From the NCBI GenBank assembly GCA_002269645.1, contig NIVC01002760.1, positions 1 to 64,000 of the forward strand: a DNA stretch of 64,000 bases, in the 5' to 3' direction. The DNA comes from Macrostomum lignano. Its lineage: Eukaryota. Under the pieces are notes generated by a model, which saw only the letters and a program-made list of their open reading frames with translations, ran no database searches and was not told the DNA's origin. A program made the translations under genes and the position numbers. This document shows, piece by piece, positions 1 to 64,000 of the stretch; within the stretch, counting starts at the first letter, position 1; each line of letters starts with the position of its first letter.

Positions 1-2074
1 TCTTGAAGAAATCTGTTATGTATTGTTGTTGGAATTCACGTTTCTCACGTTGGGCTAGAGTCCTATAGTATTCACTCTCTGTTGCGGCAGTGTAAATTTC
101 TCTAATAAGCATAAATGTTTTTTCCTCAGTTTCTAAAAATTCATAATTCTCTCAAAGAAGTGAGCAAACCAATTACATTCTGTATGAATTCATTAGTGTT
201 TTCAATTACGCTTTTCGATCGATATATTTCACCCTTTGTTTGCTTGAAAATTTCTAGTAGGTGTTTCATCTCAGCAAACTTATATTTATCTTAAACTCCT
301 CACTTTTAAATATGATCGGCTTTATAAATGTGTTCTCGCATGATCAATGATGTCGGTATCTGTTGTATATTTGCAGGTAATTAATATTTATAATTCGTCT
401 TTCTGCATCTCCAATATTTTGTCTAAAGTCAGGCTTGTTATTACATTCGACTATAGGGTTGTGTAAAACGACATTACACTGGCTTGAATATAAATTTCTA
501 GCTTGGATAACCCCACCACCAGTTAGTAATTTTATTGATGCATTGTTCAAGACACCACTTACTTCTTGACTGATAACCAACCTCTTTTTATTAATTTGTG
601 CTAGGGCTGGTTGTGGCCTGTCTATTCTTATTGGTAAATTCAAAACATCAGGACTCAGTGGTGCTGCATAATCAGATCCTAGAGTTCTAAGAAGTAGGTT
701 GTCCTCAACCCCTTGCCATTTCCACCAGCGCCATCAAACATTATAAAGTTTTCAACATTCTTACCCATTAGAGCTGTGGCTATAACGGATTCCCAACTTT
801 TTCTATTTTCTGGATCGGGATGAATTTGGTTATGCAGATTAACAATGAAGCCATAGTCGTAATCACTCACTCCAAGTACATCCGAGTAATTATATCCCAC
901 CGATTTAGTAACGTAATCGTCATATCTATACTCGCGAAACTCACCTGTAAGGAGGTCGTATACTCCATCGTTAAACCCTAGCAATTCCATTTCATGTCGA
1001 ATTCAATTTCATTGTTAGTAAACCTCTCTTTGAACAAAGTAGTTACCTGTTTGAGTTTGTTGGCTCCTTGTATTGAATTTATATTCTTTATTGTACTCTG
1101 TAGTTTCTTTTCAAGTGCTTTTAACTTCTCTTTATCATCAGCCGCCTTCTTAATTGCAATTTCGAGTCTAGTCTTTCGGTGGTTTAACTCACTGCTAACA
1201 AGTTCTGATATTTTAAGAAATATGTCATTTATACTACTTAGTTCTCTCCACTTATCATCATCAAAATAGTAAATACCATCGCTATTGTAAATTATATTAT
1301 TCTTCTTATATTCATAAACAAAGTTGGTTATGTTAACGTCAGTGAAATTATCATCAAGATACTCAATCCTACCATAGTAATCATATTTGCTTTTCCATTC
1401 CTTATATTTACAATAATTTTCTTCACTAGCCCATTTCTTCAACGTACCGATAGTAAGTCTGTCCTGTGCATCAGCAGAGCTGGTATTGGTGCTATTCCAC
1501 ACATTTTTACATGCCTCGGAATCGAACTTATCATAATTTACTTTTGACCAATCAGTGAATACTTTGTACATTTCATCACCACTGTCTATGTCGCGGAGTA
1601 TAAGTGCAACCTTGTACCAAGAATCATAGTCTTGGTTTTTGTGTTGTATTATACTTAACAACTTTGAAACTCCTTCACAACTGGGTGATGGAACGGTGCT
1701 TTTTAGTGCCTGTTTATCTTGTTCTTGGATTTCATTTTTATCCGTGGCTTTATTAATCTATTTATCTCATCAAGAATTACATCTGGCATGTCTATAAGTC
1801 CCTCGCACTTTGTACGTTTGTATTCCTTCATTTCACCATCCACATAATAGAAACCTGGTGGAGCAAATACTAAAGCTGGAATATCAAAACCCACACTTTG
1901 TTGAATCGTTACTTTCAATCCATCTACTTTGTTAAAGTAAAAGTGGTGTCCCTTGTTTGTCTGAACAACCCAATCACAATGAGTCATACACAGTTCATTC
2001 AACTCAGGGCATAGGTCAGCATTATCAATATCGATTACGGTTATATTTGAGTTTCTAGTATCTATCCAAATCAT
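1..2074 (-). CDS. PrimPol + PriCT-2 + D5/SF3 helicase multidomain replication protein, split by single-base frameshifts; the N-terminus probably extends towards ~2340
   Basis: 1703-2074: VIDID...TNKGHHFYF (AEP/PrimPol motifs). 978-1661: YDSWYKVAL...FTDWS...W (PriCT-2). 679-990: LGFNDGVYDLLTGEFR (D5_N) and Walker A GAGGNGKG. 344-643: KKRLVISQE...IKLLTGG...ARNLY...ECNNKP (SF3). One extra base in homopolymer runs at ~1740, ~990 and ~705 joins the frames. Confidence 0.9.
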
Positions 2075-2360
2075 GTTGTCTACCTCTGGTCGAAATGGTG
2101 GGAGGTTGAATTCCTATCTGCTTTGTTTGGCATTCCTGACGGTATTTTTTTCTTTGTTTTACTATTCCATGTTACACTGCAACTTCCGAATTTAAAATTA
2201 AGTTCTCATAGAGATTAATTAGTTTATCGTACGATTTTGTTTGTTTTAAATTTGTCAATCTTGGTGGTGGGCATCATGTTTTTGAAGCGGATCCTGTACG
2301 ATCACAGGAGAGAAACTTGAATCGTTTTGATTTTTTCTTTCCATTTTATTTAAAATAAAT

Positions 2361-2700
2361 TTAACAATATAATTCATCAGTTTCAATGTACTTCTCAAGG
2401 GTTATGGGGAGTTTGAAAATGTTCAACTTAAGCATGACGAAAAATTCATCATTCCTTATGTGCTGTCTTGAAATCAATGCCCATTTATCAACATGTGCAA
2501 GATATACTCTGAATGAATACAAATAAGGGGGGCATTTACAATCGTGTGTTTTAATATTTCTGCTTTATATTCATCGTAAGCTTTATCAATTTCTTCAATT
2601 AGTCGAGCCTTTCGAGTGGTGTTTTTATTTGAGAGAAATTTATAATAGAATCATAATACTTTTGTGGCAGTGCATTTCGTACATTTGGGTTAGCTTCCAT
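2361..2700 (-). CDS. Hypothetical ~113-aa viral protein with two apparent frameshifts
   Basis: AAAAATG start at 2700. The reading frame is restored by adding one base at two short runs, and it ends TAA at 2361. No recognisable domain. Confidence 0.4.
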
Positions 2701-3176
2701 TTTTCTATGAAAAATTTAACATTTTTGCTTTCTTTTGGGCAAATTTCTATAGATAATCCAACTTTAGCATTTTCTGTGTATCATTATACTTTGTCTTCTT
2801 AATTTTTCGCTACTTTTGCGCCTACTTCATTGGCAGCTTTTTTATTATTGACTGTCTTTGCGATTCCGGCTGCACCTGCCTGTCTTATGAGAGGTAGATT
2901 GTCTTTTAGTAAGTTGGAATGGTGCTTCTAGTATCAAAATACCCTCTCCATTGTACTCTAGGGCTCACCTATTGTATACTCTCTTAGCTTGCGTGGATCT
3001 GTAACGGGGCACATTTTTGTCTATTTTTAGAAACAGAAAAATAAACACAGGAACAGAAAGACTTTCAGACACCAAAGGCCAAACTCCATTGGGCTAAATG
3101 TGGCCTGCTCAAAGCGGTGATATATTTGTTTAAATTATTACCTTAATAAATGTTTGATATCAAATCATGTTGATAA

Positions 3177-3752
3177 TTATGGCGCATTAGATGGTTCTAT
3201 ATCAGCGCGGCATGTTGGGCACCTAACCATGTTGCCCTCTTGAATTCCAGTGCGATAACATATTTCACAAACTACAGCTCGACAACATGCCATGGTAACG
3301 TTTGGTGGCCGTGGTTCGTGTTGGCAGATTGGACAAAGCCCTTGATTATTCCCCGGCTGAGCTGGATGGTTCTGTACTTGAGTCGGGTTATCCTCTGGTT
3401 GAATATCAGCTAGTTGGTGCTCCATATCTTGGCGATAAGCAACCAAGCGCCTCTCTGCTTCTTGAACGCGACGTTTTTGAAGATAGTAGTTCTAGGAAAG
3501 GGTTTGGTGCGCTCGTATATGATTTTTGTAAACTAAAACCTTATAATGTAAAAACACTTTTTAACTAACCTTTAGCTGATTAAAGAAGCGCTCTTCATTA
3601 GCCAAATTTTGTGGGTTATACTCCAAAAAGATGTTGATGGCAATATCTCTAAACATTGAGTTCCTATGGTGTTGTCGCAAATTTCGCTCTCGAATTCTAA
3701 GAGTTGCTCTAGCGGCAGTAAGCCTCTCGTGCAAATTCGAGAAAGAAGGCAT
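3177..3752 (-). CDS. Coiled-coil + RING-finger protein (165 aa), two exons 3570-3752 and 3177-3491, with a 78-nt spliceosomal intron at 3492-3569
   Basis: Donor AAG|GTTAGT and acceptor CCCTTTCCTAG|AAC. The phase-0 intron contains both in-frame stops. The spliced product ends in CPIC...CC...CEIC...CPTC (RING variant). Confidence 0.8.
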
Positions 3753-3970
3753 TGTAGGAATGATAATTTGTAAGAAGGTAAAGTTAGTAGAGAAAAATTA
3801 CTAGACCTTGCCGCTCGTGGCCATTCATTTATATATTTTTATGACAAAACGTCAGACCCCGCATTCCATTCAGACCAAAACACGAGACCAATTTTTATCT
3901 TTTTATTTTTCGAAATTTTCTTCTCGCGTTTTGGTCTCGCGTTTTGGTCTGAATGGAATGCATGACTCAG

Positions 3971-4448
3971 TGTAGCAAGAGTATAAGATAAAAAATATAA
4001 AACCCCGAATTCCTGTGTTAGTCATCGAGTGAAGTTTGCCTACTTGCTTTGCTATCTTGGTCGGACAATAGCCGACCATATTGTTGCGGTGCGAGCTTGC
4101 TTCTGTGTAGCAAGAGTAGATGAAAAATATAAAACCCCGAATTCCTGTGTTAGTCATCGAGTGAAGTTTGCCTACTTGCTTTGCTATCTTGGTCGGACAA
4201 TAGCCGACCATATTGTTGCGGTGCGAGCTTGCTTCTGTGTAGCAAGAGTATAAGATAAAAAATATACAACCCCGAATTCCTGCGTTACTCATTGAGTAAA
4301 GTTTGCCTACTTGCTTTGCTACGGTGGTTGGACAATAGCCGACCATATTATTGCTCTGCGAGATTGCTTCTGTGTGTAGCAAAAGTAGATGAAAAATATA
4401 CAACCCCGAATTCCTGCGTTAGTCACTGAGTGAAGTTTGCCTACTTGC
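3971..4448. repeat. ~135-bp tandem repeat (about 3.6 copies) in the viral intergenic region
   Basis: Unit starts TGTAGCAA at 3971, 4106, 4238 and 4375. Units contain GAATTC and the hairpin GGTCGG-acaatag-CCGACC. Confidence 0.9.
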
Positions 4449-4544
4449 CAGCTTCCTAAGATAGTAATTTTTGTTTATTGACCCCGTTGGGAGTTTTTGT
4501 GCTTATGTTGTGTGTTTTAATGGTGACTATGGTGTTATGTCTAA

Positions 4545-5890
4545 TTATGTGACAATTATGTCTAAAATCGGATAAAGTTGAAAGCCTGAAACAATAAGAA
4601 CAGTTGATCCTTCAGTGGCTGAATTAATATGCACTCTATAAACAGAGAATTTTTCGATGGAAGCTACTTCGAAATACTTCATCACTCCAGGAACTAAACC
4701 AGCGTTTTCGGTAGAAAAAATATTCTTAAAGTCTCTCTTGTTATTGCTTCCTTTCAGAATAAAACTTTTTGGTTGATTTTTTATAATTTCACTACCTACT
4801 GCTTTGGTTCCTTTCAATCCGAATTTCCAAATTTGAATAGATCGGAAGTTGTACTTCAATGTAAGAATTGGGTTCATTCCTCGATGCCCATTCTGAATTA
4901 GATACTATATAACCCCAATTATCTGACGTTTCAAATGCTCCTGATGACGCTACATTGAAACCCCTTTCTCTATAGTTTTGACGTGTTGCTAGTGGGGAAT
5001 ATATCCTGTATAAGATTTGAAACCTAGTCCCCGCCTTAGTCGCAGCTCCACTGATTCAAGTGCATTGTCTACGTATAGCTTTGGTACAGCTTGAAGTCTA
5101 TCTATAGGCCACACTAAATCATTAACCACTGTTTGTCTCTCAAGTAATTCAACTTTTGTAAGCTTTACGGAACCAGAAAAATTAAGAGAATAATGGAAAT
5201 AATATGAGGGATTGGGTATTTTTTTCCTAAGATGTGCATTGCCCCTTCGTAGTTCAATGGGTGCACTTTGTTCAACAGGTGTCCAGTTTGTTCCATTTAG
5301 GCTCACACTAACAGACCAACCAGGCCACACCTCTCCTTCCAACTTTATCTCTACAACTTTCCTAGCTCTTTTCAGAAATTGAACTCGTATCCACTTGTCT
5401 GAGTCATCTACACTGCTCCATTCTGAAGCTGGGTTTGAATCTGCAACATGATATGCTGCTGAAGAGTTATGAGAAGCGGTCACTTTCATGTCAGGATCGG
5501 AAGCGTTTGAAGTCAGTAATGAAAGAATATTGACTAATTTCGAACTCTCTGTACCCCCACAGTACCTTGCCTTTCTGCTAACAAAGTGTCAATTTCGGTT
5601 TTAGAATACATCTTAGTGTCAATTTCGGTTTTTGTGTAGACATTGTTTACGCGCCCATGAGCATCGTCAATTAATTGTAGCATGGTGATATTCATTGCGT
5701 CACTATCTTCCTTTGAATAAGAGTCTGAAACATTTCTCTTTGCTAACAATAAATTATCTATTTCCTCTCTCTTATATCCTTCATTTTCATTGATGTATCG
5801 ATCATCAGCTAACGCTATTGTTATTCCAGGCGCTATATCATTTGAATTTGACGAGTAACCAAATTGATTGGCAGTATTCTTGTAACTCAT
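4545..5890 (-). CDS. Fibre/spike-like virion protein: YTKxEID repeats plus two discoidin/F5-8C-like domains (frameshifted)
   Basis: 5534-5890 has YSKEDSD/YTKTEIDTK/YSKTEIDTL repeats. One added G in GTGGGGGTAC joins it to 4989-5489 (EWSS...WIRVQF...SLNGTNWT). The later frames give GYIP(P)L...EWASRNEPNSYIEVQLP...IQIWKFGLKG, a second jelly-roll-like module. Confidence 0.6.
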
Positions 5891-6318
5891 TTTAATTGCT
5901 GCAAAATTTCATTATAGCTATCTCCTTTATCGATTCGGTGTAAAAAGTACAGCGACATTTGACCACAATATTTCTTATCAAAAGTTTGAATTTGTTCTTC
6001 CATGTCTCCACATATTCTATTCTTTGTGTGATTAAACTTTTCCATAATTTCCAGTGTGGGTGGTAGTGCATAGGAATCAAAAAAATAAACCTTATCAGGA
6101 GCTGAAAATATAGCTGAATGATGTATACCCCGTTCTTTCGAAGTGTGAATATTTGTCATAAAGTAACCATACTGTGGTAAATCAACAATTTCATCTCTCA
6201 TGGCATAGCGAAATGGTTTTAACTTGAGATATTTTGCCCAATTTATCAGATCAATATTAGTCGTAGTGTCAGTCCCAAACTTTTGTTTAAATGCATTCCA
6301 TGTCTCAGCTTCGCTCAT
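5887..6318 (-). CDS. Adenain-like cysteine (maturation) protease
   Basis: Catalytic motifs in order: GIHH (His), FFDSY (Asp), QIQ (oxyanion Gln), YCGQ (Cys). The likely start is AAAAATG at 6318. Confidence 0.92.
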   Translation of the reverse strand: MSEAETWNAFKQKFGTDTTTNIDLINWAKYLKLKPFRYAMRDEIVDLPQYGYFMTNIHTSKERGIHHSAIFSAPDKVYFFDSYALPPTLEIMEKFNHTKNRICGDMEEQIQTFDKKYCGQMSLYFLHRIDKGDSYNEILQQLK

Positions 6319-6327
6319 TTTTAACAC

Positions 6328-7117
6328 TCATATTTGTCGTACGTGTAGATTTATAAATATTTCCTCGCCATCAAAGTCGTATAGAACACCAGACTCATCT
6401 TCGATGACAAAGTCGAATGTGCTCAACATGTTTGTAGTTAGTGGTAGGTACACAGGATTTGCAGGTCTTGAATAATTTTACTTCCCATTGGGACAGAGAA
6501 CGATGGAATTGAAAGAAGTATTTGCTTATCAATTAAATGATCTCCATTGGCTGGATCAGTGATAAAACCCCCTTTGATATTGAGACAACGAACCATGATC
6601 GCACTTCTAGCTCCGTCTATCCGAGCTGGATTTGGAGCTCTCTCAAATGGTTTCAAATACACTTCCGAATTGAATCCCAACAGTCTTCTAAAGTTATTGG
6701 AATGTGCATCCCTGAAATCAACTTGATAATCTGTGGCTAACCGTAACTCAACTCTACGCGTGTCTAGGCTTGCACTGAAAACAATAGCCCCCTCTTTCCA
6801 ATCATTTGCAGCTGTTAGCAATCTTAGAATCTCGCTTGACAGACTTTTAACTTCCCAAGATCCCGCTTGAATCTTTATTTTTTCCATGTTCTACCACTAT
6901 CCCTCGAGTATCGCAACTCATTATTGCCTCCTTCAATATTGTTAATAGCATCAAAGACTGCAAACTTTTTTATACCAGCTTCGTATTCTCGATCTTCATA
7001 CAAATTTATAGGAGTGCCTAGAGTTTGTCGAAATGGGTTTTTAATTGAAAAGAAGTCAAATGTGCGTTGAAACTTTTTACTCAAGAGGATGTTGACTTTT
7101 TCTATTTCTTTTTCCAT
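6328..7117 (-). CDS. Minor capsid protein (penton), two single-base frameshifts
   Basis: Three frames (6875-7117, 6438-6887, ~6328-6465) join into a Polinton penton-like protein: NNELRYS...IQAGSWEV...LLGF...PANPVYLPL...FVIEDESGVLYDFDGEEIFINLHVRQI*. Confidence 0.85.
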
Positions 7118-7119
7118 TT

Positions 7120-7850
7120 TTAAGCAAGTAATTCTACTAGCTCTTTATCAACATTGTTATGTCCCTCTGCTTTTGCGGCTAGTAATGTCAACACTCTTTC
7201 ACTGAGTCCAGATCCCGGTTTTACTCGATATCCTGGTGGATTATCTTTCAATATCCTTACTGCTTGCTTATAATTCCCACTTGATTTGGCCGCTGGATTT
7301 TTACAATGTTCAATGAGGTTAACATAATCCTGCAATGTTTGCATCTTGAATTGCTTCAGCTCTTCACCATTTTCAGTTACTTTAGGCATTTTGAACAACT
7401 CTTCAAGATCTTCAGAAAATGGCATTCGAACTTCATTGACAATGATGTCTCGACCTTGTTCATGGAATTCAACATCTATTACAGATGATCCAAATATATA
7501 TCCAGCATCAGTTTTTTGAATCCGTATACTAGGCGCTGGTCTTTGAGTTATTGGAATCTTTCCAATTTCTTCAATTATTTTGTCAAATACTTCTAGGGTT
7601 CAAATCGGCCTTTTGGTGTACTTGATTGCGGAACTGGAACTTTTTGATTCTGAAGTTTATCAACAAGGTTGGCATTGACATCAATAAATTCATCGAGCTT
7701 TTCTGTGACAGGTTTTTGAGCTAATGGAGCCACTCTTGCATATAAACTCTCTTCTCCAATTTTCAAATAGCGTTGAGCATCATTTCTGGATTTGTACATT
7801 TCTCGCTGCTTTGCTAAATTAATGAGTTCTCTTATATATTCATTAGTCAT
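7120..7850 (-). CDS. Conserved Maverick-type virion protein (~243 aa) with one frameshift at 7595
   Basis: ORF 7593-7850 joins 7120-7425 through an open frame if GAACCCTAG is read as GAACCCCTAG. The C-terminal GSGL...LTLLAAKAEGHNN resembles the conserved Maverick LLxAxxxAGN motif. Confidence 0.6.
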
Positions 7851-7852
7851 TT

Positions 7853-8622
7853 TTACAATGGGATTTTAGTTAGAACATCCTTATACAAATCTTGCTCATC
7901 CTCATCAGCTCTTGTATTTATATAGATATAGCCATACTTCTTTTTCCAAGCCTCTCTACATTTAGCCTTGAATATAGCGGGTTCATAATTCGTTTCTATA
8001 TTTCTAGCAATGTGATTTAAGTTTGTATCTTTTTGTTTAAAGATTATGTAACATGTCGTATTCTCCCTGACAGTATTGCGATCTAGTTTGGTAAAATTTT
8101 GAGCTAGATAAAAACCACAACAGTTTCCATGCCTGCCTCTCTGAAACAGACTTTCCTGAAATGTTTGATTAGCCTCTCCCAAAACATCGTCCAATATCAC
8201 ACATGTCTTTAGTCCATTATGAAAAATTTCTTCATTTGGAGTATGGGAAAGAGTGACAGAATTTTCTCTATTACTTCTGAATTTTCTGATGTGCTTTGCA
8301 CTCGACCAGGTCGGCTGCCTCGACAAATATGCTTAATATCTTCAGGAGATGCATCCTCACTCACCTGGTAGACATGATAGAGTGAGTTGATAAGAGAAGG
8401 TGGGAGACCATTTTCAAAGCCATGCTTTAGAAACTGATACTCTGGATCCATTTGAGATGCTCTGGGAACATATAAAACTAACTCATTAAAGTCAACTAGT
8501 TTTTCAGGACTTGTAAGAATATGGAATAGTAAATATGTTTTACCCGTATTTGTAGCGCCGATAATACAACATAAAAGAGGATTAGGGAAAATAGGATCAT
8601 GCTGAAATTTTACTTTGGGCAT
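7853..8622 (-). CDS. A32/FtsK-like DNA-packaging ATPase, one frameshift at ~8260-8330
   Basis: Walker A IIGATNTGKT, Walker B VILDD, FQRGRHGN...YLAQNF and A32-type C-terminal WKKKYGYIYIN. Confidence 0.93.
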
Positions 8623-8643
8623 TTAAAAAAAGAAAAAATGACC

Positions 8644-10008
8644 TTATTCGACGCGGGTCATTTGATATTCACTGGTAACTTTTATTACATTCTTTGTTTG
8701 TTCAAGAATTAGTGCAAAAGCAGTCAGCTCAACATTTGTTGACTTCTTGATAAATAATTGAATATTCACTCCACTCTTGACCAGAAACTCATCTTGAGCT
8801 GTTAGATCAAAGCAAAAGATTGGATAGATGGTTAGAAAGTCTTGTTTATTGAATGGAGGAGTTACACCGAAACGGCTGCAGATGTCTTCGTACATTTCAT
8901 ACGCTCTGTGAATGTCTTGAGCTACTGGATCAATTTCAACATAATCATTCGGATACATCACCTGATTTAATCTGACTTGAAGCTGGGTTATTTTCACTGA
9001 ATTTGCTCCAGTTTTGTAAGACACATACTTGTGATCATTAACTATATATGATGGGTTGTTTACGTCATATTTGAAAGCTACAAAGATTGCAAGTGGCATA
9101 TTGGAGATGTTGGCTATGTTCCATGTATATGGACTTCCTTGAATGAGTTGTGGTGGAACCGTTACCCTCTCTGGAAATGATACTGTAATGTCCTTGTTGA
9201 GTGATTTTAGAAAAGCTGCTTCAGCACTGGGTGACAAAGTAATAGCAGGGATCCAAATCTCAAAGCTATTAATAGTTAACTTAGCTTCCGTCCCGGCAGC
9301 TCCAAAGAAAATTTCAGCATCGTTAGTCTTTCTTGTCCATGTGAATTTATATTTAATTCCTTTGCTAATCTTCTGCCAATCAAGGAACCCAATGAGAGGT
9401 GTTAATGATAGTTTGATTGTTCCACCTCTGTTTGGAGCATTAGTGACATTGTTATAATTTTCAAGCCTCCTAATGTATCCAGTATTCGAATCCTTCTTAT
9501 TGAGTCTATTTTTCATAGCGATTGCTGCAGTTCTCACAGCTTCAGCATCTGCGTTGTTTGCTAGAGGTATATCAGAAACAGTCCCAGCATCTCCAGTGTC
9601 TGGAATCCATCCGTATGCTTCTCCAACTTCATTCATTAATTTTGAGTACATTACGGACTTTAAGATTGTGTCATACTCTCCAGGATCATTATAGACTTTC
9701 TTTGTTCCTCCAATGTCAACTATGAGTTGAGAGAAAAGTCTCATAGGCCAATTATGTTCTAGAGTAATGTTCGTATTCAAGTCGGTGTTATCTCGTTGTG
9801 TTATTGAGTATTTTATACAACCGAATGCCTCTGACATGAGAATGTATGACTCTGTTGAATTGACTTCATGAACTATTTGACCTCCTGCAACATTGAGATT
9901 ATTAGTGCTACCTGGAGTTGGAGAAATCTTAATATAGTCTTCTTTCTTTTTGAAAAAGCTAAAAGTTTTGTCCTCATATATGCTCAGTATATCCTTTTTG
10001 TTCTCCAT
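8644..10008 (-). CDS. Double-jelly-roll major capsid protein (454 aa, intact)
   Basis: Intact ORF next to the ATPase and penton. Motifs LFSQLIVDIGG, LTINSFEIWIP, QVRLNQVMYP, YPIFCFDLTAQDE resemble Polinton MCPs. Confidence 0.88.
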   Translation of the reverse strand: MENKKDILSIYEDKTFSFFKKKEDYIKISPTPGSTNNLNVAGGQIVHEVNSTESYILMSEAFGCIKYSITQRDNTDLNTNITLEHNWPMRLFSQLIVDIGGTKKVYNDPGEYDTILKSVMYSKLMNEVGEAYGWIPDTGDAGTVSDIPLANNADAEAVRTAAIAMKNRLNKKDSNTGYIRRLENYNNVTNAPNRGGTIKLSLTPLIGFLDWQKISKGIKYKFTWTRKTNDAEIFFGAAGTEAKLTINSFEIWIPAITLSPSAEAAFLKSLNKDITVSFPERVTVPPQLIQGSPYTWNIANISNMPLAIFVAFKYDVNNPSYIVNDHKYVSYKTGANSVKITQLQVRLNQVMYPNDYVEIDPVAQDIHRAYEMYEDICSRFGVTPPFNKQDFLTIYPIFCFDLTAQDEFLVKSGVNIQLFIKKSTNVELTAFALILEQTKNVIKVTSEYQMTRVE

Positions 10009-10028
10009 TTTTATAAGAGAAATTTCAA

Positions 10029-10481
10029 CTAAGCTTCATGAGGTCTAAGAATTATCCCATTACCCTGTTTCTCCTTTTCAACTTTAAAAGTCTTTAGCAG
10101 CCACTTGACTGCTTCGCTGGGTACTTGTTCGACTCTTTTAGCCGCATCAACTAATACTCCACTCCCTTGAGCCTTTTTCAACTCTTCTAGTTTTTGCCGT
10201 TCAATGCTTTCTATTGTCTTATTATGTTTAGCATTGTTGGCTGTATTAACACTTTTTGCAATCATTGTACCAACTCCTGAGGCTGCTCCGATACCACCCA
10301 AAATTGCTGGTAGTAAGCCTAATAGAGGAATTATTCCACCTTCATGTTCTTTCTGTTTCTCTTGCAATTCTCGAATCTTCTCTTTAGAAAGATATTGCTT
10401 TTGCTTATTTACAGTAACATATCTTGGTTTTCCCTCTCGAACATATCGATTGAGTCTTGCTTCAGTGTTTTTCTCGCTCAT
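10029..10481 (-). CDS. Adenovirus pX-like core protein
   Basis: HEGG-IIPLLGLLPAILGGIGAASG resembles the adenovirus pX C-terminus (MRGG-ILPLLIPLIAAAIGA), following an adenain-type GG site. Confidence 0.7.
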   Translation of the reverse strand: MSEKNTEARLNRYVREGKPRYVTVNKQKQYLSKEKIRELQEKQKEHEGGIIPLLGLLPAILGGIGAASGVGTMIAKSVNTANNAKHNKTIESIERQKLEELKKAQGSGVLVDAAKRVEQVPSEAVKWLLKTFKVEKEKQGNGIILRPHEA

Positions 10482-10489
10482 TTTTAAGG

Positions 10490-10912
10490 TCAGAATTTCT
10501 TCAAACCATTGCCTTGTCTCAAAGACACTTGAGACTGTTCTGCTGTTCCTAGAGCCTTTTTAACAATATCTTGAATAGCCTTATTTGATTGAGAAGCTAT
10601 CTGTTGCTCTTCTTCCATTCTTTTCTTTGCTTCTTTATCTCTACGTTTCTTTTTAATATATTCCAGTTCCTCACCTGCTTTAGACATGTCACTGTATGAT
10701 TTCTTCGCATCGAATATGTTCTTCGCTGTGGTAGCTGTTTTACCTATTGCATCAGCTCCACTCACAATTTTACTTCCATGATTTGATAAAAAGTTTGTGA
10801 CACCACTGATCATATCACCAATTCCTTCACCCTCTTTATCAGCTAGTAGTTGTGAATCAGACGTTTCAATCTGACCTTTCGCCCGTTTGCAGTTTGTTCG
10901 ATAGGCGCTCAT
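10490..10912 (-). CDS. Small virion protein with a GEG-preceded amphipathic helix (pVI/cupiennin-like, putative)
   Basis: AAAAATG at 10912 gives 140 aa. KEGEG-IGDMISGVTNFLSNHGSKIV is amphipathic after a GxG site. The C-terminus is QGNGLKKF. Confidence 0.5.
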   Translation of the reverse strand: MSAYRTNCKRAKGQIETSDSQLLADKEGEGIGDMISGVTNFLSNHGSKIVSGADAIGKTATTAKNIFDAKKSYSDMSKAGEELEYIKKKRRDKEAKKRMEEEQQIASQSNKAIQDIVKKALGTAEQSQVSLRQGNGLKKF

Positions 10913-13104
10913 TTTTAGTTGAAAAATTTGCTGGTAGAAGCTGGGATTTGTAAAATGATCCAATAATTTCTTCTCCATTCTCATCCTCAATAATGTAGGT
11001 TATGGGATTGGAGTAAACTATTTTCTTTATCCTAAACACTTCTGAAATTTTCCAATATCCTCTTCGACCCTTTTCAAAGTGCTCCTTATATCTATAGATA
11101 TGAACTTTGTCACCTACTTTGAAGTTTGGTTTCCCATTTGAATACTCGAAAGTTGGCTTTGGTACTCGCTCAGGATGTTTAGATGCTTCTGAAGGAGTTA
11201 TCAGAATCTCAGAATGGATTGTGTTGTTGTATTTTTCAACAATAGCTGGCAATGTGTGGAGCCACTTCTGATTACCCTGTAGATCAAATTCAAACCAGAG
11301 TTTATTTGTGAGAGTACGATTGAACCTCTCAATCATTGCATTCTTGGACTCGCCATAAATTGAAAACATCTTGTTTATATATTCACCCTTTTCATCCTTC
11401 TTTCTAATGTTGTCTTTTGAAAACGAATATAGCTTGTACATATGCTGATTATAAAACTCCTTGCCTTCATCTACACAAAGTCTCTCTGATCGTCTTCCTG
11501 ATTCCTTAAATACTTTTTGGAAAGCTTCTGCAACTTCCGCTCCCGTCTTTGTTTTCAAAGGAACTGCCCAGGCGTAACGTGTAAAACCATCTATGATAGT
11601 GAGAGCATATTTGTAACCTCTTTCAGGAGGAAGGATAATAATATCTGCATGCCAAATTGTGTCTTTTGCATAGTGAATCATTTTTCTAAATACTCTTGGC
11701 TTTCGATATTCTTTATGCAATTTTACTGCATCTTCATAGCTAAGACCCTTACCATAAATTGTTAGACAGTCTATACAATTGTTGGGGTTGTGAGTATGAA
11801 TGCCTAATCCAAACCGAACTTTAGCCTTGATAATACGCTTTACTAGATTTCGAATGAGTCTCTCTTTCACAGACAAGTCACTGGTTGGAATAGCATCTAA
11901 ATCAGCTATCATTTTTTCATCAGCTATATGCTTCTTTGCTAGAGCTTCCTCTGGATTTGAAGAAGTGTTTTCAGCATCTCTATAGTTTTTGTCATGATAG
12001 TAAGCAGTCCAATCGATTGGGTTAATTGGTAGACTGTCATACCGAGGCCGGTCTGTAATTGGATTGAGTCTCTTGTCTAAATTTGTACCCGGCAGTTGTT
12101 CCTCAATCTTTCGAAAGAGGCTGGACTTTATCTTAAGGCTTCATCAGGATTGACCAGATCCTTCAGCCCCACCCCCATTAAGTCTCTGAACCTTCTCCAT
12201 ATCCTTGTCAACTTCGTTCGGACTTAGGAGCTTGGCTGCGGATTTCCACCATGTCCTCAAGCTTGTTACCATCGAACCATAGGTTCGCGGACGAAGTCCG
12301 ATTGGGAACAGGAATTACCTGTGTTCCTTCAGAAGATTTCTCAACTGAAGTGGTACTTGAGGCTGTTATTGACGTACTAGAATCGGACGGAGTTCCCGCA
12401 ATTTGAAGGTGTCGCCAATCACTAAGCACTTGTTTAATGTTGGTTATAATGTTTTTGTATTGATCACCATAAAGAAATTTCAATGCAAATTCTCCTGTTA
12501 TAAGGGTGATTCCATTGTCTAGTAAAATATTCTTAGGTTCCTTTGTAGTTCTATTGATGCATACATAATACAACTGATAGGTGGGATAAGAATTTTTATA
12601 GTCTAATAGTTTCTGATAATTCCTTTCACGACTTGATGAATTGTCCGTGTTATCAGAAGATTTAAGCTCTAATGCAATCTTTCGCTCAACGTGAACCAGG
12701 TCTATCTTTTTTACCTTCTCGAATCCAAAATAATTTTCTGCTAATATTTCATATAGTCTGCCTAGTCTCATTTGAATAACTTTAATCTTGTGTGAAATTA
12801 TTAACTCTTCTTGGAAAAGATCATGAAGAATTTGATCATGCCCAACCTTATCATCAATTGGTTTCAGAAGAATTTCTCGAATTGTTTGCTCCATTTTTAC
12901 TATAGAAACTTTAACAAGTGCTTATTTGATGACTAGCAAGGACATTGACTTCCTCACTCAGGCCACTACGTAACCTGCAAAAGAATACCCTGGAATATGA
13001 AGTTCTCCTGGGTATTTTCCAGTGGCGAAGATGGGTGGTAGTTTTGTTATAGCTGACTGAATATCTAAAGCATTTCCTAGAAATAATGGTTTACTGAAGG
13101 CCAT
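10866..13104 (-). CDS. Parvovirus-type PLA2 + DDE (rve) integrase fusion, 452 aa after splicing; exons 12973-13104 and 10866-12092
   Basis: Exon 1 is MAFSKPLF...GELHIPGYSFAG (44 codons). Exon 2 is PGTNLDKRLNP...IDWTAYYHDKNY...KHIADEKM...KAKVRFGLG, then IWHADIIIL, IIDGFTRYAWAVPLKTK, LCVDEGKEF, MIERFNRTL. Exon 2 is in frame and stop-free. Confidence 0.92.
12093..12972 (-). ncRNA. Group I self-splicing intron, subgroup IC1 (880 nt)
   Basis: The 5' exon ends in U and pairs CAGGU/GCCUG (P1 U.G), and the intron ends in omega-G. P AAUUGCGGG (12395-12403), Q AAUCCGCAGC (12235-12244), R GUUCAGAGACUU (12180-12191), S AAGAUAAAGUCC (12123-12134). P3 CACCUUC/GGGGGUG, P4 UGCGGG/UCCGCA, P5abc with GAAA L5b, P6a/b, P8, P9.0 AG/CU and P9 with a GAAA loop all form. 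Confidence 0.96.
12208..12894 (-). CDS. Intron-encoded PD-(D/E)xK endonuclease, Eco47II-family restriction-enzyme-like (putative homing endonuclease)
   Basis: It has its own AAAAATG and the motif IDLV...ALELKSSDNTDNSSS. The domain lies in the loop of P2.1 (12-bp stem 12913-12924 / 12423-12434). The C-terminal ~70 codons read through the ribozyme core. Confidence 0.8.
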   Translation of the reverse strand: MEQTIREILLKPIDDKVGHDQILHDLFQEELIISHKIKVIQMRLGRLYEILAENYFGFEKVKKIDLVHVERKIALELKSSDNTDNSSSRERNYQKLLDYKNSYPTYQLYYVCINRTTKEPKNILLDNGITLITGEFALKFLYGDQYKNIITNIKQVLSDWRHLQIAGTPSDSSTSITASSTTSVEKSSEGTQVIPVPNRTSSANLWFDGNKLEDMVEIRSQAPKSERS

Positions 13105-13529
13105 TTTATATATATAAAATTTACTATCGTTGAATTGGATGACACTTTCATATTGTATATACCTGAAATTGCATTAAATTGACCCGAGGATCCAACCTTT
13201 CTCATGGTTTTAGAGCTGGAATCGTGAAAATTGCACTTTTTAAAAAAAATAGAAAATCACAAAAAATCGCTGTTTTCAGACCATTTTCACCTGTTTTTAG
13301 TCATTTTTCAGTTATTTTTAGTGATTTTCAAAATGAGTGAGGGCATGAGGGCGAGGGCACCCCCCCTTTTTAAAAGTATAAAAAATCCGGAAATTCTGTC
13401 TTCTGAGAAATATACCACAGGCCAATGCCCCCCACATGCCCTCACCCTCAACACCCTCAGTCACAGATATATGTATATTTATATATTTTTATATTTATCA
13501 CACCCCACTTGAACCCATGACCTCCTGGT

Positions 13530-13628
13530 AGTAGTAGTATGTTATAAGGGGTTGAGTCATCCAGCGAGCTGGCGCGCAATGCGCCCGAGCAATAAGTGTG
13601 GCGCAACCCCTTATAACATACTACTACT
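13530..13628. repeat. Terminal fold-back: perfect 25-bp inverted repeat around a 49-nt GC-rich spacer
   Basis: AGTAGTAGTATGTTATAAGGGGTTG (13530-13554) is the exact reverse complement of 13604-13628. Confidence 0.95.
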
Positions 13629-14025
13629 CAGCTCAGCGCCGACTGCCGCGTCAGCTGGGTGAGTCCTGACTGAGAACTGCTGCCTGACACTGAAAATACT
13701 GAAAATATTGTTTGGCGAAATTTCATTGCGCTTTGATGATCGGCGCCCTGAAGTTCTCAGCAGCGCCGCTGTCAAGCGAGGGCGTCATGAATCTGTCAGT
13801 GCAGCTCCTCATGGCGACTCCAACCGCCCCATGGCGCCCCCAACCTCCCCATGGCGCCCCAAACTTTTCCGTGGCGCCTCCAAACTCCCCATGGCGCCTC
13901 CAATCTCCTTATGTTCCCCCAAGGCTCACCCACAGATCAATCTGCAAGGGCTTCTAATTTACCAGAGGGCACGCACAAAATTGACTCCGACAAGGCTCTG
14001 GCAATGGCCTGAGTTCATTCAGCCC

Positions 14026-14609
14026 ACACAGCTACAGCACACAGCTACAGCACACACAGCAACAGCACACGGCTACAGTACACTTAGCTACAGAACACAC
14101 CGCTACAGCACACAGCTTCAGCGCACACAGCTACAGCACACAGCTACAGCACACAGCTATACAGCACACACAGCTACAGCACACAGCTACAGCACACACA
14201 GCTACAGCACACAGCTACAGCACACAGCTACAGCTCACAGCTACAGCACACACAGCTACAGCACACAGCTACAGCACACACAGATACAGCACACAGCTAC
14301 AGCACACAGCTACAGCACACAGCTACAGCACACACAGCTACAGCACACACAGCTACAGCACACAGCTACAGCACACAGCTACAGCACACAGCTACAGCAC
14401 ACAGCTACAGCACACAGCTACAGCACACACAGCTACAGCACACAGCTACAGCACACACAGCTACAGCACACAGCTACAGCACACAGCTACAGCACACAGC
14501 TACAGCACACACAGCTACAGCACACAGCTACAGCACACACAGCTACAGCACACACAGCTACAGCACACACAGCTACAGCATACACAGCTACAGCACACAC
14601 AGCTACAGC
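14026..14609. repeat. CACAGCTACAG(CA)-type 11/13-bp minisatellite
   Basis: Direct tandem repeats; they account for the spurious long ORF 13708-14811. Confidence 0.95.
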
Positions 14610-15586
14610 ATGCAAATTATCCCTCATTGCCTCAATTCGCATCGCCTCAGACCCGAAGGCCCCCCGTTCCTGGAGCGCTGGGACGTCGTTCGTCTTATCG
14701 GCCGCGGAGGCTTCGGAGAAGTCCACGAAGTTCGAACTGACACGGGCGTCACGTGCGCTGCCAAGACTCTCAGAATGCCTGTACAGCTCGGTGATGAGCT
14801 GCCCTCTGTGAGTTCAGAAATCCACAGAGCTGTGGAGAGCGAGAGAAACCTGTGCCGACTGCGGCATCCCAACATCGTCAGGTTCTTGCACATGGCTCAG
14901 CCGGAGCCCGCCACAGTCGTTGTGTTCATGGAGCTGCTGGACGGCCGGAGCTTGGAGAGGTTTATCGACAGCAAGCCGCTGGACGAGCCAAAGATTCGAG
15001 ACTTCAGCGAGCAGGTGAGCATTGTGCATCCTTGATGCTCCTGTTCCATGTTCCCATGAATGATGACTGCTCACTGACCAACCGCTCGCAGATCTGCCGC
15101 GCGCTGCTCTACCTGCACAGCCGGCAGCCTCCCGTGATCCACAGAGACATCAACTGCTCGAACATAATTGTTCATGCTGACAATACGCGAATCAAGCTGA
15201 TCGACTTCGGCCTGTCAATCAAGCTGGAGCAGTCAGTCAGCCACATGTCAGCCTCCACTCAGTCACCCAAAGGCACTCTGAACTTCATGGCGCCAGAGCT
15301 GCTCGGAGCGGGAGAGTCGGACAGCGTGCAGTACAGCAGAGAGTCGGACATCTGGGCGTTCGGCTGCTCGGTGTTTCAGATGGCCTCCGGCGCGAGGCCC
15401 TTCAGAGGCAACCAAAGCGTCTATCAGGTCGCCTTGAAAATTGCAAACAGTGGCGCCCCCGCCCTGCCGGACGGCCGGTCCGCAGAGCTGAGGGATTTCT
15501 ACAGCCGCTGCACCGCCATGGATCGCAGGCAGAGAAAAGACGCACAGGAGTTGCTTGAGCACGAGTTCCTGAGGAAAAACCTCTGA
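14610..15586 (+). CDS. STE/MAP3K-like Ser/Thr protein kinase, paralog 1 (intron 15015-15091; upstream exons not resolved)
   Basis: [17 protein letters not shown], intron CAG|GTGAGC...CGCAG|ATC, HRDINCSN, DFG, GTLNFMAPE, DIWAFG. Confidence 0.88.
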
Positions 15587-16084
15587 CTCTCAGTGCTAAC
15601 TTGAGTTGATTCTAACACTGTCGGGAGATTTTGGAGCTTTATGTTAGGCGTAAATCGAACGCGAACAAAATTTCTTTTTCTAAAATTAGCCTACACTTCT
15701 ATCCTTTTAAACTCTTCCTTATTTCATCGCCATGGCGCTTTAATTGCTATGAAAGCAGGTTCCATTTTTAGAGCGGTAGCTGGCCATTCGAAAAGCTGAG
15801 AAACAGAAAATTTCTTGAGTAGACAGCGAGAGGACAAAAAAGGAGGGCACCATCCAGCATCCAGCACCCACACAGCACCAACGCAACCGAAATCATTTCC
15901 ATTCTACATCACAGCTTATGATCTCCATTCTCCATCAGATGTATCCAATTTGTCATATCGTTTATTACTTGAACTGCATGGATTTTAAGCCACATGGGCA
16001 TTACTTGTGCTCAATCCGATTTGCTAGCATGGGCACATGCAGGGCTTCTGATGGAGCTCTATTTTTTCTCAATTGGAATTGATG

Positions 16085-16880
16085 GAGAATGGAGAAGCTG
16101 AGCTGAGACCTGATGATGAATAGAGAAGCTGAGCTGGGATCTGATGGAGAATGGAGAAGCTGAGCTGGGATCTGATGGAGAATAGAGAAGATGAGCTGGG
16201 ATCTGATGGAGATTAGAGAAGCTGAGCTGGGATCTGATGGAGATTAGAGAAGCTGAGCTGGGATCTGATGGAGATTAGAGAAGCTGAGCTGGGATCTGAT
16301 GGAGATTAGAGAAGCTGAGCTGGGATCTGATGGAGAATGGAGAAGCTGAGCTGGGATCTGATGGAGATTAGAGAAGCTGAGCTGGGATCTGATGGAGAAT
16401 GGAGAAGCTGAGCTGGGATCTGATGGAGAATAGAGAAGATGAGCTGGGATCTGATGGAGATTAGAGAAGCTGAGCTGGGATCTGATGGAGATTAGAGAAG
16501 CTGAGCTGGGATCTGATGGAGAATGGAGAAGCTGAGCTGGGATCTGATGGAGAATGATGAAGCTGAGCTGGGATCTGATGGAGAATAGAGAAGCTGAGCT
16601 GGGATCTGATGGAGAATAGAGAAGATGAGCTGGGATCTGATGGAGAATAGAGAAGCTGAGCTGGGATCTGATGGAGATTAGAGAAGCTGAGCTGGGATCT
16701 GATGGAGAATGGAGAAGCTGAGCTGGGATCTGATGAAGAATGATGAAGCTGAGCTGGGATCTGATGGAGAATGATGAAGCTGAGCTGGGATCTGATGGAG
16801 AATAGAGAAGCTGAGCTGGGATCTGATGGAGAATAGAGAAGATGAGCTGGGATCTGATGGAGAATAGAGAAGCTGAGCTG
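16085..16880. repeat. 31-bp minisatellite
   Basis: GAGAAGCTGAGCTGGGATCTGATGGAGA(A/T)T(A/G) tandem array. Confidence 0.95.
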
Positions 16881-19146
16881 TCGAGTCGATAATTCTCAGC
16901 AGTCAGAGCCTCTGCAGTAAGGAGGCTGTCAGCTCTACGAGTAATTGATGCAGAATGAGGTGTCAGCCCCTAGCAGGAATTTGAATTTATAAATTAGCCT
17001 AGACTTCTCACCGGTTTCAGAGATGTACTTCTAAACATTTTTCGACATTCTCTGTTCGAGCACCAGCCTGTCCCAGTCCCAGACCCGCCCTATAAAATGT
17101 GTTTTATTTACCTGCCACATTCTGTCTACATGACCCAAATTCGCAATCACACTGGCCTCCAAAAGGCCAATTATGAGTGCGAGACTCGCATCTGAAAACT
17201 CGCAGGCAGCGAATTTTACAGTCATTGAGCACAGGCGCAATGCAAAGCAGTGAATGGTTTGAGCGGGGCAGGGTTAGCGCTCAAGCAGTTTGTCTCTGTG
17301 CCACCAACCCCCCAGCCCAAAGAATTTGCTGCGAGTCCTCTTTTGACACGCGTTCGCAGGCTGCTGGCTCGGCCCTCAAACCTCAGCTTCGCCATTGTGC
17401 TCTGGGCATTGAGCTTGGCTGGTCTGGAGCTGCTTGGATGGCTGGGTCGGGGCGAGTACAGGCCTCATTCTTTCGCTTCGATGTGCTCACAGCCCCAACC
17501 CCAGGCCTCAACTCATGGCTGGGCGCCTCAGAGGAAGGATATGCAGAGGCCGCACACAGCAGCCCAGCTGCACACAGCGGTGCCTCATCAGCTCTGCCCC
17601 ATTGTCCAAAACCCCAGCACAAATCTCACCAGCTGTGTACCTCTGCCTTTCCTTGCCGAATGAGCTCAGCATCTCTGCTGCATCAGTTTGATCTTCTGCT
17701 GCTCATTCTGAGCTCTGACAGATGAAGAGCGAATGGAGGCTGGGAGAGGCAGAGAGTGGCTGCAAATTTGCTGATGCCACTGCTGAGAGACTGTAGCTAA
17801 TTAAGGACAGGTGCGAGACTGTTGCTAATTAGGGACAGGTGGGAGACTGTTGCTAATTAAGGACTGGTGGGCGAGCGGTGCACAGAGAACCTCGAAATGA
17901 GCGGCCCAGCAACTAAGCTGAGTGAGAAATTCTCAGAGACTTGCGGCTGCAAGCCTGCTGCAGGGAAGGAGTTGGAGAGGGGGGTGGGTGAGAGGGAGAT
18001 GGGGGAGAGGGAGATGGGTGAGAAACACAATAGAATAAGATGGTCATGGCACATAAGCAATGGATGTGTGCATGAGATATGGGTCATGGCACATGAGCAA
18101 TGGATGTGTGCATGAGATATGGGTCATGGCACATGAGCAATGGCTGTGTGCATGAGATATGGGCCATGGCACATGAGCAATGGCTGTGTGCACATACTTT
18201 ACATTGCTGCACTGCAGTGCCATCCGATATTGATCTGGCAGAGAAACTGAAACAGCAATGATTTCATCTGAGCAATGCAGGTGAATAAAAATGATTAATG
18301 CAGATCTGCTATGTCAGTCTGTTGCACCCAGTAAATCAATCCAAATATTATCAAAGTATAAAGATTAGCAAAATAAGCTCTGTACAGAATGTACAGTACA
18401 GAATGCACAGACTCATTTGAGCACAGAGCGCCATTGATGAGGTGCCACAGCAGGGTGAAGTGAAGGCAGCAAAGTCAGACACAAATTCATGCAGACTGCA
18501 GTCAAGCGAGCCATATTCAGTACTTGCAGTAGCACAGCTGGGTGCACCGTGTGCAGACTTGGTCAGTGAAATGCGGGATGCTCAGGCGGTGCCCACAGCG
18601 GCTCATTTGGAATCTTCCTGACATCTGCAGGATTAAAAATGTTGTCCAATCAGCTCTGGGGTGTCCAATGAATGTCTGAAATGGATGGGCAGCCCCATTG
18701 AAGCCTCTGAATTGACCTGAACTACAAATGACCTTGTATGGCCCCACAGACCTAATCCTGACCATTTATGACCCCACAGACTTTAGCATTACCTTATATG
18801 ACCTCATAGACCTAATCATAAAGCTAGACGATCCCACATACCTAGTCAAGATCTTGGATGACACCACACATTTAGCCATGACCTCAGATGGCCGAAGACC
18901 TCAAAGTGACCTTATATGACCCCACAGCAATAGAAAATAAAAGGCTCTCGAGATTTTGAAAAAACGCCTAAAATAAACCAATAATTATAATGTCACTCTA
19001 ATTGACCAGGCTCTCGAACCCGCTCTTTAACCGTGACCTCAAATGACACCAAAACTTGAAAAACCTGGAATCCCGTAACTTGACCCATAATGACACTTGC
19101 ATCAAGAGCGTGACCTCAATTGACCCTGTCGCCCCCCTCACCCGTG

Positions 19147-19230
19147 TGCTCAGGTGGGATCTGGGTGTGCTCAGGTGGGATCTGGGTGTGCTCAGGTGGG
19201 ATCTGGGTGTGCTCAGATGGGATCTGGGTG
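19147..19230. repeat. 21-bp minisatellite, about 4 copies
   Basis: TGTGCTCAGGTGGGATCTGGG repeats. Confidence 0.9.
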
Positions 19231-19518
19231 GGCTTCTTATACACGAAGCATTAGCAGAGTTTAAGTGCCGCCTTGGCGACCCAGACATGTTTAACGGCTC
19301 ACTCGTAAAACTCTTCCTACAGCGTTGCAGCTCCGCGTCCCCGCCCACGAGCTCGACAGAGCGTTCAGCCGCCTGGGCCGACTCCAGTCGGACTGCCTGA
19401 GGAGACTCGGTGAGAAATGATGAGGCGACAGTTGGTGAACTCGTCAAAACCTGCAGTCTGAGCGCAGGCAACCAGCTAAAAGGCACCTGGCACTTCATGG
19501 CACCCGAGGATGCTCATG

Positions 19519-19906
19519 GCAGAAGGGTGGTGACGCAGAAGGGTGGTGACGCAGAAGGGTGGTGACGCAGAAGGGTGGTGACGCAGAAGGGTGGTGACGC
19601 AGAAGGGTGGTGACGCAGAAGGGTGGTGACGCAGAAGGGTGGTGACGCAGAAGGGTGGTGACGCAGAAGGGTGGTGACGCAGAAGGGTGGTGACGCAGAA
19701 GGGTGGTGACGCAGAAGGGTGGTGACGCAGAAGGGTGGTGACGCAGAAGGGTGGTGACGCAGAAGGGTGGTGACGCAGAAGGGTGGTGACGCAGAAGGGT
19801 GGTGACGCAGAAGGGTGGTGACGCAGAAGGGTGGTGACGCAGAAGGGTGGTGACGCAGAAGGGTGGTGACGCAGAAGGGTGGTGACGCAGAAGGGTGGTG
19901 ACGCAG
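19519..19906. repeat. Homogeneous 16-bp minisatellite, about 24 copies
   Basis: GCAGAAGGGTGGTGAC repeated essentially without variation. Confidence 0.95.
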
Positions 19907-19984
19907 TAGACTGAGTGACTCCAAAGTACTCAGAAAGCCCCAAGCAACACAAAATTCATCGAATTCCTTCATTTCATGTTTCAG

Positions 19985-21279
19985 CGCCAAGAAGCAGCTG
20001 GACCCCAGCTTTACCGACTGGGACTTCATCCTGCAGGACAACAAGAAGCAGCTCATCGGCCGTGGCGGATTCGGTGAGGTGTACAAGGCCCTCACAGACC
20101 GCAATCAGACGGTGGCCGTCAAGGTGCTGCCCCTGAGCGGCACCGGCCAATCGAGGAAGCTGCAGAAAGCCGTCGAGATGGAGAAGCGGGGAGTTGAGAT
20201 CATCAAGCGACTCTCGCATTCCAACATTCTGCAGTTCCTCAAGTGCGAGCAGAAGTCGGATGGGCTGTACATCTTCACCGAGCTGGTCTCGGGTCACAGC
20301 CTCTTTGAGCTGATGCAGCGTCAGAACAAGCCGTTCAAGGAGTCCGGGGTCAGGGACTTCTCCAGACAGGTGCGTCTCTGAGTTCTCTGGCATTGCCTGG
20401 CATGAGTGGGGTGTGGGATCAGTGTGGGATCAGTGTGGGGTCAGTGTGGGATCAGTGTAGGATCAGTGTGGGATCAGTGTGGGATCGGTATGGGATCAAT
20501 GTGGATCAGTGTGAGATCAATGTGGGATCAGTATGGGGTCAGTGTGGGATCAGTGTGGGATCAGTGCGGGATCAGTGTGGGATCAGTGTGGGATCAGTGT
20601 GGGGTCAGTGTGGGATCAGTGTAGGATCAGTGTGGGATCAGTGTGGGATAAGTGTGGGATTAGGGTGGGATCAGTATGAGATAAGTGTGGGATCAGTGAG
20701 GGATCAGTGTGGGATCAGTGTGAGATCAGTGTGGGTGGGATTAAAAATGAATTCATGCACTCTCATGACTGCTCAAAACTGCTCCACCTGCAGATCTGCT
20801 CAAGCCTGAACTTCCTGCACTGCCAGCCAGAGGGCGCCATCTTGCACCGCGACATCAAGAGCTCTAATATTATGCTCACCAACGAGGGCGTCATCAAGCT
20901 GATCGACTTCGGCCTCGCCAAGGAGATCGTCGGCACCTGCGGCCTGAGCACAGGCGTCGATCCCAAAGGCACCCCCTACTTCATGGCGCCCGAGCTGTTC
21001 ATGGGCGAGGGCGATTCGATTCCGTATTCAGCCAAGACCGACGTGTGGGCCTTCGGCTGCACCGTGTATGAGCTGACGGCCATGCAGCCTCCTGACGCGA
21101 ACGTTCAGCACTTCCGGATCGCCGTGCTGAGGTGCGGAGGGCGGGCGATGCCTCGGATTGCGGACGGGTTCTCAGCTGGCCTGAAGGACTTCTACCTCAG
21201 GTGCGTAGACTATGACCCGAGGAAGCGAGCGGACACCGCGGAGCTGCTGCGGCACAGCTTCCTGAGTGCCTCATCGTGA
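19985..21279 (+). CDS. STE/MAP3K-like Ser/Thr kinase, paralog 2 (exons 19985-20369 and 20794-21279; upstream exons likely)
   Basis: [47 protein letters not shown]. The intron is at the same Q|IC position as in paralog 1 and contains an 11-bp GTGTGGGATCA array. Confidence 0.9.
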
Positions 21280-21354
21280 CTGCGAGAGCGATGGGCTGTG
21301 AGGGAGCGGAGCGGCTCTTGGAGCGGGCGGTTTTGATTGCTGACGTTGTCTGCT

Positions 21355-21600
21355 TTTGTTTATCCGATTGACCTTTTTGTTTATCCGATTGACCTTTTTG
21401 TTTATCCGATTGACCTTTTTGTTTATCCGATTGACCTTTTTGTTTATCCGATTCCCCGTTTTGTTTATTCGATTGCCCTTTTTGTTTATCCGATTGACCT
21501 TTTTGTTTATTCGATTGCCCTTTTTGTTTATCTGATTGACCTTTTTGTTTATCCGATTGACCTTTTTGTTTATCCGATTGCCCTTTATGTTTATCCGGCT
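21355..21600. repeat. 21-bp minisatellite
   Basis: TTGTTTATCCGATTGACCTTT repeats. Confidence 0.93.
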
Positions 21601-22097
21601 GCTTTGTTTGTTCGAACTGCTCATTCTGCTCATTCAGATTTTGAATGTTTAATTATCGTTTTGTCTATCGATCACCCTGCTGCTTCCCGATGCCCGGATC
21701 AATTATCCAATCACGGTTTTGTTTATTCGGCTGCGATTCGGAATTCAAATTTTATTTATTTGACTGCCGGGTTTGTTTTACCGGTTGCTCCTTTCAATTA
21801 ATGAGACATTTTTGAGCTGACTCGAGTGCCCTTTCAGTTCCAAGCTGATCAATGTTGATTTTGAAACTCTGGCACAAAGCCAATCACAATTTCCCCAATC
21901 TGCTCAGACTGCTCAATACCTACTCCAGATTTTGTGTTGCCGAGAATTTTTCACATTTTTCAGCCACCGGTTTGGCGCTTTTTCCGGCACTGATTTTTGT
22001 TTTTGATTTTTGGACTGACTTTTTATTAGCAACTGTTGGAGCAGGAAGTCCAGCGCTTACTCAAGACTTCTCAGTTAAATATACAGCCACCGCTTGG

Positions 22098-22328
22098 CTT
22101 GCCGTGACCCGCTGTGTCCTGACTTGCCGTGACCCGCTGTGTCCTGACTTGCCGTGACCCGCTGTATCCTCACTTGCCGTGACCCGCTGTGTCCTGACTT
22201 ACCGTGACCCGCTGTGTCCTGACTTGCCGTGACCCGCTGTGTCCTGACTTGCCGTGACCCGCTGTGTCCTGACTTGCCGTGACCCGCTGTGTCCTGACTT
22301 GCCGTGACCCGCTGTGTCCTGACTTGCC
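22098..22328. repeat. 25-bp minisatellite
   Basis: CTTGCCGTGACCCGCTGTGTCCTGA repeats. Confidence 0.93.
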
Positions 22329-23263
22329 AAGTCAGGGCCTTGGATGGGATGTCTCGGCGATTCTAGTCGTCTGGGCCGACAAGTTATCGATTGCAGTCGG
22401 TTTGGTCCTGAGCTGAACTTCGGGCTCCATTCTGGTGCTTAAGTTGACATCTCCTTTCTCATCAACTCGATTTTTATTTCACAGTACGAGTATACTCATC
22501 AAAATCGAAAGGTCGCCATCACAGAAGATTCCGTCTGTGCATGGTCGCCACTTTGGAGAGTGCAGGGTAAAGTCTCTCAATCTTGCGAGTGACGCAACGT
22601 AGCTACGCCACGGTCAGCAGACTTGTGTTGAGGAATGAAGTTGGGGGAGAGGTGTGCGAGGGTTGGACGGCCGGATTAAAGATTGGCGACTTCTCAATGT
22701 TGCTGAGTACGAGTATATGTCATCACAGCGCCATTTGCCCTACCTTGCATATATATCACCAATAGTAAACTATCATCACACACTACTGTTCAGAGTAGTT
22801 AAACCAGCCAAGTTAATGTTTTACAGTGACTGTAAAATCAACATGTTTTACGTAGTGCCGTTATCTTGCAAAGCAGTGCCCGCTATTCAACAAGTAGCAA
22901 TAAAGTTAGCTTAAACATTACGATGGCTTCAATTTTTTTGATAAGCCCTCCTGCAAGGCTGGTTCGTAGGTTTCCGAGTTAAATAGTGGCAACGTTTTTA
23001 TTATTTAAAAATGTATAAATTTCTTCTCGTGAAATTTCTGCCGACATTGTGAGTTATTGATAGGATAAATGGGGCTCTGGGAGGACGTCAGGTCAAAGCA
23101 ATGGACGAACAAGCGAAAAATTTACAATTTAAAAATTGCTAAACAAGAGTTATTCAAACATCCGGGAGGTACCAAGGAGGCAAATAGTTATATTGTTTTG
23201 ATATTGTTTCTGGGTTTGCAAAAGTAATAATGAAGCAATTCACTCATGGATTACTAAAGTAGA

Positions 23264-23913
23264 AGGACGCAACACTTGAAATCTATGGAGAATGTTTTGA
23301 AGGCCAATTTTCGCCGACAAATACACTACGGAGATAGGAAGTTTTCATTTTTCAGCACAAAAATTGTTTTTGCTTTCGATATGAGGCAGATCCAATGTTC
23401 ATCTTTGGATATTTTGTGCCTTTCTTATAGCTCTATCGATAATCATAAAGCTTTTCGTTCAGAAAATTAGAATTATATGTTAAGTTTTAATTCTACGTAC
23501 ACTTCCTGTACCTAAAAATCATTAAAGTGGATGGCACAGCTCGAATCTTTGATTTTATGAATCTATTACATCATCTCCGTTACACATTTTGCTACACAGT
23601 CGGCTAAGAATGACAATAGACTCATAAAACCAATGAGCTGAGCTGTGCCATTTTAATGGTTTTAGGCACAAAAATATACAATTTTACGTAGAAAAAAAAT
23701 TATGAAAATTTATGAATACCAATAGCGCTATAAGAAAGGCACAGCACATCAAAAAGATGAACATTAGGTCTGCCTCCTATCGATAAAGAAAGTAATAACA
23801 ATTTGTGTGCTGCAAAAAAATAAAAACTTCCTATCCCCAGTGTATTTTTCTGCTAAAAGTGGCCTTCAAAACATTTCCCATAGATTTCGGGTCACAATCG
23901 GGTGTCGCGTCCT
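23264..23913. mobile_element. Non-autonomous foldback/MITE-like element with long TIRs, copy 1
   Basis: The ends AGGACGC...GAAATCTATGG..AATGTTTTGAAGGCCA and TGGCCTTCAAAACATT..CATAGATTTC...GCGTCCT are inverted over more than 200 bp. A homologous copy lies at 43564-44214. No ORF. Confidence 0.8.
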
Positions 23914-24174
23914 GTATATACGTTGCTTTAGTTGTCCTTGCAATTAACCATGCTAACAAAGGTGAAAAAAAGTTATTCAAAGCAAAGATAATTAAGTGTC
24001 GATTCTTGCACAGGAAGCTGAGGCACTCTGCGCCACACGGCAGTTTTGATCAGTGTGTACCTTTGCAGCTGCTTTGAACCTTCAAAAATAGCTGCGGCCT
24101 TCGTACCTGAAATTCATCAAGTGCTCAATGATTTTTGTGCAGAAGAACTGGACTCATCAATTTTCAATGTTAAC

Positions 24175-24666
24175 TCACCGCCGTAGCAGCTCAGCCAGTT
24201 CGCTCTTTCCCTTCTCAACAGCCAGCTCAAGTGCGGTTTTGCCGTCTCTGTCTTTCAGACTCCAGTCCGAACCCGCGTCCAGCAGAACCCGACCGACCGA
24301 GGCAGCGGTGGCAGCTGGAGCGTACTTCGCCGCCAGCATGAGCGGCGTGTAAGACGAATGATCCCTGGCATTCGTCAGGGCCCCGGCGTCCAGCAGAGCG
24401 GAGGCTGCGACCGAGTTGCCACTGCGGGCAGCGTAGTGCAGGCTGTTGTCAGCTCCGACGTAAGCGCAGGTGGGGTCAGCCAGCTGCAGCAGCTGCTTCC
24501 ACAGTTCCTCATCGTTGCACTTGCTATTGCCAGCTGCCCACATCGCGGCGGTCCGACCCCATTTGTCAGGCAGGTCGCAGTTGTCGCGTGTCGCCATCCG
24601 CTGCAGTCGCCTGAAGTCGCCCGCTTCGGCAAAGCGCTGCAGCTCCTCTCGAACGGATAACTCCTG
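24175..24666 (-). CDS. Ankyrin-repeat protein exon
   Basis: GRTAAMWAA, NSLHYAARSGN, YTPLMLAAKY, GKTALELAV. The acceptor CCCCCAATTGCAG|GAG follows an (AGT)n tract. Confidence 0.8.
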   Translation of the reverse strand, partial: QELSVREELQRFAEAGDFRRLQRMATRDNCDLPDKWGRTAAMWAAGNSKCNDEELWKQLLQLADPTCAYVGADNSLHYAARSGNSVAASALLDAGALTNARDHSSYTPLMLAAKYAPAATAASVGRVLLDAGSDWSLKDRDGKTALELAVEKGKSELAELLRR

Positions 24667-24682
24667 CAATTGGGGGAGACAA

Positions 24683-24709
24683 CTACTACTACTACCACTA
24701 CTACTACTG

Positions 24710-24797
<88 letters not shown>

Positions 24798-24830
24798 TAC
24801 TACTACTACTACTACTACTGCTACTACTAC
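24683..24830. repeat. (ACT)n microsatellite
   Basis: About 49 ACT units with rare variants. Confidence 0.95.
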
Positions 24831-25022
24831 CGTGAGCTTGTACTATGGCTAATTACCTTAGGTGTCAGGCCCGAAATTAGACCACCGATAGTAACCACCA
24901 AGCGCATTTCCCTAAAAATCAAAACAAGGTTTAGACGCTATATGTTAAATAATGTAGGCTTCTACGTTTCTGTATGATTCTGTAGGATCTGTAGGATAAA
25001 AGTCAATCATTTTTCAACGTTT

Positions 25023-25679
25023 TTATTGACTACCATTCATTTCACAGCTCTCAACCCACCTCTCAATGTACCCAGCCAGCTCTTCATGCCCATTGCGCGT
25101 CGCAATGTCTACAGCTGTCAGAACGTTGAGGTCCTTCAGGCCAAGCAGGCGTTTCCGTTCGTTCTTCGGCTTCTCGGGTCCTTTGCCGCCGCCGTTCTGC
25201 TTAGGCAAGTCCGAACTCCCAGCTTCCTTCTTGTCGGTCTCTGTCCACTCAATGTGACTCCACTGCCGCAGCAGATGCAGCAGGTGCTTGGCGCAGCTCC
25301 AGCTTCCGGTTTGAGCCGCCTCCATCAGCGGGGTCAGGCCTTGGCTGTTCTGCAGCCACTTAGCATTGAAGGGCATCAGCGCCAGAAGCCGCACGTTGTC
25401 CTGTCGGGCTGCCAAATGCGCAGCCGTGTTGCCCGACTCGTCAATCGCTTTGGTATCGGCGCCAAGTTTAATTAAGTACAAAATGCACTTTTCAGCCTGA
25501 GCTGGAATTCTTGGCGAGTCGGCTGCTAGCATGAGAACGGTACGGTTGGCTTGGTCGGTTGTCGTCACAAGCTGACGAGTTTCCAGCCGCTGCACCTGGT
25601 CAAAGTCACCTTGAATGACCAGCTGTGCGACAGTCTGGAGCCGAGCAGTGGTTGCAGGTACATGCATTACCAATTGCAT
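25023..25679 (-). CDS. Ankyrin-repeat protein exon (may belong to the same gene as 24175-24666)
   Basis: NRTVLMLAA, GNTAAHLAAR, GLTPLMEAAQ, LTAVDIATRNGH. An upstream acceptor TCAG|ATG and a donor CAG|GTAAGA near 25716 are present. Confidence 0.75.
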   Translation of the reverse strand: MQLVMHVPATTARLQTVAQLVIQGDFDQVQRLETRQLVTTTDQANRTVLMLAADSPRIPAQAEKCILYLIKLGADTKAIDESGNTAAHLAARQDNVRLLALMPFNAKWLQNSQGLTPLMEAAQTGSWSCAKHLLHLLRQWSHIEWTETDKKEAGSSDLPKQNGGGKGPEKPKNERKRLLGLKDLNVLTAVDIATRNGHEELAGYIERWVESCEMNGSQ

Positions 25680-26639
25680 CTGACATCTGACTCGCTTACA
25701 GAATAATAAATCTTACCTGAACATCAGTTGTCATGCTTTATGATTTATGATGCTTCTCAGTTTGTATCAATCCTACGAATGCTCCAAATAACTCTCTAGA
25801 ACTGCGCCAATTTGGTTCTCCTGTCTTGACAAAACAGCAATTTTAGCACACATATAGCTAGTACGTAGCCTGTCTTGCAAAGGTTTATGAAGTCGTCATT
25901 TTACAGGGCCTTCCAATACCCTTCTTGTCTCTGCCTGTCTCTCTGTCTCACCCTCCTGTCTGTGTGAGGCCGTGCGGTGTGCCTGTCTGGAGGCTAAAAC
26001 TGTGTTTTCGTAAATAGATTCGTTGCCGCACAAGTGCTTGCTCTGTGTGCAGATAAGATTATTATTGTACGATGCAAATGAATCTTTAACCGAAAGAAGT
26101 CGGCAGTATGTGTAAATGACAGACCCCGCGGCTTTTCTATTCATTACTACTTGGCTACACAGAGATCCATATTAACTTTCTACGCACTTTCATGCAAAGC
26201 AGTCCTACTAGAATGCATGATTATTTGGACGCGTTGTAAAATTAGAAAACTCATGGGAAGTATATATCAGAATTAACATCTACACTACAGAGGGGGTAAA
26301 CAAGCCGATATTCGTGTGCATCTGTCGCCAAAATTTGTTTTGCTGGAACTATATGAGTTTACTTTAGTAATTTAATTTGGAATCATATGGCCGCCAAAAC
26401 TTGCGGGCAGGCAACTAAATTATCTTTGGGTAGAGCTGTAATTCGACAGAATTTACTTCAAAAACAGCCTGAAAAATTTTCTTACCCCTAAACTTGGACC
26501 TGCCGAGCATTCTAATCTCCATCATGCACCTCAATGCAAAATCTGCCTAAAAAGCGTCATTTGAGTGCTTTTCGGCCGACCAACAATGAGTCTTGCTACC
26601 GGTGCCCCCACAGCGGTGCACCGACAGAGCCGAGGCCAG

Positions 26640-27230
26640 TGGGTCTGGACTCTGGATGAAGCTGTGAGGCTGAGTAGGTCTGGATGAAGCTGTGAGGCTG
26701 AGTAGGTCTGGATGAAGCTGTGAGGCTGAGTGGGTCTGGATGAGGATGTGAGGCTGAGTAGGTCTGGATGAAGCTGTGAGGCTGAGTGGGTCTGGATGAG
26801 GATGTGAGGCTGAGTGGGTCTAGATGAAGCTGTGAGGCTGAGTGGGTCTGGATGAGGATGTGAGGCTGAGTGGGTCTAGATGAAGCTGTGAGGCTGAGTG
26901 GGTCTGGATGAGGATGTGAGGCTGAGTGGGTCTGGATGAGGATGTGAGGCTGAGTGGGTCTTGATGAAGCTGCGAGGCTGAGTGGGTCTGGATGAGGATG
27001 TGAGGCTGAGTGGGTCTAGATGAAGCTGTGAGGCTGAGTGGGTCTGGATGAGGATGTGAGGCTGAGTGGGTCTAGATGAAGCTGTGAGGCTGAGTGGGTC
27101 TGGATGAGGATGTGAGGCTGAGTGGGTCTGGATGAGGATGTGAGGCTGAGTGGGTCTTGATGAAGCTGCGAGGCTGAGTGGGTCTGGATGAAGCTGTGAG
27201 ACTGAGTGAGTCTGAATGAAGCTGCGAGGC
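26640..27230. repeat. 28-bp minisatellite
   Basis: GGTCTGGATGA(A/G)G(C/A)TGTGAGGCTGAGT(A/G) array. Confidence 0.93.
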
Positions 27231-29817
27231 TTCACGAGAAACGTTTCTAAGGTCTGAGCCATTGATTTTTTGCTTATTCTGTTAGGATAGTTACTTTTAT
27301 AATTAATAATATGTATATTCAAAATAACCACAGCATTAATATAATTTAGAATTGCAAATTTAACTTGAATCTTTTTATTCTGATCAATAATGATCACTGC
27401 AATCAGTTCAGCATAAAGTTCATTATCGCACTCTTCTTAAAATAAAAGTCCAGGACTTTGTTAAAGCTCGTCTCGAGCTGTCTGGCAGGCACTGGCTATT
27501 TCCTCAGTTCGAATTCTTCCAATAGGTACATTTTTTCTTTCGATTCAAAGTACTCGGTTCACTGCAGCCGAATGTTCTGGCGAACACCTTGTTGTTGGAC
27601 ATAGCGCTGTCAAACTTGACTTGGAAGGCGTTGTGCGGCTTGAAGGGCTGGCTAATCTGGTTTGTGATCATGGTACTGTAAAAGAGTTGAGCAATCAGTG
27701 TAAAAAAACACCTGATTGAGTTGATTTTGGTCGGCAGATTCAGCTGTACAAAGTTCATCTGCAGCTTGGCGGGAGTTGCTCAGCTCAATAAATGCTTTGG
27801 TAGCCAGCTCGACGATTTGCAGATCCATAGTGGCGTGCTCAGATGATGGCAGCGCTGACTCAGTACGCTCGTATCTGCAAGCTGCTGATCCGTTGCGTTG
27901 TCACCTACCGAACGGTTGGTTCGAATATTCGCTACATTATTCCTAGCTTTACTGTCCATGCCTACATTGCTATGAGTAGTGGTATTTGAAAAATTGGAAT
28001 CCAGCCTGCTGATGAACCGAAGCCAAACATTATCATTTCTCCTAGCAAGAGCATCAGCAGCAGAAAAAAGGTCTGAGCTGTTCAGCACACATTTGACAAT
28101 TTGTTTCTGCTGCTCTGCAATAGATGATCTGTTTTCACTTATTTGGGTGATTTCTTCCACGACTTGCCAGATCGGTATGCTGAATGCGGTATCCAGACGG
28201 GCAGAGTTAATGAGCCGTAGACTTGCGCTGTTAAATATTGGTGGCGTGCGCAGACCTAGAGGGGTGGAGACAATTTTAGACGAGTAATGAGTGTTTGAAT
28301 ATTGTTGATAAACACTTAAAGGATTCTGCATAAAAAATGAGCAGTACTGTTGAAATTTCTGGCCGTAAAGTATCGGATTCTCAGCTGGGAAGCAAGGCTC
28401 ATCAGATACAGAGCGCCAAAGTTGTTTTCCTCGTCAGCTTCAACTCTTTCGGCGTAGGTTTGAACAAGAGGTGCGTAGATATTCTTTAAAGCTGGAAGAA
28501 ATTCAGCCGAGCTTCTTTGATCCGTAAGTTCGAAAAATTCGCTAGTGTACCTCAGCTGTCTAAGTTGATCAATATCGCTATCAGCCCACCAATTCTGAGA
28601 CTCAAAACTCTGGATAGCAATTTTTTTGACACGTTCAAACACAGTCTCTGCATTGGCTGCATCAGTTGAGTTATAGCATGCCGCATTGTACATGGTGGAT
28701 ACCACTGGTTGGAGCAGTGATTTTGTAGTGTCAAGACAAGACAAGATTATTAGTCTCCCTTAACAAGCTCGGAATCATTTTTGAGAGTTCGAAAAGCCAG
28801 TCAAACAAAATTATCTGAGTGCTTGCTTTATCCAGTATTGAATTAAAGTTCCCATCAAGTGGCATACTATCGGATGTTAAATTAATGAATGCACCTAAAT
28901 AGGCAAACTGATCAGGGTACGCAAGTAACAAACGGCTGCCGTCGAAATTCGATTCCACTTCTTCAAGAAATTTAGTCCATGAAAATGAAACTTGAGTACC
29001 AGCTGAAACACAATAAGTAAAGTTTTCAAGCTGCTTTAGATCCAGGGCCTTGAAGCCTCGTGTAGCTCTCTGCAAGCAAAGCTGCAAGGAATCCAACTTT
29101 GATAGCTCATCCAGAGAGGCCAGCTTTTGCACAATATTCGTCTCCTTCATCTCAATAGAATTCGTTACGTTCCATTTCCTTAGGAATTTCAGAAATTTAT
29201 TTATCTCCAACGACTTGTTGACTTGGCTGCGAAATGAAGCATTTGGCGTGATTGAACCTTTGGGTCTCGGATCGGGATCCGCTGTCTCGTACAGGTGCGT
29301 GCGTGACGCCATTAATAAAAGGAAATATTGGCGAACTGGCGTAAAAATACTCTAAACCTGGCTTCAAACAGATGGAAGCAGGCTCCATAAAATAGGACGT
29401 TGGCACACCGGTCATGGCAAGACTCGCTAGCAGAGACTCGAGCTTAAGAACTCCGCCTCGAAGCCTGAACTCGGTCTCCAGATTGTTGAGCAGCTGGCTG
29501 AAAAGGCGGATCTGAGAAACGCGCCGAGCCTCGTCTCTGCGTCAGAGCCGTTCTGCCAACTAAGGCAGTCGCCGTACAGTCTACTAGCGATTCTGGTCAG
29601 ATTAGAGACCATATCGTCCTGCTGCTGTGCAAGAACAGGTCTTTGTGGGGCAGATTTCCGGCGGCGAATTGGTACATGGACTCGCACGGATTGGCTGACT
29701 GATTCATCCAGCTCGTAGTTGCCGGTTCGTATTGTTCCATATTGCAGACCGTTTTAGTAGCTGCACTTTGCTGTTCCTCCGAGGCTAGAGGAACGGAGTT
29801 TACCGGTTGAGTCGACT

Positions 29818-29864
<47 letters not shown>

Positions 29865-29865
<1 letters not shown>

Positions 29866-29954
29866 GGGACAAGAAGGCACCCTCCGAGCGAACACCATGG
29901 GGTCCCCGGACGCCCCCGGTCCGCGCAACAGGACCGAGGCGACTAATGGCCTTC
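29865..29954 (+). ncRNA. HDV-like self-cleaving ribozyme at the LINE 5' end
   Basis: Nested double pseudoknot in the correct order: P1 GGGGAC/GUCCCC, P2 GAAGGC/GCCUUC, P3 CCC/GGG, P1.1 CC/GG (L3 starts UCC), P4 CGCC..CGGUCC/GGACCG.GGCG, J4/2 CUAAU. G1 coincides with the element boundary. P1 is 6 bp and L3 is atypically long (16 nt). Confidence 0.75.
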
Positions 29955-32900
29955 ACAATCAGCGATGCTCCATATGGAGCGAGAGAGCCAATACTGCGTG
30001 CATGGAGACCGAACCTCAGCAACAACAACAACAAGGGCAACAGATCTCGACCGACGCCCCCCATGCTGAGAGCCTACCTACTGAACAAGTCCTGCGACTG
30101 CGAGGCGGTTGCGACCATCCTGACCGCCGACCCAAGCACGGCCGCCGGAGGAATACCGCGGAGTCGGGCCCAGAGCTCATCCTACAGTTCAACTGTAACG
30201 GCGTCAAGAGCCGTCATACTGAGCTGGCTAAATGGCTCCACGTCAATCGTCCGGCTGCGGTCCTACTGCAGGAAACGAAGCTTGCCAGAGACACAGATTA
30301 CATCCCTCCTACCGGATACTACGTCGCCGCGCGCTGCGACGGTCTTCCTAAAGAGGCCGCCGGCACCCGGGCCACCGAGAACAAGGAAGGGGGGGCACCT
30401 CTCCAGCCCACCCAACCCAGTGGCCCCGAAGCTAACCCTAACGAAGGGGCCAGCGCGGACAACTGCCCCACGCCATGGGCAAACTGCGGCCGCAAGATTA
30501 AGCGCCCACGTTGCCGCATCCGTTGGCCGGCTGACAAGAATGATAAGGCGGAGTGGTGCCGCGGCTGCCGCTCAGGCAGAACCGCCTGCACCCGCAGAGA
30601 CGAGCCGTGGCCACAACCACCGCAACCGCAGCCACAGGCCCAGACCCAGAGTGCGCAACACAATCGTGAGCCGACCGACAACCAACAGGAGCAGGCACGG
30701 AGGACCGCCGCCTCGAAGCCGCCAATAACTCGGCCCAAGAACAGGACGAACAAAGCGACCCACACCAGAGGAGGCACCCTGATCCTAGTGCGCGCCGACA
30801 TTGCGTCCGACACTACGCCATCGCCGCCGGACAACGAACGCCAACTGCTAGACTGCGCCACCGCCACCATCCACCTCAAAGGCCAGGAGCCGATCACGCT
30901 GGTTTCCCTCTACGCACCACCGACCAGCAACCAACGGGGGGAAACCTGGCAACCCCCGCTTCATCTGGTCCCGAACGCCACTGGCCCCACCGTCGTCGCC
31001 GGCGACTTCAACGCCCACGGCAGTTGGGACCGGCACCAAGACGAAGATGAGCGCGGCAAAATAGTGGAAGCCTGGGCGACCTCCCGCAACCTGAGACTTG
31101 CAAACGGCGACTACCATACGCGAACTAACCCAGCAACAGGAGGCAAATCTACTCCGGACCTTACCTGGACCAGCAACAACCTCCTGCAAGGCATCGCGGA
31201 GGGCTGGACGACCCTCGACGATCTGGGGTCCGACCATCTGCCCATCTCCTTCCCGGTCCAGAGACACCCCAGAGCGCCACGGAAGGGCAAGAACCTGCCA
31301 CGGGCCACGTGGTGCTTCCGCAAAGCGGACTGGGGGAGCTTTAAGGACGAACTCACTAAGATCGACGGCCAAAGGGCTGACTACCCAACTCACGGCGTCC
31401 AACTCGCACATCTTCACGCCATCATCTGTAACGACATTCTAACGGCCGCTGCCCATAACATACCCAAAGGGGCCAGAACTGCTGCGAAACCATTCTGGAC
31501 TGACGCCTGCGCCCAAGCCACCCGGGAGTGCAAAGAAGCCCGGCACGTCGCCGAGCTGTCCCCGAGCGACGACAACCTGGCTAGGTTCAAAGCGGCCCGT
31601 AACAACTCCAGAAAGGTGATCCGCCAGGAGAAACGCCGCGCCTGGAGCGAGAAGGCAGCTGAGCTCACCATCAACAGCGACCTTTTCCGCACTCTGCGCC
31701 AGATGCGTGGCGATGGCCCCAAACCAAATAGCGGCGCCTCCCTCCAGAGAAAGAAGACGGGGCAGCAAGAACCATCTCGGCCGGCCCGCACCAACCTGGA
31801 GAAGGCCAACCTGTTCTGTCAGCAATACGCCGCTGTCTCTAGAGTTAAAGGAGGCCCCCAAGACGCCCACACCAATCAAGCCGCGAGAGCAGCCCTCAAC
31901 TCCAGCTGCACGTGCAATGGCTCACGCACCGACATGTGCTCCGCCTTCAGCCTGACCGAATACCGCAGCGCTGTGCGCTCGCTCAAATCCGGGAAGGCAC
32001 CAGGCCCGGACGGAGTTACCAACGACATGCTTAAAAGACTCCCACCGACCACGGACCTGAGGCTCCTGGACCTCATCAACCGGTCTTGGAAGGAAGGAGA
32101 CTGCCCGATGCAATGGAAGAAATCGGTCATCATACCTATCCCCAAGAAAGGGAAAGACCCTAGTAACCCGGAGTCCTACCGCCCAGTGGCACTCACCAGC
32201 AGCATCGCCAAACTGGCCGAACGGATGGTGCTCCAACGCCTGCGCTTTGCCCTCGAGAATTCTGGCCGCCTCAGCAGTACCCAGGCCGGCTTCCGCCGCG
32301 GCCGCTCTACTGAGGAACTCATCGCGAGCACCTGCCAGGACATCTTTGACGGTCTGGAGGCGGTCCCACACCTGCGGTCAGTGCTGTGCCTTCTCGACTT
32401 TAGTCGTGCTTACGACCGGGTCTGGAGGGCTGGGCTGATCGCCAAGCTGAAAAAGCTCGGCATCCCTAACGACGTGCTCCGCTGGATCCGGAGCTTCCTT
32501 GCCGACCGACGTGCCCGCGTACGAGTCGGCAACTGCCTGAGCAATGAAAGAATCTTCAAGGAAGGCCTCCCCCAGGGCAGCGTGCTGGCTCCCCTGCTCT
32601 GGGTCGTCTACATCAACGACCTGGACACGGAGATTAAAGAGGCCCATACGGACTGCAAACTGAAGCTCTACGCAGACGACAGCGCCCTCCTGGCCACCGA
32701 CCGGAGTCTCGACGCCTGCGCTGCGAAGCTCCAACCTGCCCTGGACGCTGTGCACAAATGGTGTCAGACGTGGAAAGTGGAGCTGAGCGCTGCGAAATGC
32801 GTCTACGGAACTTTCACCCTGGACCCCAAGGAAACCAACGGAAAGAAGAAGGTCAGCCTCACCATCGGTGGCCAACCGCTGGCCCATGACCCAGCGCCAC

Positions 32901-34497
32901 GCTACCTGGGAGTGCGCCTCGACGACCAGCTCGCATTCAACAAACAGGGGGCCGACGTCCGCGCTCGTATGTGCGCTCGGCGCCGTCCGCTTGCGGCGCT
33001 AGCCAACCGCAGCACCGGAGCCGACCACCATACGCTGAGAGCCGCCTACGTCAGCACTGTCAGGGCTGTCGCCGACTACGCCGCGGGCACCTGGCTCTGC
33101 GGGGCAGCCCCCTCAACAAGGCACTCCATCGAGCGTCAACAGGCTGCCTGTGCCAGGATCATCACAGGCTGCATCCTACCTTCGGACACGCGAAGCGTTC
33201 TCCGTCTTGCCGAGCTCCCACCGGTCAGCCACGTCGCCTCCGAAAGAGCCGCCCGCCTCCGGGAAAGGATCCTGAGATTGGGCCCAGGCGCAGCAGCACA
33301 CGAACCTGCTACCAGGAGCACGCGCCCGAGGCTGAAGAACCGCACCTACGAGGCTGGGCAGAGGAGACCAACGACAACGGACGCCCAAATTGACACGCCC
33401 CACATCGACCTCAGAGACACTAGGCGCCCTTTCCGCAACTGCTGGCGCCGAGCGGCACTAGAGATGCCAGCCAGCGTCGATCTCGACCAGTACATCAGAG
33501 ACGACATATGTAGTCCCGGTATCGCTCCCTGGGAGGCACACACGGACAGAATCCGGTTCTGTCTGGAGGCAGCCTCGAGGTGCAGCAAATCGGACCCGTC
33601 CGCCGACCGGAACGCAGCCGCCCGCGACACCCTGGAGGACCTACCTGAAGCAGACATCAACATTTGGACGGACGGCTCCGTTGCCGACGGCACAGGGCCA
33701 GGAGGCAGCGCCGCCATCATCGGTACTAACCTGGTGACCTTCGTCCGGAAGAGCCCAGCTGGCCGCTTCTGCAGCTCATTCGACGCTGAGATGCGCGCTA
33801 TCAAAGACGCCCTCACCTTTGTCGCGGAGAAGATCGCCCCTCGCGCAGCCCGCATCCGGCTGTGCAGCGACTCGCTATCGTCGCTCACGGCCCTGCAAGC
33901 GGGCCCCCTAGATCAGCGCACCGAGAGTGGCCTCTCCTGCTGGCGTTTCCTCATCAGCCTGGGCACCTGCGACCTCAATGATATTGACCTCGCCTGGGTC
34001 CCTGCCCACTGCGGCATACCCGCTAACGAAGCCGCGGACAGAGCTGCGAACGCCGCAGCCCGCTTGCCGCAAACCACGGCTGCCATTTCGCTGGGCGCTG
34101 CCAAGGCTGCCATCCGCCGTGACCGCCGTGCGCTGGACGACAGCGCTATGCCCCCGGCCTGGCCAACCTTCCACGCTAGAAGCCGGACCGAGCACACGGC
34201 GGTCTGCCAACTCCGAGCCGGTGCCTCAATGCTCGCCGCCGAGGTCCGACACCGTTTCGGCCTGACGGACTCCCCGCTCTGCCAGGACTGCGGGGCACCG
34301 GACTCGAGCCTGCACGCGATCTACAGCTGCCCGAGGGGGGACGCGCACCGCACTCGCCTGGTCGGCACTGAAGTGGAGCGCCTCCTTACCGAACCGGGCT
34401 TGGCCCTCTCGCTCCTCCGGAACATGGGGCGTTGGCCCCCGTCTATTTCGGCGCCGCCGCGCCGCTGACGAGCGCATGAGAAGAAAGAAAAAAGAAA
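29865..34497 (+). mobile_element. Full-length non-LTR retrotransposon (I-group/Ingi-like) with a single ORF: APE, RT, RNase H and C-terminal CCHC
   Basis: ILQFNCNG, LLQETKL, VAGDFNAH, SDHLPI (APE); KAPGPDG, YRPVALTS, QAGFR, DFSRAYD, PQGSVLAP, LYADD (RT); WTDGS, CSDSLS, WVPAHCGIPANEAAD (RNase H); CQDC...H...C. A-rich 3' tail, flanked by (GCA)n on both sides. Confidence 0.95.
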
Positions 34498-35324
34498 GCA
34501 GCAGCAGCGATAGCAGGGGCAGAATTGCAAGTTCAGTTGCCGCGTGACGCATTGTTTTGTCCATCGGATTTTCTATTTCCTATATAGCGAATTAGGCAAT
34601 TGTAAATCTTATTTAATGCACCAATTAATAAATGTAGCAATATACTAAACTATTGATGAACTACTTCTAATAGTAACTTTAGCCACTGCTGTAGAAGTTC
34701 TGTAAAAGCGGCTTTCAAATAAAGAGACAACAACGAGATTTACCGCGGTTGTCTGGCAACGTGAGAGAATTCAAATCTACGATATGTAGCTATTATAAGA
34801 AATAGATGTATGTGTTAATATTAACCTTTAGTCAAAACCACACCTGTTAGTTATGCAAACAGTAGGCAAGCAAGGACTGTTTTTGTATTCTAATGATAAA
34901 ATAATTGGACGCTAAGACTCAGGCCAATTTTGTTTTTTTCGCAAAAAAACGATTGAATAGAATATTTATAGGCAACAAGCAGTTGTCGCTAAAATAATAA
35001 TTGTAGCAAAATATGTTTTTCTAAAGTTTCAATTTTGCAAAAACAACCAATTAGCATAATAATTTTCGACAGCTAGCTAAATTGTAGGCAATTCATTTTT
35101 TCAGATTTTTGCAGAAACATTGTTCTAATCGATTGAAGATTTTCATTATTTTTTTTCCTTTATTATTCATGTTTACGAAATGAGTTCTCAATCTTCTCAT
35201 TCATTGACACCTTCTGTTTGCTACTTTTACCGACGCAAAACCAACTGCTCACAGCAAGAGATCAAGTATATGCATTTTTCATGGTTTTTAAGAGACAGAG
35301 AAAGAAAATGGGGCAAGTTACAAA

Positions 35325-37070
35325 GGGGGTGCCAGCTACAGAGGGGGGCGCCAGCTACAGAGGGGGGCGCCAGCTACAGAGGGGCGCCAGCTACAGAGGA
35401 GGCACCAGCTACAGAAGGGGGTGCCAGCTGCAGAAGGGGGGCGCCAGTTACAAAGGGGTCGCCAGCTACAGAGGGGGGCGCCAGCTACAGAGGGGGGCGC
35501 CAGCTACAGAAGGGGAGCGCCAGCTACAGAAGGGCGCCAGCTACAGAGGGGCGCCAGCTACAGAAGGGAGCGCCAGCTACAGAAGAGCGCCAGCTATAGA
35601 GAGGAGGCACCAGCTACAGAAGGGAGCGCCAGCTGCAGAAGGGGGGCGCCAGTTACAAAGGGGGCGCCAGCTACAGAGGGGGGCGCCAGCTACAGAGGGG
35701 CGCCAGCTAAAGAGGAGGCACCAGCTACAGAAGGGGGCGCCAGCTGCAGAAGGGGGGCGCCAGTTACAAAGGGGGCGCCAGCTACAGAGGGGGGCGCCAG
35801 CTACAGAGGGGCGCCAGCTAAAGAGGAGGCACCAGCTACAGAAGGGGGTGCCAGCTGCAGAAGGGGGGCGCCAGTTACAAAGGGGGCGCCAGTTACAGAG
35901 GGGGCGCCAGCTACAGAGGGGGGCGCCAGCTACAGAGGGGGCGCCAGATACAGAAGGGCGCCAGCTATAGAGAGGAGGCACCAGCTACAGAAGGGGGCGC
36001 CAGCTGCAGAAGGGGGCGCCAGTTACAGAGGGGGCGCCAGCTACAGAGGGGGCGCCAGCTAAAGAAGGGGGCGCCAGCTGCAGAAGGGGGGCGCCAGCTA
36101 CAGAAGGGGAGCGCCAGCTACAGAGGGGCGCCAGCTAAAGAGGAGGCACCAGCTACAGAAGGGGGTGCCAGCTGCAGAAGGGGGGCGCCAGTTACAAAGG
36201 GGGCGCCAGCTACAGAGGGGGCGCCAGCTACAGAGGGGGGCGCCAGCTACAGAGGGGGCGCCAGATACAGAAGGGCGCCAGCTAAAGAGGAGGCACCAGC
36301 TACAGAAGGGGGTGCCAGCTGCAGAAGGGGGGCGCCAGTTACAAAGGGGGCGTTAGCTACAGAGGGGGCGCCAGCTACAGAGGGGGCGCCAGATACAGAA
36401 GGGCGCCAGCTAAAGAGGAGGCACCAGCTACAGAAGGGGGTGCCAGCTGCAGAAGGGGGGCGCCAGTTACAAAGGGGGCGCCAGCTACAGAGGGGGCGCC
36501 AGCTCGGATGGGCGCCAGCTACGGATGGGCGCCAGCTACAGAAGGGCGCCAGCTGCAGAAGAGCGCCAGCTATAGAGAGGAGGCACCAGCTACAGAAGGG
36601 GGCGCCAGCTGCAGAAGGGGGCGCCAGTTACAGAGGGGGCGCCAGCTACAGAGGGGGCGCCAGCTAAAGAAGGGGGCGCCAGCTGCAGAAGGGGGGCGCC
36701 AGCTACAGAAGGGGAGCGCCAGCTACAGAGGGACGCCAGCTACAGAAGGGCGCCAGCTATAGAGAGGAGGCTCCAGCTACAGAAGGGGGCGCCAGCTGCA
36801 GAAGGGGGGCGCCAGTTACAAAGGGGGCGCCAGCTACAGAGGGGGGCGCCAGCTACTGAGGTGCGCCAGCTATCGAAGGGTGCCAGCTATAGAGAGGGGG
36901 CACCAGCTAAAGAAGGGGGCGCCAGCTGCAGAAGGGGGCGCCAGTTACAGAGGGTCGCCAGCTACAGAGGGGGCGCCAGCTATAGAGAGGAGGCACCAGC
37001 TACAGAAGGGGGTGCCAGCTACAGAATGGGGCGCGAGCTACAGAGGGGCTACAGAGGGGCTACAGAGGGC
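35325..37070. repeat. GC-rich GCGCCAGCTACAGAGGGG-type minisatellite (16-20-bp units)
   Basis: Degenerate tandem array that generates many spurious ORFs. Confidence 0.93.
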
Positions 37071-37901
37071 TAGTTTTTGTGGTGGTGCCAAAAATACTTC
37101 GTATAAAGGGAAATACCATGCATGAAGAAATGTTTCTGCATAACGGATAATTAGATGAGCTTGTATAGATATTTATTTTTTTTGTTCTGCGAAATTGCTA
37201 GAAACTGGTTTTGAGAAATTATTTATTATTCTGAAATACGGTAGACTCAAATCGAAATTCGAAAAGTAACTATAAATATGTATTGTTAGAGGATTTTGTT
37301 AGTTTTTTTAGCTACAGATAAACTCTTTTAAACCTTTTAAAACACAAAAGAATAAAAAAACTGTAAACAGGAAAAATTGGGAAAAGCAACTCAAGGTTAT
37401 TTTATCTACGAAAAAGTAAATTGGCATTTTACTAGTCATATAGCTTGCGTATCGTCTTTTCTATTTCATGCGCCCTCCGTCATTGTTCACTTTTTGATTG
37501 GCTTCCAGTCCCGAGAATTCTGCTCTTTCCCATGATCATATACTGCACAAAAAAACTCGTATTGAAATAATAAGTTGCGATTTTTTCCCGATTTTTGGGG
37601 CAGAGATTTCTCCTAGCTAATTGTTTGTTCTTCTCAGAGTAAAATGGCGCCTGATGGCACGCCAAAGACCTGCATTTCACCACTAATTTAAGAAAGACTG
37701 CTTTTCTTTGGGTAAAACTTTGACAGGAGATCAAGCGTTTGCTAATAAACTACTGGGAGAAAACATAGTCTCCCCCAAACTCAAACTTAGAGATCTCGCG
37801 AGAATTGAGCCTTTCCTCGCGAACCCAACTGTAGTTAGTAAAAAATATATAGTTTGCTTGAATAGGTGCAGTTCGATTAAAATATGAGCTAATATCAAAG
37901 A

Positions 37902-40900
37902 TCAATCGCGGCTGCTATTCTGATTGAGCGCCAGCTGCTCTAACTTGCTAATAATTTTGCTCAAATCCTTTTTTCTCTGCTTATGACGCTCGGACCGCTG
38001 CTTTTTTCGATTGGCGCGGTTTTCCTCGATGGCTTCAACTTTGGTCTCCAGCCGCTGCAGGCATTCCTGCAATTCGCGAACTGTCGCAGCCGAAACATTC
38101 TCCGTGTGAGCCATGAGGATGTCCGTGTCGCTTTTGTTTCGCGTCACCTCCAGCGAAAGACTTGGCCGAATGCTGCGCAGTTGAGTGGCTTGGAACTTCA
38201 GAAACTCCCTATACTCATCCGGATACTCTGATGGAAACCAGTAGAAACAGGTCTGAAAAATGAGTTAAACATATGGAATTAGAGATTGAGTTAGATTGCA
38301 AAGGATAGTAGTTTACTTGTGCTACGTTAACAGACCTTGCCTGAAGCAACCTTGTTCTTTTTCTGCGCAATTCGCTTGCAGCACCAGAGGCAAATTCTAA
38401 TTGGATACTCCAAAAATGAAAACGGCGGAGGCAGGAAGCTGATGTTTTTGTACTCTTGCAGCATCTCATAGTAAGTAGTTCGCCAAATTCCGAGAGCTTT
38501 ACTGTGCATCTTGATCACAGTTAGGTTGAATCGAGCGATCAGCAAGTTCAACATGACAATATTTGAAAGAATCAAAAATATGAACAGCATTAGATTGTTA
38601 AACCAGCGATTTCCGACTGCGTGAGCGATACTTCCAACGGTCTGGCTTTTTTCGGCATCAGCAGATTCGAAGCCAGTTCTGTCGAAGTTTGTGAACATCA
38701 AGTTCAACGGCATTGTGATGATCTGCAACGCAGCGTTCAGCTGATACTCCGTTGTGTTCGTCGAGGATGCCATTGCCGTGACCGCTGGGAACAGCAAGTT
38801 GAAGAAGAACACTCCGAATGAGTAGAAAATCACCAAGATAATCAAAAGGAAAGGAAACAGATCCTGGATGATAAGACTTCTCAGCATCGAGATCACCGGT
38901 CCGATACGCTGGAAGCGGTTGAAGAAGGAAACTGATCGGAATCCCCAGAGCAGGAACGATGAGCTCAGAATCATCTGACACGTGTATTGTACTTGTATCG
39001 GAACCAAGGGCTCGTTAGTCAGCCCCCGTGCCGCATTTGCTTGAATGAATTTGCCGCTAGAGATAACGCAAAGGCCTGGAGCACGCGGATTACCGGGAAG
39101 GCAGCCCCACATAAGCAATTTCAGCACCAGGCCTGCCCACATGAACAGCAAAGCAAGACAATCGAAGAAGTTGAACGTATCTCTTACGTACACCGGACAG
39201 TGCCTGGTACCGCAAGCCGTGTAAACGTTAACAACTTTGCTACGTCGAAGAAACTCGGTGAACTCCTGCATAGTGAGAGAGGCGGCATACGCTACTAGGA
39301 CGAGGTCAGGCGGCCAGTATTGAAACGTCTTAGGAAAATCTGTGACGTACCAAGCGAAGTAAATCATGAAGGCAATGAAAGAGGCAAAGTGAAAGCCGAA
39401 GCGCAAGTTCGCAGTAAAATTGGTGCCTCGACACCTGCGGCCACCTTTGTCCCCTCTTAGCTTACTGCTCCAGTTCTTCTGAACCAGGTGGTACACGCAG
39501 TCAGTAGCGAACAGGTCGTTAATGGCAGCGTCCTCAATCATCTCCATCACGGTGCAATATTTCACTTTGCCTTCTTTAGCGGCTGGTCGGCAAGGAAATT
39601 TTGGTCCCTGCTTTTCGCGCGGCGCATCTTCACTTGGAAGTTTTCCTCTCATGTATTTCATTAGGAGGCGTTTTCCGTTCCTGTCAGCATTGTTGTAAAG
39701 GCCGTCTAGCGCGTTCACTGTGATACCCGTGACTTTGTTGTACAGCCCCAACAGTTTCTCCTGTCCAACCTTACCCTTCGATCGATACACCATTGTCTTA
39801 AGGCGAATGAGCAGACTGACGCAAGCTGGGATCAACTCAAACTGCCTGGTTAGAAGAAGGTCGGGCAATATTTCTTCTTTTATTTTGCGCTTCTCAAACT
39901 CAAAGACGGCCGCATCAATTATCGATAGCTCACAGTGGGCATCGCTTAGTTCCTCGCCACTGAACAGTCCTTCGTACCCAGTAGAGTTCTCGAGGTGCTT
40001 CAACAGAAGCCGTTCTTCTTTGTCAGTTATTTTATTCAAACAGAACGCACTGCGAAGTACATTCGAATTGTCCATTTCAAACGCTTCAATCAGGAGCGCC
40101 AAACTTGATCCATGCCCGGCTAGCTTTGATTTTTCAGTAGTGTCCTTGCAAACCTGCCGGGCCGTGGACCGGTCAGGAAGCGCGAGTGCCCTCTTCGCCG
40201 GGTCAATGAGTCTCCAGAGTTCTGCGCCTTCAATTTTAATCTTCAAAGTACTTAGGTTTCGCTCGATTTGATCAATAGTGTAATTTTCTAACGCAAACCC
40301 AATGCAGGACCAGCCACTGTCCGTTTCGGCTGAGAGCTGCAGCTGCTCGTCAATGAGGTACTTGATGTTGGCTTTGTGCTCCGCCTTGCAAGCAAAGTGC
40401 AGGCAGGTGGCACCTTTGTGCATGCCGCCAGGCACCGTGAGATGCAGCAGGTCGCGGCCCGGCATTCTCAACAGCTTTTCCAGCGGGCCAATTAAGTTTT
40501 TCAGCTCTAGTTTTGCAGAAAAAATATGAATTGCGTGCAGGCCATTTGAGTTTGAAAGAAGTTGCAAAAAAAGCTCTTTGTCACTGCGCGATCCTTTATC
40601 GGAGCAATGTTGTAAAATAGCTTTAATCGGTACTAAATCATTGGCTGCCATCAGGAAATTATGACCTATAATGTCTACAGCATGCGAATCAACATTGCAT
40701 TCTTTTAGAAACCTAATGGCTGCCAAATAGCTTGCTGCCTCACTGTCCTGAAAGCGAGTGTAGGGTTGAAACAAGGAGTGCAGCAGTGTACTTTCTTCAG
40801 AGTCAACTGCACTCAAAAGCGAGCTCAGAGCACTATTCTTGGCCAAGGTTGAAGCCTTCGCCTTTCCACTAATTTTTAACGCGGTCATTAGCTTTTGAAA

Positions 40901-43393
40901 AATCTTGACATTCTTGATTGCGAAATGAAGTACGGATTGACCTTCGTTGTTTCGCCAGAAGAGACATTCTGCACGCTCATTCACTAATGAAAATGCGTCA
41001 GATTCCATGTCAACACTGCCGATAGCAGCGATGTGAGCCCAGGTGTTCCCCCACGAGTCTCGGTGGGAAAAAGAGTCGCCACGAAGACTAAAAATGTCGG
41101 TTAAGAACGCCTTGGCCACTTCTGACTTGCATACTCGGACAGCAACTTGCAGCAGAGTTATACCATCGCCGTTCTCCCAACTCAAACAGTTAGTACCAAA
41201 CTTCTGAAAGGCAGAGCAAATCGCTCGTGATTTCTCCTTTTCTCCGTTTGTTTCGTTTCTTTCTTCATCTTGTGCAGTTTTGGTTTGCTCTGCATTGTTT
41301 TCTGTGTCCTCTTGCATTGAGTCCTGCATCACCTCCGAGGCCGGTTGCCGCTGCTGAATTTGTTTCACACTTTCAGTCTCATCTGCTAAAATTTTATCAT
41401 AGCATTCCGACATGCGCATCAGCTTCTTTGTCGAATCGGTCAGGTCCCAACGATAGACGGTGTAGCCTTCAGAAATCCATACAAGTCTTTCTGCTGAATT
41501 ATTGGAAGACTCGGCAATGTCAAGAACAGTGCGATCCAGATTATTTTTCCACTTTAGGCATCTTGGTCCGCCGTACTTGTTTAAGGCGAAGATTTCCAAA
41601 GCAGCCGTGGCGTTTCTTGCCAGGCAGTGCATAACGGTGTCGCCATTGTTGTCCCTGAGCTCGATGCAGTCTTGACCAAACCTATCAAACAGTTGCTTCA
41701 TGGTCTGCGCGCTGAAATTCTCTGCCGCCACGTGAAGCACCGTCTTCTTGTCATTGTTCGCCCAAGTCCAGAAATTAGTTTGAAATATGATTCCACGGAT
41801 TCTCTCGCAACACTTTGCGCTGAGCATTACAGATTCCGCTAGCTTATTCTTAGCCAAATAATGCCACAATGTGTTTCCATTGCTATCTACGTCTTTGCGA
41901 CGGTGCTCGTAGTATTTAGGCCCAGCAATTTCCTCAAGTAGTGTCTTGCTACAAGAGTTTTCCGCTAAGAAGTGTAACACCCCTTGATTCTCATTGTTCA
42001 TCCAGGACATTGCAGGAACGAAATCGTCAAGTTTGCACTGTGCTCTCTTGTTCTTTGCCTGGTAGTGAATCACTGTGTTTCCATATTGGTCTTTAAGGCT
42101 GACACTCGATGCTCCTACATGTACTTGACTAGCGCCTTCCTTGAGCTCTTCAAAAGTGCTCTCGCTGCAGTGCTGTGCAGCTATGTGCAGCACAGTTTGT
42201 TTCTCCTTGTTTTCCATCAGCAAAAACTTTTGATTGCAAAACCGTTCGCCGGTTAGAATATTTTCAGCTTTTTCATTTAAAGCCAGACAATGCAAGGCAG
42301 TGTTGCCCTCACGGTCTTTAGACACTATAACTTCATCCGGAGCGTGTTCGAATAGTTTCCACAGAGTTCCCTGGTCATAGACGTTAGCAGCCGCTATGTG
42401 CAGAACTGTCTCGTCTGATTGATTCCTCCAGCCAATCCAATCGTACTTATCGTTCGGCAATAGAAGCTGTTTGCTGAGACTCTTAAAAACGTCAAATGTG
42501 GCGTTTTTATTTTTTGCCAGGCAGTGAAAGATGCCTTTGATTTCGTCGTCTGAAAGCTGAATGCCCGACTTGCTCACTAGGCTCTTCAAGGTGTCTGCTC
42601 TGCAGTGCTCAGCTGCAATGTCGAACACATTCTTCGAATCGTTGTTCCTATACCTCAAGCAAGCTTTCGGAGATTTACCGGCACTGCGAATGATGTCTAT
42701 TGCGTCCAGCAACAATGATGAGCCTTCGACAGCGGCGGCATAGTGCAATACTGTATTGCAGTTCCTATCGAGATGGAAATCCACTATGTACGACTTCAAG
42801 CTGTCGGCGCTCAACACTTCAGCAGCTACTTCGAAAACGGTTGCACCTGTGTTGCTATACGAACGGTCCACTATATCTCGGTACTCTTTACTTTGAAAGA
42901 TTGAGTCAAGAATTTCGCCACCATGAGCTGCATTGCATGCAGCCCAGTGCGCGATATTAAATTTATCTTTATCTGCTTTTAACAATGGCCCAGGATGCTG
43001 CGAGGAGAGAAGGTGCCGAACATTCTTATTAAACTGTTCAGAAGAGTGGTATCGAGCAGACAGATGAAACGGAGTGACGCCGTCTTCATCCTCATCTAGG
43101 AGACAGTTGGCGCCAACGCCAGTCACCAGCAGCTCAAGCAAGGCTTCTCCATCTTCACAACCTGCGGAATAGTGCACTGCCGTTCGGCCCTCAAAATCTA
43201 ATCTCAGATCAACTTTCCTAAGTTGTCCGCGTCTCTCGTTGACAAACGCGATCGCTGCTGAGAACTGACGCGTCCAAGTCAGCCGCAAAAGTTCAGGGGG
43301 GTCGAGACCAAGGGGTGGCTGTGCGTCTTTAGAGCCGTACTCAAGACTGTACTCGATCAGTTTCTTCACTGAGGCATTGCTGGTTTTAGCCAT
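37902..43393 (-). CDS. Ankyrin-repeat TRP-family cation channel (exon 38336-43393, 83-nt intron, exon 37902-38252)
   Basis: Many ankyrin repeats (GRTAVHYSA, GVTPFHLSA, GNTALHCLA, GATCLHFAC) are followed by six TM segments, FNFFDCLA, IGPVISML, NLLIARFN and W...LQEY...FLPPPFSFL. Splicing AAG|GTCTGT...TTTTCAG|ACC adds a coiled-coil exon in frame. Confidence 0.88.
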
Positions 43394-43563
43394 GCTATAG
43401 GTCAGCCCCGGTGTGAAGGCTAGGAGCTCACCTGCAGGATGAAATTGTACAACAATGCGTTAAAAATTTTCATACTTTAATAATAATAATGGATTATTCT
43501 TTATGGCAGCTATTTTCCATAATAAACAACTCATTTTCTTAACTTCTCAAGTAACATATATAT

Positions 43564-44214
43564 AGGACACGACACTCGAAATCTATATGGTAAATGTTTT
43601 GAAGGCCACTTTTCGCCGAAAAATACACTACAGGGATAGGTTTAAATTTTTTCCGCCCAAAAATTGTTATTGCTTTCGATAGGAGAAAGACCCAATGTTC
43701 ATATTTTGATATGTTGTGCCTTCCTTATAGCTTTATTGATATTCATAAAGCTTTTCGTTAAGATAATTAGGATTTTATGCTAATTTTTTATTCTACGAAC
43801 ATTTCCTGCACCCAAAAAACCATAAAAGTGCATGGCACAGGTTTTATGAATTTATTTTATCATCTCTGTTACACATATTGTACACAGTCAGCTAAGAATG
43901 ACAAAATATACTCATAAAACCAATGAGCTGAGCCGTGCCATTTTAATGATTTTTAGGCACAGGAGACACGCAAATTTACGTATAATAATAATTGAACATA
44001 GAATTCTAATTTTTTAAACGAAATGCTTTATAAAATATCGATAGAGGTATAAGAAAGGCACAACATATCAAAAGATGAACATTGGGTCTTTCTCTTATCG
44101 AAAGCAATAACAATCTTTGTGCTGAAAAATTAAAACCTCCTATCCCTGTAGTGTATTTTTCGGCGAAAAGTGGCCTTCAAAACATTTACCATATATTTTG
44201 GAGTGTTGCGTCCT
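43564..44214. mobile_element. Foldback/MITE-like element, copy 2
   Basis: Same long TIRs and internal segment as 23264-23913. Confidence 0.8.
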
Positions 44215-45049
44215 TCTAGTTAAGTTGTCCTTGAATTATTATTAACAGGACCGTTTGATGAGCTTTCACTCGTTGTTAGCTACTCGTTATCACTGTGCAA
44301 TCTTTTTGTGAAAAAATCGCTTCACATTCCTTCGATGCTACTCTTAGTGAGCGATCAGGGACAACTCAAAACACGGAGACTTTTCCACTTTTTTCTGTCT
44401 ACTACCAGTAGCATTATACGAAGCTAATTATTAAAGTCTATCTCAATCAGTGGGCTAGCTTTATTAACCGTAACAGCACAGTGAAAGTTAAGCACTGTTG
44501 GCACCGGTAAGGACGTTGTTAATACTTTTTGTGATCTTGCTTCTTGATTTAAAGGCAAATAAAAATTACTAGAATGGATATATGTGAATAGAAAGACATT
44601 ATGAGGGGTTAGGCTTAGGGTCAGGTTATTCAAAAGTTACAAACGTTTTAACTTTATTGTAGTGTTGTTGAGGGTAGATAGCTCGTGAATAGGCTATTGC
44701 TGCAAGTTGCTACAACAAGCATACAGTTAGGGTGTGAGTGAGATTATAAAAAAGCTGATGTGAACAAAGATGTACAGATTATATAGAATTGTCTCGGGAG
44801 GCCATAATTCTCTGATAATGAAAGGGCATCAATGCAGGTATGAAGCCTGTTTGGTCCTTTAAGTATTGTTGTTTGTTTTCGTCCCGCTTCTAAAGCATTT
44901 CTGTTCGAAAAGCAGGCATTAGAGAAATGGACAGTCTTATTATGAGAACCACTCATAATCACGCCATAGCGTCTCGCACTCGGCAACACTTGCCCAGCGT
45001 AAGGTAAAATTAACTTAAGGTAGCTTAAGGTAAAGAGTCTTAGAGGCTT

Positions 45050-48000
45050 GTAGGAGTGAGAGAGTCTCAATGAAGGAGTGTGAGAGTCTTAGTGTAGGAG
45101 TGCGAGAGTCTCAATGGAGGAGTGTGAGAGTCTCAATGAAGGAGTGTGAGTTTCTCAATGAAGGAGTGTGAAAGTCTCAATGGAGGAGTGTAAGAGTCTC
45201 AATGAAGGAGTGTGAGATTCTCAATAAAGGAGTGTGAGATTCTCAATGAAGGAGTGTGAGTTTCTCAATGAAGGAGTGTGAAAGTCTCAATGGAGGAGTG
45301 TAAGAGTCTCAATGAAGGAGTGTGAGATTCTCAATAAAGGAGTGTAAGAGTCTCAATGGAGGAGTGTGAGAGTCTCAATGGAGGAGTGTGAGATTCTCAA
45401 TAAAGGAGTGTGCGAGTCTCAATGGAGGAGTGTAAGAGTCTCAATGGAGGAGTGTGAGATTCTCAATAAAGGAGTGTGAGATTCTCAATGGAGGAGTGTG
45501 AGATTCTCAATAAAGGAGTGTGAGAGTCTCAATAAAGGAGTGTGCGAGTCTCAATAGAGGAGTGTGAGAGTCTCAATAGAGGAGTGTGAGAATCTCAATG
45601 AAGGAGTGTGAGAGTCTCAATGGAGGAGTGTGAGAGTCTCAATGGAGGAGTGTGAGAGTCTTAATGAAGGAGTGTGAGAGTCTCAATAGAGGAGTGTGAG
45701 AATCTCAATGAAGAAGTGAGAGTCTTAATGGAGGAGTGTGAGAGTCTTAATGGAGGAGTGTGAGAGTCTCAATGAAGGAGGGTGAGAGTCTCAATGAAGG
45801 AGTGTGAGATTCTCAATAAAGGAGTGTGAGAGTCTCAATGGAGGAGTGTAAGAGTCTCAATGAAGGAGTGTGAGATTCTCAATAAAGGAGTGTGCGAATC
45901 TCAATGGAGGAGTGTGAGAGTCTTAATGGAGGAGTGTGAGAGTCTCAATAGAGGAGTGTGAGAATCTCAATGAAGAAGTGAGAGTCTTAATGGAGGAGTG
46001 TGAGAGTCTCAATGGAGGAGTGTAAGAGTCTCAATGAAGGAGTGTGAGATTCTCAATAAAGGAATGTGAGAGTCTCAATAAAGGAGTGTAAGAGTCTCAA
46101 TGAAGGAGTGTGAGATTCTCAATAAAGGAGTGTGAGAGTCTCAATGGAGGAGTGTGAGATTCTCAATAAAGGAGTGTGAGAGTCTCAATAAAGGAGTGTG
46201 CGAGTCTCAATAGAGGAGTGTGAGAGTCTTAATGGAGGAGTGTGAGAGTCTCAATAAAGGAGTGTGAGAATCTCAATGAAGAAGTGAGAGTCTTAATGCA
46301 GGAGTGTGAGAGTCTCAATAGAGGAGTGTGAGAGTCTCAATGAAGGAGTGTGAGATTCTCAATAAAGGAGTGTGAGATTCTCAATGGAGGAGTGTGAGAG
46401 TCTCAATGGAGGAGTGTGAGAGTCTTAATGGAGGAGTGTGAGAGTCTCAATGAAGGAGTGTGAGGGTCTCAATGAAGGAGTGTGAGATTCTCAATAAAGG
46501 AGTGTGAGAGTCTCAATGGAGGAGTGTGAGAGTCCTAATGGAGGAGTGTGAGAGTCTCAATAGAGGAGTGTGAGAGTCTCAATGAAGAAGGGTGAGAGTC
46601 TTAATGCAGGAGTGTGAGAGTCTCAATGGAGGAGTGTAAGAGTCTCAATGAAGGAGTGTGAGATTCTCAATAAAGGAGTGTGAGATTCTCAATAAAGGAG
46701 TGTGAGAGTCTCAATGGAGGAGTGTGAGAGTCTTAATGGAGGAGTGTGAGAGTCTCAATGAAGGAGTGTGAGAGTCTCAATGAAGGAGTGTGAGATTCTC
46801 AATAAAGGAGTGTGAGAGTCTCAATGGAGGAGTGTGAGAGTCTTAATGGAGGAGTGTGAGAGTCTCAATGAAGAAGGGTGAGAGTCTCAATGAAGGAGTG
46901 AGATTCTCAATAAAGGAGTGTGAGAGTCTCAATGGAGGAGTGTAAGAGTCTCAATGAAGGAGTGTGAGAGTCTCAATGGAGGAGTGTGAGAGTCTCAATG
47001 AAGGAGGGTGAGAGTCTCAATGAAGTAGTGTGAGATTCTCAATAAAGGAGTGTGAGAGTCTCAATGGAGGAGTGTAAGAGTCTCAATGAAGGAGTGTGAG
47101 ATTCTCAATAAAGGAGTGTGCGAGTCTCAATGGAGGAGTGTGAGAGTCTTAATGGAGGAGTGTGAGAGTCTCAATAGAGGAGTGTGAGAATCTCAATGAA
47201 GAAGTGAGAGTCTTAATGGAGGAGTGTGAGAGTCTCAATGGAGGAGTGTAAGAGTCTCAATGAAGGAGTGTGAGATTCTCAATAAAGGAATGTGAGAGTC
47301 TCAATAAAGGAGTGTAAGAGTCTCAATGAAGGAGTGTGAGATTCTCAATAAAGGAGTGTGAGAGTCTCAATGGAGGAGTGTGAGATTCTCAATAAAGGAG
47401 TGTGAGAGTCTCAATAAAGGAGTGTGCGAGTCTCAATGGAGGAGTGTGAGAGTCTTAATGGAGGAGTGTGAGAGTCTCAATAAAGGAGTGTGAGAATCTC
47501 AATGAAGAAGTGAGAGTCTTAATGCAGGAGTGTGAGAGTCTCAATAGAGGAGTGTGAGAGTCTCAATGAAGGAGTGTGAGATTCTCAATAAAGGAGTGTG
47601 AGATTCTCAATAAAGGAGTGTGAGAGTCTCAATGGAGGAGTGTGAGAGTCTTAATGGAGGAGTGTGAGAGTCTCAATGAAGGAGTGTGAGAGTCTCAATG
47701 AAGGAGTGTGAGATTCTCAATAAAGGAGTGTGAGAGTCTCAATGGAGGAGTGTGAGAGTCCTAATGGAGGAGTGTGAGAGTCTCAATAGAGGAGTGTGAG
47801 AGTCTCAATGAAGAAGTGAGAGTCTTAATGCAGGAGTGTGAGAGTCTCAATGGAGGAGTGTAAGAGTCTCAATGAAGGAGTGTGAGATTCTCAATAAAGG
47901 AGTGTGAGATTCTCAATAAAGGAGTGTGAGAGTCTCAATGGAGGAGTGTGAGAGTCTTAATGGAGGAGTGTGAGAGTCTCAATGAAGGAGTGTGAGAGTC

Positions 48001-48620
48001 TCAATGAAGGAGTGTGAGATTCTCAATAAAGGAGTGTGAGAGTCTCAATGGAGGAGTGTGAGAGTCTTAATGGAGGAGTGTGAGAGTCTCAATGAAGAAG
48101 GGTGAGAGTCTCAATGAAGGAGTGAGATTCTCAATAAAGGAGTGTGAGAGTCTCAATGGAGGAGTGTAAGAGTCTCAATGAAGGAGTGTGAGAGTCTCAA
48201 TGGAGGAGTGTGAGAGTCTCAATGAAGGAGGGTGAGAGTCTCAATGAAGTAGTGTGAGATTCTCAATAAAGGAGTGTGAGAGTCTCAATGGAGGAGTGTA
48301 AGAGTCTCAATGAAGGAGTGTGAGATTCTCAATAAAGGAGTGTGAGAGTCTCAATGGAGGAGTGTGAGAGTCTTAATGGAGGAGTGTGAGAGTCTCAATG
48401 AAGGAGGGTGAGAGTCTCAATGAAGGAGTGTGAGATTCTCAATAAAGGAGTGTGAAAGTCTCAATGGAGGAGTATGAGAGTCTTAATGGAAGAGTGTGAG
48501 AGTCTCAATGGAGGAGAGTGATAGTCTCAATGAAAGAGTGTGAGAGTCTTAATGGATGAGTGTGAAAGTCTCAGTAAAGGGTTGTGAGAGTCTTAATAGA
48601 TGAGTGTGAGAGTCTCAGCC
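45050..48620. repeat. 3.5-kb 22-bp minisatellite with ~1.22-kb higher-order structure
   Basis: GAGTGTGAGA(G/T)TCTCAAT(G/A)(A/G)AG units. Rare variants recur at offsets of 1226 (46061/47287) and 1224 (47022/48246). Confidence 0.95.
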
Positions 48621-49139
48621 AGTGGAAGACTGTGAGTTCCTCAAAAGAGTTTGTATCAAAGCAGAAATTAGAAATGAAATATGCTCGTAAGTTCCAATTA
48701 GAGCTAAATATCTATAACGAGTCGTACTTACTTCTCCACAAACTTTAGTCTTTCGCGGATGCTGAAGGCTTAATTATAATTTTCATAAAGCCTGCCAATA
48801 TACAAACGATAGCGGCTGGGGGTCGCTGTGCGCTCAGATTTATAACTGTAGAATAGAATCTGAGCAGAGTAGGAGTACAATGAATAGAAATGAGTAAAGA
48901 ACAATCAAACAAAATACTGGGACGAATTTGAAGTGTACACCTGATGAACTCGTCTAAAGGCTATCCGTCTACCCGAAGATAAGTGGCTCTCTTCCAATAC
49001 AACTTCAAGCGAAGACAAATAACCAGTGAACACAGGTATTCAATAAAATTTTATAAAAACCTTTGACTGCCGACAAGTTTTGTTAGGGTTTTCATTCGCA
49101 TTCAATTCGGGGTAGTCAAATTGCGACAGTCGAAAATTG

Positions 49140-50150
49140 CGACACTGAATCACAGATGTGTCACTGAATCACTACAGATATCATTTCGTCACTGAATCAC
49201 AGGTGCGTCACTGAATCACTACAGATATCATTGCGTCACTAAATCACAGGTGCGTCACTGAATCACTACAGATATCATTGCGTCACTAAATCACAGGTGC
49301 GTCACTGAATCACTACAGATATCATTTCGTCACTAAATCACAGGTGCGTCACTGAATCACTACAGATATCATTGCGTCACTAAATCACAGGTGCGTCACT
49401 GAATCACTACAGATATCATTGCGTCACTGAGTCACAGATGCGTCACTGAATCACTACAGATATCATTGCGTCACTAAATCACAGGTGCGTCACTGAATCA
49501 CTACAGATATCATTGCGTCACTGAATCACTAAGGATGCGTCACTGAATCACTAAGGATGCGTCACTGAATCACTACAGATATCGTTTTGTCACTGAATCA
49601 CTACAGATATCATTTCGTCACTAAATCACAGGTGCGTCACTGAATCACTAAGGATGCGTCACTGAATCACTACAGATATCATTTCGTCACTAAATCACAG
49701 GTGCGTCACTGAATCACTAAGGATGCGTCACTGAATCACTACAGATATCATTTTGTCACTGAATCACAGATGCGTCACTGAATCACTAAGGATGCGTCAC
49801 TGAATCACTACAGATACCATTTTGTCACTGAATCACAGATGCGTCACTGAATCACTACAGATATCATTTTGTCACTGAATCACAGATGCGTCACTGAATC
49901 ACTACAGATATCATTTCGCCACTGAGTCACTACAGATATCATTTCGTCACTGAATCACAGATGCGTCACTGAATCACTACAGATATCATTTCGCCACTGA
50001 GTCACTACAGATATCATTTCGCCACTGAGTCACTACAGATATCATTTCGTTACTGAATCACAGATGCGTCACTGAATCACTACAGATGCGTCACTGAATC
50101 ACAGGTGTGTCACTAAATCATAAATATCATTTCGTCCCTGAATCACAGGT
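49140..50150. repeat. Composite CGTCACTGAATCAC-based minisatellite
   Basis: Alternating GTCACTGAATCACTACAGATATCATT and GTCACT(A/G)AATCACAG(G/A)TGC subunits. Confidence 0.92.
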
Positions 50151-51729
50151 GTAGTTCCTAAAGGAAAGGCATCGGTCCCTAAATTAAGGTTCTAGAGGGG
50201 CATGCAGCCAAGAACTCTTGGTAAATACTAATCTGAAAAGAGAGATTTTAGTCCAGTGGGAGTGATATTATGAGTAACAACACTCACTTAACCTCAGTTT
50301 TGATGAGAAGAAACTGGCCATCGACATAAACTCTAACTTTTCACACCGGGCTGTCGATGATTTGTATTGAAAGAATCCTTGAGATGCCTCTTAAAGCTGG
50401 TCTCCTTTTACAACAAACAGCTGATTACCCGGAGCAATATGTACTTTTGACTGACCAACACCCATCTATCGATAATACATGTATAGCTAGATATATATTC
50501 ATGCACATGTAAAATGGGTCAATATGGCAGGCGAAAAAAAGAAGCGTGACACCAACCTAAATTGACTCATGTTAGGCAGTCTGCATACCGAAAGAAAAAA
50601 ATATGCAAAATATTATCTGTTAAATCTTGTATTCCATTTGAGCTAGCAGAAATTAGCTTTGCACTGCACCAGACAAAATCTTCCTGATGGCAATCCTGCC
50701 CTGCTCAAGATTTGTGTCTCTTCTCAACTCCTCTTCTCAGTTCTTTCTCATCTCCTTTTCTCCTTCCTCTTATCTTCTCTCTCATCGGTCTATATGAATT
50801 CTTTATTTAATAGACAAGTTTCTGAAAAGTACCACGGTAGCTTAGATCGTACTCGAAATTTGATTTCTTATTTTTTGAGAATACTCTCGAGCTGTATTAG
50901 GATAGAACAGCTTGGGATGGGTTGGGGTGTTAGGTTAGTGGAGGCGAAGTCCCCAAATGTCAACCGAGAATTTCGAGAAGTTGTTTTTACAAAAAAATTA
51001 AGAAAAAATATACAAGATCTGCTTCTGACTAATTTACAGTCTTATGGTAAAAATTGGCGACTTTTTCCATAGACTGCAAATTCCTGGCTCATAATAATAG
51101 AATTAAATAACCATTAAATAATCAATCCTATTTATTATTGTCATTAATTTTACGGCGTCGAACACATGTCTATGGTCAAAGTCGACCAATCACAAGAGGC
51201 AATGGCCATAGACATTACAACTGCCATCTACAAGGTAGCGAGCCTGAAAATGCCAATACATTGATGCCCCCGGAGAATTACGAGCGTATCTTGCCACTAA
51301 TGACAATAATATTTATCCATGAATAGAACGCAAAATGGAACAAATAGAAGCGAGTGCAAAAATGTAAAATAATGGATTTTGCATGTCGAGTGATGCTTTT
51401 TTCAGCTAATCTGAGAATAAATAACTAAAAGGTGTATCTTGTTAAGCGCTGGTAAGCCGCAATTGGATCAGATGTGCAACCGACAGCTCAGCCGCAGCTA
51501 TTGCGCAGTGAATCTCAAGGCTGCGTATGGCTGTTCAGTCCAAGGACTGGGGGGTCGCCACACACAACCCTTAATTATCACAGCTAATGCTGGTACCCAT
51601 TTTACAGCTGGGTGAACTGAAGCAATGCAGAGTTAAATGTCTCGCTCAAGGAAGGACAAAAATTGTTCCAGTGGGATCGGCAATCAAACCTCCGACCTTT
51701 CTCTCGTGAGTCCGACGCTCTACTTGCTA

Positions 51730-52115
51730 GGCTACAGCCCCTACTAGGCCACAGCCCCTACTAGGCTACAACCCCTACTAGGCTACAACCCCCACTAGGC
51801 TACAGCCCCCATTAGGCTACAGCCCCCACTAGGCTACAGCCCCCACTAGGCTACAGCCCCCACTAGGCTACAGCCCCCACTAGGCTACAGCCCCACTAGG
51901 CTACAGCCCCCGCTAGGCTACAGCCCCCACTAGGCTACAGCCCCCATTAGGCTACAACCCCCACTAGGCTACAGCCCCCACTAGGCTACAGCCCCCATTA
52001 GGCTACAACCCCCACTAGGCTACAGCCCCCACTAGGCTACAGCCCCCACTAGGCTACAGCCCCCACTAAGCTACAGCCCCCACTAGGCTACAGCCCCCAC
52101 TAGGCTACAACCCCC
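51730..52115. repeat. 17-bp minisatellite
   Basis: TAGGCTACAGCCCCCAC repeats. Confidence 0.93.
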
Positions 52116-52298
52116 CTAGAGGATGCAGTGCTGAAGTTTAGTGTCCTACTTCATTCAGTTGTCCATGGCTGACCATGTTCAAGTTGTGTTTTTATCATTT
52201 AGTCTCAGATTGTTGGAAAAGCCTCTCTTACAGTAGAATGCAAATAACTATTGTGCGACATCATTTTAGTTATGTATATTCATTGAATATTGAGTGTA

Positions 52299-54080
52299 TT
52301 AAGTAGGTCCACTACTCGATGAGGATTTTGATCCTCGTTGTCGCTGCTGCTGTTGTTGCTGCTGCTCAGGTCGCCTGTATTCAACTTGAGTTGGTGACGG
52401 TTGAGACGGCGGTTCAAAGCCATCCCATCCGACAATACTCGCTGGGCCTCCGCCGACCTGACCACTGGAAGATGCCGCCGCCATTCGCTGCCTTCGTTGC
52501 TGCATTCTCTGTCGACGCCAGGTGGAAAAACCGCGGCCCGGATCGGCCCAGACCTCGGCGGGTCCGGCAGCGACAGCGGCGCATTCAACTTCTTCGCAGT
52601 CGCACTCGCTGCTGTCGCTGTCGTGTCGGTTGTCAACGATTGGACGAGGCGGCAGTGGCGGCAGTGGTGGCGGCTGCTGCTGCTGCTGTGGCGGAGGCGG
52701 CGGTGGGGTTCGCCGAATGACAGCGCCGCTTGGAGCTCGCGATCCAGTTTGCAGGGGTGCCTCGATTCTGGCCAGCATGGCGTTGCCGTGACTACGCGAC
52801 GCCGTGTCATAGTCCCGCGGCGGATGCAGCAGAGGCGCTGCTGATCCGCCGCTTTCGCCGCCGCCACCAACGCCATTGTCGCCGAAGTCGCGTAGCTTCC
52901 GTTTGAGCTCCTCGGTGACTGACTGAAGCTCCGGCGGCAGCCGGGAGGCGACGGAGGTGACCGCCGCAGCTCCGGGATTCGTTGGACAATTGACGAGTAA
53001 AGGCGTCCTTCGAAGCGGCTCGGAGCCAAAAAGTCCGCTCGGCTGAACCTCCCTGGTGGCCAGCAGTTCACTTTCTCGCTGCCGCACCAACTGTAAATGG
53101 TCTTTCGTTGTGAGGCACTTGTTTAGTCTGGCAACGAACTCGGAGACAACCTCGAGGGAGCGGCCGCGCCAGGCGTGTATGTGAACTGAGTGGCTGGATT
53201 CTTCGTTGAAGCCTTTTGTTTGGTTAAGGGTGGAATACGTGTGCCGAATGGCGTAATTCTGTAATCATTCTAAATAAGATAATCAGAGAACATACTAGTG
53301 ACATGTAAGACCTACATATTACTGATAAGTATCTAAGTGTATGCGCAGTACGGAGTTAGCAGGGGACGGCCGCTCAATGACTGTTTCATACTACAGTTTG
53401 ATATAATATATTCAAAGAAATGGGTTGGTTGTGGGCACCCTGGCGCAACGTTTTCTGCGACATCGCCCCACAGCCAACGGTGAGGCAGTTATGCCCACCT
53501 ATTCCGCTGACTCCTCAGCACACAGAAGCGCTCAGGTACTGTACGCAAGCGGCCCCGGCTTTCTAATCGTCAGGCAGGTACACTTTCTCTGTGCCTTGAG
53601 GGTTTTAGTGTGAATCACACGATAACCTCCCTTCCTAGATCCTTTTCCTGTACGAGGTAGGAAGTACAAGGCTACAAATGAACGTGGCCGTGCAGGTATC
53701 ATGTGTTACCACCCAGCCAATTTTGTCACCCAGCAGTGTTCTGTACAAGAGTAAGTATTTTTACAAGCTTCCAATTTACCGAGCAGTATGAGGCAGAACA
53801 CCAATGGATCGGTGCGACCGTCCTCCTGCTGCACATAGGTGATGTCCGTGATCGGAATGGACGGGTACCTCAGTGGTTTTTGAGTTCGCAGATCCGATGG
53901 AAGCTCGGCAATCTTGAGCTTCTTCTTGTTGACAAACTCAAGGGTGTGTCGTTTTAGGCGAATGCCTTGAATCCGGCGCTTGTCCATCAGCTCCTGCACC
54001 ACCGGGTCGCAGAACTGACGTCCGTACACGCCTGCGGACGGCTTCCAGCCGAGGTAATCAGCAGCCAGGCCGAAGGACAT
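52299..54080 (-). CDS. PTB/PID-domain adaptor protein, at least two exons
   Basis: 53706-54080: FGLAADYLGW...VVQELM...IPITDITYVQQ...VFCLI is the PTB N-terminal half. An exon from ~53262 (NYAIRH...HAWRGRSLEVVSEFVARLNK) continues into ORF 52299-53090. Confidence 0.7.
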
Positions 54081-56427
54081 CCTTCGAATTGGCTTATGCT
54101 AAGACTTTGCAGCCTCCTTAATTTCTGCAAGTCTGTTCAGCAATGGACGCTCTATGAAGCCAGTTGGGTTTGTTTAGAAATGTGAGAACAAGTCCAGGAA
54201 GTGCAGCAGGCCTCTTCGCTCTCTCACTCTCTCTTTACATTTCCCTGTCTCCCCCTGTGGCACACACGGGTGGGCCAATAGGAACTGCCGGCCCTGGGGC
54301 TTTGGCTCTCTTTAGTTGGCAATATCAACCTTACCTGTGAGTTGATTGCGACAGACTCTTACCCTCCCCCCCCGCCTCCAAACCCGACGCTATTTCCTTC
54401 CCAACCAACAAAGCACTGACTATGGCTGGATCTGCAGGCCCGTTCACCGCATGCATCACTGCTCAAGCATATCGTGTAGCCCTCTAGGCGATCTGTGGAT
54501 GAGGGGTGGGTAAGTGTGTGTGTGTGAGAGAGAGAGAGAGAGATCCCGTAAGTTTCACCGGCACGGTCGGTGCCTTGAGTTGCTCTTCTGACTGTCGGCC
54601 CCTTGTGTGCGCAGGTGAGGCGCCGCTGCATTGATTAATTCCAAAGGCAGAGGACGTACCTGTGTAATATATAATTATGCGAGCGTTTTTATGCCGTACC
54701 TTTCTGAAGGTCGCAATATTGAGATACCTTTTACCGCAAGGTATAGTTAAATTTGAACGTCAAAAGTGCGCTAAAACACCTTCAAAGATAGATAGAGTAT
54801 TGAATGTGTTTAGGAAACTTCGAATACGTTTGTATCATTGTACAAAAGCTGGGTTTGAGATTGAGTATAGCCTGCTACAGAGGTCCTGAGCATGTGAACG
54901 ATTTCATAAAAAAGTGGAAAAATATTTGCGAGTGTAGCGTCATTTTATATTGGTATAATAAGATGTTCATTGCTCTATGATAAATGGAGGTGACTTTAAA
55001 AGGAAACAAAGGAGCAATTTACAAATTTAATGATGAAAAATGGTAAAAATGATAAAAAACGATGTGGTCTACTTTTAGTAACGCTCCAAGGAGCGAGTCC
55101 CGTTTTTGAAAGTTAAAAGTATCGGAAAGTATATTACTTTTGACCGCCTAATCAGGTAAACTCGACACTACAGGAATGGAAGTTTCAAAGTGCGAGAAAT
55201 TGTCAATAATTTCGTCCTAAAATAATTGTATTTCTCAGATAAAGCTTTTCGAGCAACCATGAGCGCCACACCCAAAACATGTTTCTGGCATGATCTCCTT
55301 CCTGCATGGACCTTTCCTCCTTGACTTCTTTGTCAGAGGAGAAGCGGTGAAGACACCCGTCGTTTCCTGGACGCTGGCGTCGACGACCAGGATCAGTTCC
55401 CTTTCAGAAAGCGGCAAACTCAGCCTGCGAGACCTGGAAACAGTGAGAGGCCTGCTAACCCTCTCGGACGGAGTCCCTTCCATGTTCTGCTCATCAATCA
55501 AATACAAAATCAAATTTCACCTCGCCACGAAGCAAGGGACAACTGGCAACCCCGTGAAATCCACTGCTCCACTGACGGGTCTCATATCAACTCCCGCCTC
55601 TCGAATTCGGAGGGAGAACTTTGGCGACCTTCTCCCAGCGCACCGGCACCTGCTCTGCCGCCTTCCAGAACGAAGTGCTTTCGGCATCAGCTCCTGCGCC
55701 ATGAAGCTGGACAATCAGCGAGTCTGGTTAAAGAAGATTACCCTCCGATCCACTCAGACAGTCAATCGGCGATCTAAACCCATATACGGAGCACCACCTG
55801 CTCGCGCATAGAGTCCAGCTCATCTGCATTGCGCTACTCAAACGCTCCCGAGACGTCTCAAACTAGGTATCCCTAGAGTGGATTCTCGGGTCTTGGATCA
55901 CCCTGGCACCTAAAGTTTGGCTGATCGTCTGACTTTCTGGCTTTGGCATTCTCCTCCCCTCTCCACATGCCGTTCTTGGACTCAACTGAAGAAACATCGG
56001 AACACCTGGGCCCTCTCAGGTTTTGGCGAGACGTCGCTAATTCGCGCATGGAGCATTTTTCTGTGAATTCCCCGTCCAAGGACCACTAGAAGTTACCGTG
56101 GTAACAGTCGTAAATATTACAAAATTATTTGAAGGCTCGCTTGTTTACATGTATTTAGCGGTACTTGTCTTCAAAAAAGGATTCTACTCGACTGTTGTAA
56201 ATAAGCTTGCACTACATTTAAGCCTCAGAAGCTCCAGAATAGGTGTATTTAAAATTTATTAAGGCTGTAATCTGTCGAATCTACATATTGAAAGTATTTA
56301 TGCCATTATATGCAACCTTTGCAACTTGTTTAAAACTTTAAATATGTAGGTTTAAAGTTTTTGAATCTGTACTCTTGGTTCAAAAACGCTTGAGAAAATT
56401 ATCAGATGGGCTTCAACTAGTTAGACT

Positions 56428-56952
56428 TTGTCAAGGACAATTGACACAGGCAGAAGCAATCCTGCCAGGTTCTCAAGGACAATTGACACAGGCAGAAGCA
56501 ATCCTGCCAGGTTCTCAAGGACAATTGACACAGGCAGAAGCAATCCTGCCAGGTTCTCAAGGACAATTGACACAGGCAGAAGCAATCCTGCCAGGTTCTC
56601 AAGGACAATTGACACAGTCAGAAGCAATCCTGCCAGGTTCTCAAGGACAATTGACACAGGCAGAAGCAATCCTGTCATGTTCTCAAGGACAATTGACACA
56701 GGCAGAAGCAATCCTGTCATGTTCTCAAGGACAATTGACACAGGCAGAAGCAATCCTGCCAGGTTCTCAAGGACAATTAACACAGGCAGAAGCAATCCTG
56801 CCAGGTTCTCAAGGACAATGGACACAGGCAGAAGCAATCCTGTCATGTTCTCAAGGACAATTGACACAGGCAGAAGCAATCCTGCCAGGTTCTCAAGGAC
56901 AATGGACACAGGCAGAAGCAATCCTGCCAGGTTCTCAAGGACAATTGACACA
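56428..56952. repeat. 42-bp minisatellite
   Basis: CAAGGACAATTGACACAGGCAGAAGCAATCCTGCCAGGTTCT repeats. Confidence 0.93.
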
Positions 56953-57319
56953 GAGCACTACACTCAGACTTAGCCAATGAGCAATGCAGTGAAAGTAGGC
57001 GGCCTCTGAATGTGTGCAGCAACTCTGTCTCACTGGCCACAGCAGAGGCAGTCACAGCACTGAGAGGTCCGAGCACCTCCAATCATTGAAGAACAATCGC
57101 TACGGCAATACTCGCACCACTTAGTCCAGCATCTCTCCCGTGAGTTGCAGCTGCCAGTGATGTCGGAAACGATTGCTCCAGAATCTCTGCTGGGTCCTCA
57201 TTCTGCAGCACTGAGCAGTCAGCAGCCTCTGACTGCACTCTCTTCATCAGAACAGTGCTAATGATTGATATTAGACCTGGCTGATTTTTCTTGATTTCCA
57301 GCTGCCTTGCGATTTCTAG

Positions 57320-57830
57320 CAGAATGGGCGCCGTCACCAGCAGAATGGGTGCCGTAGCCAGCAGAATGGGCGCCGTCACCAGCAGAATGGGCGCCGTCAC
57401 CAGCAGAATGGGCGCCATCACCAGCAGAATGGGCGCCGTCACCAGCAGAATGGGCGCCATCACGAGCAGAATGGGCGCCGTCACCAGCAGAATGGGCGCC
57501 ATCACCAGCAGAATGGGCACAATCACCAGCAGACTGGGCGCCGTCACCAGCAGAATGGGCACAATCACCAGCAGACTGGGCGCCGTCACCAGCAGAATGG
57601 GCGCCGTCACCAGCAGAATGGGCGCCATCACAAGCAGAATGGGCACAATCACCAGCAGACTGGGCGCCGTCACCAGCAGAATGGGCACAATCACCAGCAG
57701 ACTGGGCGCCGTCACCAGCAGAATGGGCGCCGTCACCAGCAGAATGGGCGCCATCACAAGCAGAATGGGCGCCATCACCAGCAGAATGGGCGCCATCACC
57801 AGCAGAATGGGCTGGGCGCCGTCATCAGCA
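57320..57830. repeat. 21-bp minisatellite (same family at 59240-59565)
   Basis: CACCAGCAGAATGGGCGCCGT units. Confidence 0.93.
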
Positions 57831-57872
57831 GAGTACAATTTGGGGCTTGTAAAATATTGTATCTCAACGCAG

Positions 57873-59719
57873 TAGTGGCGTAGCCATGATTTTTTTTTGG
57901 GGGGGAGGGCCGCGGCTCTGGGGGGCGCCATTATTCGCGAGAGGGGGCGCCATTACCAGGGGCACCAACTTTGTATGACTCTCAAAACTAGCTTGTATTT
58001 CCCGATAGATCACATTTTTTCTGGTTTAAGGGGTACTCCACCATGGAAGCCACCGAAATTTATTTGATCAGCCTGCACTTTAAGCTCAAATAGTCGACAT
58101 ATCTCGCATAGAAAACTATACGAGCGAATGTTGGCCTTTCGAATCAGGTGCCTCTTACAGGAGCAATTTTAATCGACGGGGCGCCATCAAAGCACTGAGC
58201 CACGCATCGCGTAAGGTCAAGTCCAATCGCCTCCAACCGACGAAAAATTGCTTCTCACCACTAAGCCGAACATCTTCCCATGAGTCGGTGCTGCCAGTAA
58301 TTTCAGACACAAGCTCTAGCTTTAAGACGGGGTCGTCATTCCGCTGCACAGAGCCGTCAGCGGCGACGGACAGGTTTATGAACTCGCAGGATGATCTTCT
58401 CTGTCAGCAGCTTTAAGGCTACATCATCTTGTCTTTCAGCAGCTTCAAGGCTACATCGAGGACTTCGTTCTGGATCTGTGGAGAAAGATAAGAAGCATTG
58501 GCAGCTGCGTGACTCACATGGTTTACACGATCAGCATCGCCACCTCGAGCTCGGTAACGCAACAGCGCGCGAAAGTTCCCATCGTTCATTTCAGACTCGC
58601 CACCATCTAACAAAAGTGGCTGTTTCTCCCTGCGATGACCTCGGAGTGCGATGTTCTGGCGAGCACATGTCAGGATGGAGTCAATATAAATTGGTATTAG
58701 ACCTGCTCGATTTCTTCGTGATCTCCTGCTGCCTTGCGGTTATAAGCTGCGATCGGATGCCCTGGTCTTTTTCTCCATTGTGAACGCGTCTTTCAAACTG
58801 CTTCATTTTATTCATAGTTTGCAATATGGTATGCGCTTTTTTTCATGCAGTGAGAGTACACCGTGTTTCCCTGTTAAATCATCAAACCTTTGCAGAGGCA
58901 TCGAAACAAGTGCACGGGCTTTCTGTCCACAACCGACCACCAACTCCAGTGCCCAAGGACAAAAGAACACAAGATGTACAGAATGCACCTTCTAATCCAG
59001 AAATTTTGCTTACCGACAGTCACGGAAAGCAGCTTTCTTTTACATGAATGCCCTTGAACATGGTGAATAGAAAATAAGTAATTCTTTTCATGAATGGGTC
59101 TCCAAGGCTGCAAAAAATAACCTCGTTCCTCACTTGAAAGGATACGCGATTTCTGCACCGCAAGGCCGATATCTCTCACAGCAGATGCTGAATGACAGCT
59201 TGATGACAAAAGTAAGCATGTAGAAGTAGAACCGCGGCTTGGTCACCAGCAGAATGGGCGCCGTCACCAGCAGAATGGGCGCCGTCACCAGCAGAATGGG
59301 CGCCATCACCAGCAGAATGGGCGCCGTCACCAGCAGAATGGGCGCCGTCACCAGCAGAATGGGCGCCATCACTGGCAGAATGGCCGCCATCACTGTCAGA
59401 ATGGCCACCATCACTGGCAGAATGGCCGCCATCACTGGCAGAATGGCCGCCATCACTGGCAGAATGGCCGCCATCACTGGCAGAATGGCTGCCATCACTG
59501 GCAGAATGGCCGCCATCACTGGCAGAATGGCCGCCATCACTGGCAAAATGGCTGCCATCACTGGCACGATCTTTGTCGATTTGCGTTTTTCATCTGGCTT
59601 AAAGTTCTATGGGGCGCCCCCCCCCCCTCTGCCCCGACCCTTGTGCAAGGCGCTGAGCTTTTGTCAGCCGATTGGGGGGGGGGCGGCCCCCCTTGCCCCC
59701 CCCTCTGGCTACGCCCCTG
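57873..59719 (-). mobile_element. Degenerate, internally deleted hAT transposon (ZMYM1/DUF4371-type transposase remnants)
   Basis: GNFRALLRYRARGGD...NASYLSPQIQNEVL (58419-58613). TIR-like ends are AGTGGCGTAGCCA (57874) and TGGCTACGCCCCTG (59706-59719). There are many stops and no matching 8-bp TSD. A second transposase fragment lies at ~57083-57310. Confidence 0.7.
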
Positions 59720-60319
59720 ATAAAACTCCATAGTGCTTTTAGGCATTGTGAAAGTTAGGGTTTATGAAAAGAGCTTGTGAAAGTTTGTGTCTAGCGACAT
59801 TGTGAAATTTAGGGTTTGTGGAAGCGACCCCTTATATTCATGCTTGGAATTGGTTACTAGTGTCAATCTATTAAATTTGGTAGATAAGGCTAAAGTGGTA
59901 CATGACAGTTAAGTATTAACAGTATATATATTGAAAATTGTAAGACTCACATTTTAAACTATTTTTACATTCTCTGTATAATATGTAGTTTAATGTAGTT
60001 TATCAGAGCCTAGTCTAGTTTATTAGGTCCATTTTTCCAAACCTCTTTCCTGGGGTAATATTTGATAATTTGATACGGTACTGTTTTTGTTTTCAGTAAA
60101 CAAATTGGCAAGCAAAAGAAAAGTAAGAAAAGAAATTCTCAAGAAATTGTTCCACTGCTAAATGATCGCCAACACCTGTGGCAGCAGGAGTTCTGCAGTG
60201 TGGCTGTGCTGGACACCGGACCGGACTGCGCGAGCGTGCTGGCTGGTGACGAGCTTGACAGCTCAGCCTGGGCCGATGCGTTGTTGCCAAGTGTTGCCGG
60301 GCTGTTGCTGGGCGAATCC

Positions 60320-60995
60320 TGCTGGCTGTAGCCTATCCCCAGGCTGTGGTTCTCATGCTGACGGAGCTGGGCACTTGCTGGCTGTAGCTTATCCCCAGGC
60401 TGTGGTTCTCATGCTGACGGAGCTGGGCACTTGCTGGCTGTAGCTTATCCCCAGGCTGTGGCTCTCATGCTGACGGAGCTGGCCACTTGCTGGCTGTAGC
60501 TTATCCCCAGGCTGTGGCTCTCATGCTGACGGAGCTGGCCACTTGCTGGCTGTAGCTTATCCCCAGGCTGTGGCTCTCATGCTGACGGAGCTGGCCACTT
60601 GCTGTCTGTAGCTTATCCCCAGGCTGTGGCTCTCATGCTGACGGAGCTGGGCACTTGCTGGCTGTAGCTTATCCCCAGGCTGTGGCTCTCATGCTGACGG
60701 AGCTGGGCACTTGCTGGCTGTAGCTTATCCCCAGGCTGTGGCTCTCATGCTGACGGAGCTGGCCACTTGCTGGCTGTAGCTTATCCCCAGGCTGTGGCTC
60801 TCATGCTGACGGAGCTGGCCACTTGCTGTCTGTAGCTTATCCCCAGGCTGTGGCTCTCATGCTGACGGAGCTGGGCACTTGCTGGCTGTAGCTTATCCCC
60901 AGGCTGTGGCTCTCATGCTGACGGAGCTGGGCACTTGCTGTCTGTAGCTTATCCCCAGGCTGTGGCTCTCATGCTGACGGAGCTGGCCACTTGCG
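60320..60995. repeat. 56-bp minisatellite
   Basis: GCTGGCTGTAGCTTATCCCCAGGCTGTGGCTCTCATGCTGACGGAGCTGG(G/C)CACTT units. Confidence 0.93.
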
Positions 60996-61074
60996 ACAGC
61001 GCTGGCGACCAATCTTGGCCTCAATGGCAGCTGATGGGTGAGCTGCAGCGCCAAAACCAGATCAACAGATTAAG

Positions 61075-61215
61075 CTACCAGCCTCCCAGATCCCTAGATG
61101 AAGCTACGAGCCTCCCAGATCCCTAGAAGAAGCTACGAGCCTCCCAGATCCCTAGATGAAGCTACGAGCCTCCCAGATCCCTAGATGAAGCTACGAGCCT
61201 CCCAGCTCCCTAGAT
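61075..61215. repeat. 29-bp minisatellite
   Basis: GAAGCTACGAGCCTCCCAGATCCCTAGAT units. Confidence 0.9.
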
Positions 61216-62059
61216 TTGCCCCATTCATCCGCAGGCGCGCTTCCCTGGTCAGGTGGCAGCAGCGGGGATTTTATCCCCACAGCTTTTACGGTTATCTCTG
61301 CATCCTCAAGCGGACTGGGCTGGCTCGTGGGCGATGGAGAGGCGGTGCTGCTGGACGCGAGCTGCTGCTTGGTTGAGCGAAGGCTGCTGAACTGCCAGCT
61401 CAGCGGTGCGGTGTCGAGCAGAGCCGATGCCATCCAAGGCGATCCCAGCAGGCACAGAGGTGTGAAAATTGCGGGACTCGAGTCCAGCACTGCCTGGCTG
61501 TGCTGTCGCTGCCATCAAATCCACTGCTGCCTGACTGCCCCAGCTGAAGTCGAGTCAGTGCCGGACACAGTTATTAATATTTATTGCTAAGAATTCAGCA
61601 GTGAGCAGCAGATTGCTGACTGCTGCCTGATTTGGTGCGAGTTCAGACTCAAGGACCGATTGTTGCTATGCCACTTGCTGTCGGCTGACAACTGCGAAGT
61701 CTTGTTGCTATGCTCAAAGATCAGTACTGATCATAAATCATTAACGTCTGGCACCTGTCTGATCAGCCGGTTCCGCTTGAGCCGAGAGTCTGAGCTGCTG
61801 CATCGGTGGGCAGATGTGGTTTGTCTCAGACCCGACCGACTCTTGGCCATAGACAGCGGCAGGCTGCATCAGTTGGAGTACGGCAGCTGGAGCTTCCAGT
61901 GCGCCTGACTGTCCGATTGCTGCAACTGGAGACTGACGTCTTAGCTTCATCGGTTGCTGGTGAACCATTGCCCGATGCAGCTGTGCCTGCTGCCGTGTGC
62001 TTCGGGTGACAGCGGCTTGTGTCTCTGCATTGACTGACTGCAGCTGTTGATCAAGTGCT

Positions 62060-62525
62060 CAGTAAGCCTGAGTTGGTTAAACTGTGCTCAGTAAGCCTGA
62101 GTTGGTTAAGCTGTGCTCAGTAAGCCTGAGTTGGTTAAGCTGTGCTCAGTAAGCCTGAGTTGGTTAAGCTGTGCTCAGTAAGCCTGAGTTGGTTAAACTG
62201 TGCTCAGTAAGCCTGAGTTGGTTCAACTGTGCTCAATAAGTCTGAGTTATTTAAACTGTGCTCAGGAAGCCTGAGTTGGTTAAGCTGTGCTCAGGAAGCC
62301 TGAGTTGGTTAAACTGTGCTCAGTAAGCCTGAGTTGGTTAAACTGTGCTCAGTAAGCCTGAGTTGGTTAAACTGTGCTCAGTAAGCCTGAGTTGGTTAAA
62401 CTGTGCTCAGTAAGCCTGAGTTGGTTAAACTGTGCTCAGTAAGCCTGAGTTGGTTAAACTGTGCTCAGTAAGCCTGAGTTGGTTAAGCTGTGCTCAGTAA
62501 GCCTGAGTTGGTTAAACTGTGCTCA
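62060..62525. repeat. 29-bp minisatellite with an internal CTCAG/CTGAG hairpin
   Basis: CTGTGCTCAGTAAGCCTGAGTTGGTTAA(A/G) units. Confidence 0.93.
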
Positions 62526-62721
62526 CAGATTGTCATTCTGAGTTGGTATCGATTTTTTAATCAATGCAATCTGGAGACTGTGCAGAATGTCATCGAATAA
62601 TTTTGATGGCACGGCAACTCTACAATTATGAGATTATGAGGTCCATGTTTATTGTTAATTTACTTGGATGCCTTTGATTAATTTATAACAAATCGTTCGT
62701 TTAGCATTTAGGCATTGATTT

Positions 62722-63560
62722 AGGTCATAGACAATTGCGGTCATGCTCAGTAGGTCATAGACAATTGCGGTCATACCCAGTAGGTCATAGACAATTGCGG
62801 TCATGCTCAGTAGGTCATAGACAATTGCGGTCATGCTCAGTAGGTCATAGACAAAATCGGTCATGCTCAGTAGGTCATAGACAATATCGGTCATGCTCAG
62901 TAGGTCATAGACAATTGCGGTCATGCTCAGTAGGTCATAGACAATTGCGGTCATGCTCAGTAGGTCATAGACAATTGCGGTCATGCTCAGTAGGTCATAG
63001 AAAATATCGGTCATGCTCAGTAGGTCATAGACAATTGCGGTCATCCTCAGTAGGTCATAGACAATTGCGGTCATGCTCAGTAGGTCATAGACAATTGCGG
63101 TCATACTCAGTAGGTCATAGACAATTGCGGTCATACTCAGTGGGTCATAGACAATTTCGGTCATGCTCAGTAGGTCATAGACAATTGCGGTCATACTCAG
63201 TAGGTCATAGACAATTGCGGTCATGCTCAGTAGGTCATAGACAATTGCGGTCATACTCAGTAGGTCATAGACAATTGCGGTCATACTCAGTGGGTCATAG
63301 ACAATCGCGGTCATACTCAGTAGGTCATAGACAATCGCGGTCATACTCAGTAGGTCATAGACAATTGCGGTAATGCTCAGTAGGTCATAGACAATTGCGG
63401 TCATGCTCAGTAGGTCATAGACAATTGCGGTCATGCTCAGTAGGTCATAGACAATTGCGGTCATGCTCAGTAGGTCATAGACAATATCGGTCATGCTCAG
63501 TAGGTCATAGACAATTGCGGTCATGCTCAGTGGGTCATAGACAATTAGGGTCATACTCAG
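62722..63560. repeat. 30-bp minisatellite
   Basis: TAGGTCATAGACAATTGCGGTCAT(G/A)CTCAG units. Confidence 0.93.
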
Positions 63561-64000
63561 TACATGTAGATCATAGACAATCATGATCACAACTCGTACA
63601 TGTAGGGTAGCTGTGAAGAATCGGTCATAAACAGTAAATGAATTCAACGATCAAAATTAACAATAGCATGAAGCCTACGAACCCCTTTTACCTTCTATTC
63701 TACGCCCTTTCCCCTGATCTTACCCTCACCAGAATCTTACCCGAGTTTCACCAGAATCTCACAAAGATGGGGACAAAGCGACATGACATATGCATGAATT
63801 ATTAATTCTCCGATGCACGCCTGCATGCAGCCTACCAGAAAATTATGATAACTGCTGGATATGAAAGGGTTGAGAGAGAAGAGTAAAGAAGACTGTCATA
63901 TCAAACAGGAAATTCCCATGACTAACAGGAGACTCCCATGTCTAACAGGAGACTCCCATGTCTAACAGCAAAACTGTGCATTCATTTTAAAACCATACTC

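Follow-up and report, generated by a model that had tools for sequence, protein, structure and literature searches.

Positions 1–13,628 of the 64,000-nucleotide stretch of Macrostomum lignano DNA analysed here (contig NIVC01002760.1, positions 1–64,000; below, the window) are occupied by a viral element from which, according to an earlier note, the sequence GGNCC has been purged. The note linked this to a nuclease and an intron of the element. This raises the question why a virus would lose one short word completely, and how the nuclease and its intron relate to that loss.

Structure of the element and its intron

The element is of the Polinton/adintovirus type. It is an endogenous copy, assigned to family 1, and is truncated by the start of the contig; about 4.5 kb is missing, complete copies being 17.8–18.3 kb. 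The G + C content of the element is 36.9%. The remaining end carries a terminal inverted repeat of about 580 bp with the terminus AGTAGT (positions 13,048–13,628), including a terminal hairpin (13,530–13,628). Across copies these repeats measure 313–632 bp, and a 6-bp target duplication was found in two of the three complete copies (C2696 and C944). All genes described here lie on the minus strand. A Prim-Pol/PriCT-2/D5 primase-helicase is present in several pieces (1–2,074), followed by a packaging ATPase (8,209–8,622), whose frame is shorter than in other copies (A32 match in copy C67), and a double jelly-roll major capsid protein (8,644–10,008; PF21738, E = 1.7e-13). The integrase, capsid and ATPase have Pfam matches. 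The pPolB gene, which lies past the contig start as placed in other copies, was assigned by alignment to relatives and by motifs read by eye, and the family 1 protease, without a Pfam match, was named from its likeness to that of family 3.

The remaining gene encodes a parvovirus-type phospholipase A2 (PLA2) joined to an integrase, and is divided into two exons. Exon 1 (12,973–13,103) ends in a Gly codon, with a U at the 5' splice site; exon 2 (10,866–12,092) starts with a Pro codon and contains the rest of the PLA2 domain in frame with the rve integrase. An uninterrupted homologue, in L122, matches PF08398 and PF00665. The PLA2-integrase protein and an integrase alignment gave no match in viral_contigs. 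The exons are separated by a group I intron of 880 nt (12,093–12,972, minus strand), which ends in G and sits at GGT|CC, its boundaries being determined from intron-less copies. It scores 88.9 bits with Rfam model RF00028 (gathering threshold 50; model positions 1–253) over 12,102–12,485, and we take it to be IC1-like from its motifs. The end of the exon pairs with intron nucleotides 10–14 to form P1, the P7 halves co-vary between intron variants, and the U at the 5' splice site in P1 and the terminal G are typical of group I. The core also contains a small CG-ended double hairpin (12,273–12,300). At an E-value of 0.001, Rfam missed a second intron type described below, and L129.

The position of the intron, between a Gly and a Pro codon, has a consequence for the DNA. 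Since GGN followed by CCN always spells GGNCC, no synonymous change can remove this site from an uninterrupted gene, and insertion of the intron destroys the predicted target. Splice joints were looked up in the contigs of 4 of the 24 listed runs. In X6, the intron is missing from one contig (depth 3.3), starting at the 5' site predicted for splicing and with four other letters at the joint; this is a weak hint of splicing and may be a DNA allele. The intron skips in X1 and X17 were rejected as splicing, being identical to the intron-less DNA allele.

The intron-encoded nuclease

A 5' loop of the intron contains an intact ORF (12,208–12,894, minus strand) for a PD-(D/E)XK nuclease of the Eco47II family, with the domain at approximately 12,400–12,894 and a tail that reads through the ribozyme core; several further nuclease homologues bear such a tail. 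The match to PF09553 (E = 7e-7) scores 29.5 bits against a cut-off of 25.9, and residues D65, E76 and K78 are invariant in 26 of 26 nucleases. The AF2 model has a pLDDT of 89.7, and its best fold match is EcoO109I (Z = 8.4 over 162 residues). No match for the window nuclease was obtained in PHROGs, NCBIfam or PADLOC. Values of dN/dS were 0.10–0.16 between families and mostly 0.11–0.25 among diverged copies, showing that the nuclease is under purifying selection.

In the accessible text of PMC10305163, Eco47II homologues are described as GGNCC cutters, which agrees with the GGNCC-type specificity suggested in the earlier note. Judging from the depletion described below and the position of the intron, the nuclease probably cuts any GGNCC. 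The suggestion that the virus lacks a methylase also held for the complete copies: four methylase queries gave no tblastn match over eight copies, and there was none among the 51 frames of at least 75 aa in the complete copies.

Absence of GGNCC from the element

An exact count of positions 1–13,628 yielded no GGACC, GGTCC, GGGCC or GGCCC, compared with 15.0 sites expected (p = 3e-7). Expectations under Markov orders 0–3 were 15.7, 16.4, 15.0 and 10.7 (Poisson p from 1.5e-7 to 2.2e-5), slightly more than the dozen sites originally estimated. The 14 GGCC tetramers reported for the element are exact, and the first GGNCC of the window is indeed the host site at 14,658; the adjoining 30 kb of host DNA contains 83. 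As the note had proposed, the sole viral GGNCC is the one split by the intron at the junction GGT|CC.

A Markov comparison, of the kind called for in the note, was made for 16 gapped 5-mer palindromes, and under each order GGNCC showed the strongest depletion. Among 408 spaced words of the form XY-N(0-2)-ZW it was the only one with an observed/expected ratio of 0 (next p = 0.003), and its one-mismatch neighbours are plentiful (GG.C[AGT], n = 175). Codon-aware nulls were calculated for 18 window ORFs (8625 nt). Synonymous shuffling left a mean of 4.3 GGNCC, with 11 of 1000 shuffles at zero, and shuffling of codon order a mean of 10.6, with none of 1000 at zero. In the same ORFs Gly-Pro dipeptides were absent (6.0 expected), versus 10 Pro-Gly. 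The complete copies C2696 (17.8 kb) and C67 (18.2 kb) each contained 0 GGNCC versus 19.2 expected. The pooled p for the depletion was 6e-15.

Related elements with and without the nuclease

The nuclease gene is missing from 14 of 40 scored family 1 copies. Nuclease-bearing copies contained 0 GGNCC in 188 kb (24 copies, not independent), and nuclease-free copies 6 non-junction sites in 138 kb, in 3 of 14 copies (likewise not independent). One of the findings that the note had named as refuting its reading, an equal depletion in intron-less relatives, did occur in close ones: three copies with 95–98% identity, without intron or nuclease, were nearly as purged (observed/expected 1/13.3, 1/14.5 and 1/13.0). 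The loss of GGNCC thus characterises the lineage as a whole and is not peculiar to the copy with the intron. The junction GGNCC was present in all 11 intron-less family 1 copies whose junction was examined. A lineage-wide purge fits homing, because recipients would be cut once; it appears compatible with the nuclease as the cause or as a later arrival. Of seven copies of the far-end repeat, three break off no more than 1 nt from where the nuclease is predicted to cut, a possible footprint of homing.

Family 2, with a capsid protein 25–28% identical to that of family 1, carries the nuclease as a free-standing gene just upstream of an ORF-less intron. Four nuclease-bearing copies had observed/expected counts of 0/11.9, 0/12.5, 0/13.0 and 0/13.1, and all four GGNCC variants are missing, whatever the context, in both families. 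The junction was interrupted in 30 of 30 free-standing nuclease loci (the best 30 of 105 matches). In 23 of these the intron was IC1-like; in the other 7, an intron with a second type of core began at that same 5' site. No nuclease copy with an open junction was found among the copies examined, and the intron-less family 2 element L122 has the junction site. The candidate escape lineage L126 and L127 (Gly-Gln, no junction site) is old and degraded, and looks like one event in decayed copies; it was therefore not taken as a case of escape. Most family 2 introns end in A, not G, and some of these may splice poorly.

A group I intron with a nuclease also occurs in L159, an unrelated metagenomic virus, where it interrupts a PLA2-integrase gene at the identical GGT|CC position. 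As a further possible footprint of homing, the motif at the end of exon 1 in most intron-bearing family 2 copies resembles that of the foreign viruses L159, L246 and L259, and is unlike that of their own intron-less allele. The tree nests the free-standing nuclease inside the intron-borne forms, which weakens the idea that the free-standing state is ancestral.

Nuclease-free Polinton-like contigs were not depleted, in line with the earlier note: five from IMG/VR contained 75 GGNCC versus 84.4 expected. This set left out L245, which matched weakly in a contig of 732 kb, and L250, which is not Polinton-like. Family 3, present in the same genome without nuclease, was about half depleted (7/14.9, p = 0.019; 4/7.2); L239, whose element spans only 1.7 kb, was dropped as a family 3 control, and the family 3 PLA2 loop was not recovered by pattern search.

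Discussion

We consider it likely, on sequence evidence, that a restriction enzyme with a 5-bp site acts here as a homing endonuclease. What makes this feasible would be a virus genome with only one GGNCC, which synonymous change cannot remove. A type II restriction enzyme, kin to the restriction-modification pairs of giant viruses, would have lost its methylase and become the homing endonuclease of a group I intron, single-site specificity being supplied by the genome instead of by a long recognition sequence. The lineage would have dropped every GGNCC save the one formed by adjacent Gly and Pro codons in a conserved loop of PLA2. With the intron between these codons, the site would be gone in the DNA and the reading frame back in the RNA, which would render carriers immune. 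In a cell that contains both a carrier and an intron-less relative, the relative would be cut once, at the insertion point, and either repaired from the carrier (homing) or lost. We infer splicing and homing themselves, and also that an internal viral promoter drives late expression. If host or helper-virus DNA is cut as well, this would be incidental or an additional advantage.

Several findings count against the homing explanation. Close relatives without intron or nuclease are purged as well, a few close pairs have dN/dS of 0.7–1.3, identity to bacterial Eco47II-family proteins is only 13–21%, GGNCC does not stand out at the giant-virus loci described below, and there is partial depletion in family 3. 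The place of the nuclease is often taken by an endonuclease-VII-like ORF in family 2, and 36 of 40 scored copies of this kind contain an intron, so this enzyme could drive the spread of introns. Furthermore, a frequent cutter is a risk to a host genome that carries copies beside so many sites.

In the first alternative, the purge came from outside: GGNCC restriction by a co-replicating giant or other virus removed the sites, an ORF-less intron shielded the Gly-Pro site, and a by then harmless nuclease was captured, with homing following. The nearest non-Polinton homologues of the nuclease are indeed in giant-virus restriction-modification pairs, where a C5 methylase adjoins the homologue in 10 of 10 loci (9 whole, 1 fragment), and the best plasmid relatives of this methylase lie beside Eco47II-family genes in all three cases examined. 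The partial depletion of family 3 and the purge of nuclease-free copies, most of which have the intron, also fit. However, no helper virus was identified, and stray sites in nuclease-free copies but not in nuclease-bearing ones are what would be predicted were the purge upheld by the enzyme that the element itself encodes. We regard this course of events as unlikely; it is compatible with homing rather than exclusive of it. The giant-virus loci were rejected as proof of GGNCC specificity: 41 loci of at least 8 kb, some of them duplicates, gave a pooled 415/578 (observed/expected 0.72), sixth of 16 words. Some loci of this type are enriched for GGWCC, and L040 alone had 36/129.6 GGNCC.

Somewhat less probable still, the nuclease could be mainly a weapon against host chromatin, helper or competitor DNA late in infection, with the intron as a shield and its mobility incidental. 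It belongs to a family of frequent cutters, shares the start context (T)AAAATG with capsid genes, exists in free-standing copies, and would find many sites in host and family 3 DNA. The comparison with chloroviruses drawn in the earlier note holds in part: according to the accessible text of PMC7019647, their enzymes degrade host DNA, but they always have adjacent methylases and reportedly do not cause exclusion of other viruses. The gene is moreover optional, missing from 14 of the 40 scored family 1 copies and often replaced by the endonuclease-VII-like ORF in family 2, which is typical of selfish endonuclease genes, and in unrelated viruses it lies within or beside an intron that occupies the nuclease's own target.

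The nuclease could also be a homing endonuclease of the ordinary kind, whose longer site has GGNCC at its centre, the purge being caused by weak off-target cutting of the core. Such a site would spare the host and would resemble the sites of >14 bp or 15–20 bp of characterised homing endonucleases, and EcoO109I, the enzyme with the nearest structure, recognises the 7-bp RGGNCCY. We think this very improbable, as both families lack all four variants regardless of context, the domain of only about 165 aa has no additional DNA-binding part, and the junction flanks vary widely among nuclease-carrying viruses. A compositional or mutational artefact of an AT-rich virus, to which the order 3 expectation and a synonymous-shuffle p of only about 0.011 per family might point, has a negligible chance, being refuted by the 408-word scan and the undepleted nuclease-free contigs of the same G + C content, as well as by the pooled p, the recurrence in two distant families and the match of the lost word to the nuclease family and the intron position.

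Literature searches yielded no description of a system such as the homing by a restriction enzyme proposed here. Group I intron homing endonucleases, including the PD-(D/E)XK enzyme I-Ssp6803I, likewise have their ORF in an intron loop, a site disrupted by the intron and immune carriers, and likewise target codons of critical residues, at least in the accessible parts of PMC3984707 and PMC3943268. Known homing enzymes avoid toxicity by long sites (>14 bp; 15–20 bp for nuclear His-Cys box enzymes), whereas here the enzyme is of a 5-bp restriction family and uniqueness apparently comes from genome purging. Collaborative homing, as outlined in the available text of PMC3984707, combines a free-standing endonuclease with an ORF-less intron, like family 2; family 1 and L159 have the composite intron. 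The setting here differs, being a eukaryotic virus with a restriction-family enzyme and two intron types at one site. As the free-standing form is nested in the intron-borne forms, the direction may be the reverse.

The type II restriction-modification systems of the Eco47II family and of chloroviruses and giant viruses share the fold, the catalytic motif and an ExKxxxNT segment. They differ in that no methylase was found here, protection would lie in site loss and the intron, and the nuclease is intron-borne and optional. In what could be consulted of PMC12220804 and PMC7019647, RF00028 introns likewise occur in protein genes of eukaryotic DNA viruses (protist Polinton-like viruses and chloroviruses), but in protist or algal hosts and with no annotated endonuclease; here the PLA2-integrase gene is interrupted, a nuclease is encoded and the host appears to be an animal. 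Pandoravirus avoidance of AGCT (bioRxiv 10.1101/712018, consulted in part) is likewise a total loss of one short palindrome and is there unexplained, whereas the present element combines, in one genome, a candidate enzyme with a single site that has been retained. PLA2X adintoviruses/Polintons, as far as covered by the accessible text of PMC8502044, likewise have pPolB, integrase, capsid, ATPase, parvovirus-type PLA2, terminal repeats and a 6-bp duplication. Unlike in those, PLA2 and integrase here form one fusion protein, a group I intron divides the PLA2 part, and a D5-type primase-helicase is added.

We give even chances to a wider reading of the sequences, in which a methylase-less 5-bp enzyme of giant-virus restriction-modification origin spreads among small eukaryotic DNA viruses via invariant Gly-Pro codons, forces whole lineages to give up the site in all other genes, and with it even the dipeptide Gly-Pro, makes self-splicing introns of more than one type a required antidote, and at the same time serves as a weapon against the DNA of host or helper.

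It is generally assumed that a homing endonuclease must have a long site if its host is to be spared. The element suggests another route, in which a frequent cutter is made unique by genome-wide editing and an intron is the antidote in place of a methylase. In this system the way from a restriction enzyme to a homing endonuclease can be traced, there is a candidate explanation for the complete disappearance of a word from a eukaryotic virus, and a nuclease would have influenced which dipeptides a whole proteome uses. Because one genome contains the free-standing, intron-borne, intron-only and empty states side by side, models of mobile-intron origin are directly testable, and a 165-aa candidate GGNCC cutter is easily assayed. 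If true, the wider reading would amount to a selfish drive of new design, in which homing depends on purging of the genome, and would mean that working group I introns occur in protein genes of animal nuclear proviruses.

The element and its surroundings

The element at 1-13628 is a Polinton/adintovirus. It carries genes for an rve integrase, a double jelly-roll capsid, an ATPase and a D5-type primase-helicase, and its copies have terminal repeats of 313-632 bp, with 6-bp target duplications in 2 of the 3 complete copies. A pPolB-like gene lies beyond the contig start, and several genes of the window copy are fragmented. The family of this element (family 1) was compared with a family carrying a free-standing nuclease (family 2) and a nuclease-free family of the same genome (family 3). 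Family 1 has pPolB plus the D5-type primase-helicase (window 1-2074; loci L065:3046-6110 and L056:6651-9998); some of its intron-less copies contain a different pPolB module, and an endonuclease-VII-like insert occurs within pPolBs. Mid-element repeats at 3861-4450 comprise a 31-bp inverted repeat and direct repeats of ~135 bp. Small CG-ended double hairpins, possibly a mini mobile element, occur in families 1 and 2, where they are inserted into genes, introns and spacers (window 12273-12300; L115, 12 matches; L112; L110:1984-2011); family 3 has none.

Outside the element, an ankyrin-rich ion-channel gene (38327-43459) forms an uninterrupted frame of 1710 aa; it appears to be TRP-like, and judged from this gene the host looks like an animal. 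Kinase and ankyrin genes are also present close to the element. An intact non-LTR retrotransposon ORF of 1559 aa stands at 29789-34468, identified by eye.

The intron and its nuclease

Rfam scored a group I intron core at 88.9 bits (12102-12485, minus strand), and intron-less copies set the boundaries of the intron at 12972-12093 (minus strand, 880 nt). Its insertion point falls between a Gly and a Pro codon (GGT|CC), in a loop conserved in PLA2; this PLA2 domain is of parvovirus type and is fused to the integrase. Under the genetic code GGN-CCN contains GGNCC in every case, so the site at this junction is irremovable by synonymous change. Public contigs yielded one weak skip of the intron at the predicted 5' site.

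Within the intron, an ORF (12894-12208) matches RE_Eco47II above the cut-off, a family described as GGNCC cutters in the accessible text of PMC10305163. The best structural match of its model (mean pLDDT 89.7) is EcoO109I (Z 8.4, rmsd 4.1, 162 aligned); Foldseek ranked DdmD first and EcoO109I second. Residues D65, E76 and K78 are unchanged in all 26 homologues. The dN/dS of the nuclease is 0.10-0.16 between families, where dS is close to saturation. Diverged copies mostly give 0.11-0.25; values of 0.7-1.3 occurred in five pairs, all very close or decayed. The start context (T)AAAATG, common to most capsid, ATPase and protease-like genes, suggests that the ORF may have an internal late promoter. 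The earlier note took the virus to do without a methylase; no methylase gene was found in the complete element copies.

Loss of GGNCC

The same note described the element as purged of GGNCC, and this was borne out by exact counting: 1-13628 contains 0 sites, where Markov models of orders 0-3 predict 15.7, 16.4, 15.0 and 10.7, and the first site in host DNA is at 14658. Among 408 spaced words compared, GGNCC alone had an observed/expected ratio of 0 (p 3e-7, ~1e-4 corrected; next word p 0.003). For 18 window ORFs, zero GGNCC was reached in 11 of 1000 synonymous shuffles and in 0 of 1000 codon-order shuffles; Gly-Pro dipeptides numbered 0 vs 6.0 expected, and Pro-Gly 10. The loss acts at two levels, synonymous codon choice and codon order or dipeptides. 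The three far-end ORFs by themselves gave no significant loss (190/1000 and 52/1000 shuffles). Some 4.5 kb of element sequence is missing from the window; in each of two complete copies the count is 0 vs 19.2 expected. The loss is real and specific.

In flanking host DNA, GGNCC stands at 83/103.5 (observed/expected) and CCNGG is more depleted. Five nuclease-free Polinton-like IMG/VR contigs gave 19/21.3, 27/30.0, 10/11.2, 5/8.6 and 14/13.3. Family 3, without a nuclease match, has about half the expected number (7/14.9; 4/7.2), which could reflect chance or enzyme exposure; its PLA2 matches, at least 150, are uninterrupted. This very abundant Polinton (L042, L067, L239) has PLA2, integrase, pPolB and protease as separate genes, and adjoins family-1 copies in C273.

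Family-1 copies with and without the intron

From 375 candidates 40 family-1 copies were scored; the intron was present in 26 and absent in 14. GGCCC was found at the junction in all 11 intron-less copies for which the junction was read. These copies are otherwise purged, three long ones giving 1/13.3, 1/14.5 and 1/13.0. The earlier note had named equal depletion in intron-less relatives as a result that would refute its reading; literally such depletion is there, but these relatives are 95-98% identical and non-independent. Outside the junction, the aligned element DNA of 24 nuclease-bearing copies (188 kb) contained 0 sites; that of 14 nuclease-free copies (138 kb) contained 6, spread over 3 of these copies.

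On circumstantial evidence the intron-less copies did not arise through clean intron loss, since they differ from the window at 3-4 of the last 15 bases of exon 1 and at a single one of the 15 bases that open exon 2. The far-end repeat halts at most 1 nt from the predicted cut in 3 of 7 copies, with two different continuations, a circumstantial footprint of possible homing. In the far-end repeats of L046, L058 and L075 a terminal repeat copy stops at the intron insertion site, and in two intron-less elements this repeat carries the exon-1 end typical of intron-bearing copies.

Family 2

The capsid of family 2 is 25-28% identical to that of family 1, and the family is likewise purged of GGNCC. 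Among L109-L116, CCNGG is also low in the four nuclease-bearing copies (6-9 vs 19-22), and CGNAA in one copy. The nuclease gene stands immediately upstream of the PLA2-integrase gene. Thirty nuclease loci, the best 30 of 105 matches, were examined, and every one has an interrupted junction: in 23 an ORF-less form of the family-1 intron splits it, and in 7 another core, with an uncertain 3' boundary, does so from the same 5' site. The second core (L130, L133-L135, L146, L155, L156), which from its motifs we take to be IE-like, has no Rfam match. Segments of the 5' part and of the P5 region are common to these introns and the IC1-like one (79-83%), and the second core looks like the product of a core swap. 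The IC1-like copies (L129-L158) mostly end in A, not the usual terminal G, which is kept in L132 and L145.

In other family-2 copies the slot of the nuclease is taken by an endonuclease-VII-like ORF; the alternation of this endonuclease-VII/HNH-like ORF with the Eco47II-like gene is seen at L117:7907-8476 and L122:1532-2098. Forty such copies were scored, two of them by direct reading (one split, one contiguous): 36 were split at the junction, 1 match ended there and 3 were contiguous. The nuclease together with an open site was found in none of the copies examined. In 9 of 14 listed intron carriers, the exon-1 end motif resembles foreign viral PLA2 loops (L159, L246, L259) and is unlike the family's intron-less allele, a pattern that would be expected from co-conversion, as circumstantial evidence.

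Relatives elsewhere

Identity to the nuclease is 47-64% in 15 metagenomic proteins, several with intron-core read-through as their C-terminal end. At the foreign locus L159, a PLA2-integrase gene is interrupted at the identical GGT|CC position by a group I intron with the nuclease inside it. In all 10 giant-virus loci, more distant homologues (29-36%) adjoin C5 methylases. For one of these methylases, the best-matching plasmid relatives adjoin Eco47II-family genes in all 3 records opened; the giant-virus loci alone do not prove GGNCC specificity. Near C5 methylases at L161, L187 and other giant-virus-type loci, GGSCC is strongly lost and GGWCC in excess (3 vs 64; 9 vs 90). The nuclease tree, read with a long-branch warning, divides the proteins into bacterial, giant-virus and Polinton types and places the free-standing form of family 2 inside the intron-borne ones; it does not justify the claim that a free gene passed into an intron.

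Relation to known systems

The available sections of three reviews (PMC3984707, PMC3943268, PMC3679873) describe homing sites as long, nuclear group I introns as limited to rRNA genes of microbial eukaryotes, and collaborative homing. Group I introns are reported from PLVs of a few protists, with no endonuclease annotated in the accessible part of PMC12220804, whereas the element's intron encodes a nuclease. Chlorovirus restriction enzymes, as covered by the text available of PMC7019647, have adjacent methylases, degrade host DNA and cause no exclusion; in the complete element copies, by contrast, no methylase was found. A 2026 preprint, in its accessible portion, mentions that viruses of this kind have nucleases still lacking an explanation and may have R-M systems (10.64898/2026.10.13.758929). 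A comparable system was not found in the available portions of PMC11296320, PMC8502044, 10.1101/2023.08.22.554363 and 10.1101/712018. In the literature searched, with subscription journals mostly uncovered, genome-wide site loss was nowhere described together with a nuclease of a restriction family inside a group I intron of a virus.

Because the lineage retains one GGNCC site, the predicted 5-bp cutter would serve as a homing endonuclease at that single site, and the intron would take the place of a methylase as antidote; we consider this reading fairly probable. Dozens of intact copies are tolerated by a host whose DNA is rich in sites, and the simplest guess is that the nuclease is silent when integrated and expressed only in productive replication. 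Judged from sequence, the system would be a variant of intron homing, set apart from known homing introns by where its predicted specificity comes from.

Follow-up and report, generated by a model that had tools for sequence, protein, structure and literature searches.

The window analysed here, a stretch of 64,000 nucleotides of Macrostomum lignano DNA (contig NIVC01002760.1), begins with a Polinton (Maverick) copy in which the gene for a PLA2-integrase fusion is split by a group I intron, and this intron itself carries a nuclease gene (Table 1). Why should such an element keep a ribozyme and a nuclease at this one position? An earlier note on this DNA answered that self-splicing is a switch between nuclease expression from unspliced RNA and entry and integration functions from spliced RNA. 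Its statements about the sequence itself (exon ends, motifs, coordinates and the integrase fusion) all hold, and the explanation that we prefer is a different one.

Table 1. Features of the Polinton copy at the start of the window
Feature	Position	Strand	Remarks
Polinton (Maverick) copy	1..13628	-	left end beyond contig edge; right terminus ...ACTACTACT at 13628
Probable adenain-type maturation protease	5887..6318	-	protein-language-model look-alikes only
Double jelly-roll major capsid protein	8644..10008	-	Pfam DJR-like_dom E 2e-13
Exon 2, PLA2-integrase gene	10866..12092	-	408 aa; starts PGTNLDK (CCG GGT); rest of PLA2, then rve integrase
rve core match	11669-11439	-	in exon 2; Pfam rve E 6e-10
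Second GxG, IYGKG	11759-11745	-	in exon 2
Boundary motif RFGLG	11816-11802	-	PLA2/integrase boundary in exon 2
Group I intron	12093..12972	-	880 nt, inside GGT|CC; terminal G at 12093
Ribozyme core	12093..12411	-	P3 5' strand 12411-12405, P4-P6, J8/7, P9
P7 strands	5' 12186-12180, 3' 12128-12123	-	in ribozyme core
Eco47II-like PD-(D/E)XK nuclease	12208..12894	-	228 aa; Pfam RE_Eco47II E 7e-7, above cut-off
Internal guide sequence GCCUG	12959..12963	-	P1 fold; compensatory change in second intron type
Exon 1, PLA2-integrase gene	12973..13104	-	44 codons, ends IPGYSFAG; last Gly = GGT

The element is a Polinton by both its ends and its genes. The DNA beyond the terminus at 13628 differs from copy to copy, near-identical copies exist in different flanks, and 6-bp target duplications (TCAATT and GCCATT) were found in both of the two copies checked; together with the AGTAGT terminal repeats, this agrees with the definition of Polintons in the accessible part of PMC8097293. 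The copy in the window (GC content 0.37 over positions 1-13628) encodes a double jelly-roll capsid protein, the rve integrase, primase-helicase pieces, a discoidin and a RING protein, with the packaging-ATPase and primase-helicase frames broken. The characteristic gene set of rve integrase, capsid protein, packaging ATPase and cysteine protease is present. The ATPase is a Pox_A32 protein in a second family of related elements (family B, described below), and the corresponding piece in the window element's own family (family A) is 32–42% alike. The protease is assigned by look-alikes: its ORF scores 0.95–0.97 against Peptidase_C5 clusters with a protein language model, no match was returned by Pfam, PHROG and PDB-sequence searches, and the product is a probable adenain-type protease. 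A protein-primed DNA polymerase B had no match in the window copy, itself cut by the contig end; DNA_pol_B_2 is matched in a family A sister (L163; E 1e-8) and in a family B copy (L194; E 7e-17). The host is an animal genome, with 86 Wnt-family matches (assembly G000), and one of its contigs (C67) carries a Wnt match together with an intron-bearing Polinton copy.

By its structure, the interruption is almost certainly a genuine group I intron. Rfam places a full-length core of this class at 12485-12102 (RF00028, 88.9 bits, E 2e-21; gathering cut-off 50 bits), and relatives score 80.6–84.7 bits at 4 of 12 loci and 61–63 bits at 4 of 15; a second intron type reaches 33.6 bits, below the cut-off. 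In the P1 helix, the last five bases of exon 1 (12977-12973) pair with the guide sequence and place a U.G pair at the 5' splice site. Six introns were compared, read by motif anchors rather than by full alignment: P7 is completely paired in every one of them, and compensatory changes between the two types occur in P7, P3 and P1. Minimum-energy folds of the intron are not significant alone (z -1.8 and -1.2), which is expected because the core is pseudoknotted.

A 1.5-kb query gave 49 matches in G000, 25 of them near full-length at 84–100% identity, and four copies omit the intron at exactly the predicted splice points. The 5' junction reads GCAGGT|TA in all 34 readable intron-bearing copies, and the 3' junction reads G|CC in 29 of 31. 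A search of G000 with the junction pattern found 23 intronless alleles that join exon 1 to exon 2; because these natural alleles match the intron boundaries, both splice sites are fixed exactly. All 23 read GGC CC, and the GGT end of the intron-bearing type is found in none. Counted by 5' junction patterns, G000 holds at least 172 introns, 148 of the first type and 24 of the second. Moreover, metagenome contig L074 carries the same intron at the same codon boundary, with the same nuclease and the same fusion, and its proteins are ~47–52% identical to those of the window element. Locus L025 has a 492-nt intron from which most of the nuclease is lost. Viral contigs were also scanned with a P1 pattern; of the 25 matches, none has the intron core or an element protein. 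For splicing itself, four contig sets were checked, whose status as RNA is a guess. In run X5, one contig (depth 3.3) joins the intron-type end of exon 1 to exon 2; its allele was not found in G000, either with or without the intron. The joints in X3 and X10 are those of the intronless genomic allele and carry no information on splicing.

The gene that is interrupted encodes a genuine PLA2-integrase fusion. The terminal glycine of exon 1 opens the Gly-Pro-Gly calcium-binding loop of PLA2, and exon 2 supplies the YHDKNY and ADEKM motifs, with the PLA2 His-Asp pair at 11996-11991. Phospholip_A2_4 stays under the Pfam cut-off in exon 2 (E 9e-4) because the start of the domain sits in exon 1. In the intronless fusion P0018, the PLA2 and rve domains are both above the cut-off. 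The earlier note had suggested a search for the same fusion elsewhere, and fused homologues were indeed found: both domains are spanned in 24 of the best 150 representatives (picked by matched range), Phospholip_A2_4 and rve are both matched in all six scanned fused proteins from other sources, and an intronless family B copy matches both as well. A fusion-alignment scan of viral contigs gave two loci and no fusion. Judged from these domain matches, the fusion is a widespread family and not peculiar to the window element. The note had also proposed that a packaged protein is cut at two GxG sites, and only the boundary site found some support. A GxG after the PLA2 domain is kept in 22 of the 24 fused homologues, which fits processing, but two separate GxG occur in only 3 of 24, and the second is absent from P0018 and L074. 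The free-standing PLA2 of an unrelated Polinton (L154) ends at the same boundary motif, so this GxG may simply mark the end of the PLA2 domain. By a weak inference, packaging of the fusion protein is probable, with a single cleavage at the boundary GxG.

The nuclease belongs to a restriction enzyme family, and RE_Eco47II is matched by 15 of 16 aligned relatives. Its folded domain comprises residues 1-166 (12894-12397), with pLDDT >90 for 137 residues of the predicted model; the tail is translated through the ribozyme core and comes out disordered in the model. Residues E49, D65, E76 and K78 are conserved in the alignment. The best fold match is EcoO109I (Z 9.7, rmsd 3.6, 163 aligned residues; the next row has Z 6.5), and Foldseek lists AvaII and EcoO109I for the model. 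The site of Eco47II is GGNCC, that of EcoO109I RGGNCCY and that of AvaII GGWCC. Homologues of Eco47II are assigned to GGNCC, "without certainty", in the accessible part of PMC10305163. By family and modelled fold, the nuclease most likely cuts the 5-bp sequence GGNCC, and we hold this with fairly good confidence. The family match is distant (E 7e-7; 13–14% identity to EcoO109I), which counts against the reading that we prefer below. A search of phage records gave no match to the nuclease. The dN/dS values against five copies are 0.19, 0.27, 0.28, 0.62 and 1.27, and 13 of the 25 full-domain family A matches (at ≥84% identity) are >96% identical and free of stops. The ORF starts 79 nt into the intron, behind the 44-codon frame of exon 1, in an AT-rich context (...TATAGTAAAA-ATG) that resembles that of the capsid gene; translation of the nuclease probably begins at this start and does not depend on splicing being withheld. 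As in type II restriction-modification systems, there is a restriction-family PD-(D/E)XK endonuclease, but an adjoining cognate methyltransferase was not found: the neighbours are exon 1 and exon 2 or a 223-aa gene, and no methyltransferase appeared among 59 frames of ≥95 aa (58 of them from two near-complete copies), in a scan that would miss shorter or very divergent genes.

A protein search revealed a further nuclease group at 58–69% identity, which defines family B. At 11 of the 12 family B loci with this nuclease, it is a free gene directly upstream of exon 1, and the same 11 loci have a 300–334-nt intron without an ORF at the same site; the twelfth has lost exon 1 onward. A free-standing nuclease beside an ORF-less intron at the same target is the arrangement of collaborative homing. 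In another 14 family B copies, chosen by intron pattern, the nuclease slot is occupied by an endonuclease VII/HNH-like gene (PHROG E 7e-7, one copy scanned), and the only intronless family B copy found also has this gene in the slot. At the homologous 3' position, 11 family B introns end in A and 4 in G, and in the second intron type of family B the 3' junction is not an in-frame Gly-Pro-Gly-Thr in the six copies seen.

At the exon junction stands GGT|CC, a GGNCC split by the intron, and the element contains no other. Positions 1-13500 have 0 GGNCC, against 15.8 (order-1) or 14.6 (order-2) expected (P 1.3e-7), the lowest of all 256 xxNxx words; codon shuffles contain 14.9 in mean, and none of 2000 reached zero. 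Codons for Gly-Pro always read GGN CCN. The frames of the element accordingly lack Gly-Pro (0, with 11 Pro-Gly; 8.1 expected each), because this pair always spells GGNCC, and the sole Gly-Pro of the element is the one in the PLA2 loop, split by the intron. The same avoidance is found in four near-complete copies of 17–18 kb (one of family A and three of family B), with 0 GGNCC against 20.1, 20.0, 18.5 and 20.2 expected, although proteins of the two families are only ~60% alike. It extends to all 12 family B spans with this nuclease and to the 14 spans with the endonuclease VII/HNH-like gene. Intronless sisters carry GGNCC at the junction and, in most copies, none elsewhere in the matched part; in the intronless family B copy, the single GGNCC is likewise at the junction. 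GGCC alone is undepleted in the element (14 vs 16.6 expected). In the controls, an older related subfamily without the nuclease has 16 GGNCC (7.6 expected), the unrelated Polinton L154 has 11 (12.6 expected) and flanking host DNA has 110 (146 expected).

There are exceptions: four GGNCC in the intronless copy L161, one each in L023, L024, L033 and L034, and a patch of five in L194, a nuclease-bearing family B copy, which is possibly an insertion. Avoidance is a property of the lineage: GGNCC is also missing from family A copies that have no intron and from those of family B in which the endonuclease VII/HNH-like gene takes the slot; because copies without this nuclease avoid the word too, an outside cutter would also explain the avoidance. 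Distant giant-virus-type homologues (89 loci, overlapping records unmerged) have 361 GGWCC against 371 expected and 67 GGSCC against 259 expected, and they give no independent support because GGCC itself is low there. Immunity of the GGC alleles to an enzyme that cuts GGWCC was also considered and dropped, as GGWCC and GGSCC are both absent from the element. Compared by eye, the 21 contigs with the 23 intronless alleles share no contig with the 113 nuclease matches.

The intron also shows signs of movement. In an exon-2 tree of 40 copies, from which 10 partial or rearranged copies were left out, intron presence needs four changes, at least two of them forced by strong branches. Three of five intronless copies have 35 differences from the window copy in 618 positions near the insertion against 29–57 in ~6,000 farther away, a clustering with p from 7e-14 to 4e-20; the three mosaics are probably one shared event, because each has the same count of 35. 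In the other two copies there is no mosaic around the insertion site. In two intron-bearing copies, identity is 82% over the intron and 99% over exon 2. Homing with co-conversion would leave such a pattern, and so would ordinary recombination between copies.

From the above, we consider with moderate confidence that the intron and its nuclease are a selfish pair which works as a restriction system without a methylase, the intron being both the immunity and the cargo of homing. The group I ribozyme occupies a fixed site in the PLA2-integrase gene, and its nuclease would cut the 5-bp GGNCC. The DNA of the element is purged of GGNCC, and the one copy that could not be lost is at the Gly-Pro pair of the PLA2 calcium loop. 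The intron interrupts exactly this one, so that no GGNCC is left in the DNA, and splicing would restore Gly-Pro in the RNA. When relatives share a cell, intronless sisters would be cut once, at the insertion site, and repair would copy the intron in, while unrelated, unpurged DNA would be shredded, whether of a rival element, of a helper virus or, late in infection, of the host. Against this account, host DNA is rich in GGNCC, so that the nuclease would need to be kept silent, confined or blocked in copies that are integrated, and 19 close intronless sisters persist despite carrying GGCCC. For the wider claim of a new type of restriction in an animal DNA virus, in which a methylase-free enzyme has its site erased genome-wide and a ribozyme as antidote, and a 5-bp cutter acts as homing endonuclease for more than 170 introns in an animal nuclear genome, we lean only slightly towards acceptance.

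Other explanations share parts of this evidence. The element could carry an ordinary mobile group I intron with a homing endonuclease whose long site is centred on the exon junction, its lack of GGNCC stemming from an outside enzyme (a helper virus, a rival element or an earlier host would be candidates) or from an ancestor. Homing endonucleases of the PD-(D/E)XK class encoded in introns have precedents in the accessible part of PMC3984707, as does collaborative homing, and the mosaic at the insertion site and the patchy distribution of the intron would be expected; copies without this nuclease lack GGNCC as well, and the 23 intronless alleles all read GGC and not GGT, as long-site-resistant alleles would. 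However, it needs a coincidence, for the one missing word of 256 is the site of the very family that the nuclease matches, and the same word is missing in two families whose proteins have diverged this far, whereas the related subfamily without the nuclease in the same genome keeps it. As a pattern in sequence, the depletion points to a 5-bp site rather than a long homing site, and we regard an ordinary mobile intron as unlikely. That the pair is a relic, with a nuclease dead or silent in integrated copies, the intron a neutral passenger and selection only in the past, we consider very improbable. Many copies are broken, L025 has lost most of its nuclease, 11 family B introns end in A and not G, and the RNA support for splicing is one shallow contig; on the other side stand the intact catalytic residues, the stop-free, >96% identical matches, dN/dS of about 0.2–0.3 in three of five comparisons and near-identical copies in different flanks.

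The switch of the earlier note, with the nuclease made from unspliced RNA and the entry and integration protein from spliced RNA, fares poorly, and we give it hardly any weight. It is true that the PLA2 half in the window copy depends on splicing, that the nuclease ORF exists only in intron RNA and that the boundary GxG is widely kept. The early stop in unspliced RNA was confirmed (the intron opens TAC GTA GTG GCC TGA), but it is no sign of a switch because any intron is expected to give one. Against the switch, the whole fusion is one open, ungated frame in 9 of the 19 close intronless sisters examined, the nuclease of family B sits outside the ORF-less intron, upstream of exon 1, and the nuclease start has an AT-rich context of its own. 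The internal ATG of exon 2 at 11912, from which the integrase could be made independently according to the note, does exist and also stands behind AAAAA.

Known cases of collaborative homing use long-site enzymes, whereas here the 5-bp site seems to be made unique by element-wide purging. Compared with the phage systems in the accessible part of PMC3984707, the free-standing stage corresponds to family B and the intron-internal stage to family A, both in one genome. The same part of that paper places group I introns in organelles, in nuclear rDNA of fungi, plants and algae, and in bacteria, phages and protist viruses, and adds that even the mitochondria of early-branching animals have few of them. 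According to the text available from PMC8097293, vertebrate Mavericks lack introns. Protist Polinton-like viruses have RF00028 introns of 300–380 nt inside a gene of an integrated element, as here; in the portion of PMC12220804 consulted, they are reported from elements of Paulinella, Desmodesmus and Rhodomonas alone, where the interrupted gene is a short one that precedes the capsid gene and no nuclease is annotated, while the present intron lies in an animal genome, interrupts a PLA2-integrase gene and has a restriction-like nuclease within it or next to it. Chloroviruses likewise combine group I introns in protein genes with short-site restriction enzymes, which degrade host DNA (PMC7019647, in part). 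According to the same excerpt, the two are unlinked there and the endonucleases adjoin their methyltransferases; in the window element they are linked, no methyltransferase was found, and site loss together with the intron seems protective. Eco47II, EcoO109I and AvaII have the family and fold in common with our nuclease, which differs in its 166-aa domain, in that no partner methyltransferase was found, and in its place in or beside a ribozyme.

Adintoviruses, too, are animal Polintons that combine a PLA2 resembling the one of parvovirus VP1 with genes for adenain, rve integrase, capsid and ATPase (PMC8502044, accessible part). Their PLA2X is described there as a separate gene in which PLA2 is followed by a pX-like C-terminal domain; here PLA2 runs into the rve integrase and is split by the intron. 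The fusion could already be shown in adintovirus or preprint supplements. In the literature searched outside subscription papers, we found no paper that describes animal Polintons with group I introns or an intron that protects against a restriction enzyme, and no such intron appears in the accessible parts of the small-eukaryotic-virus preprints, the nematode Polinton, entomopox PLV and Yutin 2013 papers and PMC11071308. Each piece has a precedent, and this literature, as far as it was accessible, yielded no case in which all are combined in an animal genome with no methylase. If our reading is true, a group I ribozyme would act on mRNA in animal cells, and there would be a non-selfish reason for which a virus retains an intron. 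A single genome would then contain the two stages through which mobile introns are proposed to have arisen, and integrated animal Polintons would compete with DNA-cutting weapons.

Besides the polymerase, which is seen in sister copies, family A Polintons (those with the Eco47II-like nuclease inside the intron) contain a primase-helicase (Prim-Pol, PriCT-2, D5). The place of the polymerase region in sister copies is occupied here by repeats inside the element, namely an inverted repeat of 31 nt and, behind it, a tandem array of three to four units of 132-135 nt each. In the integrase-capsid interval, two small genes carry several QGxG/EGxG motifs, which are candidate protease sites in core proteins. 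The element terminus is formed by an imperfect hairpin of 49 nt, bounded by AGTAGTAGT and ACTACTACT. The 6-bp left flank of copy L171 is the same as the right flank of L029, a copy on another contig, which suggests recombination between copies or a misjoin. The host DNA of the window also includes an intact-looking non-LTR retrotransposon frame of 1,523 aa, in which endonuclease, reverse transcriptase and RNase H were recognised by eye.

Locations of the Polinton, intron and host features
Feature	Location	Remark
Primase-helicase	window 679-2074	broken
Primase-helicase	L171:3085-5021	opposite orientation
Inverted and tandem repeats	window 3861-4448	
Small genes	window 10029-10481 and 10490-10984	
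Element terminus	window 13530-13628	
Non-LTR frame	window 29897-34468	
Nuclease slot, family B	L223:4306-4875 and L178:4959-5462	
Second group I intron type, family B	L181:5309-5634	also L182, L185, L231-L233
A-ending introns, family B	L175, L177-L180, L223, L224, L227, L230, L234, L235	
Nuclease + ribozyme-tail matches	P0005 cluster	30 members, contigs 7-65 kb
Nuclease + ribozyme-tail matches	P0001/P0017	4,853-nt contig

In some fused PLA2-integrase homologues (P0029, P0035 and P0088) the Gly-Pro-Gly is replaced by Gly-Val-Gly or Gly-Ile-Gly, and judging from the protein alone, the forced GGNCC would vanish in them. In family B, where the intron lacks an ORF, the slot directly upstream of exon 1 holds an endonuclease VII/HNH-like gene in some copies and an Eco47II-like one in others; the two nucleases are unrelated and resemble exchangeable cassettes. 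Many copies of the Eco47II-like nuclease with a translated ribozyme tail were found in other public assemblies, so introns of this kind are probably present in other hosts too.

A second, quite different type of group I intron occupies the same insertion site in 24 copies (33.6 bits; RF00028 cut-off, 50), with a rewired P4-P6 region and a compensatory P1, and the in-frame Gly-Pro-Gly-Thr is not read across its 3' junction. The family A intron of L025 is shortened to 492 nt; much the greater part of the nuclease and some of the core have been lost from it.

At the homologous 3' splice site, 11 family B introns have A in place of the canonical G, while G stands at this position in 4 others, and P7 is fully re-paired in all introns of both groups. 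The A-ending versus G-ending family B introns form a natural test set for the rules of the 3' splice site.

Follow-up and report, generated by a model that had tools for sequence, protein, structure and literature searches.

Nuclear group I introns have been described only from the rRNA genes of microbial eukaryotes, where IC1 and IE introns have a core and scaffold architecture and HEGs reside in P1, P2, P6, P8 or P9, according to one review (PMC3679873). Introns matching the Rfam model RF00028 are also present in Polinton-like viruses of Rhodomonas, Paulinella and Desmodesmus (PMC12220804). Animal Polintons, among them the Adintoviruses, possess pPolB, an integrase, a capsid protein, a PLA2-like domain and TIRs, and the sole mention of an intron in the available text on these elements is that of a group II maturase in bidnaviruses (PMC8502044). 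In their accessible sections, a preprint on nematode Polintons (10.1101/2023.08.22.554363) brings up group I introns solely as one potential origin of an HNH domain, and a further manuscript (10.64898/2026.10.13.758929) refers to them by analogy only.

Here, we describe a genuine group I intron, with the core and scaffold of the nuclear rDNA introns, in an endogenous virus of an animal. The window, a stretch of 64,000 nucleotides from the flatworm Macrostomum lignano (contig NIVC01002760.1), begins within a Polinton that has the Adintovirus gene set, except that PLA2 is fused to the integrase (Table 1). We present evidence that the intron encodes a restriction-type nuclease and that the element has lost the likely recognition site of this enzyme. 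The best reading of these data is that the intron is homing target and methylase-free immunity at once.

Table 1. Coordinates of the features discussed in the text (window numbering)
Feature	Positions	Strand	Remarks
Polinton, 36% GC, truncated by contig start	1..13628	-	no GGNCC anywhere
Terminal inverted repeat, ~590 bp	13048..13628	-	terminal hairpin 13530-13628; element end 13628
Primase-polymerase / D5-like helicase region	679..2074	-	several pieces in window copy; PF09250, PF08707, PF08706
Double jelly-roll major capsid protein	8644..10008	-	PF21738, E 1.7e-13
Exon 1, PLA2-integrase gene, 44 codons	12973..13104	-	ends GYSFAG
Exon 2, 408 codons + stop	10866..12092	-	starts PGT; rest of PLA2-like domain + retrovirus-type integrase core
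Group I intron, IC1-like, 880 nt	12093..12972	-	between Gly and Pro codons of PLA2 G-P-G motif
Intron ORF, 228 aa, Eco47II-like PD-(D/E)xK nuclease	12208..12894	-	Pfam PF09553 (RE_Eco47II), E 7e-7, above cut-off
P1	12959..12977	-	U.G pair at 5' splice site (U 12973, G 12963)
P2 hairpin	12935..12958	-	two-sided changes in family B
P2.1	12414..12933	-	5' strand 12933-12913 with 3' strand 12434-12414
Ribozyme core P3-P9.0	12094..12411	-	P4, P5, P5abc + two extra hairpins, P6/P6a, P7, P8, P9, P9.0
Host DNA	13629..64000	.	kinase genes, ankyrin/ion-channel gene, LINE, simple repeats

The element is a Polinton integrated in an animal genome. It is assigned to this class because it carries an integrase (PF00665 in the window copy), a jelly-roll capsid protein and a primase-helicase, and because a sister copy on contig C67 (locus L145) encodes, at the far end of the element and outside the window, a protein-primed B polymerase with an Atlas score of 0.97 to PF03175 clusters. 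By Pfam alone, only an endonuclease VII insert is recognised in the L145 polymerase, and a PDB sequence search with the polymerase piece returned no match. On the basis of sequence motifs, positions 8209-8622 are a candidate packaging ATPase and 5887-6318 a candidate cysteine protease; neither has a Pfam or PHROG match, and IMG/VR held no relatives of the PLA2-integrase. Full copies measure ~18.2 kb, the spacing at which the terminal repeats pair. In the 764-Mb assembly the region has 46 matches (40 of 302 candidates were scored), 28 of which span the intron, with identities of 83-100%; RF00028 scores above its cut-off at 28 places scored, and 12 copies are ~99-100% identical. The first-pass annotation had raised the concern that the segment is a mis-joined, non-animal contaminant, as might be read from the sharp GC step at 13628, the beginning of the contig inside the element, and the non-matching flanks of three of the eight two-ended copies, which are probably assembly swaps between near-identical copies. 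We give this practically no weight: the 28 intron-spanning copies have differing flanks, the other five two-ended copies bear a 6-bp target duplication (four distinct sites), intron-bearing elements lie beside Wnt genes on contigs C67 and C952, and the stretch is contained in 20 runs of the 24 listed, which come from 8 studies and share one organism code. The Wnt exon on C952 is 99% identical to a UniRef protein of M. lignano. Contamination is thus refuted, and with the many insertions and the TIRs the proposal of an endogenous Polinton-type virus in an animal genome stands.

The insert interrupts the PLA2 Ca2+-loop, GYSFAG|PGT, follows directly upon a U and has G as its last nucleotide, as first proposed; its coordinates agree with the borders set by natural intron-less alleles (L019, L131, L136, L157 and L158). 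Removal of the insert restores the 452-codon frame that had been predicted, and the two alleles fetched with the start of the gene, L157 and L158, are each a single open frame across the insertion point. The intron-less frame matches the Pfam PLA2 family PF08398 (E 2e-7). Both allelic states, for which a survey had been suggested, coexist in the genome. A pattern search found 24 uninterrupted alleles, which, with one allele of the second family described below and those of divergent families, bring the intron-less alleles with an intact site to 29; these counts are lower bounds, and those of the divergent families overlap. Intron-bearing copies of this protein-coding gene number well over 60 in the flatworm chromosomes. 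Outside the flatworm genome, the metagenome contig L031 has an intron with a nuclease at the same G|P position, and five database integrases start in intron-like sequence immediately before PGT. A downstream start is also available within exon 2, where an ATG at 11912 opens a 348-aa frame that contains the whole integrase core.

Excision of the insert by the host spliceosome, the ribozyme fold being a relic, would require cryptic GT and AG dinucleotides, and in-frame pairs do occur within 25 nt of the borders (for example, donor -2 with acceptor +16). Their use would, however, remove or alter the PLA2 motif, which is conserved, the actual borders lack the GT-AG signature and the catalytic core covaries, so that we consider this route highly improbable. 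At the RNA level, none of the 24 listed runs is recorded as an RNA run holding the stretch. Contigs of four runs (three guessed to be RNA and one DNA) were aligned to positions 10400-13950, and no junction at the exact intron borders was found among the listed alignments, in which contigs can show presence but not absence. A skip from 12089 to 12980 in runs X20 and X9 was rejected as a splice junction: it has 10 other letters between its ends and is no evidence of splicing, because it is identical to a genomic intron-less allele.

The intron contains a nuclease ORF that begins in the loop of P2.1 and continues through the ribozyme core. This ORF is absent from the first-pass annotation. An AF2 model of the protein is confident over residues 1-166, beyond which the part translated from the ribozyme core is disordered. 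The best match of the model among 48,161 chains is EcoO109I (Z 9.7, rmsd 3.6, 163 residues aligned, 14% sequence identity), and Foldseek also matched AvaII (E 4e-4); the sites of these two enzymes are RGGNCCY and GGWCC, respectively. The residues E76-L-K78 are invariant in 16 sequences, and D65 is nearly so. Neighbours of the nuclease in the Atlas also include clusters with HinfI (22%) or ApaLI (11%) families, and a cluster look-up for 10 homologs returned no names. More distant relatives (~30% identity), several of them on giant-virus contigs, lie tail to tail with a C5 methylase in 15 of 15 cases in which neighbour genes were scanned, and a C5 methylase motif is present at 75 of 89 such loci. 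No methylase motif was found in the 18.2-kb element of family A, that of the window, nor did Pfam recognise a methylase in any of 20 ORFs from the window or four from L145, the elements of the second family being seen in part only. An Rfam intron lies near one of 15 loci of nuclease relatives (L031) and is absent from the other 14. Homologs of Eco47II have been assigned the site GGNCC (PMC10305163).

A search with the nuclease revealed a second group at ~66% identity, family B, whose elements have an integrase 60% and a capsid 24% identical to those of family A. In 19 of the 20 family-B loci fetched, a free-standing nuclease gene lies 150-640 nt upstream of the site and the intron, at the same position as in family A, is ORF-less and 299-337 nt long; the twentieth is without the integrase gene. 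Nuclease and intron occur together in 19 family-A and 19 family-B/C copies, the intron occurs with no nuclease nearby at all eight core-only loci, and neither is present in five family-A copies and the sole intron-less family-B copy found by pattern. The fourth combination, nuclease without intron, has no copies, and in none of the copies scored does a nuclease lie beside an intact site. Among the family-B matches scored, 40 of 40 carry the intron, which is close to fixation in this family. The nuclease ORF is under purifying selection, with dN/dS of 0.11-0.13 in comparisons between families and, within them, of 0.13-0.37 for diverged pairs; two near-identical pairs gave 0.71 and 1.30, values based on few changes. 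In a tree of 34 nucleases, family B is nested among the intron-encoded enzymes, and because of this nesting its layout looks like an exit from the intron rather than a precursor stage. Intron-less alleles are scattered among intron-bearing ones in a tree of exon 2 (five changes, with only one well-supported branch), a pattern that is weakly suggestive of exchange. This natural series, in which the nuclease is within the intron, next to it or missing, the last nucleotide is G or A, and one site accommodates two core types, constitutes a data set on intron evolution.

The covariance model bears out the proposed ribozyme: RF00028 matches positions 12485-12102 with 88.9 bits (cut-off 50, E 2.2e-21), the sole Rfam match within the 64-kb window. 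P7 (12186-12180 with 12128-12123, guanosine-binding G-C pair 12184:12124) reads GACUU/AAGUC where the Rfam consensus has GACUA/UAGUC, as the first-pass annotation had stated, and its P1 U.G pair, P2.1, P3-P9 and P5abc are all present; of the GAAA loops that it listed, only L9 has this sequence and L5b is GAGA. Introns of subgroup IC1 are marked by P2 with P2.1, an A-rich bulge in P5abc, an L5b tetraloop with an 11-nt receptor in P6, and a P9.1/P9.2 extension. Here P2, P2.1, P5abc with its A-rich bulge, the L5b tetraloop and the 11-nt receptor are found, the bulge and receptor having been identified by eye and the scoring model not being subgroup-specific. P9.1/P9.2 is absent, the intron stopping 8 nt past P9, and for this reason we amend the earlier IC1 label to IC1-like. 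The P2.1 duplex (-23.4 kcal/mol) is the best among 543 windows, the runner-up having -16.6, and it closes a loop, L2.1, of ~480 nt that contains the nuclease gene. Plain MFE folding gives only weak evidence (z of -1.88 for the core and -0.68 for the 5' part), and RF00028 misses several family-B and all type-C introns tested (3 of 18 loci, and 3 of 6 in a second set).

Conservation of the fold was assessed in an alignment of 43 natural copies, 39 of them distinct (the window, 18 of family A, 23 of family B and one metagenome copy). At 81 helix pairs, 3,109 of 3,142 cells can pair (98.9%) and 28 pairs have two-sided changes; slid controls gave 37-47% pairing and 3-9 such pairs. The P1 U.G pair is present in 39 of 39 distinct copies, and three pairs of P7 switch between families A and B. 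Not included in the count are the P1 extension, distal P2.1, one P5 pair, one P9 pair and four type-C introns. It is to be read as support and not as a probability, because the window copy served as template for the structure and a few lineages account for the changes.

These data bear on whether the intron is inactive in the animal, having been inherited from a protist-infecting ancestor, copies having spread with integrase supplied through the internal ATG or by intron-less helpers. The 348-aa internal frame is available for such a role, 17 of 23 family-B introns terminate in A rather than G, and no more than 7 of 19 family-A copies have an exon 2 that is open throughout. We nevertheless think inactivity quite unlikely, given the near-complete pairing, two-sided changes that fall in large part between or within the two resident families, the invariant U.G pair, the 12 nearly identical copies and the near-fixation of the intron in family B. 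The terminal G is present in 18 of 19 family-A copies; the A-ending family-B introns retain P9.0 and the P7 G-C pair, and exon 2 is open in 7 of the 13 of these copies that have it in full. One Coxiella intron is reportedly described, in the title of a publication, as lacking a terminal G. We infer that the intron splices, and the Pol II-type mRNA in the nucleus put forward in the first-pass annotation is hypothetical.

The element is devoid of GGNCC. None occurs in 18,209 bp, where 19.2 were expected (Poisson P 5e-9), this length being the sum of window positions 1-13628 and the far end of copy C67, counted as two separate parts. The four GGNCC words are the only 5-mers at zero among 1,024, other NN[W/S]NN palindromes stand at 0.68-2.4 of expectation, and the host flank has 110 GGNCC in 50 kb, a spacing in host DNA of ~460 bp. 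Gly-Pro pairs are likewise absent from 4,162 residues of element proteins (7.8 expected). Since Gly-Pro codons give GGNCC whatever the codon choice, the PLA2 G-P-G motif cannot shed the site silently, and the intron is inserted exactly at the G|P of this motif. In five of five intron-less family-A copies, the examined part of the element contains a single GGNCC, the vacant intron site. Seven further matches are confined to 3 of 18 intron-bearing loci. These loci (L008, L017 and L018) are probably deleted or decayed copies. The element parts of families B and C have none in 89 kb from 19 loci, where 125 were expected, a count that is not independent because the copies are related. Of the two forms of the site, GGSCC alone shows strong depletion at the 89 distant R-M loci (60 versus 143 expected), GGWCC being close to expectation (303 versus 347). 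We had entertained a GGWCC specificity to which intron-less alleles would be resistant (GGT in 0 of 24), and dropped it because GGSCC is also missing from the element. From family likeness and site loss together, we infer that the nuclease cuts GGNCC.

We consider it probable that the element carries a restriction enzyme without its methylase, and that a group I intron in the methylase's place makes of it a self-protection and homing system. The nuclease would be made from its own start inside L2.1 and would cut GGNCC. Selection would have purged every other GGNCC from the viral genome, leaving the PLA2 G-P-G site, which silent change could not remove; the intron would interrupt this last GGNCC in the DNA and self-splicing would rejoin the codons in the RNA, so that the carrier would be immune. 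An intron-less Polinton in the same cell would be cut once, at the insertion site, and then repaired from the intron-bearing copy, which constitutes homing, and unrelated DNA with many sites would be damaged, whether that of other, competing Polintons, of a giant virus (helper or competitor) or of the host. Within its own, site-depleted genome, the 5-bp cutter would thus have a single site and serve for homing; towards DNA elsewhere it would be a weapon. The fuller proposition of methylase-free restriction in a bilaterian animal is one towards which we only lean: a 5-bp enzyme acquired from R-M systems of giant-virus type, a genome free of its site and a ribozyme hiding the last one would together provide immunity, homing and a weapon, and the ribozyme would be active in animal cells, in numerous copies despite a terminal A. 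A GGNCC cutter would need tight control or a separate compartment with respect to host DNA. Points against the proposal are the persistence of intron-less alleles with an intact site, the possible production of integrase from the internal ATG without splicing, the strong depletion of GGSCC but not of GGWCC at the distant R-M loci, and the HinfI and ApaLI families among the Atlas neighbours of the nuclease.

Loss of the site could also stem from another party's enzyme. The insert might then be an ordinary mobile intron, with a long-site homing enzyme centred on GGNCC, in a genome that lost GGNCC to an outside enzyme, for example the R-M system of a helper giant virus that was also the source of the gene. 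Known homing enzymes are highly specific (PMC3943268), the same nuclease family occurs with a methylase on giant-virus-type contigs, and host DNA is rich in GGNCC. On the other side, the predicted fold, of 166 residues, is compact and REase-like and has no DNA-binding part added to it. Absence of the site and presence of the nuclease also coincide in each of two families whose capsids are 24% identical, and extra GGNCC sites occur at four PLA2-integrase loci of other families that have no nuclease; this last control is small, with 1.3 kb at each of the four loci, as longer flanks entered host DNA. On balance, we judge the ordinary mobile intron unlikely and favour the restriction enzyme protected by its intron.

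In the literature searched, from which subscription papers were largely outside, we found no description of a group I intron in an animal Polinton or of an intron replacing a methylase, and the genus name does not occur among the literature matches listed. The novelty expected at the outset is narrower for the intron alone, because RF00028 introns are known from protist Polinton-like viruses, and wider for the whole system, because an intron-encoded restriction-type nuclease is combined with genome-wide loss of its likely site; the whole arrangement borders on a new mechanism. It would represent a new kind of nuclease self-protection, and a route from restriction enzyme to homing enzyme in which a short site is made unique rather than the enzyme more specific. 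The copies in a protein-coding gene of a flatworm, well over 60 in number, offer a way to test, in an animal that can be cultured, whether group I ribozymes can splice mRNA in animal cells. A nuclease that is live and under selection would imply encounters, within the cell, between animal Polintons and other DNA genomes, and is relevant to the question whether these Polintons are true viruses or giant-virus satellites.

The closest described introns are, like the one reported here, group I introns of endogenous Polinton-like viruses that match the same Rfam model, and at 309-376 nt they are similar in core size to the family-B introns. They differ in that their hosts are protists, to a few groups of which they are said to be restricted, and in that they adjoin the capsid gene; in the accessible part of that account no nuclease is identified and neither borders nor target are analysed (PMC12220804). 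Chloroviruses likewise have a group I intron that lies within a protein-coding gene of a eukaryotic virus, and their virus-encoded, short-site restriction enzymes are thought to degrade host DNA, as we propose for the Polinton. In the available text, however, the chlorovirus enzyme always lies beside a methylase and has no connection with the intron (group IB, in the TFIIS gene), and the virus has an algal host and is not integrated (PMC7019647). The use of an intron nuclease as a weapon against co-infecting viruses, proposed for the Polinton, has its likeness in gp210 of phage PhiPA3, an HNH nickase of a bacteriophage with one specific target, the abstract of which makes no mention of site avoidance (PMC11620839). 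Collaborative homing, in which a free-standing nuclease lies beside an intron, has the layout of family B, although in the part of that scheme available it is a precursor stage and not the apparent exit from an intron that family B represents (PMC11296320). Finally, homing by PD-(D/E)xK enzymes of the I-Ssp6803I type also involves a nuclease in a group I loop, a target destroyed by insertion and a restriction-like active site. Those enzymes are highly specific, as far as the accessible text describes them (PMC3943268), whereas the Polinton nuclease, in an animal host, has type II R-M enzymes as its relatives, and its probable site is a 5-bp sequence that genome-wide avoidance has made unique.

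Introns at the PLA2 site of this group of Polintons are diverse at their 3' ends and in their catalytic cores. Among the family B introns, which lack an open reading frame, 17 of 23 terminate in A in place of G (3' ends at loci L111-L144), and P9.0 as well as the P7 G-C pair are retained in those with the terminal A. Seven copies match one terminal-A intron exactly, which suggests its recent spread. Four loci (L115, L117, L123, and L126) bear a third type of intron, whose 5' border is identical in position to that of the other introns, and which has P2, P2.1, P5abc, and P9 in common with family B. Its P3/P4/P6/P7 core is unlike that of family B, and its 3' border and exon codons are also different. 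This core looks IE-like; the third type received no Rfam score.

The Polinton itself has a primase-helicase in addition to its protein-primed polymerase. TAAA(A)ATG-like starts occur at nine of 14 genes of the element, including that of the nuclease (window positions 3425-13104, reverse strand), and may represent a common promoter or start signal. The direct repeats and adjoining inverted repeat listed in the table could possibly be an origin or specify a non-coding RNA. Four loci (L015, L016, L017, and L020) have another, partial terminal repeat approximately 0.9 kb inward from the element end, and additional DNA upstream of exon 1. In the two-ended copies on M. lignano (G000) contigs C67, C5112, C3947, and C2232, flanks appear to have been exchanged from one contig to another, which points to misassembly of near-identical elements.

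Features of the element, of its sister copy L145, and of the adjoining host DNA
Feature	Position	Strand	Remark
Direct repeats, 3-4 units of 132-135 nt, adjoining a 31-nt inverted repeat	window 3861-4448		inside element
Imperfect hairpin, 49-nt arms	window 13530-13628		at element end; also in other copies
Polymerase with endonuclease VII-like insert	L145:1436-4497		in pieces in L145 copy
Two kinase genes	window 14610-15586 and 19902-21279	+	short introns
LINE with RNase H	window 29789-34468	+	apparently intact
Ankyrin and ion-channel gene	window 38327-43459	-	long single frame

Within the viral restriction-modification loci bearing distant relatives of the nuclease (L021-L030 and L032-L110), GGSCC is the most strongly depleted of 32 palindromes, with no comparable depletion of GGWCC. 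Related sequences also occur among database proteins: five integrases (P0034, P0036, P0041, P0044, and P0058) start immediately ahead of the PGT codons that open exon 2, and the frames of nucleases P0003-P0017 run into ribozyme motifs. The same source-contig sizes (4853, 14527, 10272, 18491, and 65222) recur among several of these integrases and nucleases, hinting that the same cassette is present in other hosts.
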